NCBI GenBank assembly: GCA_905216195.1 | Contig: CAJMSX010000012.1 | Coordinates: 1,706-65,705, forward strand | DNA: 64,000 nucleotides | From: an uncultured bacterium | Lineage (GTDB): Bacteria > Bacteroidota > Bacteroidia > Bacteroidales > Marinifilaceae | Direction of reading: 5' to 3' | Shown here: positions 1-64,000 of the stretch, piece by piece | Layout of the letters: each line of letters starts with the position of its first letter | How positions within the stretch are numbered: the first letter of the stretch is position 1 | The notes under the pieces: model-generated | Told to the model about the DNA's origin: nothing | The model's database searches: none | Seen by the model: the letters and a program-made list of their open reading frames with translations, nothing else | Translations under genes and position numbers: made by a program

Positions 1-214
1 TGTGATTTTTTCCGCGAGTGGGTGAAGATGAATGTAGACAGCCGGGAGAAATGTATGCTGCGCATCCGGAATCGGGCCGGAGAAATCCGTCAGCTAGAGC
101 TGATTCCTTTGTAAGCGATTTTTTGTCAGCCCTTGGTGCCTTTGGAAACAGGACCGGTAAGAAATTTCCCGGAAATACTCCTACCGGCAGGTGGGTTAAA
201 TAAAACAGAGAAAG

Positions 215-1186
215 ATGAATTTATTCCGTTTAATTCGGGTTCGGTGTATACAAGGGGTACGTTTGATGCGGGAGATCGGTATTTTCCGGATTATTTTTCT
301 GGGAATGCTTGCGGTTTTCCTACTGCTGGTGGCCTGGGGTGTTTTCAACGATCCGGCGTATCAGTTTGGGGGAATTGTGTGTGTAGTGGTCACCGTATTT
401 TTTATTCATACCCAACGGAAGGACCGCAAATTTATCCGCCTGTACGGTTTGTATCCGCTTTGGATGTTTTGGGGAGAGTATGTATTGCTTTTATTGCCGC
501 TGGAGATTCTTTTGCTTTTTACTTCAGCTTGGTATGCTGTCTTTTTGCTTCTTTTTTCGGTATTTCTGATTTCTGCCTGGAAGGTTTCGCCCCGGCGTAT
601 TCCGGTTTTGTCTTTCCCTTCCCGTTGGGTCCCGGCCTACAACTTTGAGTGGAAATCAGGCCTCCGGCGGTATCCCGGAATTTGGATATTTTACTTTTTC
701 GGACTTTTTCTTTCGTTTCTGCCTTTTCTTTCGTTGATTGCGATTTGGTTGGTCGGCATGATTGTCGCCGGATTTTACGAGGATTGCGAACCTGTAGAAG
801 TTTTAGTTGCCGAGGAATGCGATGCCGTTCGGTTCCTGGGAAGAAAAATAAGAAGGCAGGGGGGTACCTATTTGCTTTTTATCAGTCCTATAGTTATATT
901 GTATGCCTGGTTTAATCCGTCTACCTGGTACCTCACGACGGTTTTTCTCGTAGTGAATCTGTTCTGTTGTATATTTTTTATTGTAAATAAATATGCGGCT
1001 TATCGTCCGGGGCACAGACATTCTCTGGGAATGTTTTTTTCTGTGTTGGTTTTAATCAGTAACCTCGTTTTGCCTCTTTTTATATGGTCGGTCGTTATGA
1101 CCCTCCGCAGTTATCGGAAGGCATTACGAAAAATGAATATTTATTTTTATGATTTCGATACGCGGTCTGCAAGTTGCTTACGGTAA
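215..1186 (+). CDS. multi-pass integral membrane protein of unknown function (possible partner of downstream ABC ATPase)
   Basis: 323-aa ORF, strongly hydrophobic with many TM-like stretches. Its 3' end overlaps the start of the ABC ATPase ORF by 38 nt. Confidence 0.5.
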   Translation: MNLFRLIRVRCIQGVRLMREIGIFRIIFLGMLAVFLLLVAWGVFNDPAYQFGGIVCVVVTVFFIHTQRKDRKFIRLYGLYPLWMFWGEYVLLLLPLEILLLFTSAWYAVFLLLFSVFLISAWKVSPRRIPVLSFPSRWVPAYNFEWKSGLRRYPGIWIFYFFGLFLSFLPFLSLIAIWLVGMIVAGFYEDCEPVEVLVAEECDAVRFLGRKIRRQGGTYLLFISPIVILYAWFNPSTWYLTTVFLVVNLFCCIFFIVNKYAAYRPGHRHSLGMFFSVLVLISNLVLPLFIWSVVMTLRSYRKALRKMNIYFYDFDTRSASCLR

Positions 1187-1847
1187 GGAAACCGTTCTGA
1201 ACGATCTGAATCTGGATCTGGAAGAAGGAAAGGTGCACGGATTGGTCGGTCTGAACGGAAGCGGTAAAACCACCTTCCTCAATGTTCTATACGGTTTAAA
1301 GGAGAAACGTGCCGGAGAAGTTTTAGATAAGGGGAGGAAGGTGGGAAAACCGGATATCGCCTATGTGGAAGCAGAAAATTATTTTTTCCCTTATATCACC
1401 GGAAAAGAATACCTGGACTTGTTCCGGAACGATGCTTTTCCTGCCTCCGTCTGGCAGCAACTTTTCCGGCTTCCTCTGGATAAGCTGGTGGATTCTTATT
1501 CCACCGGTATGAAAAAGAAACTGGCGATTCTGGGAGCTTTGAAAACCAACAAAAAGATTTTTCTGCTGGATGAACCTTTTAACGGTTTAGATATGGAGAG
1601 TGCCCAGGTTCTGAAAATCGTTATCCGTAAGTTAGGAGAGAACGGACACACCCTGGTGGTCACTTCTCATCTGGTGGAAGTTTTGCAGGAAGTCTGCGAT
1701 TACGTTCATTATTTGAAGGGAGGACGCGTAGTCCGTAGTTACAGGGCGGAAGAATTCGGGCAAATGAAAACGGATTTATACGGTACTTTTGAACTTCGGG
1801 TCCGAGAACAATTGGACGATCTGGACTGGAAGGGCCTGGAAAAGTAA
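1149..1847 (+). CDS. ABC transporter ATP-binding protein
   Basis: Walker A GLNGSGKTT, signature-like YSTGMKKK, Walker B IFLLDEP, H-loop TSH. Canonical N-terminus MISIRGLQVAYG. Confidence 0.85.
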   Translation: MISIRGLQVAYGKETVLNDLNLDLEEGKVHGLVGLNGSGKTTFLNVLYGLKEKRAGEVLDKGRKVGKPDIAYVEAENYFFPYITGKEYLDLFRNDAFPASVWQQLFRLPLDKLVDSYSTGMKKKLAILGALKTNKKIFLLDEPFNGLDMESAQVLKIVIRKLGENGHTLVVTSHLVEVLQEVCDYVHYLKGGRVVRSYRAEEFGQMKTDLYGTFELRVREQLDDLDWKGLEK

Positions 1848-1938
1848 AGAGAACCAGTTTTTAAAATCTCTCGGCCGGGGAATTTGTAACTCTGCTTTGG
1901 GATAGCCGTAATGAAAAGAAAACCAATACATAACGAAG

Positions 1939-2616
1939 ATGAAAACAAACAGAAAATTTCAGTATGTCCGGGTTGCCGGCTGGTGTTTATTATTTTTGGG
2001 TATATCGGTGGTAGCGAAGGCACAGACTTCCACTGTTCCCCAGCGGATTAAAATGCCGCAGTTACCTTATGCGATGGACGCCCTTTCTCCCGTCATCAGC
2101 GAAGAAACGATGAATTACCATTACGGGAAACATCTGAAAGGATATATCGATCAGGTAAACCGGCTGATTGTAGGTACTCCTTTTGAAAACAGCGACCTGG
2201 AAACTATGGTGAGATATGCTACCGGCCCGATTTATAATAATGCCGCTCAGGCGTTGAATCATATTATTTATTTCGATACCTTTTCTCCCCGGGCCAAACA
2301 AAAGCCTTCGGGAAAGTTGCTGGAAGCCATCGAAAAAAAATGGGGTACGTTTGAAAATTTCCGGCAACAGTTCTCTGCGGATGCAGCTTCTCTTTTCGGT
2401 TCGGGGTGGGTGTGGCTGGCCAAGGACCAGGCAGGAGAACTTTTTATTTTTTCGGAGAGTAACGGAGGAAACCCTTTATCGAAAGGCTATATTCCTTTGC
2501 TGGGATTCGATGTATGGGAACATGCCTATTATCTGGATTACCGGAATCGCCGGCCGGAACACATCGGAAAATTGTGGACCATAGTAGACTGGGATAAGAT
2601 TGAAAACCGGTATTAG
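1939..2616 (+). CDS. sodB: Fe/Mn-family superoxide dismutase with N-terminal signal-peptide-like extension
   Basis: LPYAMDALSPVIS, HYGKH, and the C-terminal DVWEHAYYLDYRNRR metal-ligand motif. The first ~28 aa (MKTNRKFQYVRVAGWCLLFLGISVVAKA) look like a Sec signal. An alternative start at 2053 (MPQLPY) would give a cytoplasmic form. Confidence 0.85.
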   Translation: MKTNRKFQYVRVAGWCLLFLGISVVAKAQTSTVPQRIKMPQLPYAMDALSPVISEETMNYHYGKHLKGYIDQVNRLIVGTPFENSDLETMVRYATGPIYNNAAQALNHIIYFDTFSPRAKQKPSGKLLEAIEKKWGTFENFRQQFSADAASLFGSGWVWLAKDQAGELFIFSESNGGNPLSKGYIPLLGFDVWEHAYYLDYRNRRPEHIGKLWTIVDWDKIENRY

Positions 2617-2631
2617 AAAAAACAACCTTTG

Positions 2632-2669
2632 CGGCAGCGGATTTACGGTTAGCAACAAATCCGCTGCCG
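2632..2669 (+). terminator. intrinsic terminator-like hairpin after SOD gene
   Basis: cggcagcggattt / aaatccgctgccg, a 13-bp inverted repeat with a 12-nt loop, 16 nt after the stop codon. Confidence 0.55.
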
Positions 2670-3164
2670 GTTCATTTATTATACTATCAGCAGTCGAAAT
2701 AAAAGGGGGTTAAAAAGATTTTTGCGGTTAAAATAAATGGAAGGAAACGCAAAAATGTATTTATTTTATTTTATTTTTTATAAAGTTATCCATATATTAT
2801 TTTCAACCCTTTTTAGATTTATTTTATCTTTGCTCGACAGCTACCCTGTGAACGTTTGTAAAACGCTAAATTTTGTTTATCTTTGTTGCGTGAATTGGTG
2901 TGTACTGATTTACGGATATAGATAATAATAGAAGCGTTTCGGTTATCCTCGCCTTGAAAATCGCCAATTTTTAACATTGAAGGATAAACATCTCAAACGT
3001 TCATGCTTACCGTATATATCGGAAATATATACAGGTTAAGCGTGGGGTAGCTGTTTATTTCAATGTGGGTGTTTGGCGATACCTCGAGGTGAATAAACGA
3101 AGCAGTTCCCACGCTTTCTTTTTGGTAATCCACTTTTAGGGAACGGAGTGTTTAGCTTAACACG

Positions 3165-3686
3165 ATGAAAATCTGTTTTTGGTGTGTCTTATTCTTGTGT
3201 GGTTTTTTTATCTCCCATGCCTCCAAGCCTTTAAAGTATAAAACCGGGGTTAAAGTCCGGCTGGAAACGGCAGTCAATACGAACCGAGCGGATACGGTCA
3301 GAGCCGTGATCAGCGAAGATGTCAGAGATGAAGCGGGGAAGCACATTTTGATCGCAAAGGGTTCCGAGGTTCGTTTGGAAGTTTTTCGAACCAAATCACG
3401 GGGGCTGGGGAAGCCGGGGATGTTAAGGATATCTCCGTTTTCGGTGAAGGCGACTGACGGACAAGTTATTATGTTGGGAGGCAGGTATAATTGCCGGGGA
3501 AAAAATAGAAAAAACACTGCCGTAGGTTTGGGCGTGGGGACGGGATTGACTTGTTTGCCCGGAGTGGGTTTTTGTTTTTTGATGCTGAAAGGCGGGAAGG
3601 TAGTTGTGCCGGCAGGAACGGAGATCGATTGTTTTTATGTAGATTGTAATTATGCCATTCTGGTAGATGAAAATAATCATGAATAA
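3165..3686 (+). CDS. hypothetical exported protein
   Basis: 173-aa ORF with an N-terminal hydrophobic signal (MKICFWCVLFLCGFFISHA). No recognisable catalytic motif. Confidence 0.45.
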   Translation: MKICFWCVLFLCGFFISHASKPLKYKTGVKVRLETAVNTNRADTVRAVISEDVRDEAGKHILIAKGSEVRLEVFRTKSRGLGKPGMLRISPFSVKATDGQVIMLGGRYNCRGKNRKNTAVGLGVGTGLTCLPGVGFCFLMLKGGKVVVPAGTEIDCFYVDCNYAILVDENNHE

Positions 3687-3990
3687 AAAAATACCCGGTC
3701 TTTTATTTTCGCCCAGGTTTACCTTCTTGTATATCGTACTGACCGGTTGTTGTAGTGTGTTATTGGGAGTCGGAGAGGCGGGAAGTTCCACTCTGCCTTT
3801 TCTGTCGGGTTTAAGGTGCGTTTTGAAAATACTGACCGCCTTGCTTTGGGTGCTTGCTGTGGGAGGAATATTTTACAACATCGCCAATCGCGGGTGGAAA
3901 GAAAATTTATTTTTTATGATTTATCTGTGCGGAATGACTATTCTGTTGCTCTTATTGCTTTTGATTTTTTGGGGCGGTAAAGGGAAATAA
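3667..3990 (+). CDS. hypothetical small membrane protein
   Basis: 107-aa ORF with three hydrophobic TM-like segments. Overlaps the previous ORF by 20 nt. Confidence 0.35.
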   Translation: MKIIMNKKIPGLLFSPRFTFLYIVLTGCCSVLLGVGEAGSSTLPFLSGLRCVLKILTALLWVLAVGGIFYNIANRGWKENLFFMIYLCGMTILLLLLLLIFWGGKGK

Positions 3991-4118
3991 AGACGGTTTT
4001 CCCGTTCTATTTTTTTATATTTGCCCCGGATTTTCCTAGTCCGGGCAGGTGAAAAACCGTCGATGAGGGTTTTGCCGGGAAGGAGGATCGATAAACTTAC
4101 ATCTAAAACATCGAGATT

Positions 4119-4421
4119 ATGCTGAAACATGTCGTTATGTGGAAATTAAAAGCAGAAGCTGAGGGAAAAACCAAAGCTGAAAATGCGTGTTGGATGAAAA
4201 AGCATCTGGAAGCTTTACAGGGAGTCGTTCCCGAATTGAAGTCGGTAGAGGTTGGGGTAAACGTTAAGCCGTCCGATATGGCGTATGATGCCGTATTAAT
4301 TGCTGGTTTTGAAAACGAAGCGGCTTTGGAGGCCTATAAAATACATCCGGAGCATGTCAAAATCAGTGCTTACTGTAAGAAGATTCGGGAAAGCAGGGTG
4401 GTAGTCGATTTCTACGAATAG
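4119..4421 (+). CDS. Dabb (stress-responsive alpha/beta barrel) family protein
   Basis: 100-aa ORF with MLKHVVMWKLK...YDAVLIAGFENEAALEAYKIHPEHV, typical of the Dabb domain. Confidence 0.75.
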   Translation: MLKHVVMWKLKAEAEGKTKAENACWMKKHLEALQGVVPELKSVEVGVNVKPSDMAYDAVLIAGFENEAALEAYKIHPEHVKISAYCKKIRESRVVVDFYE

Positions 4422-4450
4422 AAGACAGGATGGTTAAGAGATAAAATGAA

Positions 4451-4474
4451 CAGACCGGCCCGAAAGCCGGTCTG
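4451..4474. terminator. bidirectional terminator hairpin between convergent genes
   Basis: cagaccggc-ccgaaa-gccggtctg, a perfect 9-bp GC-rich stem between the + gene ending at 4421 and the - gene ending at 4533. Confidence 0.6.
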
Positions 4475-4532
4475 TGTTATGATTCCCGAACGGGGAATCA
4501 GGGTCCCAAGCAAATGTTCCTTTAAAATCCGT

Positions 4533-6173
4533 TTACCTCATTTTGTTATTGGTATATTTGGTAATGAGTGTATGGCGTAACCCCACATAGGTATCCATAA
4601 TGGCATCGGCACATTCCTGCGCATAGGCATTGAGTAGTTCCGTGGCCTTTTTAGGATTTTTTTTCTGCAATTCCCGGAATTGCTTTTCGATTTCAGCATT
4701 CCGTTTAAAGAAGCCGGCTTCCAGGGGAGCGCGTACTGCTTCCAAATCTTTTTTCCCATCCTGCCAGTTCAGATAAAGCAGATTATCCACAAAATCGATG
4801 GCCCAGCGGGCGGAGTTGTCGGCATATTGTTTCGGATCATAAGTGGAGTATACCGGCGGAATCCGGGTTACTCCGGTGAATACCGGCAGGTAAGGCGAAG
4901 TATAGGCATTATCCTGGAAGACCCAGTAAATGCCTCCGATTTCGCGGGGAAGACCGGCCCGTAACTGGGCTACCATACCGTATTCGCCGTCCGCCCGGGC
5001 AACCGCCCGTCTTCTGTTCGTTTTCATCAGTTTTTGCATTTCTCCGGAGGGGAAAGGCGTCGCTAATTTACTTTTAACCATTTTCCCGTTCCGGTCGGGG
5101 TAATACCAGGCAGCGTCGTTTTCTTTATCGTAGATGGTTCCGGTGAAGGTAGAACGCTGGAAGTCCATAAAATCTTGAACGGAAACCTTTTTATCCGGTT
5201 TGAAGGAAAAAGCGTAAAGGCTGAGCGGTTCCACATACTGAATATACTGATTCAGATTGCTGTAAGGATCCGCTGTCCTTCTCCCGGGCATGGGATCGAG
5301 GGAAGGAGCAAAGGTATTTACAAACAGCCAGAAACGGTTGGTAGCCCATTCCCGGGGAATGGGTGCATACACGTCTTGCCATACAAAAGGTTTACCGCTG
5401 GCGGGAGAATACCATCCTTTCTCGATGGCAACTTGCCGGTAGTTGGAAGAAGCTTTAAACCGATCCGGTTGCGATAAATCGATTTCCTGGATGATACTCC
5501 AGTTCGGGATAATGGCCACGTGCTCGTCGGGAAGTCGTTGCGCTGCCCAGATGACGCCTGGTTTTCCGCTTTCCGGAGTCCATCCTTTCCCGACGCTGAA
5601 AAGTTCCAGGATCCATACTTTATCCGGATCGGCCAGCGTCAGGCATTCCGATTCCGGGCCGCAAGAAGGAAGAAATCCGTATTTTTCCATCAGGGAAGTA
5701 ATGAGTTCCAGCGCTTCGTCGGCATTTTTACACCGTTGAAGGGCAAAGATCATGGCTTGTTCGACGGTCATGATTTGTGCCCCTTCTCCGAGAGATACCT
5801 GTAATTCCGGACGCTGACTCATGGTACTTTCCCCGATACAGAGTTGGTATTCGTTGATGTGGGAGTAGGCGGATTGAAAGTAGGTATAGGTTTGTTCTAC
5901 CTGAGGAATATAACCGAGAATTTCCCCATTATCGTCCAAGGGCAAATCCACGCGTTGTATGCCGTAATATACCGGAGCCTGGGCTCCCCGGGGAAATTTC
6001 TGTCCCGGAACGACGCGGATCCGGCAATCGGCTCCGGCATCGGTGTGGGAATTCAGTACGCTACCGTCTACCGTAGCCTTTTTTCCTGCTACAATGACCG
6101 TGCAGGCTTTTGTGAAGGATTGAGAAAAAACAAAAGCCAGTATACTAAGAGTGAGAAGTATTCTTTTTGTCAT
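4533..6173 (-). CDS. C69-family dipeptidase (exported)
   Basis: 546 aa. A signal peptide is followed by the nucleophile context FTKACTVIVAGKKATVDGSVLNSHTDAG, typical of peptidase C69. Confidence 0.8.
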   Translation of the reverse strand: MTKRILLTLSILAFVFSQSFTKACTVIVAGKKATVDGSVLNSHTDAGADCRIRVVPGQKFPRGAQAPVYYGIQRVDLPLDDNGEILGYIPQVEQTYTYFQSAYSHINEYQLCIGESTMSQRPELQVSLGEGAQIMTVEQAMIFALQRCKNADEALELITSLMEKYGFLPSCGPESECLTLADPDKVWILELFSVGKGWTPESGKPGVIWAAQRLPDEHVAIIPNWSIIQEIDLSQPDRFKASSNYRQVAIEKGWYSPASGKPFVWQDVYAPIPREWATNRFWLFVNTFAPSLDPMPGRRTADPYSNLNQYIQYVEPLSLYAFSFKPDKKVSVQDFMDFQRSTFTGTIYDKENDAAWYYPDRNGKMVKSKLATPFPSGEMQKLMKTNRRRAVARADGEYGMVAQLRAGLPREIGGIYWVFQDNAYTSPYLPVFTGVTRIPPVYSTYDPKQYADNSARWAIDFVDNLLYLNWQDGKKDLEAVRAPLEAGFFKRNAEIEKQFRELQKKNPKKATELLNAYAQECADAIMDTYVGLRHTLITKYTNNKMR

Positions 6174-6185
6174 AGCGGATCGTGT

Positions 6186-7565
6186 TTATCGCATAGCTTC
6201 GACTTCTTCGAGGGTCGTCGGTACATATTTTCCGAGCCTGCGTTTCCCTTCGGGCGTGATCAGATAGTCTTCCTCATTGCGCAGCCCGCCGAAATCTTTG
6301 TATTTTTCCACTTTTTCATAATTGATGAAATCGGCGAAACGTTTTTCGGCTTTCCATCTGTCGATGAGTTCGGGAATGAAGTAAATACCCGGCTCGATCG
6401 TGAGTACGAATCCAGGTTCCAGTGTACGGGCCAGCCGAAGCGATTTTAAGCCGAAAAGGGTACTTTTAGGCTGTCCGTCGTAACCTACCCACACTTCTCC
6501 CAAATTTTCCATATCATGTACATCCAGTCCCATCATATGGCCGAGCCCGCAAGGGAAGAAGAGAGCATGCGCCCCCGCGTTCGCTGCTTCGGCGGCGTCC
6601 CCTTTCATCAATCCCAGCCCTTTCATGCCTTCCACAATGGCTGCTGCAGCCTGAAGGTGGATATCTTTAAAGGCGACTCCGGGACGGAGTGCGGCTACGG
6701 CGGTTTGGTGAGCGTGCAAGGCGATGTTGTAAATCTCCCGTTGCCGGTCGCTAAAGCGCTTGCCTACCGGGAAAGTCGAGGAAAGGTCGCCGGCATAATG
6801 CATGCGGTTTTCGGCTCCGGCATCCAGCAGGAACATTTCTCCTTCTTTTACTATATTGCCGTGGTAATGGTTGTGGAGGGTCTGACCGTTGACGGTAGCG
6901 ATGACCGGAAACGAAAGGTTGCCTTCATCCCGCAGGGCTATTTCCGTTACAGCTGCGGCTATTTCGGATTCTCTCATGCCCGGACGGATCATTTGCATGG
7001 CCCGGATGTGCATTTCGGCGGAGGTAGTTACTGCTTCTTCGATCTGTACGATTTCTTCTTCCGATTTGTAGTTCCGCTGATTGACCACTGCCCGGATAAA
7101 ATCGACGGAAGCCTGTTCCTGTTGCTGAGCGGGAGCGATTCCAAGCCAGGCCTGTAGTTTCAGGCGATGCTCTCCCCGATACGGCGGTAAATAATGAATC
7201 CGGCGTCCCTGAGACTGAGCTTTTTTCAAATACGCTGCCAGTTGAGCGGTCGGTTCCGTATGTTCGATGCCCACCAGGGTACTTTTTTCGCGGATGGTAG
7301 GCTGAGTACCCATCCATACGATATCGTCTAGGGTCAGTTCGTTCCCGAAAATGATTTCACGATTTTCGTCTATATCGATTATAGCGGATAATCCGGCATA
7401 ATCGGAACCGAAAAAATACAAAAAGGTAGAATCCTGCCGAAAGGTATACGTATTATCGGCGTAGTTCATTCCACTTTCATCGTTTCCCAGAAAAAGAAGG
7501 ATGCCCTGGCCCACCTCTTTTTTCAGGCGAGTACGTCTGTTGATATAGGTTTCTTTTGAAAACAT
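6186..7565 (-). CDS. pepP: Xaa-Pro aminopeptidase (M24B)
   Basis: 459 aa. N-terminal AMP_N-like region and M24 metal-ligand contexts LLDAGAE, YAGDLSSTFP, HGLGHMMGLDVHD, LTIEPGIYF. Confidence 0.8.
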   Translation of the reverse strand: MFSKETYINRRTRLKKEVGQGILLFLGNDESGMNYADNTYTFRQDSTFLYFFGSDYAGLSAIIDIDENREIIFGNELTLDDIVWMGTQPTIREKSTLVGIEHTEPTAQLAAYLKKAQSQGRRIHYLPPYRGEHRLKLQAWLGIAPAQQQEQASVDFIRAVVNQRNYKSEEEIVQIEEAVTTSAEMHIRAMQMIRPGMRESEIAAAVTEIALRDEGNLSFPVIATVNGQTLHNHYHGNIVKEGEMFLLDAGAENRMHYAGDLSSTFPVGKRFSDRQREIYNIALHAHQTAVAALRPGVAFKDIHLQAAAAIVEGMKGLGLMKGDAAEAANAGAHALFFPCGLGHMMGLDVHDMENLGEVWVGYDGQPKSTLFGLKSLRLARTLEPGFVLTIEPGIYFIPELIDRWKAEKRFADFINYEKVEKYKDFGGLRNEEDYLITPEGKRRLGKYVPTTLEEVEAMR

Positions 7566-7934
7566 AATAAAGTATTAAGATTGTATTATACAGGTTAATG
7601 ATATCTCGGGATAATCGAAAAGGAGAGCCGGCACTAACAAATCCAGCATTCGTATAGTCCCATGTAAGCGGAATTATATTTCAATATAAAACGATTGAAC
7701 AGTACCATTTGTCATTTTAAAGTTTTCAAAGGTATAAATTATTCGGATAATAAATAAAAACAGATCAAGTTTTTATTTCAACTTTTAACGCATTCCGCTT
7801 TTTCGGAATGGAAAACTTTTTCCTGACCTTTTTTAATTGTAATTTTGCAAATCCTTTAGAGAGGGGAAGGGAGAAATCGGCAGAGGGTGGGAGAAGGCGG
7901 ATCAAAAATGGAGGAAATATAGTGATCTGGAGGT

Positions 7935-9605
7935 ATGGAATGGATAGATAGTTTGTTATTCGGCACCGGTATCGGGCATTCAATTTTATTGTTAGCGGTA
8001 GTTATTTTTTGCGGTATTATTCTGGGGAAAATTAAAATAGCCGGTATTTCACTGGGAATTACGTGGATTTTATTTGTGGGAATCGTTCTCAGTCATTTCG
8101 GTATGAGAATGGATCCTCATGCTCTGCATTTCCTGAAAGAGTTCGGACTTATTTTGTTTGTGTATTCCATCGGTTTACAAGTAGGCCCCGGTTTTTTTTC
8201 TTCTTTTAAGAAAGGGGGCGTAAAGCTGAATATGCTGGCGATGGCTATTGTGCTGCTGGGAGTGGGGATAACGGGTATCATTCATGTGAGCACCGGGATT
8301 CCGATGACTACGATGGTGGGCATTCTTTCCGGTGCAGTGACGAATACCCCCGGTTTGGGAGCGGCCCAGCAGGCCTATTTCGATCTGGCCGGAGTGGAAT
8401 TGCCTGCCATAGCCTTGGGGTATGCCGTAGCTTATCCGCTGGGAGTGGTCGGTATCATTCTGGCAATGATCAGTATCCGGTATATGTTCCGGGTGAATTT
8501 TGAAAAAGAAACCCTGACCGCCCGGAATGTGGCCGAAGAAAAAGCGGCTAAGGCCACTCATGTTTCGATAGCGGTGAGAAATCCGGCTTTGTTCGGAAAG
8601 GAGATTTCCGAGGTCGCTTCCCTCATCGATAAAAAGTTTGTGATTTCCCGCATCCTGCATGCGGGAGAAATTCCGGAAGTAGCCAAACCGAGGACACACC
8701 TGGAAAAGGACGATAAATTGTTCGTGATCGCTTCTTCTCAAGACTTGAATACCATTATCGCTTTTATCGGGGAAAGGATCGATATGCACCGGTCGGAATG
8801 GGAAAATATGGATACCCATCTGGTTTCCCGGCGTATTTTGATAACCCGTTCGGAGATCAACGGGAAGACCTTGGGACAATTGCATTTAAGAAGAGGGTTC
8901 GGCGTGAATATAACCCGGGTGAATCGTGCCGGAGTCGATTTGGTGGCTCACACGGGTTTACAGCTCCAAATGGGAGACCGGGTAACGGTGGTCGGCGCCG
9001 AGGCGGATGTAGTCAATGTGGAAAAAGTATTGGGTAATTCGCTTCGCCGTCTGAGAGAACCCAATCTGGTGCCTATATTTTTAGGCATTGCTTTGGGAAT
9101 ACTGTTGGGCAGTATTCCTTTCACCTTCCCGGGAATTCCTCAGCCTGTCAAATTGGGATTAGCGGGAGGTCCTCTCATCGTCGCTATACTGATCAGTCGT
9201 TTCGGTCCTCATTATAAATTGGTAACTTATACGACCATGAGCGCCAATCTCATGCTGAGGGAAATCGGTATTTCCTTATTTTTAGCCTGTGTCGGACTGA
9301 ACGCCTGTGAAGGATTTGTCTCTACGCTCGTGGATGGAGGAGGCTGGGCGTGGATCGGATACGGTTTTTTGATTACTTTTATTCCTTTGCTGCTCGTAGG
9401 GATCATCGCCCGGGGAGTGTATAAACTTAATTATTTTACCCTGATGGGTCTGATTGCCGGTAGTACTACCGATCCCCCCGCTCTGGCTTATTCAAACGGT
9501 ATTTCCGGTAATGACATGCCTTCGGTCAGTTATGCCACGGTTTATCCGCTCACTATGTTTTTGAGGGTATTGACCGCTCAGGCTTTAATTTTGACGATGG
9601 CGTAA
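7935..9605 (+). CDS. YidE/YbjL-family putative transporter (duplicated Asp-Al_Ex membrane domains flanking two TrkA-C/RCK_C domains)
   Basis: 556 aa. Hydrophobic N- and C-terminal halves with [13 protein letters not shown] / [11 protein letters not shown] repeats, and a central soluble region of about 170 aa. Confidence 0.75.
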
Positions 9606-9776
9606 CCGGATTTCCGGAACGAACGCTTTTCGGTGCAGTGGCAGTAATTCCGGGTCCGCCGGAAAAACGAAATATACCCTCCGTTTTTACAGAGATATAC
9701 CTGAATTTAAAAAAGCGGTATAGGGGAATAATCTTCCGGTTAAATGTTTACCTTTGTTTCCGGATAAAATCGACTT

Positions 9777-10154
9777 ATGAAAGTATTGCTCCCATGTATC
9801 CTGTTCATTTTATTTTTGCTGATCTTCGGCAGAGATGTGAATGACGGAGTTCCGGATATCGGTCCCCACTATGCGGAATCCGGGTCTACATTGTCGCAGA
9901 GCGTTTTTTCCTGTCCTTTGAGGGAGGCCTATGCCTGTATGCAACACTCCTTTATCAACGGGGGTGAAACGGAATTCTCTGCGGAGGGACAAGAAAAGGC
10001 TTTTTCGCTTGGAGGGGACGCGGCGGAAATGCATAAAAATTCCCGGGTCGCTACCCTTTCTTTTCTTTCTACCGGGGAAAAATTCACCGTTTTTCTTTCA
10101 GAGCGGTATTTACACGGGTTTTATATCTATTTCCTTCGAAAAATACGGATCTGA
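9777..10154 (+). CDS. hypothetical exported protein
   Basis: 125-aa ORF with an N-terminal signal-like segment MKVLLPCILFILFLLIFG. No other support. Confidence 0.3.
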   Translation: MKVLLPCILFILFLLIFGRDVNDGVPDIGPHYAESGSTLSQSVFSCPLREAYACMQHSFINGGETEFSAEGQEKAFSLGGDAAEMHKNSRVATLSFLSTGEKFTVFLSERYLHGFYIYFLRKIRI

Positions 10155-10394
10155 TTCTACTTTTCACTTTTCCCAGGGAAAATATACGCTATATCCAAGA
10201 AAATAGCGAACTTATTTTTGAATATTGAAAAATTTATTTTAATTTGTAGGATTACTTTATGTTACAATTATATAAATTATCTTATGTAATTGGGAAAAAT
10301 GAATAAATGGTATAATTTTTGAATTTAAATGAATCAGCAACTTTTCCGGAAAGTTTCCGTTTTAAAGTTGGTGTATGATATTGTTGACGAATAA

Positions 10395-11909
<1,515 letters not shown>

Positions 11910-11927
11910 CACAAAGGACGCAAGTAT

Positions 11928-12161
11928 ATGATAGTAAGGGTTATATCGACTGAAAAAGTGCTTTTTGACGGTTCTGCGGAGCGGGTGACCTTGCCGGGAG
12001 CCTGCGGTCCCTTTACCGTATTGAACGGTCATGCGCCTTTGATATCCACCCTGGTTCCCGGAGAGATTGTGTATACGGTCGCAGGGAAGGAAAGTCGCCT
12101 TCAGGTAAAGGGAGGGATCGTAGAAGTCAGGGATAACCGGGTGACGGTATGTATCGGCTGA
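11928..12161 (+). CDS. atpC: F1 ATP synthase subunit epsilon (short form, beta-sandwich domain only)
   Basis: 77-aa ORF immediately after atpD. VISTEKVLFDG...LPGACGPFTVLNGHAPLIS is typical of the epsilon N-terminal domain. Confidence 0.85.
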   Translation: MIVRVISTEKVLFDGSAERVTLPGACGPFTVLNGHAPLISTLVPGEIVYTVAGKESRLQVKGGIVEVRDNRVTVCIG

Positions 12162-12237
12162 AAAGCCATCGGCAGGCGGATCGTAATTCCGCCCGGGAAC
12201 AAGGTATTTTAATTCTTTAAGGGTAAAAGAACGGTAT

Positions 12238-13311
12238 ATGAAGATGAAAGAAGGATGGATTTCCATCGCAATCGTACTCTTGCTGAGTTTGTTTTCTGTT
12301 GCGGTACTCCGGGCAGAAGAGAAAAAGGAGGGTACGGCTGTTTTTGACCCGGAGCAGGTCATTTTCGAGCATTTGGGAGATGAATACGGTTGGAGCATCG
12401 AGTTGCCGCACGGCAGAAGAGTGAGTATTCCTTTGCCGGTTATCGTACGGAGTCAGCAGGGGAAATGGTATCTATTCAGCTCTTCCCGTTTGGAAAACGG
12501 GAAGGTTTATAAAGGTTTTTACCTGGCTAAAGGAGGGGATTACGATGGAAAAGTAGTGCAAAAGGGGGAGGGCGGACAAGTGTATCGTCCCTGGGACCTG
12601 TCGGTTACAAAGAACGTATTGGCGCTTTTTATCACGGCTTTGCTGGTGGCTTGGGCGGTTTTTCCTATGGTACGCTGGTATAAGCGGAATCCGTTGAAAG
12701 CTCCCCGCCGAAGGTTAGGCCTCATGGAGATGCTCATCGATATGATGTATACGGAAGTTATCGTATCCGTATTGGGAAAAGAAGCGAGGCGATACGGGCC
12801 TTACCTGCTCACGCTGTTTTTCTTCATCCTGTTTTCCAATTTATTGGGACTGATGGTCGTATTTCCCGGGGGAGCCAATGTGATGGGGAATATTTCGATT
12901 ACGCTGGTTTTGGCGGTATGTACTTTTGTCGTCGTGAACGTTTCGGGGACCAAAGCATACTGGAAAGAAATGTTTTGGCCGGACGTGCCCCGCTGGCTGA
13001 AGTTTCCCTTGCCGATTATGCCATTGATTGAGATATTCGGTATGTTTACCAAGCCGGTGGCCTTAATGATCCGTTTGTTTGCCAATATGCTGGCGGGACA
13101 TCTGATTACTCTGGTCTTGATTTCCCTTATTTTTATTTTCGGGGCGATGGGGACGGCAGCTTTGGGGACTTCTACCGTTATTGCCGTATTGTTCGCCCTG
13201 TTTATGGGGCTGGTGGATTTCCTGATTTGTTTTATTCAGGCTTACGTATTTATGATATTATCCACTATTTTTATCAATCTGGCCCGGGTCGGAAAAGAAA
13301 ATGCAAATTAA
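12238..13311 (+). CDS. atpB: Fo ATP synthase subunit a (long N-terminal extension)
   Basis: 357 aa. The conserved arginine context LMIRLFANMLAGH, multiple TM helices, and its position in the atp operon. Confidence 0.9.
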   Translation: MKMKEGWISIAIVLLLSLFSVAVLRAEEKKEGTAVFDPEQVIFEHLGDEYGWSIELPHGRRVSIPLPVIVRSQQGKWYLFSSSRLENGKVYKGFYLAKGGDYDGKVVQKGEGGQVYRPWDLSVTKNVLALFITALLVAWAVFPMVRWYKRNPLKAPRRRLGLMEMLIDMMYTEVIVSVLGKEARRYGPYLLTLFFFILFSNLLGLMVVFPGGANVMGNISITLVLAVCTFVVVNVSGTKAYWKEMFWPDVPRWLKFPLPIMPLIEIFGMFTKPVALMIRLFANMLAGHLITLVLISLIFIFGAMGTAALGTSTVIAVLFALFMGLVDFLICFIQAYVFMILSTIFINLARVGKENAN

Positions 13312-13343
13312 AAATAAATAAAACTATATTTTATAACAACTAA

Positions 13344-13613
<270 letters not shown>

Positions 13614-13729
13614 CCTTTTTTGTTTCGAACGGTTTGAACCGGGACGGATAAATCCGGCGGGACCTGAAAGGTAAGAGGGAGAACCCTTAGAGTTACGTAT
13701 TCGATATGTACTATATAAAATAAAAGATT

Positions 13730-14218
13730 ATGGCATTATTCGAGCCGGAATTCGGATTGGTATTTTGGATGCTGGTCGTTTTCCTGATTCTTTTGGGTAT
13801 ACTGGCGAAATTTGCCTGGCCCGTTATTCTCAAAAGTGTGGAAGAAAGAGCGGATTTTATCGACAAAGGGGTACTCTATACCCAAGAGGCGATAAACCGG
13901 AAAAAACAGGCGGAAGCCGATGCACGCGCACTTTTAGAGGATGCACAGAGAAAGCAATTGGAAATTTTGCAGGAGACCCAGCGTTTAAAACAAAAAATGA
14001 TCGAAGAGGCGAAAAAAAACGCAATGGTGGAAGCACAGAAAGTGTTGGACGGGGCCCGTTTATCCGCCGAGCAGATGAAGCGGGAAGCGGAAGTGCAGTT
14101 GAAAAGACGGGTGGGACAACTTTCTTTGGAAATAGCCGGGAGAGTAATCCGGCAAGACCTGTCCGAAAATAAAGAACAGGAAGAATTGGTAGAAAAATAT
14201 TTGGAAGAGATGAATTAG
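13730..14218 (+). CDS. atpF: Fo ATP synthase subunit b
   Basis: 162 aa. A single N-terminal TM helix, then a long charged coiled coil. Operon position fits. Confidence 0.88.
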   Translation: MALFEPEFGLVFWMLVVFLILLGILAKFAWPVILKSVEERADFIDKGVLYTQEAINRKKQAEADARALLEDAQRKQLEILQETQRLKQKMIEEAKKNAMVEAQKVLDGARLSAEQMKREAEVQLKRRVGQLSLEIAGRVIRQDLSENKEQEELVEKYLEEMN

Positions 14219-14280
14219 CGGGATTTTTACGGAGAGCGACACTTCTCCGTCCTGCTTATAAGGAATAAAACCGCGGGTTT

Positions 14281-14820
14281 ATGAACGAAGGGTTAATTTC
14301 ACAACGGTATGCGAAAGCATTTTTCCGTTATGCGAAAGAAGTAGGGGCAGAAACAGCCGTATACGAGAAAATGAAAGTGTTTCTGGAAAATTACCAGACA
14401 CACCCGCATTTGCAAAAGGCTTTACTCAACCCTGTTTTATCGGCGAAAGATAAGGAGCTTTTGCTTTCTTCAGCAATCGGTATCGATCCGGGAGAAGTGT
14501 ACGTGAGAGCGATTCGTCTGATTATTAAAAATCACCGGGAGGGATACATCCGGACGATCGCTTTGATGTACGAGGAATTATACCGTAAAGCCGAACACAT
14601 ACTTTTGGTAAAGATTATTACGGCTGCTCCCTTGTCGGAGGCGGTCGTCGCTAAAATTCAGGAAACCGTTCGTAAACATACCCCTTATAAGCTGGAATTT
14701 TCCACCTTTGTAGATCCCTCGCTTATCGGCGGGTTTATCCTCCATATGGGTTCTGAACAATTGGATGCTTCGGTTCGTAAGGAATTGAAAGAGATACGTA
14801 AAGAATTGTTGAATAATTGA
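14281..14820 (+). CDS. atpH: F1 ATP synthase subunit delta (OSCP)
   Basis: 179 aa. The ISQRYAKAFF start and C-terminal GGFILHMGSEQLDASV are typical of OSCP/delta. Confidence 0.88.
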   Translation: MNEGLISQRYAKAFFRYAKEVGAETAVYEKMKVFLENYQTHPHLQKALLNPVLSAKDKELLLSSAIGIDPGEVYVRAIRLIIKNHREGYIRTIALMYEELYRKAEHILLVKIITAAPLSEAVVAKIQETVRKHTPYKLEFSTFVDPSLIGGFILHMGSEQLDASVRKELKEIRKELLNN

Positions 14821-14871
14821 TCTGTATGACGATTCCGGAAAAAGTGCAGGTCTTAAAATAAAACTTAGGTT

Positions 14872-16449
14872 ATGAGTAAATTGGATGAAGTTTCGGATAT
14901 ACTGGAGATGCAACTCAAAGGTGTAGACACCAAAACGGTTTTTGAGGAAGTGGGAACCGTATTGGAAGTGGGGGATGGGGTGGCACATGTCTTCGGTCTG
15001 GATAACGTGCGCTCCAGTGAACTGGTAGAATTCGAGAACGGGGTAAGAGGGGTGGCGATGAATCTGGAGCAGGATAATGTGGGTGTGATTTTAATGAATG
15101 CGGGCGACCGGGTAAAAGAGAATTTTACGGTGAAGCGCACCGGCCACATCGCTTCGTTGCGGGTAGGGGAAGGTTTGCTGGGCCGGGTTATCAATACGCT
15201 GGGGGATCCTATAGACGGAGCGGGGCCTATTCCGGGCGAAACCATCGAATTGCCGTTGGAACGTAAAGCTCCGGGCGTGATTTTCCGTCAGCCGGTAAAA
15301 GAACCTTTGCAAACGGGCATCAAAGCGGTGGATTCCATGGTGCCTATCGGGAGAGGCCAACGGGAACTGATCATCGGTGACCGTCAAACCGGGAAAACGG
15401 CTATCGCTATCGATACCATATTGAATCAACGGGATAATTTCCGTCAGGGTAAACCCCTCTACTGCATATATGTAGCCATCGGACAGAAAGCTTCTTCCGT
15501 GGCTACACTGGTCAATGTACTGCGGGAAAAAGGAGCTTTGGAGTATTGCATCATCGTGGCGGCCAATGCTTCCGATTCGGCAGCCATGCGTTATTATGCT
15601 CCTTTTGCCGGCGCTTCTATCGGGGAATATTTCAGGGATAGCGGAAGAGACGCCTTGGTGATTTACGACGATCTTTCCAAACAGGCGGTAGCCTATCGGG
15701 AGATTTCCCTGATTCTCAGGCGTCCTTCCGGACGTGAGGCTTATCCGGGCGATATATTTTATTTGCATTCCCGTTTGCTGGAACGGGCGGCCCGTATCAT
15801 TTCCAATGATGAAGTCGCCGCTCAGATGAACGATTTGCCGGATGCTCTCCGTGCGGGCATAAAGGGAGGAGGTTCCCTGACGGCTCTGCCTATTATCGAA
15901 ACCCAGGCGGGAGATGTTTCCGCTTATATCCCGACTAATGTGATATCGATTACCGACGGACAGATATTTCTGGATACGGCTTTGTTTAATGAAGGTATGC
16001 GTCCTGCAATCAATGTCGGTATTTCAGTATCCCGGGTCGGTGGCAATGCCCAATTGAAATCGATGAAAAAAATTGCCGGTACCTTGAAAATCGATCAGGC
16101 CCAGTACCGGGAACTGGAAGCTTTCTCCAAGTTCGGAGGTGATATGGACCCTGTTACCGCTATGGTCATAGACAAAGGACGCAAAAACGCCCACCTGCTG
16201 GTACAGCCTCAGTATGCTCCTATGCCGGTGGAGGAAGAGATTGCCGTGATCTTTTGTGGTACACAGGGATTGTTGAAGGACGTTCCTCTTCATCACGTGG
16301 CGGATTTTGAAAAACTCTTTCTGGAGCTGTTGCACGCCCGTTATGAAAAAGAGGTGCTGGAACGGCTGAAAGCAGGAGTACTGGACGATGAAGCGGCGGA
16401 TTTGATGACCCGTATTGCCCTGGAAGTGGCGGAACGTTTTAAGGAATAA
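14872..16449 (+). CDS. atpA: F1 ATP synthase subunit alpha
   Basis: 525 aa. Walker [15 protein letters not shown], plus [31 protein letters not shown]. Confidence 0.97.
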
Positions 16450-16503
16450 ACGTTCGGTGGAGACAGACAGATTATGGTTGGACTAAAATGAAAAATTTCG
16501 ATT

Positions 16504-17385
16504 ATGGCAACTATGCGTGAATTGAAGCGGAGGATTAATTCGGTTCAGTCTTCCCAGAAAATTACCGGTGCGATGAAAATGATTTCTTCGGCCCGGTTTC
16601 GTAAGGCGGAAGCTGCGATGAATCACGCTTTGCCTTATGAAGAACAATTGCAGTCCATTTTGAGGCATGTGAATGAAAAGGATTGCGATTATGAATCTTC
16701 GCTCCGGCAGGAGCGGACGGTCCGGAACGCCGCCTTGGTGGTGCTGGGTACGGATGAGGGACTGTGTGGGGCGTTCAATATAAATATCTACAGGAAGTTT
16801 TTGGAAGCGGTAAATGAATATCATGCCGCTCAAGTGGAACCCGAGGTTTATCCCATCGGGAAAAAAATACTGGGGGACATCAGGCGGACCCGAGGCATTG
16901 CGGAAAAGAAGGTACCCGATGTTTTCGCCAACGGTCCGTACGCCGAAGCCGTACAAGTGCTGTCCGATGAATTGATCGCCCGTTTCCGGGAGGGAAAAAT
17001 CGACCGGGCGGAAGTGATCTATACCCATTTCAAAAGCCGGGGAACTCAGGTGGTAAAGCGTTTGCAATTGCTTCCCCTCAAACCCCGGGTTCCCGAAGAA
17101 CAAGCCGGGCCGGATTATACGGATAAGGTATTGATGTACATCTATGAGCCGGATTGCAAAGAGATATTTGAAATTCTTTACCCTTTAGTGATCCGTACGA
17201 TGTTTTACAAAGCCTTGCTGGAAAACCGGGCTTCGGAGCAGGCCGTGCGTATTCTTGCGATGCAGATGGCCAATGACAATGCCGTTAAGTTGCTGGGAAG
17301 TCTTCAACTGGAATACAACAAACTTCGTCAACAGGGCATTACGACCGAATTGCTGGATATGGCCGGCGGTCAGATAGAAGAATAA
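16504..17385 (+). CDS. atpG: F1 ATP synthase subunit gamma
   Basis: 293 aa. MATMRELKRRINSVQSSQKITGAMKMISSARFRKAE at the N-terminus and ITTELLDMAGG at the C-terminus. Confidence 0.93.
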   Translation: MATMRELKRRINSVQSSQKITGAMKMISSARFRKAEAAMNHALPYEEQLQSILRHVNEKDCDYESSLRQERTVRNAALVVLGTDEGLCGAFNINIYRKFLEAVNEYHAAQVEPEVYPIGKKILGDIRRTRGIAEKKVPDVFANGPYAEAVQVLSDELIARFREGKIDRAEVIYTHFKSRGTQVVKRLQLLPLKPRVPEEQAGPDYTDKVLMYIYEPDCKEIFEILYPLVIRTMFYKALLENRASEQAVRILAMQMANDNAVKLLGSLQLEYNKLRQQGITTELLDMAGGQIEE

Positions 17386-17768
17386 GGCGGTAAAATAAAT
17401 TTTTAATCGTTTCTTTCTTCCGGTACCGCTTGTTTTTCGATTTTCCCTTTGCCCCTTTCTGGTGAGCGATAGGCATCCTCTTTTCCTTTACCGGGTAAAG
17501 CGATTCTCCTGCGGAGGTTGGTTTTCTCCCTTTTTCATTTCCATAAATATACGGAGTTTTTTCCCTTGGAAACCTTCTTTCCGGAAGGATTCAGGGGAAA
17601 AATACGGCCTGACCGAAAATGTCTGTTTTTTATACAAACCTGTCTAAAAATTAGACAATTTAAAACCGGCTTTAATGGATAATATTTTGATAATCAATTT
17701 AATAAAAATTAGGCATGTTTTTTGATATTTAAGCGGGTGTTGTGATTAAATTCATTAAATAAAAAGAT

Positions 17769-20126
17769 ATGTGGATACAATTAAAAGAACTGATACGGAC
17801 GAAGCGGAATAAGCCGTTTTCTTTTATCGTCAACACGGTGGGGATGGCTTTGGCTTTTACAGCAGTGATTATCATGTTTACTTATGTTCGTGGGGAGCTG
17901 AATCACGACAGTGATGTCCTGGACCGGGCGGATATCGTACGGGTGAGAAATGGGAGCTGGGGCATTACACCGGGTGCTTATGCCAGCTGGCTGGCCGGAA
18001 GTTTGCCGGAAGTAAGAGCGTACTGCCGGGTTTTAAACCTGCATGTTTCGGTATTCATTCCTTATCAGAAAGGAGCGGAGGAACTCTATTCGGAGGAGGA
18101 AGTAGTGATGGCCGACAGCACTTATCCTTCGTTTTTTTCGCTGCGTATCATAAGCGGGGCGAGGCAGGATGCATTGGCGACAACTGAGCAGGCGATGCTG
18201 AGCGAGAGTATGGCCCGGCAGTTTTTCGGAGACAGCGACCCGGTCGGGAAACAGATCGTGTTGGGGGAAGCAAAGCCGATGACCGTTTCGGCAGTTTTCG
18301 AAGACATTGTCAATCCGGGTTTGCGGAGTCCGAAGATATTGATCAACCTGCATTATGTGGATAAGGTGTGGCAGGAAGGGTACAGCGATTCCTGGTGGTC
18401 ATCGAACTGGGAGTCTTATCTCAAGTTGGCTCCGGGGAGTGATCTTCAGCTTTTGACGGAAAAATACAGGGAGTTGTATGCCGAAAAGTTACGGAGCTTT
18501 GGGGAGGAAGAAGAAAATATAAAGGGATCTTTGTCGCAGGCCGAATTGATACCCTACGAAGACCTTTATTTCGGTTCCTTGCTCGACGGAGCCCGCCACG
18601 GTAATCGTTCGAATATTGATATCCTGATTTTGATTTCCATATTGGTATTGGTGGTGAGTATTATCAATTATGTAAATATGGCGACGGCGCGGGTGGCTGA
18701 TAAATCGCGGATTATCGGTCTGAAAAGGACTTTGGGGGCGGAAAGAGGAAGTCTGGTTTCTTCCATTGTCCTGGATTCGGTAGTGACTTGCTGGTTGGCT
18801 ATGGGGATTGCCTGGGTGATTGCCCGTATCTCTTTCCCTTATCTGGCCGGATGGCTGGGATGCGGAGAAGTGTTGCATCTCGATGGTTGGGCCGCTGTGA
18901 TTCTTTTTGTGGTCGTGCCTCTGGTAAGCGGACTATTGTCGGGGATTTTCCCGGCCTTTTATCTCACCCGGATGAATCGTCTGGAATCGATGAATTCGCA
19001 ACGGAACGAAAGCCTGGCTTTGCAACGACTGAAAGGAGGGTTGATGGTACTGCAATTTGCCGTTTCTCTGGGACTGATTATTTCTACTTTGTTAATCAAG
19101 AAACAAGTGGACTACATGAAGGAGATGGATCCCGGTTACGACCGGAATAATGTGGTGGTGGTCCGCGGACATGGAGACGCCATCCTGTTGCAAAAATTTA
19201 AAGAATTCCGCAATCTTTTGTTACAACATCCTGCCATCCGGAATGTAGCGGCTGCTAAAGAACCCATTTATAACATCGGAGAACGGGGCGGATATTTGCG
19301 GATTCCCGGCACCGGAGAAGAAGTGGGAGGAAATGTAACCTGGATCGATGAAAATTTTATGGAGCTGATGAAACTGAAACTGGTGGAAGGGGAAGGTTTC
19401 CGCGAAGGAGCGAATAACCGGGAAAAATACATCATCAATCAACAGATGGCGAAGGAAATAGCTTCGCAGTCGCCCGATCATAGTTATCTGTCTGATGTCC
19501 AGATCGGAGTAGTCAAAGACTTTAATTTCCAGTCCATGCACGAACCCATCCAACCGATGTATTTCGGGTATATCAACGGACGGCAGCAGATGGCAGATGC
19601 TTATATCCGTATTGTTCCCGAGCAGCGGGAGGAGGCTTTGGCTCATATAGAGAAATGTTACCGGCAGATTTATCCTCAGACGTTTTACGAATATAGTTTT
19701 ATGGATGACGATTATGCCCGGCTGTACGGGAACGAGGATTTGTTTGCCCGCCGGTTGTTGTCGTTTACCGGAATGTCTATCGTAATTGCCTGTTTAGGCT
19801 TACTCGCTTTTGTGGTATTTTTTATCGAACAGAAGACCAAGAGTATCGGCGTCCGGAAAGTGATGGGGGCTACCGAGTACCAGATTCTGGAACTGCTGAA
19901 CCGGGATTTTATGCGCCGTCTTTTTATAGCCTTTATTATCGCCTGTCCCGTGGTATATTATGTGGTCTCTCTTTGGCTGGATAATTTTGCTTATAAAACC
20001 GTTCTGAGCTGGTGGATCTTTGCTCTGGCGTTTGTGATCATGTTCCTCATTGCCGTCTTGAGCGTGAGCGTTCTCACCTGGAAAGCTGCCACGGCCAATC
20101 CGGTCGATTCGCTGAAAACGGAATAG
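17769..20126 (+). CDS. FtsX/MacB-like ABC transporter permease (two FtsX domains)
   Basis: 785 aa. N-terminal TM, large periplasmic domain, then 3 TM helices, repeated twice. C-terminal TWKAATANPVDSLKTE is typical of this Bacteroidota family. Confidence 0.8.
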   Translation: MWIQLKELIRTKRNKPFSFIVNTVGMALAFTAVIIMFTYVRGELNHDSDVLDRADIVRVRNGSWGITPGAYASWLAGSLPEVRAYCRVLNLHVSVFIPYQKGAEELYSEEEVVMADSTYPSFFSLRIISGARQDALATTEQAMLSESMARQFFGDSDPVGKQIVLGEAKPMTVSAVFEDIVNPGLRSPKILINLHYVDKVWQEGYSDSWWSSNWESYLKLAPGSDLQLLTEKYRELYAEKLRSFGEEEENIKGSLSQAELIPYEDLYFGSLLDGARHGNRSNIDILILISILVLVVSIINYVNMATARVADKSRIIGLKRTLGAERGSLVSSIVLDSVVTCWLAMGIAWVIARISFPYLAGWLGCGEVLHLDGWAAVILFVVVPLVSGLLSGIFPAFYLTRMNRLESMNSQRNESLALQRLKGGLMVLQFAVSLGLIISTLLIKKQVDYMKEMDPGYDRNNVVVVRGHGDAILLQKFKEFRNLLLQHPAIRNVAAAKEPIYNIGERGGYLRIPGTGEEVGGNVTWIDENFMELMKLKLVEGEGFREGANNREKYIINQQMAKEIASQSPDHSYLSDVQIGVVKDFNFQSMHEPIQPMYFGYINGRQQMADAYIRIVPEQREEALAHIEKCYRQIYPQTFYEYSFMDDDYARLYGNEDLFARRLLSFTGMSIVIACLGLLAFVVFFIEQKTKSIGVRKVMGATEYQILELLNRDFMRRLFIAFIIACPVVYYVVSLWLDNFAYKTVLSWWIFALAFVIMFLIAVLSVSVLTWKAATANPVDSLKTE

Positions 20127-20157
20127 AACTTTGGAAAAAACTTAAATTCTTTTTGTT

Positions 20158-22533
20158 ATGTGGACGTCTCTGAAAGAACTCATCCGGACAAAACGGAACC
20201 GGCCTTTTACTTTTATTGTGAACTCCGCCGGTTTGATTCTCGCCTTTACGGCTGTTATCGTCATGTATACTCATGTAATCGGCGAATGGAATCATGACGC
20301 GGATGTAGAGTATCGGGAAGATATCGTACGGGTGGAGACGGCCTGGGGACTGACTGCAGGAGCATACGGTCCCTGGTTGTGCGACGTTATGCCGGAAGTG
20401 GAACAATACTGCCGGATTTTTCTGGATAACAATGCCGCGATACATGTGCCGGCTCAACAGGAGACAGAGGAAGTGTTTACCCGGGAAAAAGTTTTTCTGG
20501 CTGATGCTACCTATGCTTCCTTCTTTTCCCTCCGCCTGGTCCGGGGAGATTCCACTTACCGTCCTGACGGAGTTCTGCTGAGTGAATCGGCGGCAAAACA
20601 GTTGTTCGGAGAATCCGATCCTATCGGAAAAACTTTAATCCTCCGGCATAACATTCCTTTGACCGTACAAGCTTTATTTAAAGACATAAAAAATCCGGGC
20701 ATCCGAAGCCCCCGCATTCTGGGAATGCTGGAAACGGCCAATCATTTGTTAGGGAGTAAGATGACGGAAGAGTGGAATTTCGCAAATTTCGAAACCTACC
20801 TCCGGTTAAAACCGGGTACCGACAGAATACAATTTACCGGGAAATTCGAGCAGCTATATGCCGCTAAATTGAAAGAAATCGGTTATAAAGAGGATCAGAT
20901 TCCGCAGTCCGTAAACCAGGCTTTGGTACGCAATTACACGGATATTTATTTCGATAACGAAGTTTTGGGTTTTGCTGATCACGGCAATTCTAACAACCTC
21001 CGTATTTTGATGATGCTTACCATTCTGGTTTTGGCAATAAGTATTATCAATTATGTCAATATCGCTACGGCTAAGGTAGCTGAAAAATCCCGCACGATCG
21101 GGATGAAACGGATATTGGGTGCCGGGCGGACCTCCCTGATAGCTTTCCTTGTATTTGATTCGGTTTTTACCTGTTTTATAGCGATGGGGGTGGCTTGGCT
21201 GCTAGCCCAGGGACTGGCCCCTTTCTTACAACAGTGGATCGGTCTGGGGGATATGTCTCAACTCACCTTTTTGCCTGCTCTGGTATTGTGGGTAGCCGTG
21301 CCTTTGCTTTGCGGTTTGTTATCCGGCATATTTCCGGCCTTCTATCTCACTCGGTTGAACCGGTTCGACTCGATGAATTCGCAGAAAAACGAAAGCCTGG
21401 CTTTGCAGCGGTTTAAAAGCGGACTGATGATTCTACAGTTTGCCGTTTCTATGGGATTGATCATATCCACGCTTTTTATCTATAAACAGGTAAATTACAT
21501 GAAGCATTTCGACACCGGATACGACCGGAAGAATATTGTCGTGGTGCATGGGAACCGGGAGCGGGTTTTGTATAGTAAATATCCCGGTTTTAGAACGGCT
21601 TTATTGCAAAATCCGGCGGTACTGCAGGTAGGAGCTTCCAAAGATCCGATTTACAACATCCGGGAAAAGGGTTTTCACCTGGATGTGAGCGGTTGGGAGA
21701 ATAAAGAAGCAGTGTATGTTACCTGGGTAGATGCGCCTTTTCTGGATTTAATGGGTTTGAAAATTGTGGAAGGAGAAGGTTTTCATGAGGCAGACCAGGT
21801 GATAAAAGACATCGGTTGGAGCGTCAATCAAAAATTTATTATCAATCAGCGGATGGCGAAAGAAATCGCTTCCTTAGCTCCTGTACAGAATTATTTGGGA
21901 GGTAACCGGATCGGCGTGGTAAAAGATTTCAATTTCAGGTCGATGCATGAGCCGGTTAGTCCGATGTACCTGGGATTGCTAGGCGGTTTTAACAGTCAAA
22001 TCGATGTTTACATCCGGATTGCACCTGAAAACCGGGAAAAAGCCCTGCAGTATATTGAGAGTTGTTATCGGGAGTTTTACCCGGGAACTTTGTATCAGTA
22101 TAGTTTTCTGGAGGACGATTACGTCCGGCTTTACGGTTCGGAAGATGTTTTTGCTTTGAGGCTATTCTTGTTTTCGGTTTTGTCGGTTGTCATCGCCTGT
22201 TTGGGATTGCTGGCTTTTGTGGTATTTTTTATCGAACAGAAAACAAAAAGCATCGGTTTACGCAAAGTAATGGGAGCTACTGAATTCCAGATTATGGGGT
22301 TGCTGAACCGTAAGTTCCTGATTCGTTTGCTGGCTGGTTTCGTTTTGGTATGTCCGGTGGCCTATTTTGTGGTTGTGCGCTGGCTATCGGGTTTTGCCTA
22401 TAGAACGGAATTAAGCTGGTGGGTATTTGCTGGGGCCTTTATCCTGATGTTCGTTATAGCCTTACTGTGTGTAAGTATGCTGACCTGGAAAGCTGCTACA
22501 GCAAATCCTGTGGATTCTCTGAAAAATGAGTAA
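20158..22533 (+). CDS. FtsX/MacB-like ABC transporter permease, tandem paralog
   Basis: 791 aa, colinear with the previous gene (MW.SLKELIRTKRN.PF.FIVN ... TWKAATANPVDSLKNE). Confidence 0.8.
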   Translation: MWTSLKELIRTKRNRPFTFIVNSAGLILAFTAVIVMYTHVIGEWNHDADVEYREDIVRVETAWGLTAGAYGPWLCDVMPEVEQYCRIFLDNNAAIHVPAQQETEEVFTREKVFLADATYASFFSLRLVRGDSTYRPDGVLLSESAAKQLFGESDPIGKTLILRHNIPLTVQALFKDIKNPGIRSPRILGMLETANHLLGSKMTEEWNFANFETYLRLKPGTDRIQFTGKFEQLYAAKLKEIGYKEDQIPQSVNQALVRNYTDIYFDNEVLGFADHGNSNNLRILMMLTILVLAISIINYVNIATAKVAEKSRTIGMKRILGAGRTSLIAFLVFDSVFTCFIAMGVAWLLAQGLAPFLQQWIGLGDMSQLTFLPALVLWVAVPLLCGLLSGIFPAFYLTRLNRFDSMNSQKNESLALQRFKSGLMILQFAVSMGLIISTLFIYKQVNYMKHFDTGYDRKNIVVVHGNRERVLYSKYPGFRTALLQNPAVLQVGASKDPIYNIREKGFHLDVSGWENKEAVYVTWVDAPFLDLMGLKIVEGEGFHEADQVIKDIGWSVNQKFIINQRMAKEIASLAPVQNYLGGNRIGVVKDFNFRSMHEPVSPMYLGLLGGFNSQIDVYIRIAPENREKALQYIESCYREFYPGTLYQYSFLEDDYVRLYGSEDVFALRLFLFSVLSVVIACLGLLAFVVFFIEQKTKSIGLRKVMGATEFQIMGLLNRKFLIRLLAGFVLVCPVAYFVVVRWLSGFAYRTELSWWVFAGAFILMFVIALLCVSMLTWKAATANPVDSLKNE

Positions 22534-22645
22534 TTTTGTGTCCGGATAAATCCGAGCTGGGATACACCGTTCGGAGGATGTTTAGACAGTGAGTCCGGTG
22601 GAATCGGTGGGTGCTGAATCTCTTTCTTTTTTAATTCATTCAGGT

Positions 22646-25006
22646 ATGAAAAAGCGACTTTTTATTGGAGGAATCATTTTGGGGGTTTTCTTTTCCGGTT
22701 ATACTTTTTCTCAGCGCAAGATTGATTATGTAAATCCTCTGATCGGTACAAACGGAATGGGGCATACTTTTCCGGGGACCTGTGTTCCTAACGGGCTGGT
22801 CCAGTTGAGTCCCGATACGGATACGGTTCCTCATAACGTCGACGGGGTGTATCAGCCCCGGGCCTATGCATATTGCGCCGGATATCAGTATAAGGATTCG
22901 ACGATCGTGGGGTTCAGTCATACGCATTTTAACGGTACGGGGCATGCCGATTTAGGAGATATTCTGCTCATGCCCGTGAGGGGAAAAGTGAAGTTTAACC
23001 CCGGTACGGCCGAGGATCCGGATGCCGGTTACCGTTCCCGTTTTTCTCACGCTACCGAACGGGTTCATCCCGGTTATTATGCTGTGAAGCTGGACGATTA
23101 CGGCATACAGGCGGAACTGACCTCTACTTCCCGGACGGGGATCCATAAGTATACCTTCCCGAAAGGGGAAGGGCATATTTTGCTGGACCTCATCCATGGT
23201 ATCTACAACTACGACGGTAAGGTCCTTTGGGCTAATTTACGGATAGAAAACGATACGCTGGTGACAGGTTACCGGATTACCAACGGTTGGGCGAGGGTAA
23301 ATTATACCTATTTTGCCATCACTTTTTCAAAACCCTTTAAAAGTTACGGTTACCGGGAGAGAGGAAAAACGCCATACAGCGGTTTCTGGCGGAAATTCGA
23401 TCTTTACCACAATTTCCCCGAAATCGGGGGAAGACGGGTGATCGCTTATTTCGATTTCGATTTTCAGGATAACGAAGCTGTGGAAGTGAAAGTGGCTTTA
23501 TCTCCGGTAAGTGCTTCGGGGGCCTTAGCCAATCTGAAAAAGGAAACCGGAGGACGGTCTTTCGGGCAGTTGAAAGCGGCGGCGGAGCAGAAATGGGAAG
23601 AAGAGTTAAGCCGGATTGAAGTGGAAGGGGACTACGACCTGTGTTGTAATTTGTATTCTTCCGTGTATCACACTTTGATCAATCCGTCGGTATACATGGA
23701 TGTGGACGGCCGTTATCGCGGTTTGGATCAGGAAATTCACGAAGCCCGGAATTTTACCAATTATACGGTGTTTTCCGTATGGGATACCTATCGGGCCTTG
23801 CATCCTTTGTATAATTTATTGTATCCGGGCAGGAGTGCGGACATCATAGGCAGTATGCTGTCGCATTATCGTCAGAGTGTTCACGGAGCCCTCCCGATAT
23901 GGTCGCACATGGGGAATGAAAACTGGTGTATGATCGGTTATCACGGGGTTTCAGTGGTGGCGGACGCTTATATAAAGGGAATTCCGATGGATGAAAAATT
24001 GGCTTTGGAAGCGGTGCTGAGCAGTTCCGCCATTCCCTACCTGGAAGGAACGAAAGAGTATAGGGAACTGGGATATGTGCCGGTGGAAAAAAGCGGTAGT
24101 TCGGCTTCCGTTACCCTGGAATACGGTTATGACGATTGGACGATTTATCGGATGGCCCAAAGAATGGGCCGGGACGACATTGCCAATTCCTATAGAAAAA
24201 GGGCTTTTGCTTATACCTTGCTCTTCGACCCGCAAACGGGATTCGTTCGGCCCCGGGATGCAGCCGGAGCCTGGAAAAAGGATTTTGACGTGCTGGAGAC
24301 GCACGGGCAGGGGTTTATAGAGGGAAATTCCTGGAATTATTCGTTTTATGTGCCTCAGGACGTGGAAGGGTTGATGCGGAAGATGGGAGGCGAGCCCCGT
24401 TTTATCGCGCGTCTGGATTCTTTGTTTACCATGCATCTTCCCCCCAAATACTATGCCGGTACCGAAGATATCACCGAAGAAGGTTTGATGGGGAATTATG
24501 TACACGGAAACGAACCCAGTCACCATATCGCTTATTTATATATGTGGACTTCCCAACCCTGGAAAACACAATACTGGGACCGGGAGATTATGAACCGGAT
24601 GTACCGGAATCACATCGACGGATTGTGCGGAAACGACGATTGCGGCCAAATGTCCGCCTGGTATATCTTCAGTGCCATGGGTTTCTATCCGGTATGTCCC
24701 GGATCGGATCAGTATGTGTTCGGAGCTCCTTATTTCCCCCGGATGAGTATACGTTTGGAAAACGGAAAGCTATTGAATATCGAAGCTCCCCAAGTAAGTG
24801 ATAGGAACCGGTATGTGCGAGCGGTTTATTGGAACGGCAAGCTGTGTCCGAATGCTTACATCACTCATCGGGATTTGACGGAAGGAGGGACCCTGTTCTT
24901 CGAAATGAGCAGCCGTCCCAATAAGAAGCGGATATTTACTTCCGGCGGAAAACCGTATTCCCTGAGCAGCGAGCGGCCGGCACCCCCTTCGGGTATGAAA
25001 CGATAA
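22646..25006 (+). CDS. GH92-family alpha-mannosidase (exported)
   Basis: Signal peptide MKKRLFIGGIILGVFFSGYTFS, then DYVNPLIGTNGMGHTFPGTCVPNGLVQLSPDT and CGNDDCGQMSAWYIFSAMGFYPVCPG, both hallmark GH92 blocks. The ORF track start at 22589 is GTG, so I prefer the ATG at 22646. Confidence 0.88.
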   Translation: MKKRLFIGGIILGVFFSGYTFSQRKIDYVNPLIGTNGMGHTFPGTCVPNGLVQLSPDTDTVPHNVDGVYQPRAYAYCAGYQYKDSTIVGFSHTHFNGTGHADLGDILLMPVRGKVKFNPGTAEDPDAGYRSRFSHATERVHPGYYAVKLDDYGIQAELTSTSRTGIHKYTFPKGEGHILLDLIHGIYNYDGKVLWANLRIENDTLVTGYRITNGWARVNYTYFAITFSKPFKSYGYRERGKTPYSGFWRKFDLYHNFPEIGGRRVIAYFDFDFQDNEAVEVKVALSPVSASGALANLKKETGGRSFGQLKAAAEQKWEEELSRIEVEGDYDLCCNLYSSVYHTLINPSVYMDVDGRYRGLDQEIHEARNFTNYTVFSVWDTYRALHPLYNLLYPGRSADIIGSMLSHYRQSVHGALPIWSHMGNENWCMIGYHGVSVVADAYIKGIPMDEKLALEAVLSSSAIPYLEGTKEYRELGYVPVEKSGSSASVTLEYGYDDWTIYRMAQRMGRDDIANSYRKRAFAYTLLFDPQTGFVRPRDAAGAWKKDFDVLETHGQGFIEGNSWNYSFYVPQDVEGLMRKMGGEPRFIARLDSLFTMHLPPKYYAGTEDITEEGLMGNYVHGNEPSHHIAYLYMWTSQPWKTQYWDREIMNRMYRNHIDGLCGNDDCGQMSAWYIFSAMGFYPVCPGSDQYVFGAPYFPRMSIRLENGKLLNIEAPQVSDRNRYVRAVYWNGKLCPNAYITHRDLTEGGTLFFEMSSRPNKKRIFTSGGKPYSLSSERPAPPSGMKR

Positions 25007-25095
25007 AAATACGATACCTTTGTTAAATAAATGGGAAGACCTTTTCCTTTTTGCAAAATAATCCGTATACTTGAATTTTATTAGAATTACAGTTT

Positions 25096-26199
25096 ATGCG
25101 ATTATTTTTTATAGGGATGCTGCTTGTTTTAGCGGTAGCTTGTCATGACGACAGCCCGGGGCCGGTGAATGGAGAAGCTCTGCGCACGGTTGTCGTGTAT
25201 TTGGGGGTGGATAATAATTTTTCAGGAGAAGACCGGGAGAAGATCGAAAGTCTGGTAAGTGGTTGGAAGTCTTCTTTTAACGGCTATCTGTTGGTGTATG
25301 CCGATCCCCGGGGAAAAGCTCCTTATCTGACCCGAATTTATTGGAAAGACGGAAAAGCCGTCCAGGAAGAAGTCAGGCGTTACGAAGAAAGTAATTCTGC
25401 CGATCCTGCTGTTTTTCGTCGGGTACTGACGGAGATTACGGAAGAATATCCGGCGCAATCCTATGGCTTGGTGGTACTTTCTCACGGCTCCGGTTGGCTG
25501 CCGGCCCAGGCTTTGGCCCGTCCGCAGTCTATCATTACGGACGGTAGTTCGGAGATGGAATTGAAAGATTTTGCCGGGGCATTGCCGGTAAAAATGGATT
25601 TTGTCATTTTCGATGCCTGTTTTATGGGATCGGTTGAAGTGGCCTACGAGCTTAGGGATAAAGCGGATTATGTAGTTTTTTCTCCCGCTGAGGTGCTGGT
25701 TCCCGGTTTTGTTTATAAGAGCATGATGACTCATTTGATGAAGAAAAAACCGGACTTGAAAGCTGTAGCCCGGGAGTATTACGAATATTACGATAAACAG
25801 AGCGGATATTACCGCTCGGCTACGGTGAGCGTAGTCAAAACGGAAGCGCTGGAGGAGTTGGCTGTGCTTTCCCGCCAATTGCTGAAGGATAGGGATGGGG
25901 AACAGGAGGTGAATTTACAAAAGATTCAGCGTTTCGGTTATGGACGGGATCTTTTGTATTTCGACTTCGGGGATTACATCCGCTCTTTGGAGCCGGCCCG
26001 GTTTGAAGAATTCAGTAAAACGCTCGATAAATGTGTAATATATAAAGCGGCAACACCTTCCTACTATTCGGTGGCGGTAGGGGGATTTACTCCGATAAAT
26101 GCTTTTAGTGGAGTGGCTATTTATATCCCTCAGTCGGTTTATCCGTCCCTGAATGCGGCTTACCGCCAATTGAAATGGACGAAGCGGGTAAATTTGTAA
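25096..26199 (+). CDS. clostripain-like (C11) cysteine peptidase lipoprotein
   Basis: Lipobox LLVLAVAC. His/Cys dyad contexts VVLSHGSGW and VIFDACFMGSVE. Confidence 0.7.
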   Translation: MRLFFIGMLLVLAVACHDDSPGPVNGEALRTVVVYLGVDNNFSGEDREKIESLVSGWKSSFNGYLLVYADPRGKAPYLTRIYWKDGKAVQEEVRRYEESNSADPAVFRRVLTEITEEYPAQSYGLVVLSHGSGWLPAQALARPQSIITDGSSEMELKDFAGALPVKMDFVIFDACFMGSVEVAYELRDKADYVVFSPAEVLVPGFVYKSMMTHLMKKKPDLKAVAREYYEYYDKQSGYYRSATVSVVKTEALEELAVLSRQLLKDRDGEQEVNLQKIQRFGYGRDLLYFDFGDYIRSLEPARFEEFSKTLDKCVIYKAATPSYYSVAVGGFTPINAFSGVAIYIPQSVYPSLNAAYRQLKWTKRVNL

Positions 26200-26241
26200 A
26201 TGTTTTTACGGAGAGAAGAATCGAATTTAATCTTTGAAAAT

Positions 26242-27033
26242 ATGGCTTTCGGTATAGCGGATTTAAGCATTGTTCCGATGCGGAAAGAACAGTCGGAGCG
26301 CAGTGAAATGGTTTCCCAGGTTTTGTTCGGGGAGTTGTATGAAGTGTTGGAAGAAACGGAAAAATGGGTATATGTGAAATTGTTTCACGACGGTTATGAG
26401 GGATGGATCGATAAAAGAATGCATGTGGGGGTCAGCGAAGAGTATGCCGGGAAATACGGGATGGAATCTCCCGTGTTGACGACCGAAGTTTTCAATATCG
26501 TGACAAAAAAGGGGGATTACGGCCATAAATTGCTGGTTGCCGGGAGTGTGCTTCCCTTTTTTCAGGCGGAAAACCGGGAGATGCGAATCGGAGAAGACGA
26601 GTATACGCTGGTTACCCGTACGAAAGATGTCGGAATAGAAAGTTTGCGGGAATTGATCATCACCTATGCTTTGATGTATTACAATACGCCTTATCTGTGG
26701 GGAGGACGTTCGCCTTACGGCATCGACTGTTCGGGATTGACGCAGATGGTCTATCGGTTGGCGGGTATCGGTATTCCCAGGGATGCTGCTTTACAGGTCA
26801 ATTGCGGTCAGAATTTCTCGTTTATCGAAGAAGCTCTGCCCGGAGATTTGGCTTTTTTCGGAGATGAGGCCGGAGCCATTACTCATGTCGGGGTGTTATG
26901 GGAAAAGAACCGCATCATTCACGCCTCCGGAAAAGTAAGGGTGGATAAAATCGACCATCAGGGAATTTTTAACGAAGAACTGAAACGTTACACCCATACG
27001 CTTAAAGTAATTAAACGCATGATAAGCGATTAA
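26242..27033 (+). CDS. NlpC/P60 (C40) family peptidase with N-terminal SH3-like region
   Basis: PYLWGGRSPYGIDCSGLTQMVYR (catalytic Cys) and AITHVGVL (His). I prefer the start at 26242 (MAFGIADLSIVPMR) over the ORF-track start at 26200. Confidence 0.8.
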   Translation: MAFGIADLSIVPMRKEQSERSEMVSQVLFGELYEVLEETEKWVYVKLFHDGYEGWIDKRMHVGVSEEYAGKYGMESPVLTTEVFNIVTKKGDYGHKLLVAGSVLPFFQAENREMRIGEDEYTLVTRTKDVGIESLRELIITYALMYYNTPYLWGGRSPYGIDCSGLTQMVYRLAGIGIPRDAALQVNCGQNFSFIEEALPGDLAFFGDEAGAITHVGVLWEKNRIIHASGKVRVDKIDHQGIFNEELKRYTHTLKVIKRMISD

Positions 27034-27042
27034 CTCCCTGTT

Positions 27043-28122
27043 CTATTTCCGCTCCGCTACGGTGCCCGAGAGGTTGAGGGTAATTTCCGGGTTTTTCGGG
27101 TCGTTGGTGATGACCGACACCGATTTATATTGACGTCCGCTTCTTCCCGCCGAATCGAATATGGCCCGTATGGTGGTTTTTTGTCCGGGAGCGAGGGTTG
27201 TTTGCCCCACGGTTACAGCCGTGCAGCCGCAGCTGGTTTTAATTTTCCGGACAATCAGATTTGATTTCCCTTTATTGATCAGTAAAAAATCGCAATTGAC
27301 TTTTTTCCCGGGCTGGATTTCTCCAAATCCGATATTTTTCTTTTCAAAATGGGCTACCGGTGCCTCGGCTAATTCTTTTTCCGTCAGTTTGCTGAAATCT
27401 TCCGTAATCCTGGCACTGACAGAAATCCGGTTGTGGTAGGAATTTTGATTGTTCAAGCGAAGGGCTATCATATCGTACAGGTAACCGTAGTCGTTCGTTT
27501 CCGCTCCTTTGTAGGTCAGAATGATCATTCCTCTTTTTTTAGGCTGAATCTTTTCCGGAATGAATTCCAGATCGATATACGGAGGTGCATAAAGAGTGCT
27601 CAGAGTGACAGCACTGTCGAGGGTATTGAAATAATAGAGGGTATCCTTTACGGTCTCCTGGGTATATACGTTTTGGAAGTCGATATATCCGGTTTTAAAT
27701 TTCAGACCGGAAAGGTCATACCGGTAAAGTAATTCCGGTTTCAGGGGGTTGTCTACGATATTGGCCTTTAGCCGCAAAGTTTCTTCCGGATTGGCTGCGT
27801 TCGAATGAACGATAGCGGTATAATTGAAATTTTTGGGCATACTCATTGAGAGAAACGATATCCGGATATCGGAAGATTCGCCGGGAGCGATGGGTTTTTT
27901 GCTCCATTGTGTCTGCATGCGGATGCTCATGCCGGACACCCGCTTGATGATAACCGGCGCTTTCCCTGTATTGGTAAACGTGAATTTTACTTCCGTAGGA
28001 ATATCGTCCGCTTTCAGATCCTTCAGTTCTATTTCCGGATTTTTAAAACGGATAAACCCTTTCTGGGCGAAAAGTGTTGTTGTAGCGAATAAAGCGACGA
28101 TAAGCAATAAAAATGGTTTCAT
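27043..28122 (-). CDS. DUF1573 domain-containing exported protein
   Basis: 359 aa. Signal peptide and a C-terminal module with KTSCGCTAVTV. Repeated Ig-like units. Confidence 0.7.
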   Translation of the reverse strand: MKPFLLLIVALFATTTLFAQKGFIRFKNPEIELKDLKADDIPTEVKFTFTNTGKAPVIIKRVSGMSIRMQTQWSKKPIAPGESSDIRISFLSMSMPKNFNYTAIVHSNAANPEETLRLKANIVDNPLKPELLYRYDLSGLKFKTGYIDFQNVYTQETVKDTLYYFNTLDSAVTLSTLYAPPYIDLEFIPEKIQPKKRGMIILTYKGAETNDYGYLYDMIALRLNNQNSYHNRISVSARITEDFSKLTEKELAEAPVAHFEKKNIGFGEIQPGKKVNCDFLLINKGKSNLIVRKIKTSCGCTAVTVGQTTLAPGQKTTIRAIFDSAGRSGRQYKSVSVITNDPKNPEITLNLSGTVAERK

Positions 28123-28176
28123 TCTGGTTATCGTATTGGTTGTGTCATTAAAAGAACGTAAGGTTTGCGGGAAATT

Positions 28177-28187
28177 CCCCCCCCCCC
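28177..28187. repeat. homopolymeric C11 (G11 on coding strand) tract
   Basis: 11 consecutive C read directly from the sequence. It lies in the intergenic gap between the two DUF1573 paralogs, 55-65 nt upstream of the start of the 27043..28122 gene. Confidence 0.95.
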
Positions 28188-28238
28188 GATAAATGCCGGC
28201 CTTTCCTATATGTCCTTGGACAGAGAGACGCAGGGGTG

Positions 28239-29303
28239 TTACTGTATATTTCCCGATAACTTATAGGTAACTATGGTATTCTTCGGATCGTTCAGGGTAA
28301 AAGAAATGATTTTTATCTTTTTTCCGGGCCGGTCGTCCGTTTTCAATACCAAATTCACTTTTATTTTTTTCCCGGGTTTAACGGTCATTTTCGACGGGTG
28401 AACCGTCAGGTTGCGGTCGTCGGAAGTTTTTATTTTTCGGATGATCAAATCCGATTTTCCGGCATTCTGGATGTAAAAATCGTGTTTTTTAGTCGAATTT
28501 TTAGTCAGTTTACCGAGTATGCCTTCCTTTTCCGAGAAGACGGCTCGGGGAGCCGAAGCATAATTATCGGCTTTATAAGCGGAAAAATCCTCTGTAATGT
28601 TAGCTACTATGTGAAAGGACTGATCTGCCGGCTCATCGGTTTTCAGCCGGATTGTGTCGGAGACGAATCCCCAGTCGTTTTTCAGGCCGGCGTCGTAAGT
28701 AATGTGGATTTCCCCTTTTTCTCCTTTCTGTAAAACGTTCGGAAGAACACTGGCCGTCAGGTGTTTGCTGTCCGAAAGAACACTGAGGGAGAGCGGTTGT
28801 TGTCCGGTATTTACAATTTCTATGGTTTTCCGGACCTGGTCTGTATGCGTGATAGTTCCGAAGTTGACCTCTTTCCGTCTCATTTTGAGATTCCCGGCGC
28901 TGTAGGGATAGCCGGCATAGGGGTCGGCCGCTTGCGACTTGATTTTTCCCCGGACCGTCAAGGATACGACGGGTGGAAGGGCGTTGGAATTTACGGTAAC
29001 GCTGTTGACAAAAGAACCTTTCCGGTGGCGGGGATTGAAGCTTACCTTTATTTTGCCCGTTTCTCCCGGTAATATGGGGTGGCGGCTCCATTCCGGAGTC
29101 GTACATCCGCAGCCTGCTCTTACCTGGGTTAAAATCAAAGGAGCTTTTCCGGTATTGGTAAACAGAAATTCGTGGCTGACCTGGCCGTCGTATTCCCCTA
29201 TCGTCCCGAAATTATGCGAAGTTTGTTTAAACTGTATTCGGGCTTTCTGGCTGAAACAGAATAGAGGTAAAATGGCAAAAAGCAGAAAAAGAAACTTTCT
29301 CAT
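28239..29303 (-). CDS. DUF1573 domain-containing exported protein, tandem paralog
   Basis: 354 aa. Signal peptide and N-terminal module FTNTGKAPLILTQVRAGCGCTTPEW. Same architecture as the downstream gene. Confidence 0.7.
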   Translation of the reverse strand: MRKFLFLLFAILPLFCFSQKARIQFKQTSHNFGTIGEYDGQVSHEFLFTNTGKAPLILTQVRAGCGCTTPEWSRHPILPGETGKIKVSFNPRHRKGSFVNSVTVNSNALPPVVSLTVRGKIKSQAADPYAGYPYSAGNLKMRRKEVNFGTITHTDQVRKTIEIVNTGQQPLSLSVLSDSKHLTASVLPNVLQKGEKGEIHITYDAGLKNDWGFVSDTIRLKTDEPADQSFHIVANITEDFSAYKADNYASAPRAVFSEKEGILGKLTKNSTKKHDFYIQNAGKSDLIIRKIKTSDDRNLTVHPSKMTVKPGKKIKVNLVLKTDDRPGKKIKIISFTLNDPKNTIVTYKLSGNIQ

Positions 29304-29617
29304 GGATATGATATTTTCTATCTTTGACTTTCTCCGGTGACACCATTTACCGGAGGCTAATATTTCACAAAGATAATATAAACCGCAGGCAGAACCAAAT
29401 TTATCGTGTCCGCTGAGAAAGAGTTTACTTTATTTAACGATACTTCGGTCAATTTCAGTACCGGATCGATCCGGGGAAGTCCGGGAGTCCCGAACCGCTT
29501 TCAGGCTGGAAGTCAGCGATCGTTAAGTTTTTCTTTTTGAAATGCTTGTGCGAAGAAAAATAAAAATGTATCTTTGCGGCGTTTAACGATATTAATCACT
29601 TTAAAGGTTTAGAAATT

Positions 29618-29887
29618 ATGTATTTAACGTCTGAAAAGAAAGAAGAGCTTTTTTCAAGTTACGGGAAGTCTAATAAAGATACAGGTTCAGCCGAATCTCA
29701 GATCGCTTTATTTTCCTACCGTATCGGTCATCTGACAGAACATTTGAAAAACAACCATAAAGATTATGCCACCCAGCGCGCATTGATCAAATTGGTAGGA
29801 AAACGTAGAGCATTGCTGGATTATCTGAGAGAAAAAGATATTGAAAGATATCGTTCTATCATTAAAGCATTGAATATACGTAAATAA
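29618..29887 (+). CDS. rpsO: 30S ribosomal protein S15
   Basis: 89 aa. GSAESQIALFSYRIGHLTEHLKNNHKDYATQRALIKLVGKRRALLDYL. Confidence 0.97.
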   Translation: MYLTSEKKEELFSSYGKSNKDTGSAESQIALFSYRIGHLTEHLKNNHKDYATQRALIKLVGKRRALLDYLREKDIERYRSIIKALNIRK

Positions 29888-29899
29888 ACATACGTTTTG

Positions 29900-29935
29900 A
29901 ACAAACCCGGGACTTCCCGGGCTTGTTTTTATTTT
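29900..29935 (+). terminator. intrinsic terminator after rpsO
   Basis: aacaaacccggg-actt-cccgggcttgtt stem (one mismatch) followed by a T-run. Confidence 0.65.
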
Positions 29936-30006
29936 TACCTCCCTCCGAACCTCCGTTTATCTAAAAGAATTCCGTTAAAATTAGTGTTATTTTAACAGTA
30001 AAAATT

Positions 30007-32139
30007 ATGAATGTTATTGAAAAGAGTATTACTCTGCACGACGGTAGAGTGATTACACTGGAAACGGGTAAGTTGGCAAAACAAGCTGACGGCGCCGTGA
30101 TGTTGAAAATGGGAAATACGATGTTGCTGGCAACGGTAGTATCTGCCCAGGAAGCCGGACCGGATGTGGATTTTATGCCGTTGTCCGTGGATTATAAAGA
30201 GAAATTTTCTTCGATAGGACGCTTCCCCGGAGGTTTTACACGGAGAGAAGGGAGAGCTTCCGATTATGAAGTTTTGGTGTCCCGTTTGATCGACCGGGCC
30301 TTGAGACCCTTGTTCCCGGATGACTACCATGCCGAAACTTTTGTACAGGTGACTTTATATTCGGCAGACGAAGAATCTATGCCCGATGCCCTGGCGGGAT
30401 TTGCCGCTTCGGCCGCCCTAGCTGTGAGCGATATCCCTTTCCATGGGCCGATTTCCGAAGTTCGGGTAGCCCGGATCAAGGGAGAGTTCGTCATTAATCC
30501 CACCTGTTCTCAGTTAAAAGAAGCCGATTTGGATATTATGGTGGGGGCTACCTACGAAAATATTATGATGGTAGAAGGGGAAATGAGTGAGGTGTCTGAA
30601 AAAGAGATGCTGGATGCCATTAAGTTCGCCCACCTGGCCATCAAGGACCAATGTCTGATTCAGAAAGAACTGGCGGAAGCCGTAGGAAAAGCCAAACGAG
30701 AGTATTGTCATGAGGTGAACGACGAAGAGCTGAGAAAAGATGTGTGGGAAAAATGTTACCGGAAGGTATATGAGGTAGCCCGTCAGTGTAATGCCGATAA
30801 ACATCTGAGAGGTGAATTGTTACACCGGGTATGTGAAGAATATATGGAAGCCCTTCCCGAAGAAGAAAGGGAGGCGAAAAAATCCATGGTTGCCCGTTAT
30901 TATCACGATGTGGAAAAGGAGGCGATGAGACGGATGATCCTGGACGAAGGTGTTCGTTTGGACGGACGTACTACCGAACAGATCCGTCCGATCTGGTGTG
31001 AAGTGGGATATCTACCTGGTCCTCACGGTTCTGCCGTTTTCACCCGGGGAGAAACCCAATCTTTGTCTACGGTGACCTTAGGAACTAAATTGGATGAAAA
31101 AATCATAGACGAAGCGACGGAACAGGGGAAAGAAAAATTCTTGTTGCATTACAATTTCCCGCCTTTTTCCACCGGAGAAGCCAAGCCTACCCGCGGAGTA
31201 GGACGCCGTGAAATCGGTCACGGGAATCTGGCCCACAGGGCTTTGAAACGGATGTTGCCGACGGATTTTCCTTATACGATCCGGGTGGTATCCGATATTC
31301 TGGAATCCAACGGTTCTTCTTCTATGGCTACCGTATGTGCCGGCACCTTGGCTTTGATGGACGCCGGAGTACCGATGAAAAAACCGGTTACCGGTATCGC
31401 TATGGGGCTGATTACCGACAAAGGCTGTGAAAAATATGCCGTGTTGTCGGATATTCTGGGAGATGAGGATCACCTGGGTGACATGGATTTTAAAGTGACG
31501 GGAACCGTAGACGGAATCACCGCTACCCAGATGGATATAAAAGTGGACGGCCTTCCTTACGAGATTTTGGAAAAAGCACTGGAACAAGCCCGGCGGGGAC
31601 GTCTGCATATCATGAATATTATTCGGGAAACTTTACCGGAACCCCGTCCGGAACTGAAGCCGCATGCCCCGCGCATCCAGACGATTATTATCGATAAGGA
31701 TCAGATCGGCGCCGTGATTGGTCCCGGTGGAAAAATTATCCAGGATATTCAGGAAAAGTCAGGAGCCGTTATTAATATCGAAGAAGTCGGCAATAAAGGA
31801 GTGGTGGATATCTCCGCTACCAATGCTGATTCTATCAACATGGCCCTGGCCCGTATCCGGGCTATCGTAGCTCGCCCGGAAGAGGGAGAAATTTACGAAG
31901 GTGTCGTCAAATCGATTATGCCTTTCGGTGCTTTTGTCGAAATTCTTCCCGGAAAGGACGGCTTGCTGCACATTTCGGAAATCGATTATAAGCGCCTGGA
32001 AAAAGTAGAAGATGCCTTGAAAGAGGGAGATAAAGTCCGGGTGAAATTGTTGGAAATCGACAAAAAGACCGGGAAACTTCGTTTGTCCCGCAAGGCTTTG
32101 TTGCCGAAGCCGGAACGGAAAGAACCGGATAAAAAGTAA
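30007..32139 (+). CDS. pnp: polyribonucleotide nucleotidyltransferase (PNPase)
   Basis: 710 aa. Two RNase PH domains, a KH domain ([12 protein letters not shown]) and an S1 domain ([20 protein letters not shown]). Confidence 0.97.
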
Positions 32140-32140
32140 A

Positions 32141-32168
32141 AAAAGAGGCGTCAGCCTCTTTTTTTATA
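32141..32168 (+). terminator. intrinsic terminator after pnp
   Basis: aaaagaggc-gtca-gcctcttttttt, a short GC stem flanked by an A-run and a T-run. Confidence 0.65.
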
Positions 32169-32210
32169 TTGTTCAGGGTGTATTTTTATTTATCTTTGTG
32201 TGGCTAAAAA

Positions 32211-33323
32211 ATGGTTACGATGGAAAATAGATTAAAAGTGGGAATCTCGCAGGGGGATGTGAACGGCATAGGTTACGAAATGATCATAAAGATTATGGCG
32301 GAGAACAAAATTTGTGAAATTTGTACGCCGGTTCTTTACGGTTCGTCCAAGGTTGCCGCTTATCATCGGAAAACTTTAAATATAGAGAATTTCAATCTGA
32401 ACAGTATTCAATCTCCCCGGGATGCCAATCCCAAGCGTTGCAACGTTATCAATTGTGTTGACGATGCGATTAAAGTGGATTTGGGAAAAGAAACCCCCGA
32501 AGCGGACGAAGCTGCCATGTTCGCCTTGAAGTCGGCGCTGGATGATCTGGACCGGAATGAGCTGGAAATGGTGACGGCTGCCCCTCAGTCCTGTGCTTCC
32601 TTTAAACTCGAAAATGCGGAAGGATGTCCCGATTACCTGGCGAAAAGATACGGAGCCAGAAATGTTACTCCCGTTCTGGTAGGTTCGAAGATGAAAATGA
32701 GCTTCGTTACCACCCATATTCCTTTTAAAGATATTGCGGCTGCCATTACTCCGGTGAGCATATTGGCTAAACTGAAAATTCTGGACCAGTGCCTGAAAAA
32801 GGATTTTACCATTCGGAAGCCCCGGATCGCCGTATTGGGGCTGAATCCCCATACCGGAGAGCATTGCTCTTTCGGAGAGGAAGAGAAAAACATCATCCTT
32901 CCCGCTCTGGAGAAAGCCCGGGAAAACGGAATTATGGCATTGGGACCTTATGCCCCCGATAATTTATTCAGCGGAACCGAATACGAAAAATTCGATGCGG
33001 TTCTGGCTTTGTATCACGATCAGGGAATGATCCCTTTTAAAGCTCTCGAAGGGAATGAGGGGGCCGTATTGATGGTCGGAATACCCGTTGTATACACATC
33101 CACAGTCAGCGGAACGGCTTATGATCTGGTAGGTCAGGGGAAGGCCGATGAGCAGGCGTTGAGGAACGCCCTCTATCTGGGTATAGATGTTTTTAACAAT
33201 CGCCGCATGAACGAGGAATTGTCGCGCAATCCCCTTCCGCATTACGATATTGCCGGAAATGCCAACGAAAGTGATTTGAACGTAGAGCAAATTGCAGGAG
33301 TAAAAGAGGAAGCAGAAGATTAA
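32211..33323 (+). CDS. pdxA: 4-hydroxythreonine-4-phosphate dehydrogenase
   Basis: 370 aa. GISQGDVNGIGYEMI, VTTHIPF, LNPHTGE, YHDQGMIPFKAL. Confidence 0.85.
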   Translation: MVTMENRLKVGISQGDVNGIGYEMIIKIMAENKICEICTPVLYGSSKVAAYHRKTLNIENFNLNSIQSPRDANPKRCNVINCVDDAIKVDLGKETPEADEAAMFALKSALDDLDRNELEMVTAAPQSCASFKLENAEGCPDYLAKRYGARNVTPVLVGSKMKMSFVTTHIPFKDIAAAITPVSILAKLKILDQCLKKDFTIRKPRIAVLGLNPHTGEHCSFGEEEKNIILPALEKARENGIMALGPYAPDNLFSGTEYEKFDAVLALYHDQGMIPFKALEGNEGAVLMVGIPVVYTSTVSGTAYDLVGQGKADEQALRNALYLGIDVFNNRRMNEELSRNPLPHYDIAGNANESDLNVEQIAGVKEEAED

Positions 33324-33352
33324 AAAAAGCCGGTCGTCAGACCGGTTTTTTT
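33322..33352. terminator. bidirectional terminator between pdxA and ndk
   Basis: aaaaaaagccggtc-gtca-gaccggttttttt, with an A-run and a T-run flanking the stem, between convergent genes. Confidence 0.7.
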
Positions 33353-33362
33353 CGGTCCTTTT

Positions 33363-33824
33363 TTAACTGTCTATTTGATCCGGTGGAATGGGAAGCCGAT
33401 AGCGGGCTTCGATAATTTCTTTTTCCGAAAAGAAAAAAGCCGTTTCCCAGGCGGCATTTTTTTCGCTGTCGGAGGCATGAATGGCATTCCGGGTGATGCT
33501 TTCTCCATAGAGGTTACGGATGCTTCCGCTTTCAGCCCGGGCCGGATCGGTAGCTCCGATGAATTTCCGGAAATCTGCTATGGCGTTTTCCTTTTCCAAC
33601 ACGGCAGCGACAATAGGACCGGAAGACATAAAAAGGCAAAGATTCCCGAAAAAGGGACGTTCCCGGTGTACGGCATAAAATTTCTCGGCGTCCGACCGGC
33701 TTAAAAACAGCATTTTCAGGGTGAGTATACGGAAACCCGCTTTTTCAATGCGGGCGAGTATATCCCCGGTATGTCCGTTCCCTACCGCATTGGGTTTCAG
33801 GATCGTAAATGTTCGGTTATTCAT
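33363..33824 (-). CDS. ndk: nucleoside-diphosphate kinase
   Basis: 153 aa. RTFTILKPNAV, GPIVAAVLE, NAIHASDS (catalytic His). Confidence 0.93.
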   Translation of the reverse strand: MNNRTFTILKPNAVGNGHTGDILARIEKAGFRILTLKMLFLSRSDAEKFYAVHRERPFFGNLCLFMSSGPIVAAVLEKENAIADFRKFIGATDPARAESGSIRNLYGESITRNAIHASDSEKNAAWETAFFFSEKEIIEARYRLPIPPDQIDS

Positions 33825-34048
33825 CTCTTTTTATTTTGGTGATGCAGCAATTTTATTCCAGAAACGGTCTTTTTTTCAGAATGTTTCGTCTTTTTCGGAA
33901 ACTTCCGGGTGAACCGGAGAACGGTTTGAAAAATAATCCCGTAAACCTGCGGGGGAAGTACGGAACCGGATTGAAGCCTGTCCGGTGAATCCAGCCTGCA
34001 AGGCGTTGGCTGGAGTGTATATCCGGGCGTTTTTATCGGGCGGAACGT

Positions 34049-35818
34049 TTATCCACAGTTTTCCGCCACCATTTCTGCAATATCTTTCACCGGTATGCCG
34101 GCGGATTTCTTGGCGAAAGTCTTTTTGCATAACGGACATGCCGTAACCAGAACATCCGGTTTATAGACGGCATAAGCAGCTAGTGCGTCGGTGCTGATGC
34201 GGGTACGTTGTCCGGCCGTAATATGGGTATTAGCCAGGGAACCGCCGCAACATAAGGAATTTTTGCCGTCGTAGCCGGTCTCGATCTTCCGGCTGATGGC
34301 GCGGAGAACGCGCTCCGGCGCGATATATATTCCACTTCCTCTTCCCAGTTCGCAGGGATGATGAAAAACGGTTCGGTCGTTTGTTGCGGAAGTCTTTAAT
34401 TTACCTTCGGAAATCAGCCGGTCGAGGTATTCCGTATGATGCATAACCGGGATATCCAAGTCGTAATCTTCCCGGAAAGTTTTGTAGCAAATGGGGCAGG
34501 AGGTGACCAGTAAGAGGGCTCCTGAAGCTTTTATAGCGGCTTTGTTTTTTTCGATAATCACCGAAGCCGCCGCCTGGTTTCCAGTCAGACTCATAGGCCG
34601 TCCGCAACAGATGCCTCCGTTTTCGTCTATAAAACTGTAGTCCACTTTTGCTTGTCTGAAAATGTGGCACATAGCCGAAACGACTGCGGGAGTAAGCTGT
34701 CCCATACAACCTGCGAAATAGGCTATTTTCGCAGGTGGGATTCCCGGAGTTCCGATATAGCTGTAAGTGTCTTTATTGATGCGAATCAAATCGGGACGCT
34801 GACTTTGACGTAAAGCATTCAATTTCAGGTCGACGGGACAAGCCGCTTCACAGCGTCCGCATAACAGGCAATTTTCTGTTTGCAGGCTGTAATCTTTATG
34901 ATGTCTGATTTTTTTCAGAAAATATACCGCCTGGGTGTTATTCATTCCCAAAGAGGTATTTAGCTGGCAACGGTCGATGCAGATCCCGCAGCGGGAACAG
35001 GAGTATAATTGGAACCGGCTGAAAGAATTGAATTCCTTGCCTTGGCGGATGCCCCAATTTTTCAGGTAAATATACACGATTTCCGTCGGAATATGCATAT
35101 AACGGGAAAGAGGCAGGAGTATAAAAAAGAGACCGAGGGCTGAAGAATAGGCCCACCAGGCCGGATAAGCCATCGATTCCAGCGGCAGGAAGTCAGCGAA
35201 AAAATTCCCCGAGGTATTCGTCAGAAAACTTCCTCCTCCCCGCAAACCGCTGGTAAAACTTTCCGCCAGGTAGCGTAAGGGAAAAATGAGCCAGAGCACG
35301 GTCAGGATCAATAAATCCAGGGGACGGTGATTGGTCGTTTTTTTTAGTCCTACTATCCGGGAATAAAAGCGTTTGCATAAAGCCAGAAAAAGTCCCGTCA
35401 GTATAAACAGTAAAATCAGGTCTGTTAAAAAAGCGAAGAAATTACTGTAAGGGAAAGTTTCGTTCGCCGGGTGGAAGAAACGGAAAAAAATGGCGAAATA
35501 AGGGGGATTGAAAGCACTCGTATGATACACCATGGATTCCGTTTTCCCCGCTACAATGAGTAAAAACCAGCCCAGGCCGAAACACATATGCATATAGCCC
35601 AAAAAAGGATGAGTCCGGAATATCTTATGATGGACCAGACTTTCCAGGAACACTTCTTTCGTAGCCTTCCAGGTTTTCCGGCTGAAAAGCCCCTTGCGGA
35701 TTTTACGTTTCTCTTCCGGGGAGAATTGTCGGATCCAACGGACGTATTTTACGACCAGAAATATCAGTAAAAGGTTGAGTCCGATTGTAAAAGGCAATAC
35801 AAAACTATCGTAATACAT
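34049..35818 (-). CDS. membrane-anchored Fe-S/CCG-domain oxidoreductase (HdrE/DsrM-like membrane domain fused to HdrD/DsrK-like module)
   Basis: 589 aa. About 260 aa of N-terminal multi-TM region with conserved His, two ferredoxin motifs (CSRCGICIDRC, CLLCGRCEAACP) and two CCG-type domains (ICCGRP...CPICY; LCCGGS...CPLCK). Confidence 0.65.
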   Translation of the reverse strand: MYYDSFVLPFTIGLNLLLIFLVVKYVRWIRQFSPEEKRKIRKGLFSRKTWKATKEVFLESLVHHKIFRTHPFLGYMHMCFGLGWFLLIVAGKTESMVYHTSAFNPPYFAIFFRFFHPANETFPYSNFFAFLTDLILLFILTGLFLALCKRFYSRIVGLKKTTNHRPLDLLILTVLWLIFPLRYLAESFTSGLRGGGSFLTNTSGNFFADFLPLESMAYPAWWAYSSALGLFFILLPLSRYMHIPTEIVYIYLKNWGIRQGKEFNSFSRFQLYSCSRCGICIDRCQLNTSLGMNNTQAVYFLKKIRHHKDYSLQTENCLLCGRCEAACPVDLKLNALRQSQRPDLIRINKDTYSYIGTPGIPPAKIAYFAGCMGQLTPAVVSAMCHIFRQAKVDYSFIDENGGICCGRPMSLTGNQAAASVIIEKNKAAIKASGALLLVTSCPICYKTFREDYDLDIPVMHHTEYLDRLISEGKLKTSATNDRTVFHHPCELGRGSGIYIAPERVLRAISRKIETGYDGKNSLCCGGSLANTHITAGQRTRISTDALAAYAVYKPDVLVTACPLCKKTFAKKSAGIPVKDIAEMVAENCG

Positions 35819-35845
35819 AATTTTTTCCTCGTGCTAACAGAGATT

Positions 35846-36175
35846 TTACTTCCTCATATATTCGACCATAGCCAAGATCATTTTCCGGGTGTCTACTCCC
35901 CGGGGGCATACCAGGAGACATTTACCGCACAACATACATTTATGCAGGTTTTGGCGGGCTTCTTCATTTTCTCCCCGCTTCACCAGCATTTGCAGCTTCC
36001 GGATATTGAATTCCGTCAGTTGTCCTGCCGTACAGGTGGCCGTGCAACCGCCGCAGCCGATACAGAGTTTGCTGCTGGGAGCTTTTTGGGCCAGGTAGGC
36101 CGATAACGACTTGTCGTTTTTATCGTAATCGATCCCTCTGGCTTCCGGAATAGAATATCCCCAAAAATTCATCAT
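35846..36175 (-). CDS. small 2x[4Fe-4S] ferredoxin-like protein (HdrC-like)
   Basis: 109 aa. CIGCGGCTATC and CMLCGKCLLVCP separated by about 35 aa. Confidence 0.6.
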   Translation of the reverse strand: MMNFWGYSIPEARGIDYDKNDKSLSAYLAQKAPSSKLCIGCGGCTATCTAGQLTEFNIRKLQMLVKRGENEEARQNLHKCMLCGKCLLVCPRGVDTRKMILAMVEYMRK

Positions 36176-36190
36176 TTAATCGTTAATAAG

Positions 36191-37207
36191 TTATTGTTTA
36201 AACCAGGCTATAATCTCGGTGGCGGCAGAGCGGGCATCAGCCAGGGTGTCGGTCAGATTCATGGGAGCGGAACTGCATCCGGCTACAAAAATCCCGTCGA
36301 CACCGGTTCGGTTGTTGGCGTAATGGGGGTCCAGGGAACGGATAAATCCGTTGGGAGCCAATTCCAATCCCAATTGTTGTGCAGCTTGCCGGCTTCCTTC
36401 GGAAGATTCCATACCCACCATGAGGACCATCAGGTCCAGCGTCATTCGGATGGGTTTTCCCACCAGTGTGTCTTCCGCTTTGATGATAATTTGTTTGTTC
36501 CTATTTTCGGAAGCTTCCGATAGGCGGCCCCTTATGAATTTGATGTTGTATTTCTCCTGGGCTTCCCGGTACATTTCTTCGTATCCGGGTCCGAACATCC
36601 GCATATCCATGTAGAAACAGAGAATTTCAGCTTCGGGCAGCAGTTCCCGGGTTTCGATGGCTTGTTTGACGGCTGTAATGCAACAGAGCTTGGAACAATG
36701 AAAGTTGCATATTTTTTCATCCCGGGAACCTACGCAGTGGATGAAACCGATCCGTTGAGGAATTTTTCCGCCGGGGAGTGACAGGGTATGATTGCTGAAC
36801 AGATTTTCCAGTTCCAGAGAAGTGATGACGTTCTCGTATATGCCGTAACCGTATTCTTCCTTTCTTCGGGCTTCGAATAGTTTGAAACCGGTCGTAATCA
36901 ACAGGGCGTCTCCTTCGAGCAAAGTCTGGTCGCTGAGTAATACGGTATATTTACCGTTGTCCAGACGGGAGAAGCGGGTGGCTTCATTGTTGATATAAAG
37001 GGTGATACCGGGGTGTTTCAAGTGATTTTTCAGTCTTTCGTTTACTTCTCCGGCACTTTTCCGGTCGGGGAAAAGCTGGTACCAGTTGTTAAGATTTCCG
37101 CCGGTTCCGTTTTCCTTTTCCACCAGGTCTACCCGGATGCCTCCGGTGGCCAGCCGGTATGCGGCTTCACATCCTGCCGGCCCGCCGCCGATAATGATCA
37201 CCTTCAT
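36191..37207 (-). CDS. HdrA-like FAD-dependent oxidoreductase (short form)
   Basis: 338 aa. FAD fold MKVIIIGGGPAGCEAA and the HdrA-type cluster motif IHCVGSRDEKICNFHCSKLCC. Confidence 0.65.
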   Translation of the reverse strand: MKVIIIGGGPAGCEAAYRLATGGIRVDLVEKENGTGGNLNNWYQLFPDRKSAGEVNERLKNHLKHPGITLYINNEATRFSRLDNGKYTVLLSDQTLLEGDALLITTGFKLFEARRKEEYGYGIYENVITSLELENLFSNHTLSLPGGKIPQRIGFIHCVGSRDEKICNFHCSKLCCITAVKQAIETRELLPEAEILCFYMDMRMFGPGYEEMYREAQEKYNIKFIRGRLSEASENRNKQIIIKAEDTLVGKPIRMTLDLMVLMVGMESSEGSRQAAQQLGLELAPNGFIRSLDPHYANNRTGVDGIFVAGCSSAPMNLTDTLADARSAATEIIAWFKQ

Positions 37208-37227
37208 ATTTTTTCGCGTATTAGAGG

Positions 37228-38322
37228 TTATCCTATTGTGTTTTTTTCTTCATTTTTCACTTTGAGATAAGTCGGACAGGCCGGTTCTCCCAAAGATTCT
37301 CCTTTTATGTTGCAATATTTCGTTTCCGGGTTGTAAGCGATGCCCATTTTATCCAGCAGAGGTTCCACGGCCACCTGGTGCATTTGCAAGCCGATCTCCC
37401 AGGGATCGTATCCCAACACCAGGGCGGTCAGTTCTTCGTAGGTAAGTACCGGAATGCCGAAACCGTTGGCGCCGTAAGTAACTCCTTCCATTTCACTGAT
37501 GGTGTATTGCCATTTGTCGAGGAACATGGCGCAGCCGGGACAATTCGCTACGATAAAGTCAGGTTCATAGGCTTGCATGGATTCGAATTTCTTTTTGGAA
37601 TTGGCTACCGAAAATCCCCGGTTGGCCATAATCAGGTAATTACGGAATCCGAAACCGCAACAATGCCTTCGTTCCGGATAATCTATCGTTTCCCCTCCCC
37701 AGGCTTCGATCAGTCCCGAGAGAACCGCCGGAAATTCGGCTCCCCCCACTCCTTTGGAAGGGAACATTTTAGCGTAATGACATCCGATATGATCCACTCC
37801 CTGTAAAGGACGTCCCGAATGAACGTCTTTTAAGGTATAAGCAGCCTGAGCTGCAATTTCATTTCGGAATTTGTATATGATATCCGAAGTATGGGCCAGG
37901 TTTTTGGGTTTGTTGAATTCCCGCCGGGTGGCTTTCCACAGGTATTCCCTGATTTTTTCTTCCATTTCCGGATGATGCTCCCAGGTATCCAGAATCTCGG
38001 TATAGATACCGAAGGAAGTGATACAGGAAGGGGTCATATTCTCATATCCGGCCTCCGTCATCAGGGCGAAATGCCGGGCCACTACCGTCATAATCGTCTC
38101 CACGGGCACCACATCCGAGTGGTAACCGATACCGGTACAGGTGGTATGCCGTGGGTCATCCAGGACTTTTTTATTTAATTTATTCCGGAGAATATCCAGA
38201 TAAGCCCATTCCGAACCGGGAAAGAAAGTTTGCCGGATGCAACTCCGGGCATAAAAATAGTGGTCCTCGGCTATTTCTTTCTGATAGTCTTTCCAGATTT
38301 GTTGTTTTCCCAGAAGATTCAT
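37228..38322 (-). CDS. HdrB-like CCG-domain subunit
   Basis: CCG-domain cysteines (TTCTGIGY, HCCGFGFRN, ANCPGCAMF). I prefer the start at 38322 (MNLLGKQQ), which removes the 68-nt overlap created by the ORF-track start at 38412. Confidence 0.65.
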   Translation of the reverse strand: MNLLGKQQIWKDYQKEIAEDHYFYARSCIRQTFFPGSEWAYLDILRNKLNKKVLDDPRHTTCTGIGYHSDVVPVETIMTVVARHFALMTEAGYENMTPSCITSFGIYTEILDTWEHHPEMEEKIREYLWKATRREFNKPKNLAHTSDIIYKFRNEIAAQAAYTLKDVHSGRPLQGVDHIGCHYAKMFPSKGVGGAEFPAVLSGLIEAWGGETIDYPERRHCCGFGFRNYLIMANRGFSVANSKKKFESMQAYEPDFIVANCPGCAMFLDKWQYTISEMEGVTYGANGFGIPVLTYEELTALVLGYDPWEIGLQMHQVAVEPLLDKMGIAYNPETKYCNIKGESLGEPACPTYLKVKNEEKNTIG

Positions 38323-38344
38323 ATGCTGATGCTGTAATTGCTGT

Positions 38345-39040
38345 TTATTTTTCAGTGTGCGTGCCGTTGTTTTCAGTATATACCTGTATGAAATATTCTT
38401 CCATATCGGCATGTTCCTCTGCGGCTTTTTCCTCCGAACAGCGTTGTATCCGGTTCAGGAAATCGGTGCCTCCGGTGACGTCGAATATGCTGTGGAGTTC
38501 CCGCATGCTTTCGGGGTCCACCTGCCGCAGGGTGCCGGCACCCGACCGGTTATAATTGGCATGCACCCTTTCGTATACTTCTTCGCGGTGGGCATAAATC
38601 CATTCCCACACCGGCCCTTGCTCCGGATGCATTTCCGGTTTTACGATATCGGGAGTGACACAATATCCTCTTTCCAGAATGTTGTGGTCGATTACTTTTT
38701 TTAAAGCATATTGCTGACGTCCCTTTTCGGAGGCCGTAAACAATCCCTCGTCCTGAGAAAGTTTACGCAGGGCCATAATGATCAGCCCCGGCGTATTCCC
38801 GCGGGGACAGCGAGTCTTGCACGACATGCATTCTCCACAATACCAGATGGTATCGGATTGTAACAAATACCGGAGCGCTTCCTCATCGTTGCGTTGTATG
38901 GTGTCGGCAATGATGCGGGGATCGTAGTTGTAAAATTCAGCCGCCGGACAAATGGCCGTGCATACGCCGCAGTTCATGCAGCTGTTTATTCCTTCGATGT
39001 AGTGAATGTCGTTTTTTAATTTTTCGAGTAAATCGGACAT
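38345..39040 (-). CDS. HdrC-like 2x[4Fe-4S] subunit
   Basis: 231 aa. CMNCGVCTAICP and CGECMSCKTRCP motifs. First gene of the minus-strand cluster. Confidence 0.65.
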   Translation of the reverse strand: MSDLLEKLKNDIHYIEGINSCMNCGVCTAICPAAEFYNYDPRIIADTIQRNDEEALRYLLQSDTIWYCGECMSCKTRCPRGNTPGLIIMALRKLSQDEGLFTASEKGRQQYALKKVIDHNILERGYCVTPDIVKPEMHPEQGPVWEWIYAHREEVYERVHANYNRSGAGTLRQVDPESMRELHSIFDVTGGTDFLNRIQRCSEEKAAEEHADMEEYFIQVYTENNGTHTEK

Positions 39041-39270
39041 GTTTTACGGGTTTTGAATAATCCCTTCAATCGGGTATACTCTGTCAAATACAAAATTAGA
39101 GTTAAAAAGAAGAGGGTTAAAGTGAGAAAATGCGTATTCGTAATGTGTATTTATACTTAGAAAAATAAGGTGTTTCCTTTTGTCACCCTCTCCGGTAACC
39201 CGCTGTCGATCGTAACCGTTTCCCCGGTTTTCGCGTATAATATTGATATTAATTATTTAAATTTAAGCAA

Positions 39271-39849
39271 ATGAATAAGTCAGTAAAGGGAACATTGACC
39301 GAACAAAATTTATTGAAGGCTTTTGCCGGAGAATCTCAGGCTAAAAACAGGTATACCTTTTTTGCCGAAGTAGCCCGGAAAGAAGGCTATGAACAAATTG
39401 CCGGCATTTTTTATGAAACGGCCTTACAGGAAGAGACCCATGCCAAACGTTTTTTCAGTTACCTGGAAGGGGGTATGGTCGAGATTACGGCCGCCTACCC
39501 GGCAGGGGCCATACTGGATACTCCGCTTAATTTACAGGAAGCCGCGGAAGGTGAGTTCGACGAATGGCATAACTTGTATCCCCTGTTCGGACAAATAGCT
39601 GCCGATGAGGGTTTTGCAACCATAGCGGCTCTTTTTCGACATGTAACGGAGGTGGAAAAAATGCATGAAAACCGATATTTGAAATTATTGGACAATCTCC
39701 GGGCCGGTCTTGTATTTTCCCGGCCGGAAGAGGTGAGATGGTATTGCCGGAAATGCGGTTATGTACATATCGGAAAAGAGGCTCCTAAAATTTGTCCCTC
39801 CTGTTTACATCCTCAGGCTTATTTCGAGTTGTTTCCGGATAACTATTAA
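39271..39849 (+). CDS. rbr: rubrerythrin
   Basis: 192 aa. Diiron ferritin-like EEThA and EKMHE motifs plus the C-terminal rubredoxin CRKCGY...CPSC. Confidence 0.92.
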   Translation: MNKSVKGTLTEQNLLKAFAGESQAKNRYTFFAEVARKEGYEQIAGIFYETALQEETHAKRFFSYLEGGMVEITAAYPAGAILDTPLNLQEAAEGEFDEWHNLYPLFGQIAADEGFATIAALFRHVTEVEKMHENRYLKLLDNLRAGLVFSRPEEVRWYCRKCGYVHIGKEAPKICPSCLHPQAYFELFPDNY

Positions 39850-40068
39850 CCCGCCACAAAATCGGATGAATTTGCGCTAATCCGGCTGGTTGTGATGCCC
39901 GGCCGGATTGTTTTTACCGGAATACCGTATTGGAAAAGGAGGACAGCTTCAGGGAAGGAAGAAAGGAAAAGGATGATTTCATGCAGAAAAAATTGCGAAT
40001 GGGAAATTAAGTTCTTAGATTCGCAATTTAAAATAAAATGAAAAAGTCTTTACTCTTCATGATTTTGT

Positions 40069-40809
40069 ATGAAAAAATATGATTTAAACGGTTTTAATAT
40101 TATAGAATTTGAAGAGCTGGATTCCACCAATACCCGGGCGACGGAATTGCCGGAGAGGGAGTTAGCGGATAAAACGGTGGTGATGACCTTCCGGCAGATG
40201 CAGGGTCGGGGACAGACCGGAAATAAATGGGAAAGCGAGCCTTATAAAAATCTTTCGGTAACTTTTGTGTTGATGCCTCAACGCTATGATGCCGCCCGGC
40301 AATTCGCATTTTCGATGGTTATCGCTTTGGGTTGCCGGGATTTTATTGCCCGTTACACCGGGAATTGCAGCATCAAATGGCCTAACGACGTGTATGTAGG
40401 GGATCGGAAAATAGCCGGAATTTTAATTGAACATCATATTTCGGGGCGTTATATTCATCGCTCCCTTTGTGGAATCGGAGTGAATATCAATCAGCGGAAG
40501 TTTGTTTCCGATGCGCCTAATCCGGTATCCTTATTCCAACTGACCGGAAAAGAGATGGATCTCAAACAGACGTTGGCTGAGTTCCTGGGCTGTATGGCGC
40601 ACCGATACGGGCAGATTTACGACTATGAAAAATTGGAAGAGGATTATTTACGTTATCTTTACCGAAAGGAAGGGGAGTACCGATGGGAAGACGGGGAGGG
40701 CGCTTTTAGGGCTTCCGTGGCAGGAATAGACGAATACGGCCGGCTGGTATTGAAAGATGAGTCGGGATGTATCCGCAAATACGGATTTAAAGAAGTGGTG
40801 TTTAAATAA
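40069..40809 (+). CDS. birA: biotin--[acetyl-CoA-carboxylase] ligase (no N-terminal HTH)
   Basis: 246 aa. FRQMQGRGQTGNKWES, KWPNDVYVGDRKIAGILIE. Confidence 0.85.
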   Translation: MKKYDLNGFNIIEFEELDSTNTRATELPERELADKTVVMTFRQMQGRGQTGNKWESEPYKNLSVTFVLMPQRYDAARQFAFSMVIALGCRDFIARYTGNCSIKWPNDVYVGDRKIAGILIEHHISGRYIHRSLCGIGVNINQRKFVSDAPNPVSLFQLTGKEMDLKQTLAEFLGCMAHRYGQIYDYEKLEEDYLRYLYRKEGEYRWEDGEGAFRASVAGIDEYGRLVLKDESGCIRKYGFKEVVFK

Positions 40810-40820
40810 TATATGCAACT

Positions 40821-43508
40821 ATGATACGACTGATAACTGGCCTGTTGACGGTAGTTTTGTGGAGCGGGTGTGTCCATGAAACCCATTTTATCACCGATAA
40901 AGAGTACCGGGAAACGGTTGAACGGGACTTTGAAAACAAAAAGCAACTGTTGGGAAATGCTCCCGGGGATTTGTTCGCTGTGTTCGAACGTCCCATGACG
41001 ACGGAAGAGCGGGAAGCTTTGAAGTTTTTATACGCTTATTCTCCTCTGATCGATCTGACGGTATACGGCGGTGACTTTCTGTTGGAAAATGTGCGTATGT
41101 CACTGAAAGTGAAAGAAGAAATGCCTTGGGGAGCAAAGATTCCCGAAACCGTTTTCCGGCATTTTGTCTTACCGGTGCGGGGACACAATGAGAGCCTGGA
41201 TTCTTCCCGCCTGGTATTTTATCGGGAATTGCGGGACCGGGTAAAGAATTGCAGCTCTATGGAAGAAGCGGCTTTGGAAGTGAATCACTGGTGTCATGAA
41301 AAAGCGATTTACCGGCCTACGAATGCCCGTACCTGTGCTCCTTTGACCATGACCACCACCACTTACGGGCGTTGCGGAGAGGAATCGATTTTCGCATTGG
41401 CGGCGTTACGGTCGGTAGGTATCCCGGCCCGTCAGGTATATACCCCCCGTTGGGCTCATTGCGATGACAATCATGCCTGGATCGAGGTGTGGGCGGACGG
41501 TACCTGGAAATACCTGGGCGCCTGTGAGCCGGAACCGCGTTTGGATATCGCCTGGTTTACCGCTCCCGTCAGGCGGGGATTGTTTATGGAAGCCCGGGTA
41601 TTCGGAAAATATCCGGCCGATGAAGAGATCGTTTCCGTAAATGCCAACCTGACGAGTGTGAATGTAACCGGAAATTATACCGATGTGAAAAAAGCGGTAG
41701 TAGAGGTGAAGGACCCGGAAGGAAAGCCGGTGGCCGGAGCTTTGGTGGAATATAAAATATATAATTACGGAGAATATTATTCCGCCGTAAAATTGAAGAC
41801 GAATGCCGGAGGTTTGTCTTCTTTGACCGGCGGGTTAGGCGACTGGATCGTGTGGGCCTCGAAGGTGGGCGCCTTTGGTTTCGGTGATCTGAGGGCTGCC
41901 CGAACCGATACGGTTCGGATCGTATTGAATTGTAAAGGCCGTGAGACTTACCACCGGGTATACGATATCGTTCCTCCCTCCGAAAAAGAGTACCAGGCCT
42001 TGGCTACCGACGAAGAAAGAGCGGTTAACGACAGGCGACTGATGTACGAAGACTCTGTGCGGAATGCGTATATAGCGACTTTTATGCCGGAAGCCGAAGC
42101 TTTCGCTAAAGCCCGGCAGTGGGGATATGAACCTGAGGTCATCGCCCGTTGTGTAAAAGAAGCCCGTGGCAATTACGGGGAAATTTTGCGGTTTTTGGAG
42201 TATGTGAATCGGGAACGGGTTGATCGGAAAGACCTGGCCGGCGATTTGCTGGCGGGATTGGTGGAAAAGGACCTGCAGGATGTTACGGCTCCTGTATTGA
42301 TCGATCAGCTGGAAGGGGCGATGAAATATGCCGGACAAGTCCGGGAGCCCGGATATCGTGCGACCGGTTATGCCTATTCCGATTTCTACCGGGAATATAT
42401 ATTGAATCCCAGAGTAAAGAACGAGATTCTGTCCGCTTATCGGAAGCCTTTAGAAGCTTACTTGGAAAAAGAAAATATCAATTCGGTGGAAGAATTGCTC
42501 CGCGCGATGAAAGCTCTGCGGGTAGTCGATTCCGTAAATACCATCAATGTGGCGACTCCTCCCGCAGGCGTTTTGAAGGCGATGGTAACCGACAGCCGTT
42601 CCCGCGATCTTTTCTTCGTGGCCGCCTGCCGGACGATGGGAATCGGAGCCCGGCTGAATCCATTGAACGGAAAGCCGGAATACAATCTGGGCAAAGGATG
42701 GATGCCGGTGGCGTTTTCACCGGAACAACCGATTGCTGCCAAAGGGGAATTGATGATCCGGAATATCGGGCCGGCGGTAAAAGATCCTGCCTATTATACC
42801 CATTTTACCTTATCCAAGGTGGAAGACGGGACGGCCCGGCTGATCGACCTGGGAAGTAGCGGCGAGGTCGATATGGGGGGAGGATTATCTTATTCCGTTA
42901 TCTTCAAGCAGCCGGTAAGCCTGGAAGAAGGCCAGTATATACTGGTGACCGGTAACCGCCGTAGCGACGGTTCCGTGTTGTCGGATATCACCGCTTTTGA
43001 AGTGAAAGCCGGCGAATTGACGAAGGTGGATATGAAAATACGGGATGCTTCCGAAGAGGTGAAGGTATTGGGCAGTATTGATCCCAAGATGGAATATGTA
43101 CCGGAAGGCCGTGAAAAAACCTCTCTGCTGAATTTACCGGGGCGGGGATATACCGCTCTCGCTTTCATTGCGGCTCATAAAGAACCAACCAATCACTTAT
43201 TGAGGGATATGAGCGGCATGAAAGCCGATTTTGAGCAAAAAGGTATACCCTTGTATTTTTTATTTGAAAATTCTGAAGAAATGAAAAAGTTTTCCCGCCA
43301 GGATTTCCGGCCTCTTCCCGACAATATGTATCTCGGCTATGATGACCGGGGGAAAATCATGCATATGCTGAGCAGAAAATTACAACTTAAAAATACAGGG
43401 AATTTACCGTTGATTTTGCTGGTGAACCGGAAAGGAGAAGTGGTTTTCATTTCTCAGGGTTATCGAATCGGCCTCGGAAATCAGATATTGAAATTTATGA
43501 ATTTGTAA
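40821..43508 (+). CDS. large transglutaminase-like domain lipoprotein
   Basis: 895 aa. Lipobox-like VVLWSGC and a Cys-His-Asp core context TYGRCGEESIFALAALRSVGIPAR...CDDNHAWIEVW. Confidence 0.7.
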   Translation: MIRLITGLLTVVLWSGCVHETHFITDKEYRETVERDFENKKQLLGNAPGDLFAVFERPMTTEEREALKFLYAYSPLIDLTVYGGDFLLENVRMSLKVKEEMPWGAKIPETVFRHFVLPVRGHNESLDSSRLVFYRELRDRVKNCSSMEEAALEVNHWCHEKAIYRPTNARTCAPLTMTTTTYGRCGEESIFALAALRSVGIPARQVYTPRWAHCDDNHAWIEVWADGTWKYLGACEPEPRLDIAWFTAPVRRGLFMEARVFGKYPADEEIVSVNANLTSVNVTGNYTDVKKAVVEVKDPEGKPVAGALVEYKIYNYGEYYSAVKLKTNAGGLSSLTGGLGDWIVWASKVGAFGFGDLRAARTDTVRIVLNCKGRETYHRVYDIVPPSEKEYQALATDEERAVNDRRLMYEDSVRNAYIATFMPEAEAFAKARQWGYEPEVIARCVKEARGNYGEILRFLEYVNRERVDRKDLAGDLLAGLVEKDLQDVTAPVLIDQLEGAMKYAGQVREPGYRATGYAYSDFYREYILNPRVKNEILSAYRKPLEAYLEKENINSVEELLRAMKALRVVDSVNTINVATPPAGVLKAMVTDSRSRDLFFVAACRTMGIGARLNPLNGKPEYNLGKGWMPVAFSPEQPIAAKGELMIRNIGPAVKDPAYYTHFTLSKVEDGTARLIDLGSSGEVDMGGGLSYSVIFKQPVSLEEGQYILVTGNRRSDGSVLSDITAFEVKAGELTKVDMKIRDASEEVKVLGSIDPKMEYVPEGREKTSLLNLPGRGYTALAFIAAHKEPTNHLLRDMSGMKADFEQKGIPLYFLFENSEEMKKFSRQDFRPLPDNMYLGYDDRGKIMHMLSRKLQLKNTGNLPLILLVNRKGEVVFISQGYRIGLGNQILKFMNL

Positions 43509-43706
43509 TCTTTATCCGTTTCGCAGGATCGGGTATTCCGAACCAGGAAAACCGGAGAAACCGAACGGACCGCTTTTCCGGGAAAACGGTCTGTTCGGTT
43601 TTCCCGGTTTGTGATGATGCAAAGGACCGTTTTCTTTTTTCGTAAATATTCGTCCAGTCGGTTAAAAACTTGTACTTTTGCTTTCGCAGAATAAAAGCAT
43701 AAAAAT

Positions 43707-45125
43707 ATGTACGACGTCAAATCGAAAATCGCAGAAGAATTTATTGACGATGCAGAGATTTTATCGACCCTAGAGTATGCCCAGGCCAATAAAAATAATC
43801 GCCAACTGATCGAGAGTCTCATCGAAAGAGCCAGAGACTGCAAAGGGCTGACTCATCGGGAAGCGGCCCTCCTGCTGGAATGTGAGGATCCGGACCTGAT
43901 TGAAAGAATGTTTCAGGTGGCCCGGGAAATCAAGCAGAAATTTTACGGCAACCGTATTGTGATGTTTGCTCCCCTTTATTTGTCCAATTATTGTGTCAAC
44001 GGTTGTGTCTATTGTCCTTATCATGCTAAGAACAAAACCATTGCACGACGTAAGCTGTCCCAGGAAGAAATCCGGCAGGAAGTCATCGCTCTTCAGGATA
44101 TGGGACACAAGCGCCTGGCCATCGAGGTGGGGGAGCATCCTGTACTGAATCCCATAGAATACATTCTGGAAAGCATTGAGACGATCTATTCCATCAAGCA
44201 TAAGAACGGAGCCATCCGCCGGGTCAATGTCAATATTGCGGCCACGACGGTGGAAAATTACCGGAAACTCCACGAAGCTGGTATCGGTACCTATATTCTC
44301 TTTCAGGAAACTTACCATAAAAAAAATTATGAGGCATTGCATCCCAATGGCCCTAAAAGTAATTATGCCTACCATACCGAAGCCATGGATCGGGCGATGG
44401 AAGGCGGGATCGATGATGTCGGAATAGGAGTATTGTATGGTCTGAATACCTATCGGTATGATTTTGTGGGTTTGCTGATGCATGCCGAACATCTCGAAGC
44501 CGTGTTCGGAGTGGGACCGCATACCATCAGTGTACCCCGTCTGTGTAATGCGGACGATATCAGTACCGATGATTTTTCCAATACCGTTCCCGACGATATT
44601 TTCCAGAGAATCGTAGCGGTGATCCGGATCGCCGTTCCTTATACCGGAATGATCGTTTCCACCCGGGAATCCCAGGTTTCCCGGGAAAAGGTTCTGGATA
44701 TCGGAGTATCTCAAATCAGCGGGGGATCGCATACAAGTGTGGGCGGGTATGTAAATAAAGAGGAGTTCGACGAAACTACTTCTCAGTTCGATGTCTCCGA
44801 CCGCCGCACCCTGGATGAGGTTGTAGGCTGGTTGCTGGACCTCGGTTATATTCCCAGTTTCTGCACCGCCTGCTACCGGGAAGGACGTACCGGCGACCGG
44901 TTTATGACCCTGGTCAAATCGGGACAGATTGCCAATTGCTGTCAGCCCAATGCCTTGATGACCTTGAAAGAGTACCTGGAGGACTACGCTTCTCCCCAGA
45001 CCCGGGCAAAGGGGGAACGTATGATTGCAGCCGAAATGCTGCGCGTACCCAGTGAAAAAGTGAGAAGGATCGCCTTGAAAAATCTGGAAGAGATCGCCGG
45101 AGGGAAACGGGATTTTAGATTCTGA
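43707..45125 (+). CDS. hydG: [FeFe]-hydrogenase H-cluster radical SAM maturase HydG
   Basis: 472 aa. Radical SAM CVNGCVYCPY and a C-terminal CTAC-x21-CC auxiliary cluster motif (the CX2CX22C type that separates HydG from ThiH). Confidence 0.8.
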   Translation: MYDVKSKIAEEFIDDAEILSTLEYAQANKNNRQLIESLIERARDCKGLTHREAALLLECEDPDLIERMFQVAREIKQKFYGNRIVMFAPLYLSNYCVNGCVYCPYHAKNKTIARRKLSQEEIRQEVIALQDMGHKRLAIEVGEHPVLNPIEYILESIETIYSIKHKNGAIRRVNVNIAATTVENYRKLHEAGIGTYILFQETYHKKNYEALHPNGPKSNYAYHTEAMDRAMEGGIDDVGIGVLYGLNTYRYDFVGLLMHAEHLEAVFGVGPHTISVPRLCNADDISTDDFSNTVPDDIFQRIVAVIRIAVPYTGMIVSTRESQVSREKVLDIGVSQISGGSHTSVGGYVNKEEFDETTSQFDVSDRRTLDEVVGWLLDLGYIPSFCTACYREGRTGDRFMTLVKSGQIANCCQPNALMTLKEYLEDYASPQTRAKGERMIAAEMLRVPSEKVRRIALKNLEEIAGGKRDFRF

Positions 45126-45819
45126 TACGGTTGTGGAAAATGGTAATATAATAAGGCAACCTGGCCTATAGCTTTACGCCTCACCGGAGAGGCCGGCTTG
45201 CCCGGCCTTCTTCCCGCTTCTATTTTACGTTGAGGAGCATTCCGGCTTGTCTTTGCGGATGGGAGAGAGCCGGTGAGGTTGCTGTATCCCCCGGTTTCGG
45301 GAAGGTAAAATTTCTTTCCTGCCTTTCGGTTTAAGGTCTGTAGGCCGCGAGGGAGTTGCCCGTAAACTTTCTATTTTACTGTCAGGGAAAAGAATAAATT
45401 CCAAAGTGCCCATAGGATACCTGTCTTCCCAATCGAAGGTATATTCTTTCCGGGTCCAGGGATAAAAGTTCGTGATTGGTTGGCGGATGAACCTGGTCCG
45501 GATAGCAGTAGATAAACCGTTTATTTTCTTGTCGGTAGGGTGGTGGGGTAGGATGCTGTTTGTTATGTCGGTACACTAAGCCGGACGGAATAATTGGGCG
45601 GTAGAGACCTTAAAAATGACGATCGTGTCCTGCTGTTATTTCAGGATTTTCCTACTCTTTCCTGAGCTTTTCGGAATCCGCCCCGATGAATCATTCTTTT
45701 ACTACATAAGAAAGAGGGGAAAAACGGCGTGCCGGAGGGAGAAATGCGAAGAACTTTTTGGAAAAGGATGCCGTATACGGAGTAATTTGCATAAAATGTT
45801 AATCCTAAACAGAAACGTT

Positions 45820-46866
45820 ATGAATTACGGTATCAGTGTTTTATTTCGGGCTATTCCGGTGGTTATGGCATTTATTTGCTTTTTCCTGGGAGGCTTTATT
45901 TATTTATACGGGAACGATGCGGCCCGGGAGGTAGCCGGTCCTGTGGTATTTTTCCTGGGAGCCATTTGTCTGGCTTTGTTTGCTACAGCCGGTACGATCA
46001 TCCGGCAATTGATCCATACGTTCCGTCCGGTATTCAAGTATTTGTTGCCCGGCTTCGGTTATCTGGTGGCTTTTTGTACGATCGGACTGGGAATCTGGAT
46101 TTTTTCTCAGGACGTTAGCAACTTTATCGTATCCGGACACGTGGTATGTGGGGTTGGATTGATTGCCGCCTGTGTGTCGACAGCGGCTACTTCTTCTACG
46201 AAATTTTACCTGATTCCTCAAAATTCCCACGGAAACAGTACAGCCATCAATACGGCTGGGTTTTCGGCCGTTACCGAGAAGGTTTTGATCGGATTAACCG
46301 TTTTGTTTTCTCTGGTCGCCTGGATCTGGTGTATTGTTCTGCTTTCCCGAACCGGACAGGGAAGTGCCTATTTCGTTGCCGGTACGGTGATGGGAGGACT
46401 GGCTTCCATCTGTAGCAGCCTGATTGCCTTGGTCGCGAGTATTGCCCGGCAAATCCGGAACGATTATAGAGAAAAGGATCGTCATTTCTGGCCGAAGTGG
46501 GTGTTCTTTTTCGGTTTCCTCTGTATCGTATGGGGGTTGATCGTGATTTTTACCTTGGTGGGACATGCCGCGAATACGACCGGTTTTATCCTGATCGGGC
46601 TGGGGTTGGTTTGTTTCAGTATCTCCAGCAAGGTGCTGTTGCTGGCTAAAGTATGGCGACAGGAATACGCCCTGGCGAACCGTATTCCGTTGATTCCCGT
46701 CATTACCGCTCTGTTGTGCCTGTTTTTGGGCGCTTTTCTGTTCGAGGAAGGCATTCTGGATAATGCATTTTTTGTGCCCGCCCGGGTTTTGATCGGGTTA
46801 GGCGCGATTTGTTTCTGTCTTTTTTCGATCGTCAGTATTCTGGAAAGCGGTACATCGAAAAAATAG
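45820..46866 (+). CDS. polytopic membrane protein of unknown function
   Basis: About 348 aa from the ATG at 45820 (MNYGISVLF), almost entirely TM helices. The upstream 68 codons of the track ORF look non-coding. Confidence 0.55.
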   Translation: MNYGISVLFRAIPVVMAFICFFLGGFIYLYGNDAAREVAGPVVFFLGAICLALFATAGTIIRQLIHTFRPVFKYLLPGFGYLVAFCTIGLGIWIFSQDVSNFIVSGHVVCGVGLIAACVSTAATSSTKFYLIPQNSHGNSTAINTAGFSAVTEKVLIGLTVLFSLVAWIWCIVLLSRTGQGSAYFVAGTVMGGLASICSSLIALVASIARQIRNDYREKDRHFWPKWVFFFGFLCIVWGLIVIFTLVGHAANTTGFILIGLGLVCFSISSKVLLLAKVWRQEYALANRIPLIPVITALLCLFLGAFLFEEGILDNAFFVPARVLIGLGAICFCLFSIVSILESGTSKK

Positions 46867-46909
46867 AAGGACGGAAAATTTATTGTTTGCCTGTAAATCA
46901 GGTATGATA

Positions 46910-46945
46910 CACCGGAGCAGCACTCAGGGAAGGTCTGCTCCGGTG
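46910..46945 (+). terminator. intrinsic terminator
   Basis: caccggagcag-14 nt-ctgctccggtg, a perfect 11-bp stem followed by tagtttatttt. Confidence 0.65.
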
Positions 46946-47341
46946 TAGTTTATTTTGAAATGAAAAAAGTTTTGCTTCAGTAGAATCCCGTTCAATTGGT
47001 CTTTATATCCGGTTTACACTCTGCCGGCAGGAATTTTACCGCACCCAACATACGTGGAGGGAACGGTTTGATCAGTTTAGGGCGATACCGAGCGATGACA
47101 AGTTCGGAAAGAGGAGATGCCGGGGGGTGCAAGCACGGTTGGAAGCCCAGCCTACAAAGGGAGAGGAGGGCAAAGCTCCCCTTGTAATAAATAAAATCGG
47201 TTGTGGCGCCTTTTTAATGAGTAGGGAGGTTTTAAATTAGGGCAGTGTAATGGATGTGTAGATTAAAAAAGAGTGCTTAATAGTAAGATTTTAGCCTATT
47301 TTTATAAATAAAATCACATTAAAAAATGAAATAATGTATTA

Positions 47342-47349
47342 TAAATTTG
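47342..47349 (+). promoter_or_regulatory. candidate Bacteroidota -7 promoter box (TAAATTTG) upstream of the RiPP precursor
   Basis: Exact match to TAnnTTTG, 88 nt upstream of the ATG at 47437. No well-spaced -33 TTTG is visible. Confidence 0.3.
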
Positions 47350-47436
47350 TTTTTATTGAAAATTCTGCTTATTTTGTCGAAGTAATATAGCCGTAACAGC
47401 TTCTGGCTGATCTAAGACAACAAAAAATTTACTCGT

Positions 47437-47622
47437 ATGGAAAAAAAACTTTCAGACCTGATGCCTCATGCAGCATTAGACATCAGTGAGCTCTCAAACA
47501 TTAAAGGTGGTATGGAGAATCCCACAGAAATCAAACGAGTTTGCGATACCGGAGCGTGTAGCTCTAATCTCGACACTCTTGTACAGTATTGTACCGAATC
47601 CATTTGCAGAACCGGTGCTTAA
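47437..47622 (+). CDS. RiPP precursor peptide with double-glycine leader (Bacteroidetes GG-type) and four-Cys core
   Basis: 61 aa. Leader MEKKLSDLMPHAALDISELSNIKGG. Core contains CDTGAC and CTESIC. Lies 60 nt upstream of a radical SAM/SPASM gene. Confidence 0.7.
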   Translation: MEKKLSDLMPHAALDISELSNIKGGMENPTEIKRVCDTGACSSNLDTLVQYCTESICRTGA

Positions 47623-47682
47623 CCTTAAAGGACGCTTGCCACAAGTTGGAAAGGTTTGTGGCAAGCGTAGAAAAAGATAATT

Positions 47683-49149
47683 ATGCAGATTTGCTTTAAT
47701 CCTAATTATTATCTAAAGCATGATGGAGAACGGACCATTCTTGCGACAAATCCTTATGCTCAAGATCCTGACGTTAAGAAAGGATGGTTATCTAAAATAC
47801 ATCCTCTCTACGCAATGATGTTTTCAATTTTGTCTCAACCGAGTGAATTAGAAATAGCTATTCGAAAAATTGCTGATTTTTTCTCGGTTTCGATAAATGA
47901 AGCAGAACGTTTGCTCACCCCTTTCCTTTATGAGGAAGGAATTTTAGAAGCAAAATACCAAGATACTATCAGTTATTTTCCTCCACACATTGTATTGAAG
48001 GATATAGGAATAACGCATGGAGGTCTAGATTATAATCCTGCCCACTTTATATTTTCCAAAGTTGATCTTACAAGCCAACGAATGAAATTGGCTCCTCAGG
48101 GGATTGTTCTAATTATCAATAATCGCTGTGTGACTGATTGTATTTATTGTTATGCAGATAAAAAACAGAAGTGTAAAACGTCTTTCAGTTTAGCGACAAT
48201 TGAATCCCTGTTGGAAAACGCAAAAAGACTTGGGATTCGAGAATTACAGGTTATAGGCGGAGAGTTTTTTCTTTACCCTGATTGGGAAAGATTATTGGAA
48301 CTACTCGAAAAATATGAATTTTACCAATCTTTAATTTCTACAAAAGTACCACTAAGCAAAGCGCAAATAAACTATTTTAACCGATTTAACATAAGTTTAC
48401 AAATATCATTTGATGGTTTTGATAGTAATTTGGTTCAAAAAACATTAGGCGTTTCAGATGTTTATTTTGAGCGCATGAAAAGAACTATAAAGAATATAGA
48501 TTGTGCTTCTGTAAACTTTCAAGTAGCTACAGTGCTCACGAATCTAACAGCTACTATTGATAATTTAAACAATCTTCATTGTTTTTTGAAGGAGTTAAAG
48601 AATTTAAAACGTTGGGAAATTCGATTTGCTTTTCGATCGCTATATTCCGTTTCTAATTTTGATGAAATAAAGGTTTCGCCGGATTTTACAGAAATGCTTT
48701 CTCATTGGTATGAAGAAATTAGAAAATCCTCATCCGTGAATATTCTTCTTTCTCCGGCTAATGATATAAAATATTATTCAGCCCAAAATGGTTCTATTAG
48801 TTTTGAAGGGCCTCGCTGTTCTGCGAATACCACTCATATGGTTATTTTGCCCGATGGAAAAGTGACAATTTGTGAGCAACTTTATTGGAATCCGAGATTT
48901 ATTATTGGAGACATCTATAAGAATACAATAGAGGAAATATGGACGGGAAGAAGGGCACTTGAATTGGCATCTTGGCAACAATCAAAAGTTCAAAAGAATA
49001 GTCCATGTTCTTCTTGTGAATTGTTTGAGACCTGTTTAAATTATCCCAATAAATGTTTTGCAAACACTATCAAAGCTTATGGTGACGCTAATTGGGATTA
49101 TCCTGATCCTCGTTGCTCAAGGGCTCTTCCGTTCATCCATTCACTTTGA
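47683..49149 (+). CDS. radical SAM/SPASM-domain peptide maturase with N-terminal PqqD/RRE-like domain
   Basis: 488 aa. CVTDCIYC (CX3CX2C, nt 48127-48150) and a C-terminal SPASM-like region GPRCSAN..DGKVTIC..CSSCELFETCLNYPNKC. The N-terminal ~95 aa resemble a leader-recognition element. Confidence 0.8.
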   Translation: MQICFNPNYYLKHDGERTILATNPYAQDPDVKKGWLSKIHPLYAMMFSILSQPSELEIAIRKIADFFSVSINEAERLLTPFLYEEGILEAKYQDTISYFPPHIVLKDIGITHGGLDYNPAHFIFSKVDLTSQRMKLAPQGIVLIINNRCVTDCIYCYADKKQKCKTSFSLATIESLLENAKRLGIRELQVIGGEFFLYPDWERLLELLEKYEFYQSLISTKVPLSKAQINYFNRFNISLQISFDGFDSNLVQKTLGVSDVYFERMKRTIKNIDCASVNFQVATVLTNLTATIDNLNNLHCFLKELKNLKRWEIRFAFRSLYSVSNFDEIKVSPDFTEMLSHWYEEIRKSSSVNILLSPANDIKYYSAQNGSISFEGPRCSANTTHMVILPDGKVTICEQLYWNPRFIIGDIYKNTIEEIWTGRRALELASWQQSKVQKNSPCSSCELFETCLNYPNKCFANTIKAYGDANWDYPDPRCSRALPFIHSL

Positions 49150-49154
49150 TCGTT

Positions 49155-51497
49155 ATGAAGAAGGTTTTTTTATTTTTTGGTACATTTCTGTTTGCTTATA
49201 CTTCCCTGTTTGCATTTTCCACCAAAAGACTAACAGGAGTTGTGTTGGATAGTCTGTCAAAATCTCCAATTGAATTTGCCAATGTTTTAATTTTTAGTCA
49301 AGACTCTCTCTATATCGATGGATGCACGACTACTAAGAGCGGTTCTTTCGTTTTTGAGGATATTCCGAGATCCGGCGGATACCTCAAAGTATCCTTTATT
49401 GGATATGTCGATGCCATATATAGTCTGGACAGTTTAAGTACGGAGAAAAACAATATTCTCTATCTTCGCCCTTCGGATATATTCCTGGAAGAAATTACGG
49501 TATCGGCGAATAGGAAACCATTCCAGATCGAAGATGAGCGAATACTATTCAACCCCTCTTTTGTCGCTTATGCCGTAAATGCAAGCGATTTAATCAGGCA
49601 AGCCCCCGGTGTGATGGATACCGGTACATCGCTTGTTATGCCAGGGAAAAATGCGATTAAAATTTATATAAACAACAAGGAACAGAAAGGTTCACTGGAA
49701 GACATTCTGCTTCTTCTTAAATCTTATCCTGCGTCAGAGGTGGAGTCTATTGAAGTGATGATTAATCCATCCACACGATACACTATGGGCCAAAATGTCG
49801 GTGTGATCCATGTTAAACTGAAGAAAAAGCCAACGGATTATTTAGGCGGTAACGCCTCTTATTCTTTACTTCAAAACACTCAGCCGAGTAATGAAGGATC
49901 CTTAGGACTTTTTTATCAGGGGAAACGTTTTTCAACATCTTTAAACACTGCCGGTAATCTGAAGAAGTACGATCTTGAGGAACACCAGAGAGTTGGTTTT
50001 ACAGATTATACCCGAAATGCACTCACAGATATGACCCGCCATGCGAAGGACTTGGTGCTTCGATGGAATGTGAGTTATCAATTCAACGAGAATTGGAATG
50101 CGGGTTTGTCAGCTTACTACGCAACGGGAAAAATGAAACAGCGAACGGATCAACACTATTGTTATTATTTCCCTTCAGCAACAGAAGAACGAGAGCTTAT
50201 TACAGGCAAACGAACAGACCAAGCAAATACTTCTTTCGCCTCTTTTGACTTGGAAGGCAAATTATCCAAGACTACAAACTTGACGATTAATGTTGATTAT
50301 TACCATAAACATTCTCCTACTGAACGTAGTCTTTACGCTGTCCCTCTTGAGGAGCGGTTGATTTATTCTTTAGATGATATTACAAGCGATAATGTGACGG
50401 CTAAAGTCAATCTAAATCTTGTCTCAACTTCTAAACTCACTCTGAATTTTGGTGTAGACGGTATTTTTACCAATACCAGGAATTCTGAAACAGGCGTTTA
50501 TAGTGACGGACTTAGTGGTGAGGACGATTTCGAGTATCAGGAGAATGAAATAAATATTTATGGCGAAGCTCGTTATAAATTCAATTCAAAATGGATGTTA
50601 AGAGGAAGTCTGCGTTATCAGTCCATATGGACTGAAGCAGAAAATAAACTTGCTTCTGAAAATACGGATCATCATTATCAGGTATTTTGTCCTGCGGCTT
50701 TTCTTTCCTATCTGTTGAAAGAAAATCAGTCTCTTCAACTTGGCTTTTATTACAATATCAATAAGCCAACCCTTACTGCTCTTAATCCATCGAGGTTGTA
50801 TATCGGCAACGATACTTACCGTGTAGGTAATCCTGAATTGGAACACTCTACCCATTACGTTGTCAGCCTTAGCTATTCCTTAGGAAGCCTGATGATACAA
50901 CCTTATATAGAGTGGCTTGACAACGGGATTACTGAAATCTCCAGGATTGAAGATAATAAATATCAAGTGATGACTTGGGAAAATGCTGTGGATCGTCGTA
51001 ATCTGGGATTAATGATTTTTTGGGCCTATTCCAAACCTAAATGGATGCGGGCTTCACTTACGGCATTCTTAACTAATCCTGTGACCACTTCAGATCATCC
51101 GCTTTTACATGCAAGAGTGAGTTCTTTTAAGTTCTCTCTAAGTCCGAATTTACAATTCTATTTGGAGAATGACCGTAAATGGATTCTCGCTGTGTATGGA
51201 AATTATACCAGTCGGGAACATACGGTTGATCTGAAACTGGAATCCATGTGGCGACTGAATGCCAGTTTAACATGGAAGGCAAGCAAACAATGGACCTTGT
51301 CTGCAAGCGGCTTGAATTTATTACGCTCTCATACTCGGGGAATTCAGTATATCGGAGAATCTACCATGAAATTTAATAATAAATATATGTATACCGGATT
51401 TCAATTCTCAGCCAGTTTCACCTGGGGTAAATCTATGCGGCAATCCCGAGACAGAGCCGTCCTTCGGAATATGAACATGCGTACCGAACTCGATTGA
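49155..51497 (+). CDS. outer-membrane beta-barrel protein (CarboxypepD_reg-like N-domain plus TonB-receptor-like/OMP_b-brl_3 barrel)
   Basis: About 780 aa from the ATG at 49155 (MKKVFLFFGTFLFAYTSLFA signal). The domain TGVVLDSLSKSPIEFANVLIF..GSFVFEDIP is followed by a long stretch of alternating beta-strand pattern. The start is 5 nt after the rSAM stop. Confidence 0.7.
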   Translation: MKKVFLFFGTFLFAYTSLFAFSTKRLTGVVLDSLSKSPIEFANVLIFSQDSLYIDGCTTTKSGSFVFEDIPRSGGYLKVSFIGYVDAIYSLDSLSTEKNNILYLRPSDIFLEEITVSANRKPFQIEDERILFNPSFVAYAVNASDLIRQAPGVMDTGTSLVMPGKNAIKIYINNKEQKGSLEDILLLLKSYPASEVESIEVMINPSTRYTMGQNVGVIHVKLKKKPTDYLGGNASYSLLQNTQPSNEGSLGLFYQGKRFSTSLNTAGNLKKYDLEEHQRVGFTDYTRNALTDMTRHAKDLVLRWNVSYQFNENWNAGLSAYYATGKMKQRTDQHYCYYFPSATEERELITGKRTDQANTSFASFDLEGKLSKTTNLTINVDYYHKHSPTERSLYAVPLEERLIYSLDDITSDNVTAKVNLNLVSTSKLTLNFGVDGIFTNTRNSETGVYSDGLSGEDDFEYQENEINIYGEARYKFNSKWMLRGSLRYQSIWTEAENKLASENTDHHYQVFCPAAFLSYLLKENQSLQLGFYYNINKPTLTALNPSRLYIGNDTYRVGNPELEHSTHYVVSLSYSLGSLMIQPYIEWLDNGITEISRIEDNKYQVMTWENAVDRRNLGLMIFWAYSKPKWMRASLTAFLTNPVTTSDHPLLHARVSSFKFSLSPNLQFYLENDRKWILAVYGNYTSREHTVDLKLESMWRLNASLTWKASKQWTLSASGLNLLRSHTRGIQYIGESTMKFNNKYMYTGFQFSASFTWGKSMRQSRDRAVLRNMNMRTELD

Positions 51498-51665
51498 TTT
51501 ACCTGAAAATGGAACGGATGGCTTTTAGTTGTTTGAACAACAAGCTATAGGTCTCAAAAAGACATATCTAAATGGCCCCTTTACCCCCTCTCTTGGCAGC
51601 TTAATTAATTTGCATAGGTGTATTAATTTTAAAGGTAAAAATAGCATATTTTTAGGGAGCCTTTG

Positions 51666-51673
51666 TATATTTG
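51666..51673 (+). promoter_or_regulatory. candidate -7 promoter box (TATATTTG)
   Basis: Exact TAnnTTTG match, 45 nt upstream of the lipoprotein ATG at 51718. Confidence 0.3.
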
Positions 51674-51717
51674 TTTGCAGAAAACCGATTCACTATAGAA
51701 TCCTAAATCGAAGCTGT

Positions 51718-52449
51718 ATGCAAACAAAAAATTTATTCGGAATACTCCTGTTACTCCTTTGCTGTGTGGGTTTGATCAGCTGTGATAAGGAGCACGACGA
51801 CGGGTCGCGGGGATTTATGCAGGAAGCCACAATTATAGGTGATTCGATAAATGGTTACTATTGTTATTTAGACGGCGGCGGATTGGCTATTTCTCATGAC
51901 CCCTGGCTAGAGGGCATAGAAAGAGGATATTTCGCTTTCCATTATATGGAAGAAAATAAGGGCGTGAATGCTAATCAGGAATGGTATATTCAGCCTGCAC
52001 ACGTCTTGCCTTATTCCATATATCCGGTGGTTCACCCGATCAACATAGCAGAAGCAGAATCTAAACACCTTACGGACAAAGATAGTTGTCAAATCCCTTC
52101 ACTTTTTTCATTGGAATACGGCTACCGCGGTTATTTTGACTTCAATACAGGGTTATCCGTTACCAACTTAGCCCATGGAGAAAAAGTCCCTATCCAACTG
52201 AATATGGTATATGATGCGGAGAAACAGACTTCCGATACTTTGCTGTTGCAGCTTTGTTACCATGCGCACGTCCCGGAAACATGGACCCACCCGAGTGTTG
52301 ATTACGGCAGAGTGTCCTGCGATATTTCTTCCCTGGCTACCCTTCGGTCGTGGAGCGATTCGGTGACTATTGTGATAGAGACAGGGGACAAAATGAAACA
52401 TCTGACAAAAATCAGTAAAACGGATTTTTTTAAGCCTGTCAGAGAATAG
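51718..52449 (+). CDS. lipoprotein of unknown function (possibly NigD-like)
   Basis: 243 aa from the ATG at 51718. Lipobox LLCCVGLISC followed by DKEHDD. The segment EATIIGDSINGYYCYLDGGGLAISHD recalls NigD-like lipoproteins, but this family call is weak. Confidence 0.55.
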   Translation: MQTKNLFGILLLLLCCVGLISCDKEHDDGSRGFMQEATIIGDSINGYYCYLDGGGLAISHDPWLEGIERGYFAFHYMEENKGVNANQEWYIQPAHVLPYSIYPVVHPINIAEAESKHLTDKDSCQIPSLFSLEYGYRGYFDFNTGLSVTNLAHGEKVPIQLNMVYDAEKQTSDTLLLQLCYHAHVPETWTHPSVDYGRVSCDISSLATLRSWSDSVTIVIETGDKMKHLTKISKTDFFKPVRE

Positions 52450-52638
52450 AATTTTTCCGTAACCTGAAATCGGGGACTTGCCCGCAAAGACCTTTTTGCA
52501 GCTTACCAGAAATCAAAATCTGCTCGCCGAGATTTGGAAAATTTAAAGGAGGGAGGAAGTAGAGCTGATGATAAGCCGGTTTTCCTGTGTGTTTATACTT
52601 CACGGATTACGTAAAAGAGCGGGAAAACTATAACTTCA

Positions 52639-52647
52639 CCCCCCCCC
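52639..52647. repeat. homopolymeric C9 tract
   Basis: Nine consecutive C read directly from the sequence, in the intergenic region after the lipoprotein gene. Confidence 0.95.
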
Positions 52648-53082
52648 ATTCTCTGTCTGCCCGGTAGATTTCTAAAGGGGGCAGTTAAGGTTTCCGGTCA
52701 GGCCTGATACGCTGTTCAAATAAATTGACTTTGCATTCGGTTGGCACTATCTTTGACGAGGATAAGAAATTTTGACATATCTGTCTGAATGACAGCGTAG
52801 AATAGTGAGAAAGAAAGTTGTTAGTAACGATTTAGCGACAATGTAACTACGTTGAATTGCTGCACTTTGCAACTCGTCAAACAACTCTATGCAAATATAC
52901 ATCAAAAATCGAATATGGCAAAACTCCTGTATATTATAATCCATTTCTTTCTTCTTTCCCAAAAAAAAGTATAGCCGTATCGACGCTTCCCGCTTCACAG
53001 AATCGGACTTTATTTGGTGATAGATTCCAATAATCGAATATTCTCCTTTGTAGGGCACGGAAGCAGTATATCTTTGGTAATG

Positions 53083-53113
53083 TTTGACTTTTAACGGTAT
53101 ATAGTTAACTTTG
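53083..53113 (+). promoter_or_regulatory. candidate Bacteroidota promoter (TTTG-N19-TAACTTTG)
   Basis: TTTG at 53083-53086, a 19-nt spacer, then TAACTTTG at 53106-53113. This matches the TTTG/TAnnTTTG consensus spacing, directly upstream of the 53130/53178 ORF. Confidence 0.45.
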
Positions 53114-53177
53114 TAGAAAATATAGTATTGTGTCTAAAGATTTAGGATTATGTGATTCAGCAGTAAATGGCAACAAA

Positions 53178-54029
53178 ATGGAAGAAAAAGTTAACATATT
53201 GATATCCAATTTACAGCAACTGATTAAACAGTTGAATCAATTAGGACTAACTAAATTATCTGATTCTATTTCTCTCGCTTGTAATTGTCTCAAATCACAC
53301 GATTTAATCGGGTTAGATATCATATTAGTCTCTTTTAGTAATAGCAATATACAAAGAGAGATAAATAATTGCAAAATTTATAATATGGTAGTGCGTGCAA
53401 TAGAACTTACAAAAGACATCCAAGAAGATTTTAATAACGATATTACACCATTAACCAAAGCAGAGGAATTATTTCTTCATATTAGCTATAATAAGTTTTT
53501 TGATATTAGTGAAGAAATTTATTCACCAGAATTTTGGAGGCAATCTCCCCAATACAGATTTAGTAAAATCTCGCAAGCATTCAGTATTTATGGAGAGATT
53601 TTAACCTATGAACCGATTCAGGGTGTTCTAAATTGGATGTCTAAATATCGTCCTCCTATGGAATCTGAGATTTCAGGCCCGTTGTTTAAATTTATTCGTA
53701 ATATACTTGCTCACTTTCCATTTTATGATTCGTGGGATGATATATGGATAAGTAGAGATTTAGTTAATTGGAGGACTCAGGGGCAAAGCATAGATAAGTT
53801 TCTAAAAAAATACTCTGGATTACCTGCGATAAAATATCGTTTCAAAGAAAATACAAAGCCAAGTTTCACTTTTATAACAATATCTTTCCCTGAAAAATAT
53901 GATTCAGAAAAAATATACTTGAAAGACATAATAAAGGAAGAAGAAGGTGTGAAATTTGCACTTGTTATGATGCGTAAAGTCCTTAATACACAAATAGAAT
54001 CTATGACAGAAACAACAACGACACATTAG
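53178..54029 (+). CDS. hypothetical protein with R-x4-H (HEPN-like) motif
   Basis: 283 aa from the ATG at 53178 (299 aa from the GTG at 53130). Predicted mostly helical. Contains FKFIRNILAHFPF, i.e. R-N-x-x-A-H (codons 53697-53714). Very AT-rich. Confidence 0.5.
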   Translation: MEEKVNILISNLQQLIKQLNQLGLTKLSDSISLACNCLKSHDLIGLDIILVSFSNSNIQREINNCKIYNMVVRAIELTKDIQEDFNNDITPLTKAEELFLHISYNKFFDISEEIYSPEFWRQSPQYRFSKISQAFSIYGEILTYEPIQGVLNWMSKYRPPMESEISGPLFKFIRNILAHFPFYDSWDDIWISRDLVNWRTQGQSIDKFLKKYSGLPAIKYRFKENTKPSFTFITISFPEKYDSEKIYLKDIIKEEEGVKFALVMMRKVLNTQIESMTETTTTH

Positions 54030-54052
54030 CATACCTATATACCAAGCCTAAA

Positions 54053-54088
54053 AAGAATAACCACTCAATTCATTGGGTGGTTATTCTT
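54053..54088 (+). terminator. terminator-like hairpin after the HEPN-like gene
   Basis: aagaataaccac ... gtggttattctt, a 12-bp inverted repeat 24 nt after the stop. No clear T-run. Confidence 0.45.
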
Positions 54089-54286
54089 GATATAAAAGTT
54101 AGTATCGACTTAAAATTGGTATAGGGGCAAAGCCTACGGGATCTTCTTAGGTTTTATAATTGGGAGACTTTATTGTACTAACTTAAAACACTATAATTTT
54201 AATTGTGAATAATCGGTTGCGAAAAAGTCGTTCATACCTTCTTACATTCGTAATTAAACGGTACACCGAAATACAGTTGAAATCGG

Positions 54287-54334
54287 TAAATCAGTAAGAC
54301 AATAAATCAGCAAATCAATAAGTCAGTAAGTCAA
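54287..54334. repeat. cluster of degenerate octamer direct repeats (T/C)AA(A/G)TCA(G/A)
   Basis: TAAATCAG (54287), TAAATCAG (54303), CAAATCAA (54311), TAAGTCAG (54319) and TAAGTCAA (54327), followed by the palindrome GCATCGATGC at 54344-54353. Confidence 0.8.
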
Positions 54335-54824
54335 TACGACAGAGCATCGATGCTGCATTGACTACTTGTACCGTTGGAGACTTATAGCAGTGTGGGATTA
54401 CTCTGTTAAATCCACAATGCATCATTCCACTGTCTCTCCAGTTTCATATTGCATCGTTTATTACAGAATAGAAGACGTTTTTTATCGCTTATCCGCAGGC
54501 GATGGTTTGCTGTATTCGGGTAGCGATGGGATGTTCGGCCTTAAAAATAGCCGCGACACTTGCACCATGACAGGGCGCAACACTCGGCTAACTGAAAAGT
54601 GGTCGGTTTTCCGCTATCCATCTTCGGACGGATTTTTATGTTCGACGGAACATAGCAAGGTGTGTATCGAGTAACTCGATACCTTTCGGGTTACTCCCGA
54701 AAGCCTTGCCCTGACGGGGGACAAATCGCGCCTCCGAAGTCGGGCGATTTAGAAGAAATGAAAGGGGGTTAATTGTAAAATCCTTATCGAACCGGGCAGT
54801 TTTCAGCTTTTCACGTCCGATCTT

Positions 54825-55958
54825 TCACTCGAAGACCTTGAGCAACGCCCGTTTGTCCTCCTCCTTTTTGACACGCAGGTAGTTGCGGTAGTTTCCGAAT
54901 CCGGCCATCAACACCAGCTCCATGTTGCTTTTGTCGCTGTACCGGGGCGCAAGACGCAGACGGTCGAGTTCCTGCAAGCGGCAGCGGTTTATCAGGCGGC
55001 TGAAATTCATGCTGTATTCGCGGTTGATAAAGGCCGAGAGGTAATTGCGGTTGGTGTTCAGCCCGGCGGCGAGGTCGGTGATGCGGAGTCGGGGATTGAT
55101 ATAGGGCTTCTTCTCGCACAGGTAACGCTCGAACTGCTTGCGGTCGAGGGCGGAGTCCTTCTGCGTCGTATCTTCCTCTTTCCCGTCGGCGGGTTCGGGC
55201 TGGATGATCAGGTAATTGCCGTCGAGCATGTTGTAGCATAAAATAATGTATAAGACGGAATAGGGCAAAGCCCCCAACCAGACGAACCACAAGGAGGAGA
55301 AGGTGTCGATGCCCAGCAAGATGCCGGCAAGGGGGACGGGGATGCAGACAAAGATCAAAAGCTGGATGCCGAAAAGCCAGTCGAGCGAAGTGCGCTGAGC
55401 CTCGGAAGAGTAATCTACGACGAAACGCCTGTATCGACGGATGTTGCGCAGGCTGAGCAGCGGATAAAGCGTATTGTAGACGATGAAGATGATACTCGTG
55501 AGTATATAGACAATGCCGAACCACGCATCGGAGGTAAGGCTGGCGCTCTCGTAAACCACGGCCATCTGTTTCTCAGCGGGAACAAAGAGGTCGCATCCGG
55601 CTGAAAATGCTGTGATAGCTAACGGGATAGCAACATGCAGGCGGTTGAGCCTGCGTGACCCGCTGGTGTCCGTCAGCAGGGCTACAAAGTGATAGAACAT
55701 CACCTGGTCGAGCATCAGGGCCAGCAGAAAGACCGTGTGGTAATGGACAAATCCATCGGGGCTTACCGCATAGAGTACCATCCCGAACCACCCCAGCGCG
55801 GTAACCAGATAGATGACGGCCAGATACAACCTGAGCCGCCTCTCCTGCACATTCCGTTGGCAGGTGCGGGCGTCCATGAGCATCATAAGCATACAGCCTA
55901 CGGCGCATACGACGGGTGTGGAGAACGCGAACGCTTCCACTTGTTCATGCGCGATCAT
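54825..55958 (-). CDS. membrane-anchored AraC-type HTH transcriptional regulator
   Basis: 377 aa. An N-terminal multi-TM domain of about 240 aa and a C-terminal HTH region ITDLAAGLNTNRNYLSAFINREYSMNFSRLINRCRLQEL...MAGFGNYRNY. Confidence 0.7.
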   Translation of the reverse strand: MIAHEQVEAFAFSTPVVCAVGCMLMMLMDARTCQRNVQERRLRLYLAVIYLVTALGWFGMVLYAVSPDGFVHYHTVFLLALMLDQVMFYHFVALLTDTSGSRRLNRLHVAIPLAITAFSAGCDLFVPAEKQMAVVYESASLTSDAWFGIVYILTSIIFIVYNTLYPLLSLRNIRRYRRFVVDYSSEAQRTSLDWLFGIQLLIFVCIPVPLAGILLGIDTFSSLWFVWLGALPYSVLYIILCYNMLDGNYLIIQPEPADGKEEDTTQKDSALDRKQFERYLCEKKPYINPRLRITDLAAGLNTNRNYLSAFINREYSMNFSRLINRCRLQELDRLRLAPRYSDKSNMELVLMAGFGNYRNYLRVKKEEDKRALLKVFE

Positions 55959-57190
55959 GGTGTACCTCCTTTCTTCCTGCCGGATTCTTTTTCCTCCGCC
56001 TCTGCTGCCGCTTCCCGTTCGGCGGCGATAGCCCTCAAATAGGTGCGGTAATTGTCGAATCCCGCCTTTTCGACCAGCGAACGCATGCTTTTACCGCGAT
56101 TGGAGGGCAGCGCACGCAGGCGGTCGAGTTCGCGGAGCCGCCAGCGGTTCAGATAGCGGTTGAAATTCATGCCGTAGGTGCGGTTGATAAAACTCGACAG
56201 CGCGGTGCGGTTCACATCGAACACCTCGACCAGATCGGCGATTTTGCACGCCGGATCGAGCCACGGCTTTTCATGGCGGAAATAAGCCTCCAAACGAACG
56301 CGGCTCAATTTGCCGCTGTGATGCCTGCGCAGGGGTTTGGATTCCGGGCTATCGGTGGCTTCCGGTTGCATTTGCGGTGCAGCCGCTATTATTGGAACCG
56401 CACCTTGCCGGGCGTCGTTGTCGGGCAAGACATACAGCCGATACTTGCGGCGGATGATGTGGTACGAGAGCAAGACGTGCTGAAAGGCCATCGCCCCGGC
56501 AGCGAGGATCGTCCAAAACGAATGCAGGATCGTTGCGCGGGGCATAAACGTAGGCAACAGCGACGAGAGCAGCGAGGCGATGGAGATACCCACCAGAAAC
56601 ACCACCCACCGGGCGGTTTGCCGTCCGGGGGCTTGTTTCCCGTTTGTGCGGTGATAGTAACGTACCAGCAAGGCAATCGTCAGTATATAATAGGCCATTC
56701 CGAAAATCATGCGCAAAAGAGGCTTGAGGGTAAAGAAACGCGCGAACGCTTCGTACCCTGCGGGAAAGACCTGCGCCTTGCCCTCGACGATCCCGATCTG
56801 CACATCCATCGGCACGAACAGCGACCAGACGAACAGCACCCCCGCAAGCAGTCCCGGCAATAGGTAGTGCTGCGGCGAAAACCGTTCCGCCTCTCCCAGA
56901 CGGGTAAGGTAGCGGACGATGCGGTAGAAAAAGATCGAGGGCAGCACGTAAGAGAGCAGGCACAGCACGTTGAGCCATGTAAAGAGCACCGGATGAAATT
57001 CGTAGCAGAATGTCATATACCAGCCCAAAGCGGAGAGCGCAAGATAGACCAGCATGATCTTTTTCAGGCGGCGTTCCTCCTGCGAGAGGCAGTCGCGCAG
57101 GGAGAGGGCCACCAACGCCGAGCAGGTGATGGCCGAAAAAACAGGGATAAGAACTGTAATACCGACTTTATAGGCTGCTAAAATATCCAT
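55955..57190 (-). CDS. membrane-anchored AraC-type HTH transcriptional regulator, paralog
   Basis: 411 aa with the same architecture (IADLVEVFDVNRTALSSFINRTYGMNFNRYLNRWRLREL...KAGFDNYRTY). Its stop overlaps the downstream start as ATGA (55955-55958). Confidence 0.7.
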   Translation of the reverse strand: MDILAAYKVGITVLIPVFSAITCSALVALSLRDCLSQEERRLKKIMLVYLALSALGWYMTFCYEFHPVLFTWLNVLCLLSYVLPSIFFYRIVRYLTRLGEAERFSPQHYLLPGLLAGVLFVWSLFVPMDVQIGIVEGKAQVFPAGYEAFARFFTLKPLLRMIFGMAYYILTIALLVRYYHRTNGKQAPGRQTARWVVFLVGISIASLLSSLLPTFMPRATILHSFWTILAAGAMAFQHVLLSYHIIRRKYRLYVLPDNDARQGAVPIIAAAPQMQPEATDSPESKPLRRHHSGKLSRVRLEAYFRHEKPWLDPACKIADLVEVFDVNRTALSSFINRTYGMNFNRYLNRWRLRELDRLRALPSNRGKSMRSLVEKAGFDNYRTYLRAIAAEREAAAEAEEKESGRKKGGTP

Positions 57191-57254
57191 TTTGCGAATA
57201 TATCGTTTTTTTCGTCGGATGACCTCGTTTTTAAGCTAAAAAATGTAAAAATAG

Positions 57255-57338
57255 ACGATTTGTCGTGTATTTTACGATTCGTCACCATAAAAAGTGCCCT
57301 TATTACGATTTGTCGCCACATATTTTGTCGATTTGTCT
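57255..57338. promoter_or_regulatory. four direct repeats ACGATT(T/C)GTC(G/A/T), candidate operator sites
   Basis: ACGATTTGTCG at 57255, ACGATTCGTCA at 57274, ACGATTTGTCG at 57305 and TCGATTTGTCT at 57328, in the divergent regulator/pilus intergenic region. Confidence 0.5.
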
Positions 57339-57360
57339 ACCGAGATATTCCCCGATTGGG

Positions 57361-57368
57361 TAAATTTG
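57361..57368 (+). promoter_or_regulatory. candidate -7 promoter box (TAAATTTG) facing the pilus operon
   Basis: Exact TAnnTTTG match. The nearest upstream TTTG is 25 nt away, which is non-canonical spacing. Confidence 0.3.
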
Positions 57369-57520
57369 CAAATAGAAAAGCAAGACAAATAGATGAACAG
57401 GCAGAGTCGAATAAAAAGCGAAGGCGTTTACCGGGCAACCGACCGGATGGGCGCAAGCGGAAAAGAAATCTTTTCCCGCACTTTCATCCCTGAATATTTG
57501 GAATATCCGGAAAATCGTGT

Positions 57521-57570
<50 letters not shown>

Positions 57571-57609
57571 TCTCACCGCCGGTAACCCGCGCGTTAATAT
57601 ACTTATTTT

Positions 57610-57654
57610 CAATCAGTCCGCAAAGAGCTATAACTCCTTTTTGCGGACTGATTG
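57610..57654 (+). terminator. 15-bp perfect hairpin (attenuator/terminator-like) in the pilus operon leader
   Basis: caatcagtccgcaaa-15 nt loop-tttgcggactgattg followed by tttgtt. Lies 41 nt after the AC repeat and 108 nt before the ATG. Confidence 0.5.
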
Positions 57655-57762
57655 TTTGTTATCCCTGCCCCAAACCGGAGAGGGATGCGGCCACGAACAT
57701 ACCGCGTCGAATACAATCCCAATCATAGAATCAATAATTATATATCACTTAATAACCCGATT

Positions 57763-58845
57763 ATGAGCAAAATGATCAAAACACTACTTACCCTTGTGCT
57801 GGCGGTATCTGTTTGTGCAGCGTCCTACGGGCAGGCCGCCCGCCCTGCAGCAGAGGAAAAAACAGCGACTTTCGTATTCCTTCCGGGAAATGACATGTTT
57901 CTGCTGAAAGGCAATGAAACGGAGCTGGAGCGGCTCTACGCTTTGGTGGAGGAATACCGCACGGAGATCGCCGCAGGCGCAATGCCTGTGTATGTGGACG
58001 GCTATTGCGCCTCGCTGCCGACCTCGAAAGAGAACCTGACGACGGCTTTCGTACGCGCCAACCGCGTCAAGTCGGAGTTGATCCTCTCGAAAGGGCTGAC
58101 GGAGGCGGATTTCATTACGAATAACTACGCACACGCGTACCTTAATAATAAGGACATGGTGGTGGTTACGCTCCGCATTCCGGCAAAGGAGGAGCCGCGC
58201 CAACCGGAACCAGTGCGGGAGGAACCCCGACCGCAGGAGCCGCAGGTAAAGGCGCAGCCCGAACCCGAACCGCAACCTGCGCAGGAGCCGGTTGCAGAGG
58301 TCGCGCCCGAACCTGCCGTGCCCGCCAAGCCCTATTGCTTTGCAGTGCGGACGAATGTGCTTTACGATGCGCTGCTGCTGCCCACGCTCGGCGTGGAGTG
58401 GCGCATAAACCGCGATCTGGGCATCAAGCTCGACGGCAGCCTCTCGTGGTGGGGCAATGAAAAAGAGAAGGTGCAAAAGATGTGGGTGCTTAACCCGGAG
58501 GTGCGGTGGTATCTGCTCCGTGACAAACGGTTCTACGTCGGGGCTGCGGGTAGTTATGGACAGTACAATATATATAAGTACCCAATCGGCAGTATCGTAT
58601 CGAAAGACACGGGCTATCAGGGCTCGATGTGGAACGCAGGCGTGACGGTCGGTTACCAGCTCTACCCCTCGCGCTGCTTCTCGGTCGATTTCAACCTCGG
58701 TCTGGGCTACACGCGCTTCGATTACGACACGTTCGGCATCACCGACGGCGTGCGGGTGTACAAGGAGCGCGACCGAACGAAGAACTTCTGGGGGCCGACG
58801 CAGGCGGGAATATCGCTTGTCTGGACTATCGGAGGTAACAAGTAG
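57763..58845 (+). CDS. DUF3868-like / Pro-rich linker / DUF3575 outer-membrane protein (first gene of type V pilus loci)
   Basis: About 360 aa from the ATG at 57763. Signal MSKMIKTLLTLVLAVSVCAASYGQ, the linker EEPRQPEPVREEPRPQEPQVKAQPEPEPQPAQEP, and a C-terminal VRTNVLYDALLLPTLGVEWRI...NPEVRWYL beta-barrel pattern typical of DUF3575. Confidence 0.65.
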   Translation: MSKMIKTLLTLVLAVSVCAASYGQAARPAAEEKTATFVFLPGNDMFLLKGNETELERLYALVEEYRTEIAAGAMPVYVDGYCASLPTSKENLTTAFVRANRVKSELILSKGLTEADFITNNYAHAYLNNKDMVVVTLRIPAKEEPRQPEPVREEPRPQEPQVKAQPEPEPQPAQEPVAEVAPEPAVPAKPYCFAVRTNVLYDALLLPTLGVEWRINRDLGIKLDGSLSWWGNEKEKVQKMWVLNPEVRWYLLRDKRFYVGAAGSYGQYNIYKYPIGSIVSKDTGYQGSMWNAGVTVGYQLYPSRCFSVDFNLGLGYTRFDYDTFGITDGVRVYKERDRTKNFWGPTQAGISLVWTIGGNK

Positions 58846-58866
58846 AACAAATATAAAAACAGGAAT

Positions 58867-59736
58867 ATGAAAAGAGTTATAAAACTACAACTTGTCGGGG
58901 CAGTGGCGATAGCTACGCTTCTTGCTGCCTGCGACGTGAAAGACCCCATTTACAACACTCCGCACCCGGAGCACGGTAAAATCACGCTGACTACCGAGTG
59001 GGACGGAATCGGTGAGGGACTGCAAGCCCCCGACAGCTATACGGTCTGCATCGGCGACTATACGACCAACGTGAGCGGCTCGACCAACACGCTCGACCAC
59101 CTTTTCGCGCCGGGAACCTACCGCATGCTCATTTACAACACGCCCGAAAATATCAGCTTCGACGGGACGGTGGCGGATGCGATGAACGGTGACACGCATG
59201 ATCCCGGCTGGCTCTTCTCCTACTCCGCAGAGGTGACGATTTCAAAAGATACCGATCACGCCTTTACGGCTGTGATGAAGCAACAGTTGCGGGAATTGAC
59301 GCTGGTGATCGAACCCACGGGCGACGCCGCCGACCGGATAGAAAGCATCAAGGGCTATTTGAATGCGATAGCCGGTAAGTTCGACATGGAAAACGAGACT
59401 TACTTATTTCCAATAATGTTAATGTTTGATTTCTCGAAGATTGCCGACGGGCCCGATGCCGGGAAATGGAGTTCCACCATACGGACGTTAGGCTTCATGC
59501 CGGAAGAATCTAAAGGGCTGAGTCTCAAAATCCACTACAAAGACGGCAATCCCGAAATGCAAATCGTAACAAGCGATCTTACGGAGGCTTTGGCGGGATT
59601 CAACGACGACAAGCGCACGCCCCTGACGCTGGGCGGATCGGTGGTGGATACGCCTACCGGAGCCGGGTTCGGAGCAATCATTGACGACTGGACGGCAGGC
59701 AACGGCGACGGCGAAGATATAGACGCGAATATGTAA
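58867..59736 (+). CDS. FimB/Mfa2-like fimbrial anchor lipoprotein
   Basis: 289 aa. Lipobox ATLLAAC. Size, position and the IESIKGYLNAIAGKFDMEN segment resemble Mfa2-family anchors. Confidence 0.5.
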   Translation: MKRVIKLQLVGAVAIATLLAACDVKDPIYNTPHPEHGKITLTTEWDGIGEGLQAPDSYTVCIGDYTTNVSGSTNTLDHLFAPGTYRMLIYNTPENISFDGTVADAMNGDTHDPGWLFSYSAEVTISKDTDHAFTAVMKQQLRELTLVIEPTGDAADRIESIKGYLNAIAGKFDMENETYLFPIMLMFDFSKIADGPDAGKWSSTIRTLGFMPEESKGLSLKIHYKDGNPEMQIVTSDLTEALAGFNDDKRTPLTLGGSVVDTPTGAGFGAIIDDWTAGNGDGEDIDANM

Positions 59737-59769
59737 CAATCGATCATATAATAATTAAATACAAGCAAA

Positions 59770-60705
59770 ATGATGAAATCAGTAACTCCAATCCGCCTGT
59801 CCGCCATCCTGATGGCGACGGCTTTCCTCTTTGCAGGATGTGAAAAAGAGAACGAAAACACAGTAGATAACCAGCCCGTAAAGGCGCGTATCACCTCCGT
59901 CATCGACGGCATGGCCACACGCGCCTCGGGCACGGCATGGGCGCCGGGCGACCGCATCGGCATCACCGCAAAGAAAGCGGACGGCACAGTGCTCTTCACC
60001 AACATGCCCTACGTCACCACAGAGGGCGACGGTGTGTTCACCCCCGAAGGCGAAGCCTTCTATTTTCAGGATAAAGACGAAGTGACTTTTACCGCCTATT
60101 ATCCTTTCACCGAAAGCAGCTACATGGCAGACGACCGCTGGATAATGTTTCTAACAGGCGGATTGGAAAGCCAGAAGCCCGAAAACCAACCGAAGTATGA
60201 CGTCCTGTTTGCCACCACCACGGGCAGCTCCTCCAGCCCCGACCTGCAACTGCGCTTCTGCCATTGCATGAGCCGCTTCGTGCTCCGCTTCCTGCCGGGC
60301 ACCGGTGTCGCTTCGCTCGACGACATCACCTACGAGCTTAGTGGGATAATAACGGGCGGCATATTCAACACCCTGACCGGAGAAACCATCGTCAATGAAA
60401 CCTCAGTAAGCGTGGGCCTCACCGTCCCCGGCAGCAACGCCTCCGAACTGACCTCCCCGCTCATCCTCTTCCCCCAACAGAGCGAGGACGATAAAACGCT
60501 CACGCTCACTATGCGGGGCAAGACCTACACCGCTACGTTCAAGTTTAAGGAAAACCCGAACAACGGGAACGTGCGCGAACTGGCGGCAGGGCACACCTAT
60601 ACCTATAATGTAAAGATAAACAATACGTCGATGACCATCACTCCCGCCACCATCTCTAATTGGGAAGAGGGTGGCAGCGAGAATATCGACAGTACCAACA
60701 ATTAA
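59770..60705 (+). CDS. fimbrillin-family (Mfa-like) pilin lipoprotein
   Basis: 311 aa. Lipobox FLFAGC, then ...GMATRASGTAWAPGDRIGI, which is the Arg processing-site context and GD.IG block typical of Bacteroidales fimbrillin-like proteins. Confidence 0.6.
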   Translation: MMKSVTPIRLSAILMATAFLFAGCEKENENTVDNQPVKARITSVIDGMATRASGTAWAPGDRIGITAKKADGTVLFTNMPYVTTEGDGVFTPEGEAFYFQDKDEVTFTAYYPFTESSYMADDRWIMFLTGGLESQKPENQPKYDVLFATTTGSSSSPDLQLRFCHCMSRFVLRFLPGTGVASLDDITYELSGIITGGIFNTLTGETIVNETSVSVGLTVPGSNASELTSPLILFPQQSEDDKTLTLTMRGKTYTATFKFKENPNNGNVRELAAGHTYTYNVKINNTSMTITPATISNWEEGGSENIDSTNN

Positions 60706-60717
60706 ACACGATCCGTT

Positions 60718-62340
60718 ATGAAACTGAATAATCACCCATTTCGCACTGCTGCGCTGCTGCTGCTCGTAATGCTGGCGGCAGCCTGCACGAAGGAAGACGA
60801 CTTTACCGCGTCCCCCGACGAGGGTACGGCAAACGCCGCGCCCCTCCTCACCATCACCGTGACGGACGGCGCATACGCCTCGGCGGAAACGCCGGACAAC
60901 GATAACATCCCCGGCACCCGCGCCGTGGAGCGTGGCTACGGCACGGAGTTCACCAAAGGCGACTGCATAGGGCTGTATGTGGTGGAGATGAAGAATGCCT
61001 CTGGAAGCAGAGTATTCCTCCACGAAAACCTCTGCCTCACCCACGACGGCACGGGCTGGACGCTGCCCGCCGGCACGGAACTGACGTACCAACCGCCCAC
61101 CGGCGGAGAAATAATCTACCTTGCCTATTATCCTTATCAGAACGATATGGCGGGTAAAGTCAATATTGACGCCTTGAACCCAAATGGACAGGGTGCCGAA
61201 GCCCGGTGGTTTTTCTCCCGCCTAATCGAGAGGTGGCAGCCCGCCACCGACCAAAGCACTTACGAAGCCTACACCGCCAGCGACCTGATGGTGGCACGCG
61301 GAGAGGTGGCGAAGCGCACCGACGGCACGGACGGTTCCGTGCTCAACTTCACGATGGAGCATCAGATGCCGCTGGCAATTATCCGCCTGCCGACGACAAA
61401 ATATACCTACTCCGAAACCATCGACGGCACGGAGACGAAGAAAAGCTACCGCCTTTATTCCGGACTGGATGCCAAAGCATGGCTTGCCGACGACAATACA
61501 TACCGTCGTATTATGAAATGGTATCCTACGACCAACATAGGAATCGAAGCTTCCTATTACAATTCCTCACTCGAAAGGCGTATTTTTAGAGGAACTATCA
61601 AGGCCGATAGTCCCGGCAAATATTTCTTATTCACCGTCGACGGCGGCGAGGAAACCGAGACCGAACGAGTTCTCCAAGTGGGAGATTTCTACATGAGCGA
61701 CGGTACAATCATTCCGAACGAACATGTTACGTCTACGATGCCTGCTGCCATACAGAAAGAGTGTGTAGGCGTGGTGTACGCCGTGGGCGAAGAGAAAGTC
61801 GGCGGCTACAAACGGAACGACCACCTGCTGAAGCGCGACTATCCTAACTGCACGCACGGATTGGTGCTGGCTCTGCAAAATGCATCAGACAACTGCGCGT
61901 GGAGCAATACGAATGAGTTAGTAAATGATTGGACAAACGCGCCCGAAAGAGGAGAGGAACAGGTAGATATATCGGAATCGAATAGTTTCAAAGGGTACTC
62001 TTCAACAAAAGCAATATTGGCTTATAATGCTGCCTATCCCGATAAGGCGGTATTGGCCGCAGAGACTGCCAGACAATATAAAGTTGCAAGTCCCGAAGGG
62101 AGCAGCGGATGGTTTATGATGGATATGAATGATGCTGCAGTAATAAAATTGAAGGCTCTTAATTCGATTCAGAATGCTCTCGAAAAAGCAGGAGGCGTAA
62201 AAGTTGAAGGCTCCTATTGGACGAGTTTTGAATATGGTCAGAATAAGGCATTCTGTCTCGATATGCCTACTCAGGAGCAACTTGGTCTATGGTGCTCTAA
62301 GAGTGACCAGCGTCCTGTCCGTCCCGTGCTCGCCTTTTAG
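60718..62340 (+). CDS. fimbrillin-family protein with C-terminal DUF1566 (Lcl-like) domain, candidate tip adhesin
   Basis: 540 aa. Lipobox MLAAAC, then IPGTRAVERGYGTEFTKGDCIGLYV. The C-terminal GWFMMDMNDAAV...YWTSFEY...RPVRPVLAF resembles DUF1566. Confidence 0.55.
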   Translation: MKLNNHPFRTAALLLLVMLAAACTKEDDFTASPDEGTANAAPLLTITVTDGAYASAETPDNDNIPGTRAVERGYGTEFTKGDCIGLYVVEMKNASGSRVFLHENLCLTHDGTGWTLPAGTELTYQPPTGGEIIYLAYYPYQNDMAGKVNIDALNPNGQGAEARWFFSRLIERWQPATDQSTYEAYTASDLMVARGEVAKRTDGTDGSVLNFTMEHQMPLAIIRLPTTKYTYSETIDGTETKKSYRLYSGLDAKAWLADDNTYRRIMKWYPTTNIGIEASYYNSSLERRIFRGTIKADSPGKYFLFTVDGGEETETERVLQVGDFYMSDGTIIPNEHVTSTMPAAIQKECVGVVYAVGEEKVGGYKRNDHLLKRDYPNCTHGLVLALQNASDNCAWSNTNELVNDWTNAPERGEEQVDISESNSFKGYSSTKAILAYNAAYPDKAVLAAETARQYKVASPEGSSGWFMMDMNDAAVIKLKALNSIQNALEKAGGVKVEGSYWTSFEYGQNKAFCLDMPTQEQLGLWCSKSDQRPVRPVLAF

Positions 62341-62389
62341 CGGGCTGTGGACGGAAACTGCGGTATAAAACGATTAAAAAAAGAAAGAT

Positions 62390-62617
62390 ATGAGCAATTA
62401 TATACTCCTTATCGCTTGGTCAATCGCCGTTTGTTCGCTGGCGGGGGTGCTCCTTATGTATTGGCGTTACCGCCGTATGGTGCGGTATTATAACAACTAT
62501 ATAATGAAGTACATCCGCGAGCATGACCTATTGACGAAAGAACTGGAACATGCACGTATTGAAAAAAAATACGAGGAGAAGTTGTTCGAAACTTATTTTT
62601 CGGAAGCTACGGAATGA
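62390..62617 (+). CDS. small single-pass membrane protein with charged coiled-coil tail
   Basis: 75 aa. TM segment ILLIAWSIAVCSLAGVLLMYW, then a basic and acidic helical tail. Confidence 0.4.
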   Translation: MSNYILLIAWSIAVCSLAGVLLMYWRYRRMVRYYNNYIMKYIREHDLLTKELEHARIEKKYEEKLFETYFSEATE

Positions 62618-62712
62618 AACGATACTTACCCCCCCGTCCCGCCAAAGAAAGGAGGACAACGCAGAGGGACGGGATTAATGAACCTGATTATAAACTTTAA
62701 ATAAAGAGAATC

Positions 62713-63864
62713 ATGGAAAATAGTAGAATTAAAGAAGCAACGTTGGCTATCAGCCAATCGTTGGGAATTGATCTTGATGTTATCATCAGTGATATTCAGT
62801 TGGAACCACAGCAGAAATTCCGCCTTATCTATGAAAAAGTGCTGACAGCATCGCTTACTCGATGGATACGGAATGATGATAAAGGAGAACTACGATTACC
62901 ACCTGACTTTAACATCGAAGAATTTGTAACCGGAAAGATGGCAACCTTGCCCGTAGTCGGTTCACCAGAGGCAACCGACGGGCAGTTGCAATACATTCCC
63001 AATATTTTACTGACACCCAAACGTGCAGAACGTGTAAAAAATGCAAAGGAAAGCCAAGTAACAGACGAAGTTAACAGTTTATTCGAGATGACGATCGCTA
63101 TTCTGCAAAACGAACGCTTTGATTGGAAAGATGTGACAAGAATCTTTATTGAGGCAGGAGTAGCTGCACTTACAATTGCAGCAGGTATGGTTGTCGTGGA
63201 AGCCGCTGCTATTGCTGCTGTGATAAATCCTTCTTTTGCAGCAGGTTTTGCGGTAGCCGCCGGCTTATTTTCTTTAGGGGTTACAGAGCTTATTACCATC
63301 CTGTCTCAATTGTATGCTTTCTTTACCTCGGGTATACTTTTCAACCGCAGCTTTTTGGGAGTAGTGATTAACGATACAGATAAGGATTTGTTAATCCCCA
63401 ATTGGAAAGATAAGAGCAATGCCAAATCCCGCAATAGCGGCATCTACTGCCGTCATGGCTGGTTGTCAGGGCTAATGGTGGATGATTACAATGGTGGTCA
63501 AGGGGCGATTGTCGGCAAAAGAACAGCTGTCAATAAGGATATTTGCTGCTATTGCGGATTATATCTACTGGAGAAAAATACGGGAGCCACCGGTTCCGAA
63601 GGTTTCTTCCGCTTCAAGATAGGCAAGGTGGAGTTCGACTTGAACGCCACATGCCCCATGTCGTCTCACAACCGGGTATACACCTCGTTCAACTATACCG
63701 ACGAGAACTTGTACAAAGCCAATTCCGATGTAGCCAATGAGTGGAAGAAGAAGAGCAAAGAGGAATTGTTGTATGGAAAAGCCACGAAGGATTGCGTTAG
63801 TGTGACTTATTCATTGAATGATTTGACCGGTTCACCAGCTTACGGAATCGTTACTGTTGAATAG
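62713..63864 (+). CDS. hypothetical protein with central Ala/Gly-rich hydrophobic helical hairpin and Cys-containing beta-rich C-terminal domain
   Basis: 383 aa with no signal peptide. Residues ~146-205 (AGVAALTIAAGMVVVEAAAIAAVINPSFAAGFAVAAGLFSLGVTELITILSQLYAFF) form a ~60-aa hydrophobic block flanked by soluble regions. Confidence 0.5.
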   Translation: MENSRIKEATLAISQSLGIDLDVIISDIQLEPQQKFRLIYEKVLTASLTRWIRNDDKGELRLPPDFNIEEFVTGKMATLPVVGSPEATDGQLQYIPNILLTPKRAERVKNAKESQVTDEVNSLFEMTIAILQNERFDWKDVTRIFIEAGVAALTIAAGMVVVEAAAIAAVINPSFAAGFAVAAGLFSLGVTELITILSQLYAFFTSGILFNRSFLGVVINDTDKDLLIPNWKDKSNAKSRNSGIYCRHGWLSGLMVDDYNGGQGAIVGKRTAVNKDICCYCGLYLLEKNTGATGSEGFFRFKIGKVEFDLNATCPMSSHNRVYTSFNYTDENLYKANSDVANEWKKKSKEELLYGKATKDCVSVTYSLNDLTGSPAYGIVTVE

Positions 63865-64000
63865 AAATTTACAGCATGATGGACGTGTTTATTGGGCTGC
63901 AAAATGATTTAGATATTTCAATTTCACATTCTGCCGCTCCCGTGTTTTTCGCGTCTGCGACCGGTCGTTCACGAGTCAGCGACAAGAGAAACAGGGCTCG

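Follow-up and report, generated by a model that had tools for sequence, protein, structure and literature searches.

A conserved five-gene Hdr-like unit of Bacteroidales, predicted to carry a membrane-anchored subunit and related to sHdr

Introduction

Five adjacent genes in a 64,000 nt window of DNA from an uncultured bacterium (GCA_905216195.1 CAJMSX010000012.1:1706-65705), an Odoribacter-like gut organism, encode proteins resembling subunits of heterodisulfide reductase (Hdr), and raise the question of which enzyme lineage they belong to and what reaction they might catalyse. Our literature search found no paper describing this unit and, judged from its sequence, a membrane-anchored, Bacteroidales-specific complex of the sHdr/Hdr kind appears to be uncharacterised.

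Gene order, spacing and distribution

The original prediction described a five-gene Hdr-like cluster, and translation together with Pfam and NCBIfam searches bore out its ORFs, domains and coordinates, all on the minus strand between 34049 and 39040. In reading order, these encode a 231 aa HdrC1-like subunit with two [4Fe-4S] sites (P0001; 38345..39040), an HdrB1-type subunit (P0002; 37228..38322), a 338 aa short HdrA-like flavoprotein expected to bind FAD and one [4Fe-4S] cluster (P0003; 36191..37207), a 109 aa 2x[4Fe-4S] ferredoxin (P0004; 35846..36175), and a 589 aa membrane subunit (P0005; 34049..35818). The longest HdrB ORF reaches 38412, but M31 (38322) is the most likely start, giving 364 aa, because the protein-database gene call (P0158) agrees and ortholog lengths of 353-358 aa fit. 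With this start the gaps between the genes are 22, 20, 15 and 27 bp.

A 230 bp divergent intergenic region (39041..39270) separates the HdrC gene from a rubrerythrin gene (39271-39849) and is the probable promoter region of the operon, since no other gap upstream of these genes is long enough to hold one; reading its sequence revealed a TAnnTTTG-like element, TAATTTTG, ~50 nt ahead of the HdrC start. The cluster had also been placed next to rubrerythrin and hydG, and while the former does adjoin it, hydG (43707-45125) is 4.7 kb away and neither is kept beyond the genus when ortholog loci are compared, with the rubrerythrin neighbour found in only five loci of one genus. Indeed, no accessory gene is conserved beside the unit across the ortholog neighbourhoods, and its substrate is therefore without a genomic pointer in this genome.

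Among 201 evenly sampled Bacteroidales genomes the membrane subunit is present in 76 (~38%) and the HdrB-type gene in 77, these being nearly the same genomes, and in a 301-genome Bacteroidota sample the HdrB-type marker was detected in none outside Bacteroidales. The order 1-2-3-4-5 is identical in every fetched locus containing the unit in full, even where identity falls to 38-45%, with the remaining loci left incomplete by contig ends or frameshifts, and the arrangement is therefore not due to chance. Taken with the 15-27 bp gaps and the near-equal genome occurrence, this strict synteny indicates that the five genes are one unit. The genome has no further CCG-domain genes, and the membrane subunit gene is single-copy.

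The soluble subunits

The HdrC1-like protein matches Fer4_8 in Pfam (2.4e-11) and, as its best NCBIfam hits, the HdrC models (2.6e-24; 86 bits against a cut-off of 350), and all eight cluster cysteines plus C127 are invariant in 77 orthologs. HdrB, the most conserved subunit (57-89% identity), contains CCG domains (Pfam, 9.9e-11) and is closest to the NCBIfam HdrB model (2.2e-42; 145 bits against 450). Its N-terminal CCG domain keeps three of five cysteines (C58, C92 and C130), each invariant in the 77 orthologs, and its C-terminal CCG motif is complete.

The short HdrA displays a Pyr_redox_2 domain (Pfam, 7.3e-21) with GGGPAG and CVGSRD...CSKLCC motifs, and invariant C158, C171, C175 and C176 across the same orthologs; its best NCBIfam matches are HdrA/HdrA2 (8.9e-74; 249 bits against 1100). 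It aligns over its full length with sHdrA (6TJR; 1.4e-58), while methanogen HdrA, ~50% identical in the core, aligns through core regions only, and its N-terminal, inserted and C-terminal ferredoxin domains have no counterpart here. The 109 aa ferredoxin is recognised by Fer4 families (Pfam, 1e-9) and HdrC models (NCBIfam, 5e-9), has eight cysteines that are invariant among orthologs, and resembles the N-terminal half of sHdrC2 (28% identity; blastp, 1e-8).

The 589 aa membrane subunit

Pfam identified two CCG domains (2.8e-18) and a Fer4 domain in the membrane subunit, with no family recognising its membrane domain. In an AlphaFold2 model (block-mean pLDDT ~66-96, most blocks 80-95) the chain contains five transmembrane helices. 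The subunit also has an HdrC-like 2x[4Fe-4S] domain and an HdrB/HdrD-like domain with two complete CCG (non-cubane cluster) motifs. H63, H77, H242, the eight cubane cysteines and the ten CCG cysteines are 99-100% conserved in 77 orthologs and invariant in a 24-sequence alignment. The closest solved structure is Mycobacterium smegmatis EtfD (9OJN), which Foldseek matched over the whole chain (E 2e-16), and the best sequence match is likewise mycobacterial EtfD/EMO (9OJN). This upholds the proposal of a membrane-anchored HdrE/HdrD-type fusion: the protein has the architecture of EMO/EtfD and HdrDE, and its NarI-like membrane domain is predicted to be of the haem type. There are, however, only three invariant histidines, and an invariant Tyr224 occupies the position of the distal helix-V histidine of NarI and SaEMO, an equivalence deduced from spacing and not from superposition, which makes the haem content of this domain uncertain.

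Kinship to sHdr

None of the five proteins reached a curated family cut-off. Assignment to a Lut- or Glp-type system, the outcome against which the original prediction had set itself, failed, with NCBIfam scores far from threshold for GlpC (54.7 bits; cut-off 278), GlcF (43.9; 333), the LutB family (25; 445), QmoC (36.7; 300) and DsrK (30.5; 400), and with the Tfr models nowhere near their cut-offs either. The partner genes LutB/LutC, GlpA/GlpB and GlcD/GlcE were absent from the loci examined. CoB-CoM heterodisulfide reductase (HdrABC) was also rejected, with HdrA, HdrB and HdrC far below their NCBIfam cut-offs and P0003 aligning to the core only.

The unit has the hdrC1-hdrB1-hdrA gene order of sHdr, the heterodisulfide reductase-like complex of sulfur oxidisers, and blastp against sHdrC1, sHdrB1 and sHdrA of Ectothiorhodospira, Thioalkalivibrio and Acidithiobacillus gave 26-32% identity (26-28% for HdrC1) with E values from 1e-28 to 1e-69. 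Its HdrB shares with sHdrB1 a single Cys replacing CC, a 'C-x-TSFG' motif and a 'CCGFGFR' motif, derived features that are absent from sHdrB2 and canonical HdrB. In a quick tree, a branch with 100% SH-aLRT support splits the short HdrAs, sHdrA included, from 36 long HdrAs; the unit's HdrA falls outside the 100%-supported sHdrA clade and forms its own clade at 95%. The unit is thus best read as a distant relative of sHdr, and would represent a branch, specific to Bacteroidales, of the lineage from which sHdr too arose. The layout as a whole had been likened to sHdr, and the kinship stands on the HdrB motifs, the HdrA tree and the blastp results, but the 109 aa protein is not the counterpart of 'hyp' that it was taken for: it is a ferredoxin, which the sHdr 'hyp' is not, and it holds the position between hdrA and hdrC2 of true sHdr loci, whose intervening ORFs are matched by no window protein.

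The partners that the original prediction suggested looking for are not linked to the unit. We found no linked lipoate-binding gene and no dedicated LbpA, the single GcvH-family gene in the genome lying alongside GcvP, GcvT and LipA of an ordinary glycine cleavage system, and the nearby BPL_LplA_LipB gene being BirA. No TusA, DsrE or rhodanese gene occurs among the conserved neighbours of the unit. A fused CoADR-rhodanese-TusA-DrsE_2 protein, encoded on another contig, is the sole carrier of those domains in the genome and does not co-occur with the unit (11/77 genomes with it and 14/124 without). As for Etf, the genome does contain two EtfAB pairs, but no etfAB lies beside or within the unit in the loci examined. 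A paralogous HdrC1-B1 pair was seen beside DsrE, DrsE_2 and TusA genes in genome G201, which hints at sulfur chemistry.

Proposed function

We consider it somewhat probable that the five genes encode a single membrane-bound redox complex, a branch of the sHdr lineage, that may link a cytoplasmic reaction of a thiol or sulfane sulfur to menaquinone. The reacting group would most probably be a thiol, a disulfide or a sulfane sulfur, borne by a small molecule or a carrier protein, and the HdrB1-type subunit would act on it at its non-cubane Fe-S site(s). We infer that HdrC1, with its two cubane clusters, would then relay the electrons to the short HdrA, where the [4Fe-4S] cluster and FAD would receive them. 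The next step would lead to the 589 aa subunit, either via the 109 aa ferredoxin or by direct docking, and the non-cubane and cubane clusters of that subunit would pass the electrons on to haem b in its NarI-like domain and finally to menaquinone. In the favoured direction the substrate would be oxidised and menaquinone reduced, in support of fumarate respiration, the reverse flow being less likely. Against this reading, CCG domains also occur in enzymes acting on non-sulfur compounds (Lut, Glp, Glc and archaeal Sdh), and the unit has neither a dedicated LbpA nor linked DsrE or TusA, the defining partners of sHdr.

A more specific version of this proposal concerns sulfite. Cysteate synthase is a sulfite-using enzyme, and its gene lies directly downstream of the unit in one sister family, which hints at sulfite. 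In G030 an 18 bp gap separates it from the membrane gene, and in G175 it likewise follows that gene closely. Its co-occurrence with the unit is weak in the Bacteroidales sample (21/76 genomes compared with 20/125 without). It is conceivable, but rather unlikely, that the complex is an oxygen-independent sulfite generator, converting sulfane sulfur derived from the gut's abundant sulfide or cysteine to sulfite at the HdrB1-type site and passing the electrons to menaquinone and then to fumarate. If so, it would provide the sulfite for cysteate synthase, and hence for making sulfonolipids, in anaerobes that are unable to obtain it from sulfate.

Other readings assign the subunits different roles. 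Methanogen HdrABC bifurcates at HdrA, with which P0003 shares its ~50% identical core, and the unit offers three possible exits for electrons (the HdrC1-B1 branch, the small ferredoxin and the membrane subunit), so that a quinone-linked, flavin-based bifurcating or confurcating enzyme, like Qmo or FixABCX, can be pictured. The flavin of HdrA would then divide or combine electrons among menaquinone at the membrane subunit, a low-potential ferredoxin or flavodoxin at the 109 aa ferredoxin, and a mid-potential couple at HdrB. We regard this as a doubtful interpretation: in methanogen HdrA the low-potential branch runs through ferredoxin domains that the short HdrA does not have, the loci neighbourhoods contain no linked hydrogenase, formate dehydrogenase or NAD(P)H module, and bifurcation is not a property that sequence can reveal.

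It is more improbable that the membrane subunit is simply the EMO/EtfD of butyrate and acyl-CoA metabolism, with the Hdr-like proteins as an accessory or alternative input module. EtfD 9OJN is its best solved match and has the same three-domain build, and the two EtfAB pairs have no other EMO candidate in the genome, yet in the loci examined the gene is always within the Hdr-like operon, its two CCG motifs are complete as in HdrB/HdrD whereas the distal cluster is variant in characterised EMOs, and its His pattern departs from the EMO consensus. The complete HdrD-like catalytic Cys set could be invoked for a menaquinol-driven disulfide reductase working in the HdrDE direction, which would act on a protein disulfide or a low-molecular-weight one in the cytoplasm and serve thiol homeostasis or oxidative-stress repair, and the divergent upstream rubrerythrin gene of this genus would suit such a role. 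That neighbour, however, is confined to the five loci noted above, the HdrC1-B1-A module would be left without explanation, and established redox potentials make menaquinol ill-suited to reducing the common disulfides of the cell; this reading seems just as improbable.

Comparison with known systems

The unit resembles type I sHdr (shdrC1B1AHC2B2 with lbpA; for example in Hyphomicrobium denitrificans, Acidithiobacillus and Thioalkalivibrio), in which the C1-B1-A order is likewise followed by a second ferredoxin/CCG unit. Both have a short HdrA with FAD and one [4Fe-4S] cluster, HdrB1-type motifs, and a second CCG unit whose two motifs are both intact, like those of HdrB2. However, identity is only ~30% (26-32%), the HdrA belongs to a separate clade, the 'hyp' (sHdrH) gene is absent, the C2 counterpart has shrunk to 109 aa, and the B2 equivalent forms a single protein with a cubane domain of its own and a membrane anchor of the haem type, while HdrC2 and HdrB2 of sHdr are soluble. 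Furthermore, the HdrB retains the final CxxC (CPGC) that sHdrB1 has lost (DTGC), there are no linked lbpA, lipoylation or sulfurtransferase genes, and the host is an anaerobic gut fermenter. Type II sHdr (shdrC1B1AHB3-etfAB-emo; Sulfobacillus, Chloroflexota and Actinobacteriota), compared by its published description, has the C1-B1-A core in common, and its electrons are proposed to reach menaquinone via EtfAB and EMO (PMC11094781). By the same description, our unit differs in having no HdrB3, EtfAB or 'hyp', and in placing an EMO-type protein directly after the core with the small ferredoxin between.

The methanophenazine-dependent HdrDE of Methanosarcina also combines a membrane cytochrome b with a cytoplasmic HdrC/HdrB-type unit with complete CCG motifs, but here E and D are fused and set in an operon with HdrC-B-A, and the CoM/CoB pathway is not expected in the host. 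The anchor itself is most like the ETF:(methyl)menaquinone oxidoreductase EMO/EtfD of Syntrophus aciditrophicus and M. smegmatis (9OJN), where a five-helix NarI-like domain, an HdrC-like 2x[4Fe-4S] domain and a CCG domain also form one chain. At 589 aa it is shorter than S. aciditrophicus EMO (706 aa) and the modelled chain of M. smegmatis EtfD (742 residues) and only ~16% identical, its gene is not beside etfAB, both CCG motifs are complete, and two of its conserved histidines lie in helix II with the third after helix V, whereas EMO has a single one in each of helices II and V and a third after V. The shared three-domain build sets a precedent for the proposed path: in EMO, electrons leaving a flavin reach (methyl)menaquinone by way of non-cubane clusters and haem b (preprint 10.64898/2026.08.18.745454).

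The Hdr-like unit and its reading frames

On the minus strand at 34049-39040 we read five ORFs arranged head to tail, with Pfam support for each domain, which bears out the original prediction of a five-gene Hdr-like cluster. These encode an HdrC1-like protein (P0001, 231 aa) with two CxxCxxCxxxCP motifs, an HdrB1-type protein (P0002) with a non-cubane cluster (CCG) domain, a short HdrA-like flavoprotein (P0003, 338 aa) with GGGPAG at its start and CVGSRD...CSKLCC inside, a ferredoxin (P0004, 109 aa) with two [4Fe-4S] motifs, and a membrane subunit (P0005, 589 aa) whose N-terminal 260 residues are hydrophobic and which carries two [4Fe-4S] and two CCG motifs. The HdrB start is most likely M31 (38322), as the resulting 364-aa product is that of the database entry for the identical sequence (P0158) and orthologs have 353-358 aa; with this start the intergenic gaps are 22, 20, 15 and 27 bp. 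The top NCBIfam matches were HdrC, HdrB and HdrA/HdrA2, all far under the curated cut-offs, with no curated model at cut-off for any protein of the unit, and database names are generic only, e.g. 'heterodisulfide reductase subunit B'. The genome has no CCG-domain genes besides those of the unit and no paralog of the membrane subunit.

Downstream of the operon by 224 bp, and on the same strand, lies a nucleoside diphosphate kinase gene (ndk, 33363-33824). A consensus scan of the minus strand upstream of ndk gave only two weak terminator-like hairpins, both within the last Hdr gene, and the first intergenic one comes only past ndk (33345-33330), so transcription may possibly read through from the operon into ndk.

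Ortholog alignments showed the cofactor ligands to be conserved. All eight cubane cysteines are invariant in both HdrC and the 109-aa ferredoxin, and HdrA keeps four cysteines, for one [4Fe-4S] cluster. The C-terminal CCG set of HdrB is complete and its N-terminal domain has three of the usual five cysteines, all three invariant, while the membrane subunit keeps eight cubane cysteines, two complete CCG sets and the histidines H63, H77 and H242.

Distribution and gene neighbourhood

Among at least 581 confirmed relatives, the nearest named carriers are Odoribacter, Sanguibacteroides, Butyricimonas and Culturomica, with Rikenella, Marinilabiliaceae and many uncultured Bacteroidales more remote. 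All loci that cover the complete unit have the genes in the order HdrC-HdrB-HdrA-ferredoxin-membrane protein, and stop/start codon overlaps between adjacent genes are frequent among them. The same unit was found in two more divergent loci (HdrA 38%, HdrB 57-63% identity), one from a Bacteroidales MAG. Gene calls had placed two proteins, P0061 (from a Bacteroidales MAG) and P0142, in C-B-A-only or sHdr-like contexts, and our own ORF and blastp reading gave the five-gene unit for these. Of 201 Bacteroidales genomes drawn evenly across the order, 77 had the HdrB-type gene and 76 the membrane subunit, the two sets being nearly identical, and the unit covered 68 of 168 genera. Outside Bacteroidales, no genome in a 301-genome Bacteroidota sample contained this HdrB type at E <= 1e-60.

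Only two neighbours recurred across ~75 loci: a 180-aa lipoprotein-like gene that matched no Pfam family, in 46 loci, and an opposite-strand purL, in 40. They give no pointer to the function of the unit. The nearby hydG and rubrerythrin genes were rejected as partners, as hydG is not a conserved neighbour and rubrerythrin is kept within the genus only.

The membrane subunit

An AlphaFold2 model of P0005, built on a 24-sequence alignment, has five transmembrane helices (block-mean pLDDT ~66-96, most blocks 80-95), with the CCG domain well modelled and the cubane domain poorly. Foldseek matched this model best, along the whole chain, to M. smegmatis EtfD (9OJN, E 2e-16), followed by HdrB chains and LutA, and sequence search agreed on EtfD as best match. 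With its five helices, two CCG domains and EtfD-like build, P0005 is in keeping with the membrane-anchored HdrE/HdrD-type fusion that had been proposed.

In the structure of the ETF:(methyl)menaquinone oxidoreductase (EMO) of S. aciditrophicus (SaEMO), a NarI-like haem b domain is combined with an HdrC-like and a non-cubane-cluster domain, the non-cubane clusters conduct electrons to methylmenaquinone from the flavin of ETF, and EMO is likened to HdrDE (preprint 10.64898/2026.08.18.745454). P0005 departs from EMO in its histidines: helix II has two, the third lies just past helix V, and at the position of the distal histidine of NarI and SaEMO there is an invariant Tyr224, 18 residues ahead of H242. 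This spacing suggests that P0005 would hold one bis-His proximal haem together with an uncertain distal site.

Kinship with sHdr

We retrieved true loci of the sulfur-oxidising heterodisulfide reductase-like complex (sHdr) from sulfur oxidisers, using a peptide pattern derived from an alignment of the sHdrA structure 6TJR. Their C1, B1 and A proteins matched P0001-P0003 at 26-32% identity (E-values 1e-28 to 1e-69), and sHdr C2 weakly matched the 109-aa ferredoxin (28%, 1e-8); no counterpart of the sHdr 'hyp' gene was found in the unit. P0002 and sHdrB1 share a single Cys for CC in the first motif, 'C-x-TSFG' in place of CxxC, and 'CCGFGFR', all absent from sHdrB2 and canonical HdrB, whereas the last CxxC is retained in P0002 and lost from sHdrB1. 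In a 77-sequence HdrA tree (quick maximum-likelihood search, SH-aLRT support only, long HdrAs unlabelled by name), a branch with 100% support split all short forms from 36 long HdrAs. There the sHdrA sequences made up a clade of their own with 100% support and a long stem, and P0003 lay outside it with other Bacteroidales-type proteins (clade support 95%); by raw score, its core is equally close to methanogen HdrA and sHdrA.

The suggested search for lipoate-binding and DsrE/TusA partners turned up none tied to the unit. The genome has a single GcvH together with GcvP, GcvT and LipA; its glycine cleavage system is therefore an ordinary one, and a dedicated lipoate-binding LbpA is absent. A BPL_LplA_LipB gene 1 kb upstream (40069-40809, plus strand), considered as an sHdr-type lipoate ligase, is BirA (TIGR00121, 126.6 bits, over cut-off), a biotin ligase without the repressor domain. 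TusA, rhodanese and DsrE domains occur in the genome only on another contig, fused to a CoA-disulfide-reductase-like protein (C13, 58911-61400, locus L088; open frame ~828 aa with a pyridine-nucleotide-disulfide oxidoreductase part), and this CoADR-rhodanese-TusA-DrsE_2 fusion, present in 25 of the 201 Bacteroidales genomes, showed no association with the unit.

Related modules and cysteate synthase

A second HdrC1-HdrB1 pair, 48-57% identical to P0001 and 60-68% to P0002, was found at 11 loci of other Bacteroidales (L243, L245, L247, L248 and L250-L256), with no HdrA, ferredoxin or membrane gene within ~9 kb. Ten of these pairs lie beside DUF134 and NifX-like Nitro_FeMo-Co small proteins, six loci have ~285-aa proteins and five have thioesterase-like proteins, which suggests that the C1-B1 module has been redeployed with different partners. 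One pair (L243, G201:C1:2551000-2569000) sits within a sulfur-type island encoding a Crp-family regulator, DsrE, DrsE_2, TusA, MvhD/FlpD, QmoA-like (436 aa) and QmoB-like (568 aa) proteins and a QmoC-like Fer4 protein. Three relatives without the five-gene unit (G018, G019 and G025) have HdrA-like genes side by side (~445 and ~655 aa), arranged like QmoA/QmoB.

In two genomes of a sister family (f7) a cysteate synthase gene immediately follows the membrane gene on the same strand, making a six-gene unit. These are G030 (L241, contig C3, 4637-5923; gap 18 bp, TIGR03844 442 bits, over cut-off) and G175 (L257, contig C6, 10803-12077). Cysteate synthase as an obligate partner was rejected as a general rule, since none of 80 close loci had one within 6 kb of the unit and co-occurrence was weak in the Bacteroidales sample, with the gene in 21 of the 76 genomes that have the unit and 20 of the 125 that lack it. 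The f7 adjacency and the G201 C1-B1 island are lineage-specific. The window organism's own genome encodes cysteate synthase on another contig (C83, 4811-6103, L242; TIGR03844, 497.8 bits, over cut-off), as do all 24 sampled genomes of its family, which fits the reported production of sulfonolipids by Odoribacter.

Proposed function

Most economically, the five proteins are read as one complex: a cytoplasmic HdrC1-B1-A module would feed electrons to an HdrDE/EMO-type membrane module and on to menaquinone, with either the small ferredoxin or direct docking making the link between the two modules. Complex prediction with HdrA and the soluble part of the membrane subunit, with the ferredoxin as partner, scored little better than a control and so speaks neither for nor against binding. 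An EMO role with EtfAB, to which the EtfD match is relevant, has less support: unlike EMO, P0005 has both CCG sets complete, as HdrB and HdrD do, and in the loci examined its gene never adjoins etfAB. Quinone-linked electron bifurcation and a menaquinol-driven disulfide reductase are likewise less supported than the single complex delivering electrons to menaquinone.

As for the substrate of this complex, the kinship of its HdrB with sHdrB1 argues for a thiol, disulfide or sulfane sulfur, and a sulfur compound gains weight from the f7 cysteate synthase adjacency and the G201 island. In some lineages the complex may provide the sulfite that goes into sulfonolipids, a class of bioactive lipids, and if so the source of this sulfite in gut anaerobes would be explained. 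Sulfite supply cannot be a general function with strict dependency, however, because the cysteate synthase cases are lineage-specific and the order-wide co-occurrence is weak.

Comparison with known systems

Bacteroidales dominate in the gut and in anaerobic digesters, and their respiratory chains are regarded as well charted; the unit would add a quinone-linked enzyme in ~38% of the sampled genomes, including human-gut Odoribacter and Butyricimonas. Our literature searches found no paper on the operon or tying Odoribacter or Bacteroidales to it, and none treating 'sHdr' together with 'Bacteroidetes'. Its interest lies in being widespread, compact and experimentally tractable.

In published surveys, a locus counts as sHdr if 'hyp' is accompanied by C2B2, or B3 by etfAB; one such survey (PMC11094781) does not mention Bacteroidota. 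The resemblance to sHdr noted in the original prediction stands for the C1-B1-A kinship, the HdrB1 motifs and the short build of HdrA, but does not extend to 'hyp', LbpA or linked sulfurtransferases. Since these defining partners are missing, we regard the cluster as a sister variant of sHdr and not as sHdr itself. To our knowledge, work on the short HdrA-HdrB1-HdrC1 core has so far been confined to sulfur oxidisers that are aerobic or lithotrophic. The Bacteroidales unit would place a large sister branch of this core in strict anaerobes, with a different electron exit, and, with five genes and no accessory set, would be a second and genetically simpler system for studying the role of the HdrB1-type non-cubane site.

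Follow-up and report, generated by a model that had tools for sequence, protein, structure and literature searches.

A double-glycine-leader, four-cysteine peptide gene beside a radical SAM/SPASM maturase gene in Bacteroidia: very probably the precursor of a cross-linked peptide

Bacteroidia are dominant bacteria of the gut. To our knowledge, thioethers have been found on nearly all Cys-rich substrates of SPASM/twitch maturases so far (AlbA, SkfB, CteB, PapB, NxxcB), and the hairpins of sactipeptides pair N-terminal Cys residues with distant acceptors. Operons of the methanobactin type combine the peptide gene (MbnA) and its modifying enzymes (MbnBC) with a TonB-dependent transporter (MbnT). 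For the Bacteroidia themselves, peptides modified by radical SAM (rSAM) enzymes are known from in-silico surveys only, and none of them has been characterised chemically or functionally (PMC4573289, PMC10352776). This also holds for the GG-Bacteroidales rSAM system, which consists of a precursor (TIGR04149/PF14406), an rSAM enzyme (TIGR04148) and a pseudo-rSAM protein (TIGR04150) and was described in silico only (PMC4573289, PMC8939145). Among peptide toxins of such kind in the order, experimental characterisation is limited to the bacteroidetocins (PMC6671954, PMC8546649), whose locus combines the peptide gene with genes for a 5-TM protein, a thiol oxidoreductase and a C39-peptidase ABC transporter (PCAT), and Bacteroides is reported to be devoid of a general disulfide-forming machinery (PMC6671954). 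Furthermore, genes related to TonB-dependent receptors occur in SPASM and graspetide loci of Bacteroidetes, for which Makarova and colleagues guessed a role in export (PMC8939145).

Here, we report on a 61-aa ORF in a window of 64 kb, by which we mean the whole stretch of DNA that was analysed. This ORF is very probably the gene for a precursor peptide whose product is cross-linked by the neighbouring radical-SAM enzyme. Together with the gene of this maturase and a gene for a TonB-dependent-transporter-like (TBDT-like) protein it forms a compact cluster (Table 1). The precursor ORF ends with a TAA codon at 47620-47622, the double glycine occupies residues 24-25 and completes the leader motif L-x-x-I-x-G-G, and the Cys residues are found at positions 36, 41, 52 and 57, i.e. 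CDTGAC and CTESIC separated by 10 residues (spacing 4-10-4). Exactly 60 nt (47623-47682) lie between the precursor stop codon and the ATG of the maturase gene. A preliminary description of this DNA had reported the 61-aa ORF, its 25-aa GG leader, the 36-aa core and the Cys pattern, all of which match the sequence. It had also placed a radical SAM/SPASM gene 60 nt downstream, which is borne out by Pfam matches of the encoded protein to PF04055 (51 bits) and PF13186 (45.6 bits), both above cut-off.

Table 1. Features of the precursor locus, with positions counted in the window.
Feature	Position	Strand	Remarks
Candidate Bacteroidetes -7 box TAAATTTG (consensus TAnnTTTG)	47342..47349	+	88-95 nt upstream of ATG; weak
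Leader region of precursor	47437..47511	+	25 aa, MEKKLSDLMPHAALDISELSNIKGG; double-glycine cleavage motif at end
Core region and stop codon	47512..47622	+	36 aa, MENPTEIKRVCDTGACSSNLDTLVQYCTESICRTGA; C-x-T-G-A module twice
Perfect 16-bp stem-loop	47632..47668	+	between precursor and maturase genes
Radical SAM/SPASM maturase	47683..49149	+	488 aa; RRE-like region ~1-135, SAM cluster, 7-Cys SPASM
TonB-dependent-transporter-like outer-membrane protein	49155..51497	+	780 aa; from Pfam and AF2 fold

With the GG-Bacteroidales rSAM system the locus shares the occurrence in Bacteroidia, a GG leader of about 25 aa, a core with Cys, an rSAM/SPASM neighbour and, in many relatives, a PCAT. The leader had previously been called TIGR04149-like. 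The likeness is real, as 17 of 40 family precursors match this model at E ≤ 10 (best 3.9e-6; a more distant member from locus L007 scores 18.6 bits against a cut-off of 25 bits), but family membership did not hold, because at thresholds as lenient as E ≤ 10 the window peptide is still not matched by TIGR04149, PF14406 or TIGR01847. For TIGR01847, a GG-leader model with a cut-off of 15.7 bits, the window peptide is not among the reported matches and its orthologues reach 13.1-15.8 bits. In a library assumed to include TIGR04148, this model is absent from the best 25 NCBIfam matches of the maturase and is matched at E ≤ 1e-12 by none of 10 diverse rSAMs of the family. Moreover, the cluster contains no TIGR04150 pseudo-rSAM partner, its neighbours being the TBDT-like protein and a lipoprotein, and the maturase itself scores 33.5 bits with TIGR04150 (cut-off 250 bits). 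In place of the pseudo-rSAM gene, the present family has a conserved TBDT-like gene. Since the peptide, the enzyme and the partner gene all fail TIGR04149, TIGR04148 and TIGR04150, respectively, the window system is, judging from these models, a sister of the TIGR04148/04149/04150 set and not a member of it. More generally, the window peptide is matched by no curated NCBIfam or Pfam model (E ≤ 1, E ≤ 10). Literature searches with strings of the core motif, with "Cys-every-fifth", with ranthipeptides and sactipeptides combined with the word stem Bacteroid, and with PF14905 yielded no characterised member, and those on Bacteroidales rSAM clusters returned generic in-silico surveys, again with no characterised member. 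The initial impression that the core is not a characterised peptide was thus correct.

The 61-aa ORF is a genuine gene, as four independent lines of evidence demonstrate. A word-indexed search of 5.8 billion proteins returned six relatives with 59-98% identity, all of them with the same kind of leader pattern and a near-invariant core RVCDTGACSSNL..L..YC..SICRTGA; the conserved orthologues among them share 59-75% identity with the window peptide. Codon comparison with the orthologues from the loci L003, L008 and L094 gave dN values of 0.17-0.37 at saturated dS of at least 1.9; for L003 and L094, dN was 0.17-0.22 at a dS of about 1.9, which corresponds to a dN/dS of about 0.1. The precursor is under strong purifying selection. 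The ORF was also predicted by independent gene callers on three same-species contigs, and the identical peptide is present on 5 contigs. Furthermore, profile HMMs were built from precursors belonging to rSAM enzymes that share less than 48% identity with that of the window and were run on all 541 window ORFs of at least 30 aa. The leader HMM was made from 65 leaders adjoining homologous rSAM genes, none of them from the window clade, the core HMM from 29 cores with rSAM partners 39-48% identical to the window's enzyme. With the leader HMM, whose training leaders were picked by a regex that requires the GG motif, the precursor scored 31.0 bits (E 6.1e-9) in an alignment covering all 25 residues, the runner-up ORF 2.1 bits; with the core HMM it scored 20.6 bits (E 8.5e-6), the runner-up 8.9 bits. 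It is the sole one of the 541 ORFs that matches both models. A regex search for GG-leader, Cys-containing ORFs revealed no further precursor in the window, in which the present ORF is the only intergenic one of this type. The regex was matched once more, by an ORF that runs antisense within the GH92 gene.

In a protein collection clustered at 90%, the maturase has 907 relatives at E ≤ 1e-10, most of which are full length and 40-50% identical and come from Bacteroidia, e.g. Prevotellaceae, Muribaculaceae and Candidatus Symbiothrix. A profile-based metagenome scan detected at least 545 loci with a maturase relative; a search of genome contigs with the single enzyme sequence gave two loci only. 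The profile of the window clade found 17 matches among 1.84 billion representatives in an exhaustive HMMER search, hence this clade is rare among called proteins, though short ORFs are under-called. To examine the linkage between peptide and enzyme, we used 86 fetched loci of homologous rSAM/SPASM genes with at least 250 nt of upstream sequence. A GG-leader, Cys-containing mini-ORF was present in 78 of them, always on the same strand and 11-820 nt upstream of the rSAM gene, which amounts to 69 unique peptides. This linkage spans enzyme identities of 33-73%, and the type of precursor co-varies with the rSAM clade. Synteny and conservation thus strongly support the earlier proposal of a GG-leader, four-Cys precursor for the adjacent rSAM/SPASM enzyme. 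The joint absence of a leader HMM match and of syntenic precursors, which the preliminary description had named as speaking against its proposal, is not what we observed, because syntenic precursors are abundant.

The cores of this family follow a clear grammar. Loci with at least 39% rSAM identity have four-Cys cores with the spacing [4, 8-11, 4-6], and the more distant rSAM clades have CGLGC[FY] cores, tandem "Cys-every-fifth" arrays or long C-x6-C repeats; C-x4-C is the commonest spacing overall (130 of 248 gaps). The consensus of 32 four-Cys cores reads [GA]-C1-x-[ST]-[GN]-[AVI]-C2-S-x(7-10)-C3-x(2-4)-A-[VI]-C4-[TR]-[ST]-G-[AIV]. The two C-x4-C pairs had been taken for two equivalent modification sites. 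Their spacing was confirmed, but their equivalence was not, since the conserved unit that is repeated is C-x-[ST]-G-[AVI] after Cys1 and Cys4, here CDTGA and CRTGA. Within the window clade, R34, C36, D37, T38, A40, C41, S42, S43, L48, C52, C57, R58, T59, G60 and A61 are invariant. In the family as a whole, Cys is the only core residue that is conserved universally, with Ser/Thr at fixed offsets (Cys1+2 and Cys4+2), and some members have kept two conserved Cys and almost nothing else (CGLGC[FY]).

The enzyme has the usual RRE-rSAM-SPASM layout of peptide maturases and belongs to a clade for which no curated model exists. Its SAM-cluster motif C149-x3-C153-x2-C156 is invariant in an alignment of 43 sequences, as are the SPASM cysteines C379-x12-G-x4-C397, C442-x2-C445-x5-C451-x6-C458 and C478, and altogether 49 of 49 invariant residues are retained. 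The AF2 model (pLDDT 92.4) shows three beta strands followed by three helices at residues 2-82. From this strand and helix pattern, the N-terminus is predicted to be an RRE-like domain, i.e. to resemble a RiPP recognition element. Searching the full-length fold against the PDB (Foldseek) gave SuiB as first match (E 1.6e-17, TM 0.70 normalised to the target), followed by SkfB (6e-15), PqqE, TigE, CteB (7e-12) and anSME, of which SuiB, the thioether-forming SkfB and CteB are RiPP maturases that bear an RRE; by sequence, the best PDB match is SkfB. The identity to the solved enzymes is 13-17%. Among the NCBIfam models, PqqE is the top match of the maturase (55.4 bits), whereas a score above cut-off is reached by the generic SPASM model TIGR04085 alone. 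No NCBIfam equivalog comes near its cut-off for the maturase or for 10 diverse rSAMs of the family, whose best scores are those of PqqE and MftC (55-73 bits against cut-offs of 265-381), and the PapB and AlbA models are matched weakly. Hence, the nearest matches, SuiB by fold and PqqE/MftC by NCBIfam, are no nearer to thioether formers than to C-C cross-linkers. With its seven Cys, the SPASM domain could hold an auxiliary cluster that has an open Fe site, like the one of CteB, a feature that is not diagnostic. For the cluster proteins, PADLOC returned nothing beyond generic viperin-like matches to the rSAM core.

Regarding expression, the preliminary description had placed the ORF behind a promoter box. 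The box TAAATTTG is indeed there, but its presence alone is no evidence for a promoter, because it occurs no more often than by chance in the window (5 occurrences, 6.0 expected) and has no -33 TTTG at canonical spacing. TAnnTTTG was found within 200 nt upstream in 3 of the 10 relatives examined, and TAAATTTG is a plausible candidate promoter on sequence grounds. The stem-loop downstream of the precursor gene folds with a dG of -24.7 kcal/mol (z -4.4), and 0 of 200 shuffled sequences fold as well. Strong hairpins of differing sequence also lie 3' of the precursor stop codon in the loci L003, L008, L094, L007 and L026. A hairpin between precursor and enzyme genes is a classic layout for the over-production of RiPP precursors. 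The present one probably acts as a partial terminator or as a transcript-stabilising hairpin that raises the precursor:enzyme ratio; no RNA family was found by Rfam between 46800 and 47750.

The preliminary description was silent on the third gene of the cluster and on the missing C39-peptidase ABC exporter. The start codon of the third gene lies 5 nt past the maturase stop codon, and its product is composed of a signal peptide, CarboxypepD_reg, the TonB-box-like sequence LEEITVSA, a plug and a beta-barrel. In Pfam, it matches PF14905 (154.6 bits), PF00593 (69 bits) and PF13715; PF07715 (Plug) is not among its Pfam matches. Its AF2 model (pLDDT 78.6) resembles plugged 22-strand transporters, namely Cir, PfeA, FepA, PhuR, OprC, FhuA and BtuB, with E values of 6e-20 to 1e-16 for Cir, PfeA, FepA, OprC and FhuA. 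LEEITVSA covers residues 111-118 within a disordered segment of the model (110-118), and from the SusC-type consensus we infer that it is the TonB box. Gene calls on same-species contigs agree with this gene. According to tblastn, a homologue is located directly 3' of the rSAM gene in at least 23 of 39 loci of the clade with at least 39% rSAM identity and in 1 of 27 more distant loci. We also considered whether the third gene might encode a TolC-like exit duct or a porin and rejected both, since its product folds like a plugged TonB-dependent transporter. The known proteins with such a fold act as importers. An outer-membrane partner with an importer fold therefore fits poorly to a simple secreted bacteriocin.

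The close relatives L003, L091-L093 and L095 (65-73% rSAM identity) have operons of the order precursor - rSAM - TBDT-like - PCAT, in which a 729-aa C39-peptidase ABC transporter and a small membrane ORF follow the TBDT-like gene. Among the 64 loci that are 7 kb or longer, 49 encode a PCAT. Neither a PCAT nor a PCAT remnant was found within the 64-kb window, where a weak ABC ATPase match at 1176-1730 was the only hit, and there is none on three same-species contigs. On these contigs and in the window, the PCAT position is taken by a gene for a 243-aa lipoprotein (51718-52449), which is unrelated to PCAT and conserved in no relative. Without a PCAT, maturation may stay incomplete here. The locus also contains no genes for a thiol oxidoreductase or a 5-TM protein. 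It lies in an island of low GC content (about 47000-54500; 34-42% compared to roughly 50-57% in the flanks), and no convincing flanking repeats were detected at the island boundaries (46500-55000). Judged from the HydG cluster, the host is Culturomica-like. Signs of decay are found in related loci, such as an IS within the rSAM gene of L026 and deletions that fused the precursor to the tail of the rSAM.

Taken together, we favour a scheme in which the ORF would be a RiPP precursor gene ("A" gene), whose product is modified by the adjacent enzyme, freed from its leader and handled by the TBDT-like protein. We assign a probability of roughly 0.7 to this scheme as a whole. The leader (L-S-D-L...L-D-x-x-E-L-x-x-I-K-G-G) would dock on the N-terminal RRE-like domain of the maturase, a binding that we regard as very likely. 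Using a 5'-deoxyadenosyl radical, the enzyme would then abstract a hydrogen from the core and link the core intramolecularly through Cys, and it is probable that the Cys are indeed the modified residues. The likeliest products would be thioether bridges (sactionine or ranthionine-type) from the Cys thiols to carbons of nearby residues, with the conserved Ser/Thr at Cys1+2 and Cys4+2 as best candidate acceptors; we see about an even chance that the link is of this type. Thioethers are favoured because no core residue other than Cys is conserved throughout the family and Ser/Thr accompany it at fixed offsets, because no thiol oxidoreductase is encoded, and because the nearest structures include SkfB and CteB. 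Given the missing thiol oxidoreductase and the lack of general disulfide machinery in Bacteroides, plain disulfides are unlikely for these Cys. Owing to the hairpin 3' of the precursor gene, the precursor transcript would be in excess of the enzyme transcript. In relatives, the cluster-encoded PCAT would cleave after GG and export the product, and in the window genome cleavage and export would require a PCAT that is encoded elsewhere and acts in trans. Finally, the co-transcribed TBDT-like protein would handle the peptide at the outer membrane, be it in import, export or protection. An antibacterial role of the product may exist, though we consider it somewhat less likely than not.

Several other readings of the locus have to be weighed against this scheme. 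The peptide could be the true substrate of an enzyme with new chemistry, i.e. a C-C or C-O cross-link, an epimerisation, or a Cys-Cys or Cys-derived linkage for which every conserved C-x-[ST]-G or C-x4-C unit would serve as a single modification module. The top structural match SuiB is a Lys-Trp C-C cross-linker, PqqE and MftC lead the NCBIfam matches with no equivalog found, the regular Cys pairs (C-x4-C, CGLGC, Cys-every-fifth arrays) are unlike the hairpins of sactipeptides, and the CGLGC[FY] members conserve little beyond two Cys. Since SuiB, PqqE and MftC rank above SkfB and CteB and the Cys-pair grammar is unusual, there is room for a different chemistry. Nevertheless, we consider it unlikely, if well worth keeping in mind, as Cys is the sole universally conserved core residue, Ser/Thr are kept at fixed distances from it, and thioethers are usual on Cys-rich substrates of characterised SPASM/twitch maturases. 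The locus might even represent a new Bacteroidia RiPP class that combines a novel Cys cross-link per C-x-[ST]-G or C-x4-C module with a dedicated TonB-dependent transporter, which we find unlikely as well. If true, the peptide would be re-imported as a metallophore or signal, or guarded by a receptor-like immunity barrel, which would set it apart from ordinary secreted bacteriocins.

A further unlikely reading takes the locus for a non-functional or orphaned remnant, whose peptide either is not produced at all or keeps its leader and stays in the cell. In its favour, a PCAT is found directly 3' of the TBDT-like gene in all close relatives but an unrelated lipoprotein gene at this position in the window and on three same-species contigs, and this reading agrees with the low-GC island and the frequent decay among relatives by IS insertion and deletion fusions. 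However, each of the three genes is intact and has its full length, the enzyme has lost none of its 49 invariant residues and the precursor is identical on 5 contigs; the PCAT could also sit elsewhere in the genome, as TolC does for colicin V. It is very improbable that the peptide is an unmodified or at most disulfide-bonded class II bacteriocin of the bacteroidetocin kind with the rSAM gene as an incidental neighbour. Bacteroidetocins are indeed PCAT-exported GG-leader four-Cys peptides of Bacteroidales (PMC6671954), and 13 of 40 family members weakly match PF10439 (Bacteriocin_IIc) at lenient thresholds, but such peptides are linked to an rSAM gene in 78 of 86 loci whose enzymes are 33-73% identical, precursor types co-vary with enzyme clades, the enzyme has a predicted leader-binding RRE-like domain, and the locus is without thiol oxidoreductase or 5-TM protein genes. 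The ORF is short and matches no curated family, as would be expected from a chance ORF in an AT-rich intergenic region; this reading is effectively refuted by the comparative data, namely the dN/dS of about 0.1, the orthologues, the synteny and the HMM matches, and by the ORF being the only intergenic GG-leader, Cys-containing one in the window, so that its probability is negligible.

The peptide belongs to a family that is widespread in gut Bacteroidia, with uncharacterised chemistry and function. The family is large and coherent, with at least 545 metagenomic loci, 907 protein clusters and a clear precursor grammar, and solving one member would give the chemistry for hundreds of gut and termite-gut loci and help to tell weapons, signals and metal carriers apart. 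The copy in the window is compact (about 4 kb, three genes) and easy to express. The four-gene relatives L003 or L095 are the safer first target, because the window copy has no exporter. Two features of the locus were unexpected, namely that it has no exporter and that its outer-membrane partner resembles an importer.

Beyond the GG-Bacteroidales system, several described systems invite comparison. Methanobactin-type operons share with the present locus the arrangement of a modified-peptide operon with a dedicated TonB-dependent outer-membrane transporter, but MbnBC are unrelated to the maturase, and the window locus has neither a periplasmic binding protein nor an inner-membrane importer or evidence for metal regulation. 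CefA (NF038108, Cys-every-fifth) has only the C-x4-C periodicity in common with the window peptide, which does not match this model; 4 of 40 family members match it at E ≤ 10, and the one examined scored 15.2 bits against a cut-off of 30 bits. Bacteroidetocins (class IIf; PMC6671954, PMC8546649) resemble the window peptide in their Bacteroidales GG leader, similar size, four Cys and PCAT export. In contrast to it, they are not modified by an rSAM enzyme, a thiol oxidoreductase from their own cluster oxidises the Cys, and they have no sequence similarity to it. Membership in this group was rejected, because genes for a thiol oxidoreductase, a 5-TM protein and a PCAT are missing in the window locus. 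The streptide system SuiA/SuiB shares the full-length enzyme fold including the N-terminal RRE, but the core on which SuiB forms its Lys-Trp C-C bond is free of Cys, whereas neither Lys nor Trp is conserved in the present cores.

The ranthipeptide, SCIFF and sactipeptide systems (CteA/CteB, PapA/PapB with freyrasin, SkfA/SkfB, subtilosin/AlbA) have the RRE, radical SAM and SPASM/twitch architecture as well as Cys-rich cores in common with the present system, and Cys-S-to-carbon thioethers would be expected in both. The present enzyme differs from theirs in sequence, being 13-17% identical with all NCBIfam scores far below cut-off, and the present system differs in its Gram-negative host, its PCAT-cut GG leader and its TBDT-like gene. 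Moreover, the C-x-[ST]-G-[AVI] module and the C-x4-C periodicity of the present core are undescribed. By analogy, the system presented here would work most like a ranthipeptide/sactipeptide system placed in a Gram-negative GG-leader/PCAT context.

In all close relatives of the window (L003, L091-L093 and L095, loci with a homologous maturase gene at 65-73% identity), the TBDT-like gene is followed 3' by a C39-peptidase ABC transporter (PCAT) gene and a small membrane ORF, both of which are lacking in the window and in the same-species contigs; here, in the stretch 49155-52449 that was compared, a lipoprotein gene takes their place (see the table). Directly 3' of the PCAT gene of locus L007 lies an ORF of a group spanning 53-66 aa, and similar small ORFs follow the PCAT gene in L091 and L095. 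They resemble the transmembrane segment found at the N-terminus of HlyD-type membrane-fusion proteins and could encode a mini-adaptor or immunity protein.

The region belongs to a low-GC island (window ~47000-54500), which has 34-42% GC and falls to 31% at 53000-54000, within surroundings of roughly 50-57%. Because of this difference in base composition, horizontal acquisition of the island is suggested. Direct repeats flanking the island were not found, and the same-species contig L089 diverges from the window downstream of the lipoprotein gene. The most AT-rich stretch harbors a 299-aa ORF without any match in Pfam, NCBIfam or PADLOC, which is immediately preceded by two good matches to the Bacteroidetes-type promoter (TTTG...TAnnTTTG; 53047-53113). 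On the upstream side, the HydG protein scores 922 bits to TIGR03955 and its 90% cluster includes Culturomica massiliensis among its members, which identifies the host lineage. Further downstream, the pair of HTH_18 membrane-protein genes is situated in high-GC sequence and adjoins DUF3575 and fimbrillin-like genes.

Coordinates of features in the window and in loci with homologous maturase genes
Feature	Location	Properties
HydG ([FeFe]-hydrogenase maturase) and DUF2776 membrane protein genes	window 43707-46866	immediately upstream of island
Perfect 16-bp stem-loop	window 47632-47668	between precursor stop and maturase start; dG -24.7 kcal/mol, z -4.4
Lipoprotein gene, 243 aa	window 51718-52449	weakly NigD-like; non-conserved
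299-aa ORF	window 53130-54029	
Two adjacent paralogous membrane-protein genes, 377 and 411 aa	window 54825-57190 (-)	multi-pass; C-terminal AraC-type HTH_18
ORF directly 3' of PCAT	L007 11269-11448	
Split maturase gene	L026 4198-7032	broken after residue 147 by ~1.4-kb insertion
Deletion variants	L081 5107-5568; L083 92-466	
Precursor arrays	L062 1615-2549; L063 639-1827; L075 291-871	

The stem-loop behind the precursor gene is not followed by a T-run. Hairpins of equal strength occupy the same position in L003, L008 (26 bp), L094, L007 and L026, but their sequences differ. In L003, L094 and L026, a small hairpin was also observed in the 5'-UTR, approximately 20-38 nt before the start codon of the precursor gene; it displays compensatory changes (CCCGA...TCGGG versus CATGA...TCATG), with TAA following it. 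In the window, a small hairpin is likewise present approximately 30 nt 5' of the precursor start codon, but it is a different one (CAGC-TTCTG-GCTG).

Decay and duplication are seen among the related loci. The insertion that splits the L026 maturase gene contains a transposase-like ORF of 408 aa, which is encoded on the opposite strand. Moreover, deletion variants are recurrent (the tabulated loci and the proteins P0005 and P0152): in some, the precursor leader or core is joined to the maturase C-terminal tail (...NWDYPDPRC...), in others an intact copy is preceded by a stray remnant of the maturase C-terminus. L069 contains two precursors and two paralogous maturases.

In the exhaustive search with the clade precursor profile, three large proteins (P0151, P0155 and P0156; 1647-3913 aa) were found to contain 5-8 repeated stretches matching its leader part. 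Furthermore, the maturase genes of distant clades (~33% identity) have, on their 5' side, 2-4 paralogous precursors arranged in tandem. Those of L062, L063 and L075 have 9-11 Cys each in strict C-x4-C spacing and a KGA/KGS instead of a GG cleavage motif. An 87-aa peptide of the L063 array has a weak match to NF038108 (CefA, the RiPP with Cys at every fifth position): it scores 15.2 bits, whereas the cut-off is 30 bits.

Follow-up and report, generated by a model that had tools for sequence, protein, structure and literature searches.

What does the radical SAM/SPASM enzyme encoded at this locus act on, and which modification does it install? We analyzed the whole 64-kb stretch of DNA (hereafter, the window) alongside related loci from 80 Bacteroidota genomes. 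Coordinates are collected in Table 1.

Table 1. Features of the maturase locus, numbered from the first nucleotide of the window
Feature	Position	Strand	Description
Possible Bacteroidetes-type –7 promoter element, TAAATTTG	47342..47349	+	Regex fit to TAnnTTTG, ~88 nt 5' of the precursor ATG
Precursor peptide gene, 61 aa	47437..47622	+	ORF; leader MEKKLSDLMPHAALDISELSNIKGG, core MENPTEIKRVCDTGACSSNLDTLVQYCTESICRTGA
Perfect 16-bp stem-loop	47633..47667	+	Between precursor stop and maturase start; without U-tract
Maturase gene, 488 aa	47683..49149 (incl. stop)	+	ATG-to-stop ORF; Pfam Radical_SAM and SPASM, NCBIfam TIGR04085
RRE-like winged-helix domain, ~residues 1–101	47683..47985	+	Predicted models, Foldseek; linker then to ~residue 135
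CX3CX2C motif (C149, C153, C156)	48127..48150	+	Invariant in 96 homologues; predicted SAM-cleaving [4Fe-4S] ligand
SPASM domain, seven Cys	48817..49116	+	PF13186 spans residues 379–446, TIGR04085 spans 379–478
TonB-dependent-receptor-like OMP, 780 aa, signal peptide	49155..51497	+	CarboxypepD_reg, TonB_dep_Rec_b-barrel, OMP_b-brl_3
Lipoprotein, 243 aa, lipobox LISC	51718..52449	+	Called in four conspecific contigs

Domain architecture of the maturase

The maturase has a clear domain architecture with the corresponding cofactor motifs. It scored above cut-off against Pfam Radical_SAM (PF04055; 51.0 bits, cut-off 29.5, E 2.4e-13), Pfam SPASM (PF13186; 45.6 bits, cut-off 21.5, E 8.7e-12) and NCBIfam TIGR04085 (44.2 bits, cut-off 27). 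The CVTDCIYC motif named in the original prediction places its cysteines at residues 149, 153 and 156. Those of the C-terminal region follow the pattern C379-x12-G392-x4-C397 ... C442-x2-C445-x5-C451-x6-C458 ... C478. Set against the SPASM reference motif, CX9-15GX4C ... CX2CX5CX3C ... C, none of the seven Cys is missing, but the fourth spacing reads CX6C instead of CX3C. The Cys-rich C-terminus and its CX6C end had been predicted. All 22 homologues with displayed alignment retain CX6C. Across an alignment of 96 sequences (39–73% identity), nine of the ten cysteines are invariant, and C379 is conserved in at least 90%.

On exact look-up, no database record was identical to the window maturase, and P0001, 99% identical to it, served in its place. 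The AlphaFold model of the whole maturase (pLDDT 94) has an alternating strand–helix pattern, which fits a radical SAM partial TIM barrel. Its closest PDB folds by Foldseek were SuiB, then SkfB, PqqE, CteB and TigE, all of them RRE-carrying radical SAM enzymes that modify peptides.

Residues 1–135 modeled alone (AlphaFold pLDDT 91) gave four strands (residues 2–5, 9–13, 18–22 and 36–39), three helices (41–49, 56–67 and 71–83) and a β-hairpin (88–99). The top Foldseek matches of this domain were MibB, TbiB1, TbtB, MccB, MadB and PqqD, with weak E-values (0.016–0.4); TM normalized to target was 0.57–0.62 for TbiB1 and PqqD, the TbiB1 match (0.62) having an rmsd of 2.8 Å over 79 columns. Residues 1–140 matched neither PqqD (PF05402) nor any other Pfam family at E≤10, and the domain profile matched no PDB sequence at E≤10. 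In a set of 1.84 billion proteins, the profile found 271 cluster representatives; the domain lies at the N-terminus in all of the 150 matches listed, and full-length proteins are ~490 aa. The predicted fold, rather than a PqqD HMM, thus supports a fused leader-recognition (RRE-like) domain. Of the ‘PqqD-type’ leader-recognition element originally proposed, the fold stands, in the model and in the Foldseek matches to RREs, and the match to the PqqD family does not.

A precursor peptide upstream of the maturase

A neighboring peptide with two C-x4-C motifs had been predicted, and the 61-aa ORF upstream of the maturase is that peptide. Its leader is of the GG type, ending in ...LDISELSNIKGG, and the cysteines of the core are spaced C-x4-C-x10-C-x4-C, within a conserved stretch of ~27 residues. 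Five homologous precursors in public data retain R-[VA]-CDT[GA]ACSS...C..[SA][IV]CRTGA-stop. Compared with the L084 orthologue, 24 codons are identical, 17 differ synonymously only and 20 non-synonymously, with the core kept. The precursor is under coding constraint. It matched no NCBIfam or Pfam model, including TIGR04149 and PF14406, at E≤10. The window holds no other credible GG-leader/Cys-core ORF; one further match, at 16814–16975, we presumed to be due to chance.

Related loci tell a similar story. A strict rule finds a GG-leader/Cys-core ORF 5' of the maturase in 47 of the 74 such loci (expected, ~0.007 per 1.5 kb), and a looser rule adds further loci with an upstream GG-leader/Cys-rich ORF. 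Precursors of the nearest clade conserve a Cys spacing of [4, 8–11, 4–6]. Closely spaced Cys pairs are the sole feature common to cores in all clades of the maturase family, and this suggests that the enzyme acts at Cys. Five positions past the second Cys, related cores often have an acidic residue or Thr, a placement that we take to recall the Cys-Asp/Glu/Thr motifs of ranthionines.

Organization of the operon

The operon runs in the order precursor, hairpin, maturase and OMP, with gaps of 60 nt between precursor and maturase and 5 nt between maturase and OMP. The stem-loop has a minimum free energy of –24.7 kcal/mol (z –4.4), and none of 200 shuffled sequences was as stable. Of 49 precursor-to-maturase spacers (that of the window and 48 from related loci), 35 carry a comparable hairpin 3' of the precursor (z < –2, median z –4.1). 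The stem-loop is likely a partial terminator or an mRNA-stabilizing hairpin, and would probably set a high ratio of precursor to enzyme transcript. Scans for sigma-70 promoters and intrinsic terminators gave no enrichment over shuffles, and missed the stem-loop, which has no U-tract. The promoter call upstream of the precursor is tentative, because the 6.8-kb low-GC island that holds the operon contains seven TAnnTTTG matches. No Rfam family matched anywhere in the window at the gathering score, or in 46850–47700 at E≤1; no tRNA genes were found in the window, and a GC-rich patch at 46985–47215 is no more stably folded than its shuffles (z –0.42).

Downstream of the maturase, the OMP matched no PDB sequence. 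Its Plug domain is weak (E 0.14) and was detected in 8 of 36 homologues. Of 81 loci, the window's among them, 47 have an OMP homologue, often directly 3' of the maturase. Linkage of enzyme, precursor and OMP is thus recurrent. Related operons usually include an HlyD-like protein and a C39-peptidase ABC exporter (PCAT) as well; a PCAT was found at 50 of the 80 loci. The original prediction had described a single-enzyme RiPP maturase arrangement. The maturase is indeed the only modifying enzyme beside the precursor, but the conserved system is larger, with the OMP and, in relatives, PCAT.

Two further genes were considered as parts of the system. The lipoprotein showed a weak similarity to NigD1/NigD2 (E 0.002; 17.9 bits, cut-off 60), and homologues are absent from all 80 related loci, making its membership doubtful. 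Neither it nor the ORF at 53130–54029 matched a Pfam family. Both were left out because neither is conserved beside related maturases.

A missing exporter

At the loci of the nearest homologues (73% and 65% identity), a C39 PCAT gene lies directly 3' of the OMP gene. Searches of the window by tblastn with representatives of PCAT, HlyD-like and TPR-regulator proteins found none, only a generic ABC ATPase at 1176–1817; leader removal and export would have to be provided from outside the window. The cluster might be an orphaned or decaying remnant, acquired on the low-GC island (GC 0.36–0.40 versus ~0.47) and since deprived of its exporter, so that mature peptide would not be released. Besides the absence of PCAT and HlyD genes from the 64 kb, this would fit the unrelated lipoprotein that occupies the PCAT position of close relatives, both here and in four conspecific contigs, a downstream sequence that differs between strains, and the occurrence of this precursor in frameshifted form in another metagenome (P0301). 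Yet precursor, maturase and OMP are full-length, keep every invariant residue, and are intact in five independent assemblies (the window and the four conspecific contigs), and the visible sequence is only 64 kb of the genome. Moreover, Bacteroidales GG-leader clusters without a PCAT of their own are on record (PMC10352776), and a PCAT might likewise be supplied in trans from another locus here. We consider decay unlikely.

Family assignment

None of the curated NCBIfam equivalogs reached its cut-off for the window maturase, nor for the six related maturases and five precursors scanned. The best HMM matches were PqqE, the GDL-motif maturase, MftC and DynA, and all of the top 25 scored about 55 bits or less. 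PqqE (TIGR02109) gave 55.4 bits against a cut-off of 381, anaerobic sulfatase maturase (anSME; TIGR03942) 37 against 349, and PapB (NF047865) 35.8 against 340. AlbA (NF012164), SkfB (TIGR04403), StsB (NF045574) and SCIFF (TIGR03974) were not among the 25 best matches of the window maturase; relatives scored 24–54 bits against sactisynthase models (cut-offs 300–850), and one relative scored 18.6 bits against SCIFF (cut-off 425). Membership in TIGR04148 or TIGR04150, a check that had been proposed, was not borne out: TIGR04150 scored 33.5 bits against a cut-off of 250, TIGR04148 was not among the 25 best matches of the window maturase or of the six related maturases, and the operon contains no second radical SAM-like or pseudo-rSAM gene. 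The maturase belongs to a gut-Bacteroidales enzyme family without a matching curated model. The literature searched contained in-silico surveys only, and no experimentally characterized homologue.

These scores also bear on whether the enzyme instead acts on a protein or cofactor, as an anSME or a heme/NirJ-type enzyme does, with the small ORF beside it a coincidence. Sub-threshold matches to anSME (37 bits), NirJ2 (44 bits) and AhbC (35 bits) lean that way, but they lie 8- to 18-fold under the respective cut-offs. The predicted N-terminal RRE-like domain argues for a peptide substrate, as does linkage to a precursor, which recurs across Bacteroidota with PCAT exporters in the same operons; no sulfatase or heme-pathway genes lie nearby. 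We regard a protein or cofactor substrate as highly improbable. The original prediction would have given way to placement in an anSME or cofactor-biosynthesis clade devoid of peptide context, and the maturase falls in neither (PqqE included), while its peptide context recurs.

Proposed function and mechanism

We think it probable that the enzyme is a leader-dependent radical SAM/SPASM RiPP maturase for the adjacent precursor, most likely installing Cys-derived thioether cross-links. The RRE-like domain would dock the GG-type leader of the 61-aa precursor, whose gene lies 60 nt upstream and which we infer to be, almost certainly, the substrate. The CX3CX2C cluster would split SAM, and the resulting 5'-deoxyadenosyl radical would abstract hydrogen from the core peptide, with two SPASM auxiliary clusters serving in substrate ligation and electron removal. 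On the C-x4-C-x10-C-x4-C core, intramolecular Cys thioether bridges would form, either sactionines or ranthionines in type. In relatives, the C39-peptidase ABC exporter would then cut the leader at GG and export the peptide, a function that here would have to come from elsewhere. By Cys count, and by what we take to be an analogy with CteB, auxiliary cluster I seems to be left with three protein cysteines (C379, C397 and C458), and may thus offer an open coordination site. Because of this, and because related cores carry paired Cys, thioether bridges appear the likeliest product.

Could the maturase act on the same peptide by another chemistry, such as a C–C or C–O cross-link, epimerization or another change that starts with H abstraction? 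In that case the mature peptide would use its four Cys for disulfides or to bind metal, and a TonB-receptor-like partner would suit a metal-binding product. Against a thioether, the enzyme of closest fold, SuiB, makes a C–C (Lys–Trp) bond, the models of thioether maturases lie far below cut-off, and the best HMM matches listed above are to enzymes that form no thioethers. The diversity of radical SAM/SPASM chemistry (reviewed in PMC10114670) counts in the same direction. On the other hand, Cys pairs are all that cores share across clades, the SPASM cysteines number seven rather than eight, and aromatic residues, the usual partners in C–C and C–O cross-links, are not conserved in the cores. A non-thioether product on this peptide is somewhat unlikely in our estimation. 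More speculatively, the family may install an undescribed cross-link on C-x4-C, and the product, rather than a conventional bacteriocin, may be a Cys-derived metal-binding or signaling peptide that is secreted and then re-imported through the co-transcribed TonB-like OMP, an arrangement that we liken to that of methanobactin and MbnT. This would be a long shot; if true, it would mean a new RiPP class in gut Bacteroidales.

The preferred reading, thioether formation on the adjacent precursor, overturns nothing and makes the locus a good, not exceptional, genome-mining lead. Radical SAM peptide clusters are numerous in gut Bacteroidales, and almost none has a known product. The arrangement itself is familiar. 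Clustered at 50% identity, the coherent family delimited here comprises ~270 clusters, and it is marked by a divergent built-in RRE missed by the PqqD model, a CX2CX5CX6C SPASM domain, paired-Cys cores and a TonB-receptor-like partner. Since the precursor is a short, well-defined peptide whose core is conserved, it and the maturase form a tractable pair for learning the chemistry of the family. The pair also bears on the role of the OMP, which might be export, import or protection against the peptide.

Comparison with known systems

Bacteroidales RiPP clusters with a radical SAM enzyme only are known from in-silico work, among them BGC2 of Phocaeicola vulgatus (Front Microbiol 2023, PMC10352776). 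The BGC2-type gene set is that of many related loci (TPR regulator, PCAT, MFP, GG-leader precursor, single radical SAM enzyme and OMP), a likeness in gene content. The source offers neither chemistry nor an enzyme-family definition for BGC2. Unlike this type, the window cluster is without PCAT, MFP and regulator.

The GG-Bacteroidales radical SAM system (TIGR04148 maturase, TIGR04149 precursor, TIGR04150 pseudo-rSAM protein) likewise comes from Bacteroidales and shares a GG-type leader, a Cys core and a radical SAM/SPASM enzyme. At a related locus of Parabacteroides distasonis, the precursor scored 24.8 bits against TIGR04149, just short of the cut-off of 25. The window system differs in having no pseudo-rSAM partner and a precursor that does not match TIGR04149 at E≤10.

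In predicted architecture, the maturase resembles the streptide maturase SuiB/StrB (PDB 5V1Q–5V1T), with an N-terminal RRE, a radical SAM barrel and a SPASM domain for two auxiliary clusters. Foldseek ranked SuiB first (E 4e-18, ~507 aligned columns, TM about 0.6–0.67), and no other PDB sequence match spanned residues 94–469. Yet identity is 16%, and SuiB forms its Lys–Trp C–C bond in a Cys-free core, in streptococci and under quorum-sensing control, whereas the window and related cores are Cys-based, follow a GG leader and come from Bacteroidales.

The thioether maturases, namely the ranthipeptide enzymes CteB/SCIFF, PapB and QhpD and the sactipeptide enzymes AlbA, SkfB and StsB, act on Cys-rich cores like that of the window precursor. 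They differ from the window enzyme in the SPASM spacing (CX3C, versus CX2CX5CX6C here), and its HMM scores fall far under their family cut-offs; the window operon, for its part, is Gram-negative and includes a TonB-receptor-like OMP. What these enzymes share with the window maturase is a seven-Cys SPASM or twitch domain and, in CteB, AlbA and SkfB, an N-terminal RRE, the counterpart of the predicted RRE-like domain here, and SkfB and CteB are among its top structural and sequence neighbors.

Radical SAM and SPASM domains of the maturase

The original prediction had read CVTDCIYC as a CX3CX2C radical SAM motif and the Cys-rich C-terminus as a SPASM-type domain ending in CX6C rather than CX3C. 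Both observations were confirmed. The motif supplies Cys 149, 153 and 156, and the C-terminal cysteines (C379-x12-G392-x4-C397; C442-x2-C445-x5-C451-x6-C458; C478) form a seven-Cys SPASM layout in which CX6C (C451-x6-C458) replaces the usual CX3C. Scores of 51.0 bits for Pfam Radical_SAM (cut-off 29.5), 45.6 for Pfam SPASM (cut-off 21.5) and 44.2 for NCBIfam TIGR04085 (cut-off 27) make these assignments solid: the enzyme belongs to the radical SAM superfamily and bears a SPASM domain.

A search of 5.8 billion proteins retrieved >900 relatives; among the best 120, nearly all are 480–500 aa long, with full query coverage. In an alignment of 96 sequences (39–73% identity), nine of the ten cysteines never vary, and the tenth, C379, is kept in at least 90% of sequences. 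The CX6C spacing is retained in 22/22 homologues with a displayed alignment. Failed membership tests ruled out PqqE, MftC, anSME, AlbA, SkfB, StsB, PapB, SCIFF and TIGR04150, and TIGR04148 was not among the best matches. The enzyme does not belong to TIGR04148 or TIGR04150, two of the families proposed for checking, nor does it fall in a sulfatase-maturase or cofactor clade (anSME, PqqE, MftC). We found no experimental characterisation of the family in the literature searched.

Features of the locus and its surroundings (window coordinates)
Feature	Position	Strand	Details
HydG, [FeFe]-hydrogenase maturase	43707–45125	+	TIGR03955, 922 bits
DUF2776 membrane protein	45616–46866	+	528 bits; mechanical ORF 416 aa
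Low-GC island	∼47200–54000		bears RiPP operon; GC 0.36–0.40 versus ∼0.47 in flanks
Precursor	47437–47622	+	61-aa ORF, 60 nt upstream of maturase
Hairpin	47633–47667		between precursor and maturase; perfect 16-bp stem, no U-tract
Maturase ORF	47683–49149	+	ATG to stop, 488 aa
OMP (outer-membrane protein)	49155–51497	+	780 aa; starts 6 nt past maturase stop
Lipoprotein	51718–52449	+	243 aa, lipobox LISC; weak NigD1/NigD2-family match, E 0.002
Two AraC-like (HTH_18) genes	54825–57190	–	side observation
DUF3575 gene, then Mfa-type fimbrillin genes	57652–62340		after AraC-like genes

A divergent, putative N-terminal recognition element

The N-terminal domain had been described as a PqqD-type RiPP leader-recognition element (RRE). 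By sequence this label failed: neither PqqD nor any other Pfam family matched the domain at E ≤ 10, and its profile found no match among PDB sequences. By predicted fold, the idea stood. In the full-length AlphaFold model (pLDDT 94, pTM 0.91), residues 1–100 comprise four short strands, a β-hairpin and three helices. The best PDB neighbours of the whole model are peptide-modifying radical SAM enzymes (SuiB, SkfB, PqqE, CteB and TigE), with anaerobic sulfatase maturase and viperins ranked below them. The SuiB alignment (E 4e-18) spans ∼507 columns and so takes in SuiB's RRE. Residues 1–135 modelled alone (pLDDT 91) have as neighbours the RRE of MibB (a lantibiotic dehydratase), TbiB1 (a lasso-peptide RRE in a leader-bound structure; TM-target 0.62, rmsd 2.8 Å), TbtB, MccB, MadB, ThcOx and PqqD. 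E-values are weak (0.016–0.4), yet the head of the list consists essentially of leader-binding domains, and on this ground we consider an RRE-like fold supported by the models and infer that the domain may bind the leader. In 1.84 billion proteins its profile matched no more than 271 cluster representatives, at the N-terminus in 150 of the 150 matches listed, the full-length ones being ∼490 aa. With matches so few and, among those listed, always N-terminal, the modelled domain is a divergent RRE-like element peculiar to its family and missed by the PqqD model.

The precursor and related loci

The predicted adjoining peptide with a double C-x4-C core was found. Its sequence, leader then core, is MEKKLSDLMPHAALDISELSNIKGG / MENPTEIKRVCDTGACSSNLDTLVQYCTESICRTGA; the leader is of the double-glycine type and the core reads C-x4-C-x10-C-x4-C. 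This is the only credible GG-leader/Cys-core ORF within the 64-kb window; a second pattern match, at 16814–16975, was taken as chance. The peptide matched neither TIGR04149 nor Pfam, and the precursor of a Parabacteroides relative is borderline on TIGR04149 (24.8 bits versus 25). The pattern R-[VA]-CDT[GA]ACSS-x-[LI]-x-x-L-x-x-[YH]-C-x-x-[SA]-[IV]-CRTGA-stop is shared by five orthologues from public data, and the 8–11 residues directly after GG are variable. Compared with the orthologue beside the 65%-identical enzyme, 17 of the 61 aligned codons of the window precursor differ by synonymous changes only, evidence of real coding constraint. P0301, a protein from another metagenome, is an 85-aa variant, normal to ...YCKESI and divergent beyond. 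Its sequence suggests a copy that was frameshifted or truncated, hinting that the cluster decays in some strains.

Scanning one genome per species gave 206 relatives, from which 80 loci, nearly all from Bacteroidota, were kept. Under a strict rule (small ORF, Cys-free leader ending hydrophobic-x-GG, at least two core Cys), 47 of the 74 loci with enough upstream sequence had a matching ORF on the maturase strand no more than 1.5 kb ahead of the gene, versus only four such ORFs across 816 kb on the opposite strand; a looser rule gave still more loci. Core Cys spacing is conserved ([4, 8–11, 4–6]) in the clade nearest the window (40–49% identity). More distant clades carry CGLGC, C-x3-C repeats, CxCC and similar patterns, closely spaced Cys pairs being the common theme. 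Some relatives (loci L019, L031, L032, L037 and L043) have two tandem maturase paralogues, each behind its own Cys-rich precursor of different pattern.

When neighbouring ORFs were clustered, precursor(s), maturase and OMP emerged as a cassette common to the family; 47 of 81 loci, the window among them, carry the OMP. Of the 80 related loci, 50 have a C39-peptidase ABC exporter (PCAT), 28 a HlyD-like protein and 18 a TPR/LuxR-type regulator. In the homologues at 73% and 65% identity, maturase, OMP and PCAT lie in tandem. Interpretation of the maturase as a RiPP enzyme is supported, and very probably it would modify the adjacent GG-leader peptide in a leader-dependent manner.

Hairpin, OMP and operon surroundings

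The hairpin behind the precursor (z –4.4; 0/200 shuffles equally stable) is a recurrent feature. Of 49 spacers between precursor and maturase, 48 of them from related loci and one from the window, 35 have a stable hairpin immediately behind the precursor's stop codon (median z –4.1), its position kept without sequence conservation. The hairpin's probable role is partial termination or stabilisation of the transcript, which would leave precursor mRNA in excess.

The OMP (CarboxypepD_reg, TonB-receptor barrel, OMP_b-brl_3) belongs to a TonB-receptor-like family (CarboxypepD_reg plus barrel), not a TolC-like one. A Plug domain was detected in 8 of 36 family members (best E 2e-6) and is marginal in the window OMP (E 0.14). 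The protein may serve as export channel, in re-uptake or in immunity. No PCAT or HlyD gene was found within the 64-kb window; the slot that PCAT takes in close relatives is filled in the window by the lipoprotein, which is unrelated to PCAT and absent from 80/80 related loci.

Four conspecific metagenome contigs have identical precursor, hairpin and gene order, and one of them (L087) has different genes downstream of the lipoprotein. At L084, a related locus with an orthologous precursor, a DUF6444-domain gene fragment (weak Pfam match) lies upstream of the precursor; DUF6444 is an N-terminal domain of IS66-type transposases. Together with the low GC, these features suggest that the island was acquired horizontally.

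A GC-rich patch of ∼200 nt (46985–47215) separates the DUF2776 gene from the AT-rich island; it has no Rfam match and folds no better than shuffles (z –0.42). Gene callers choose a later DUF2776 start on conspecific contigs (348 aa). HydG, a second radical SAM gene unrelated to the maturase, shares a 90%-identity cluster with Culturomica HydG, so the host is probably a member of Odoribacteraceae. The region 54825–62340 is a minor-fimbriae locus, unrelated to the maturase finding.

Proposed chemistry and comparison with known systems

The maturase would install Cys-derived thioether bridges on the core, a proposal to which we give an even chance. It is favoured because paired Cys are the sole conserved core feature across clades, because the SPASM domain has seven rather than eight Cys, and because position C2+5 of close-clade cores, usually Asp or Glu (Thr in one orthologue), resembles ranthionine acceptor residues. 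By analogy with CteB, a substrate thiolate could bind auxiliary cluster I at a coordination site that seven Cys would leave vacant. Fold and HMMs weigh against the thioether proposal: the closest fold is that of SuiB, a C–C cross-linker, and every thioether-maturase HMM falls far below cut-off.

As a genome-mining lead the system is sound and of moderate interest. Its distinguishing marks are a cryptic RRE-like domain that escapes the PqqD model, a SPASM domain with CX6C spacing, a conserved double C-x4-C core, a TonB-receptor-like partner and the absence of an exporter within the window, which bears on whether the cluster is functional in its host. A computational survey of RiPP clusters in Bacteroidales describes rSAM-only clusters with TPR, PCAT, MFP and OMP genes, among them BGC2 of Phocaeicola vulgatus, and gives no chemistry for these clusters (PMC10352776). 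The system is an uncurated variant of the well-known RRE-rSAM-SPASM RiPP maturase with a GG-leader precursor.

Follow-up and report, generated by a model that had tools for sequence, protein, structure and literature searches.

A probably cut-down radical SAM peptide operon of Bacteroidota that keeps its outer-membrane protein gene and lacks a C39 exporter gene

The 64-kb stretch of DNA analysed here (the window) carries genes for a short precursor peptide, a radical SAM (rSAM)/SPASM maturase, and an outer-membrane protein (OMP), followed by a lipoprotein gene and an orphan ORF (Table 1). The precursor, rSAM, OMP, and lipoprotein genes lie where the original prediction had placed them. The GC content of the cluster is 38% against 48-52% in its flanks, and a like contrast is seen at a related locus (L091).

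Table 1. Features of the peptide locus and of the remaining transport and peptidase genes of the window (PCAT, C39 peptidase-ABC exporter).
Feature	Position	Strand	Remarks
Promoter-like box TAAATTTG	47342..47349	+	Bacteroidetes-type -7 box, pattern match; about 88 nt 5' of the precursor ATG
Precursor peptide, 61 aa	47437..47622	+	Leader MEKKLSDLMPHAALDISELSNIKGG; core MENPTEIKRVCDTGACSSNLDTLVQYCTESICRTGA with four Cys
Inverted repeat (hairpin)	47632..47668	+	Between precursor stop and rSAM start; arms of 13 nt, 100% complementary
rSAM/SPASM peptide maturase, 488 aa	47683..49149	+	Pfam Radical_SAM 2.4e-13, SPASM 8.7e-12
TonB-dependent-transporter-like OMP, 780 aa	49155..51497	+	ATG at 49155; 5-nt gap after the rSAM gene
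Break point and 220-nt spacer	51498..51717	.	blastn homology to L085 stops at 51498; site of the PCAT gene in relatives; carries TATATTTG
NigD-like-fold lipoprotein, 243 aa	51718..52449	+	Lipobox LISC; adjacent gene, judged outside the peptide system
Orphan ORF, 283 aa	53178..54029	+	30.6% GC; judged outside the peptide system
ABC ATPase	1149-1847		Pfam; far from the cluster, without C39
MacB/FtsX permeases (two)	17769-20126 and 20158-22533		Pfam; far from the cluster, without C39
C69 peptidase	4533-6173	minus	Pfam; far from the cluster, without C39
M24 peptidase	6186-7565	minus	Pfam; far from the cluster, without C39

The translated precursor, directly 5' of the maturase gene, has a double-glycine (GG) leader ending in ...LSNIKGG and a four-Cys core. 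It has no match in NCBIfam; homologues at L089 (66% identity) and L091 (40%) both keep the leader and a CxxGAC...CxxxxCx[TS]GA core, and GG-leader, Cys-rich precursors stand 5' of the rSAM gene in dozens of loci with rSAM homologues. From its position, TAAATTTG is likely to be the operon promoter. The pattern TAnnTTTG occurs 48 times in the window, where 47.8 occurrences are expected, and is meaningful just as a position 5' of genes; a scan of 46.8-54.9 kb for sigma-70 promoters and terminators did not rise above the shuffled expectation. The hairpin between the first two genes, with a free energy of -24.7 kcal/mol (z = -4.4), probably sets the precursor:enzyme ratio as an attenuator or stabiliser.

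The maturase is extended N-terminally by about 135 aa and has 907 homologues, mostly from Bacteroidia. It belongs to a family of about 490 aa in which the CxxxCxxC and SPASM cysteines are invariant in an alignment of 31 sequences. All NCBIfam equivalogs fall below their cut-offs for this protein, with PapB, SkfB, and CteB-type models far under theirs, and distant matches to PqqE and SkfB are seen. The GG-Bacteroidales rSAM system (the TIGR04150 pseudo-rSAM and its partners) is not matched: the TIGR04150 model, with a cut-off of 250 bits, scores 33.5. Cys thioether cross-links of the sactipeptide or ranthipeptide type are suggested only by a core with four Cys and by the presence of a SPASM enzyme.

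The OMP consists of a signal peptide, a CarboxypepD_reg domain (26-106; Pfam CarbopepD_reg_2 at residues 26-116), a plug (~123-228), and a barrel of about 22 strands. It matches PF14905 (OMP_b-brl_3) at 4.9e-45, with 154.7 bits against a gathering threshold of 27, and TonB_dep_Rec_b-barrel at 9e-19, while Pfam Plug (PF07715) has no match in it and is matched in 5 of the 23 OMP homologues listed. The AlphaFold2 model (mean pLDDT 83) predicts a plug within a 22-strand barrel, that is, a TonB-dependent transporter. Each of the top 50 Foldseek matches of this model in the PDB is a TonB-dependent transporter (best E 1e-20); Cir with microcin V, OprC, and BtuB-BtuG (8bmx) are among them, and every structurally characterised relative among the PDB matches is an importer. 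A TonB-box-like LEEITVSA precedes the plug, and 46 cluster-linked OMPs conserve this motif in the form L-x-E-[VI]-x-V. Pfam and the coordinates thus bear out the original description of a protein of some 780 aa with a CarboxypepD_reg domain and a TonB-receptor-like barrel, starting 5 nt 3' of the rSAM stop.

The OMP had also been proposed to be linked to the peptide locus, with synteny named as the test of that link, and the test was positive. A PF14905 OMP is present in 43 of 83 loci with an rSAM homologue and a PCAT in 51 of 83; the OMP gene lies on the same strand as, and directly adjacent to, an rSAM gene in 30 of the 83, which represent many Bacteroidota families, and it is found in none of 50 control loci. 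Among the 40 well-covered loci (6 kb or more on each side), a PCAT is found in 35, an OMP in 28, and both in 25; an intact PCAT is missing from just five, two of which retain PCAT fragments. All four nearest relatives (rSAM identity 49-73%) show the order precursor-rSAM-OMP-PCAT with gaps of 4-62 nt. Their rSAM/OMP identities, 73%/65% for L085-088, 65%/56% for L089, 52%/42% for L091, and 49%/36% for L005, drop in parallel; therefore, the two genes are inherited as a unit. HlyD-like genes follow the PCAT gene in many loci, related loci often have more than one PCAT, and no recurrent inner-membrane importer or sensor gene was seen in the clusters. This synteny supports the OMP as a conserved partner of the rSAM family, linked to the peptide system.

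Among cultured species with loci of the rSAM family, the rSAM-OMP-PCAT operon of Segatella copri (L021) is intact, and the locus of Phocaeicola sartorii (L059) combines an OMP and a PCAT in another order. The fetched flanks at L025 (Parabacteroides distasonis) and L064 (Bacteroides cellulosilyticus) contain a PCAT and no OMP.

The window itself has no C39 domain or PCAT, as the original prediction had noted, according to tblastn with three PCATs taken from clusters of relatives and to Pfam, including the flank annotation; the sole tblastn match is a generic ABC ATPase domain (1152-1817). The broader claim, that the 64 kb lacks any recognisable protease or ABC gene, is not borne out, since an ABC ATPase, two MacB/FtsX permeases, and two peptidases are present (Table 1). 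PCAT remnants were not detected over 51.5-54.4 kb by tblastn with the three related PCATs or by blastn against related operons. Searches of the window by tblastn for the accessory TPR protein and the HlyD-like adaptor (c4_380 representatives), which are frequent but not universal in the relatives, gave chance matches only, and no tRNA integration site was found in the window. DNA homology to the nearest relative ends at the OMP stop codon and all four nearest relatives have a PCAT; therefore, the absence appears to be secondary. Judged by these comparisons, the PCAT, TPR, and HlyD genes were lost or never transferred. An alternative architecture without a PCAT, as first proposed, is not supported, since the PCAT comes right after the OMP in all nearest relatives and broken rSAM, precursor, and OMP alleles occur in other strains.

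The lipoprotein gene, as originally predicted, has its own TATATTTG box, at 51666-51673 and 45 nt 5' of its ATG. In sequence, the protein resembles NigD-like lipoproteins weakly: it scores 19 bits with NCBIfam NF051862, for which the cut-off is 60, and its homologues score 20-23 bits; there is no Pfam match at E <= 0.1, NigD domains included, and a PDB sequence search gave nothing useful. In fold, the resemblance is clear. The model (mean pLDDT 91) predicts the two-domain beta fold of NigD-like structures behind the lipobox, and Foldseek matches 3k6o, 3nqi, 4j8q, 4pqx, and 3qwn with E from 8e-9 to 4e-4 (about 1e-8 to 1e-4 for the last three) and TM-scores of 0.45-0.63. The faint likeness noted originally is therefore upheld at the level of fold: the protein is similar to the NigD-like lipoproteins of Bacteroides (4j8q, 4pqx, 3qwn; NF051862) in predicted fold, lipobox, and length, but differs from them in its low score and the lack of a Pfam match.

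It had been proposed that the OMP and this lipoprotein form one dedicated outer-membrane module for export, immunity, or uptake that replaces the PCAT. In Bacteroidota, a TonB-dependent transporter often has a surface lipoprotein as its partner, encoded by a downstream gene, and BtuB-BtuG is among the fold matches; NigD-like proteins take their name from a bacteriocin locus, one PDB entry being titled 'NigD-like immunity protein', and the pair is retained in the sister strain L102. However, the HMM of the lipoprotein family has no match in foreign rSAM-family loci, and no PF14905 OMP occurs in 50 lipoprotein-centred loci spanning about 12 contexts. These contexts are mostly housekeeping, with SDR, PBP, Fmt, BipA, SPOR, and ThiE genes as neighbours. 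A lipoprotein-transporter pair of the SusC/SusD or BtuB/BtuG type had no co-occurrence outside the window's species. The 220-nt gap, the separate promoter box, and the differing GC content (43.9% for the lipoprotein gene) also argue against a module, and an outer-membrane module could not stand in for cytoplasmic leader cleavage or inner-membrane export. Synteny thus largely refutes this proposal, which is now very improbable. By the same comparisons, the lipoprotein is an unrelated neighbour in a separate transcription unit, has no evolutionary link to the peptide system, and should not carry a bacteriocin-module annotation.

One homologue of the lipoprotein (L097) adjoins a TIGR04133 rSAM gene, but the recognised lipoprotein partners of that enzyme (TIGR04134) are encoded by the two genes upstream; the pairing is not repeated and is considered a coincidence. 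The 283-aa ORF has no match in Pfam, NCBIfam, or PADLOC, or by BLAST in L005-L084, and proteins at least 90% identical to it are encoded by an Alistipes MAG and by over 50 contigs. It is probably mobile, and it is a separate transcription unit without an evolutionary link to the peptide system.

In the sister strain L102, whose DNA is 98% identical and has the cluster at the same HydG-DUF2776 site, about 1.4 kb is deleted, which takes out nearly the whole rSAM gene, and the precursor has an A8-to-A7 frameshift. In another assembly the OMP is split into fragments of 575 and 175 aa and the precursor call is 53 aa. These alleles come from metagenome assemblies, in which a one-base frameshift within a homopolymer could be an artefact of assembly; this is unlikely for the 1.4-kb deletion. 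The broken alleles suggest that the locus is decaying. The precursor, rSAM, and OMP genes are intact ORFs both in the window and in copies of 99% identity, and from its dN/dS of 0.18 against L102 (43 differences), the OMP at least looks constrained.

Overall, the locus is best explained, with a probability of about 0.65, as a cut-down, apparently decaying, horizontally acquired, AT-rich copy (47.3-51.5 kb) of a widespread Bacteroidota operon from which the PCAT is absent and to which the lipoprotein is unrelated. The full operon type runs (TPR protein) - GG-leader Cys-rich precursor(s) - rSAM/SPASM - PF14905 OMP - PCAT - (HlyD-like adaptor), and in the Culturomica-like lineage just precursor-rSAM-OMP is left, the copy stopping where the OMP gene ends. 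In the intact system, the Cys-rich core would be cross-linked by the rSAM enzyme, presumably by thioethers; the PCAT would cleave after the GG and pump the peptide over the inner membrane; and the co-transcribed OMP would take it over the outer membrane. Since the locus has no PCAT, a mature extracellular peptide could arise from it only if a PCAT elsewhere serves it.

The three intact genes of the window and the low dN/dS of the OMP count against decay, and the locus may work with such a PCAT. The cluster would then be fully functional by means of a PCAT and an adaptor elsewhere in the genome, and the gap would reflect where the exporter gene lies and not decay. Sharing in trans is plausible given the multiple PCATs in related loci. 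In addition, the GG-leader clusters BGC3 and BGC5 are reported to have no PCAT (PMC10352776), and C39 peptidases are often not in the RiPP locus (PMC8939145). However, 35 of the 40 well-covered loci and all four nearest relatives hold the PCAT in cis, and the rSAM loss, precursor frameshift, and OMP split in sister strains would not be expected if the locus were selected as a unit. This reading is regarded as unlikely, with a clear minority share of the probability.

As to the direction of transport, outward passage, a two-step, TonB-assisted release like that of Oar/PopC, is rated as somewhat more likely than re-import. Against an export step, all structurally characterised relatives of the OMP fold import. 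The OMP may instead be a TonB-dependent importer or receptor of the mature peptide, which could serve as a signal, bind metal, or be a shared good; the lineage would then have kept the receiver and lost production, as in siderophore cheaters. The predicted fold, shared with Cir bound to microcin V and with OprC, and the conserved TonB-box-like motif and plug are consistent with import. The OMP is also intact and looks constrained in L102, where the rSAM gene is deleted, and the methanobactin RiPP operon provides a precedent, its product being re-imported by MbnT (PMC9601215, PMC3621798). Nevertheless, the OMP itself is split in one assembly, the low dN/dS from so few differences may pre-date the recent deletion, the close OMP-PCAT(-HlyD) coupling seen in relatives suits an export set at least equally, and the clusters have no recurrent inner-membrane importer or sensor gene. 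An importer is rated as rather improbable. It is a still more tentative idea that the OMP forms a TonB-energised gate dedicated to the modified peptide, for export in place of TolC or for cognate re-uptake, and that the Culturomica lineage represents a 'receiver-only' or intermediate state, with the gate under purifying selection after loss of the exporter and, in some strains, of the maturase.

For the window, the value of these results is mainly corrective, in that the absence of the exporter would reflect gene loss and not a new export logic. A modest but real gain is that an OMP of TonB-dependent-transporter fold is a regular, co-inherited part of the rSAM (and, according to the literature, graspetide) peptide operons of Bacteroidota. 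Its transport direction, once settled, would show how Bacteroidota pass modified peptides over the outer membrane. In the literature, no experimental work was found on any member of the operon family, and a search by the PF14905 accession gave one incidental match only.

Among known systems, colicin V and the class II microcins are exported by the PCAT CvaB, the MFP CvaA, and TolC. The C39 domain of the ABC exporter cuts the GG leader and release into the medium requires an OMP, which matches the PCAT, HlyD-like, and OMP genes of the relatives; however, TolC is a channel-tunnel, whereas the OMP here has the predicted fold of a plugged TonB-dependent transporter, and the window has no PCAT or MFP. 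Oar of Myxococcus xanthus, like the OMP, has an N-terminal CarboxypepD_reg-like domain. Oar is a TonB-dependent transporter needed for the secretion of PopC (PMC6434023), and it is likened to the OMP by type, not by sequence, as a plugged transporter that works outward; its cargo is a protease, whereas here it would be a small modified peptide. MbnT (PMC9601215, PMC3621798) is also a product-specific TonB-dependent transporter encoded in a RiPP operon, but it imports a copper-loaded peptide; metal binding and import would be conjectural here.

Bacteroidales rSAM clusters BGC1-BGC8 with PCAT, MFP, OMP, and TPR genes were described bioinformatically and read as export systems (PMC10352776, Front Microbiol 2023). 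They share with the window a GG-leader precursor, an rSAM/SPASM enzyme, an OMP gene, and a Bacteroidales host, and they include GG-leader clusters without a PCAT; the window copy differs in having no PCAT, MFP, or TPR gene, and its rSAM family could not be assigned to a numbered BGC; in the part of that paper available, no Pfam family or fold is given for the OMP. In ATP-grasp (graspetide) RiPP loci of Bacteroidetes, pfam14905 or TonB-linked OMPs, predicted to mediate export, recur with C39-ABC, HlyD, TPR, and SPASM maturase genes (PMC8939145, Biol Direct 2022). The modifying enzyme is an ATP-grasp ligase there and an rSAM/SPASM protein here, both systems being known in silico. Since OMPs and PCAT-less GG-leader clusters are thus on record, the architecture is not unusual for a RiPP locus, contrary to the original supposition; the locus is a degenerate representative of an already described RiPP operon type.

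A homology search with the radical SAM/SPASM maturase (rSAM) returned 907 homologues, almost all from Bacteroidia. Eighty genome loci with rSAM relatives at 31-49% identity were fetched, closer relatives (52-73% identity) were taken from metagenome contigs, and recurrent partners were found by clustering all neighbouring ORFs of the 78 loci that entered the clustering. These partners were a C39 peptidase-domain ABC exporter (PCAT; 52/78 loci), a PF14905 outer-membrane barrel protein (OMP; 46/78), a TPR protein (27/78), a HlyD-like protein (22/78), and a DUF3244 protein (14/78). HMM-based calls gave a PCAT in 51 and an OMP in 43 of 83 loci carrying a family rSAM; the OMP lies immediately 3' of an rSAM in 19 loci and immediately 5' of one in 11. 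Flanks of at least 6 kb on either side were available for 40 loci: a PCAT occurs in 35 of them, an OMP in 28, and both in 25; three have only the OMP (two of them with PCAT fragments) and two have neither. No PF14905 OMP was present in 50 control loci (448 kb) built around homologues of the lipoprotein (Fisher's exact p = 5e-12 by locus, 4e-4 by distinct context). The locus counts and the control comparison show that the OMP is a genuine conserved partner of the rSAM family, in a partnership spanning Muribaculaceae, Prevotellaceae, Bacteroidaceae, Tannerellaceae, Dysgonomonadaceae, Ancylomarina, Anditalea, and Flavobacteriaceae. The original prediction had tied the OMP to the peptide system, and synteny bears this out (28/40 well-covered rSAM loci vs 0/50 control loci).

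Other genes also recur in the related clusters. A Dpp7-like S46 dipeptidyl-peptidase homologue (~650 aa) adjoins the rSAM or the OMP inside seven of them (L032, L033, L038, L040, L043, L049, L054; e.g. L049 11490-13454) and may trim the peptide after cleavage at the double glycine (GG). DUF6734, DUF3244, and glycosyltransferase genes are likewise recurrent.

No PCAT was found anywhere in the 64 kb by tblastn with related PCATs or by Pfam, as had been predicted. The accompanying claim that the window holds no ABC or protease gene was wrong, since an ABC ATPase, two MacB/FtsX permeases, and C69 and M24 peptidases are present; all look like housekeeping genes and are distant from the cluster. The ATPase and the permeases have ~16 kb between them and lie 25-46 kb from the cluster.

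In the four nearest relatives, the cluster is a compact same-strand array of precursor, rSAM, OMP, and PCAT genes, with rSAM-OMP and OMP-PCAT gaps of 4-62 nt. Identities to the window drop in parallel for rSAM and OMP (73% and 65% in L085-088, 65% and 56% in L089, 52% and 42% in L091, 49% and 36% in L005), and the precursors retain the leader and a CxxGAC...CxxxxCx[TS]GA core. At the nucleotide level, homology of the window to L085 covers rSAM and OMP and ends at 51498, right after the OMP stop codon; tblastn detected no PCAT fragment 3' of the OMP. Judging from these sequence comparisons, the window lacks a PCAT through secondary loss. An intact operon also occurs in Segatella copri (L021). 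Both in the window (38% vs 48-52% GC) and in L091 (43% vs 48-55%), the cluster is richer in AT than its flanks, which fits a mobile cassette.

Features of the window
Feature	Position	Remarks
ABC ATPase	1149-1847	
Two tandem MacB/FtsX-type permeases	17769-22533	~790 aa each
AT-rich block	~47.2-54.4 kb	31-42% GC per kb vs 45-58% around
Precursor ORF	47437-47622	61 aa; leader ...ELSNIKGG and four-Cys core
A8 run	47441-47448	precursor codons 2-4
Hairpin	47632-47668	between precursor stop and rSAM start; perfect 13-bp stem; -24.7 kcal/mol free energy, z = -4.4
rSAM/SPASM protein	47683-49149	488 aa
OMP	49155-51497	780 aa; 5 nt after rSAM; Pfam CarbopepD_reg_2, PF14905 OMP_b-brl_3 (4.9e-45), TonB_dep_Rec_b-barrel
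Promoter-like box TATATTTG		45 nt upstream of lipoprotein
Lipoprotein	51718-52449	243 aa; lipobox LISC; 220-nt gap after OMP
Orphan ORF	53178-54029	283 aa; 30.6% GC
Possible composite-island features	54825-57190 (minus strand); 57652-63864	also L093 14695-15927

Upstream of the block lie genes for HydG and a DUF2776 protein, with normal GC. Since the window HydG groups with that of Culturomica massiliensis at >=90% identity in protein clustering, the host is taken to be a Culturomica-like member of Bacteroidales. The hairpin resembles attenuator or stabiliser hairpins 3' of precursor genes in other RiPP operons; a deletion in a sister-strain contig (L102) begins immediately past it. Searches of Pfam, NCBIfam, and PADLOC gave no match for the orphan ORF. 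Its close counterparts (>=90% protein identity) come from an Alistipes sp. MAG (MBS6459758.1) and over 50 contigs, and the gene, which has no assigned function, seems to be spreading horizontally. Further downstream, two tandem membrane proteins of unusually high GC (55-58%) carry AraC-type HTH regions at their C-termini (weak HTH_18) and are followed by a DUF3575/Mfa-like fimbrial gene set, and a phage-type integrase lies ~1.4 kb past the window end. A composite island may extend over the entire 47-66 kb.

The sister-strain contig matches the window at 98% DNA identity and shares its Transglut-HydG-DUF2776 site. A stretch of ~1.4 kb spanning nearly the whole rSAM gene is missing from it, and its precursor is frameshifted by an A7 run in place of A8; both OMP and lipoprotein are retained. 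The precursor is called at 53 aa on three separate assemblies and at 61 aa on five, a difference that could reflect decay, slipped-strand switching, or assembly error. On a 64,398-bp Logan contig of the same species (P0231 and P0229; 90%-identity clusters), the OMP call is split into pieces of 575 and 175 aa whose sequence diverges at the break, the precursor is called at 53 aa, and the lipoprotein is intact; the split OMP reflects either an assembly error or a pseudogene allele. In the comparison of the window with L102, dN/dS is 0.18 for the OMP (43 differences), 0.50 for the lipoprotein, and 0.06-0.13 for housekeeping neighbours; the OMP looks constrained, at a divergence too small to tell whether constraint outlived the rSAM deletion. 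The window copy is a truncated, probably decaying member in a Culturomica-like genome.

The lipoprotein had been predicted to be part of the same module, which the comparison contradicts. Its family (~243 aa, 65 homologues detected) has no HMM match in any foreign rSAM-family locus, and the 50 homologue-centred loci represent ~12 distinct and unrelated contexts (SPOR/DUF6016, BipA/lyase, DUF2202/ThiE, SDR/PBP/Fmt, and similar), none with a PF14905 OMP. Its own promoter-like box, the intergenic gap, and a GC content (43.9%) differing from that of the cluster fit a separate gene, and it is judged to be an unrelated neighbour. In L097 (4868-7762; LT799418.1), a homologue (50% identity) directly follows a TIGR04133 rSAM/SPASM gene; this link was rejected, as TIGR04133 has its own partners upstream, two TIGR04134 'radical SAM-associated lipoprotein' genes, and the pairing is the sole one among the ~12 contexts. 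The suspected faint resemblance to NigD is real at the fold level, because a structural model with mean pLDDT 91 matches NigD-like 4j8q, 4pqx, and 3qwn and the related 3k6o and 3nqi (E 8e-9 to 4e-4, TM-score 0.45-0.63); sequence scores are far under family cut-offs. Amino-acid identity to L102 is 91%, vs 97.8% for the OMP, and this divergence, faster than that of the neighbours, would be consistent with diversifying or relaxed selection on a surface-exposed protein.

The original prediction had considered a PCAT-less locus an unusual RiPP architecture. The nearest relatives all have a PCAT, and OMP genes in rSAM clusters, as well as GG-leader clusters without a PCAT, are already published (PMC10352776), as are pfam14905 OMPs in graspetide loci (PMC8939145). 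The architecture is not unusual for Bacteroidota. No NCBIfam equivalog covers the rSAM family, and no characterised member was found in the literature; its chemistry and the role of the OMP are questions for the whole family, not peculiar to this locus.

The AlphaFold2 model of the OMP (mean pLDDT 83) has a CarboxypepD_reg domain, a low-confidence linker with LEEITVSA, a plug of ~105 residues, and a barrel of ~22 strands; the motif L-x-E-[VI]-x-V is kept in 46 cluster-linked OMPs. The top PDB matches are all TonB-dependent transporters (e.g. Cir, PhuR, FepA/PfeA, OprC, BtuB; E ~1e-20). In an intact operon, the rSAM would cross-link the Cys-rich core, the PCAT would cleave after GG and export the peptide across the inner membrane, with the HlyD-like adaptor where present, and the OMP would then pass it through the outer membrane. 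Alternatively, the OMP may re-import the peptide, as MbnT does for methanobactin (PMC9601215), which suits the fold equally well and also suits an OMP kept where biosynthesis is lost. Export appears only slightly more probable. It has been proposed for such OMPs on bioinformatic grounds (PMC8939145, PMC10352776), and Oar/PopC is a precedent for a TonB-dependent transporter acting in secretion (PMC6434023).
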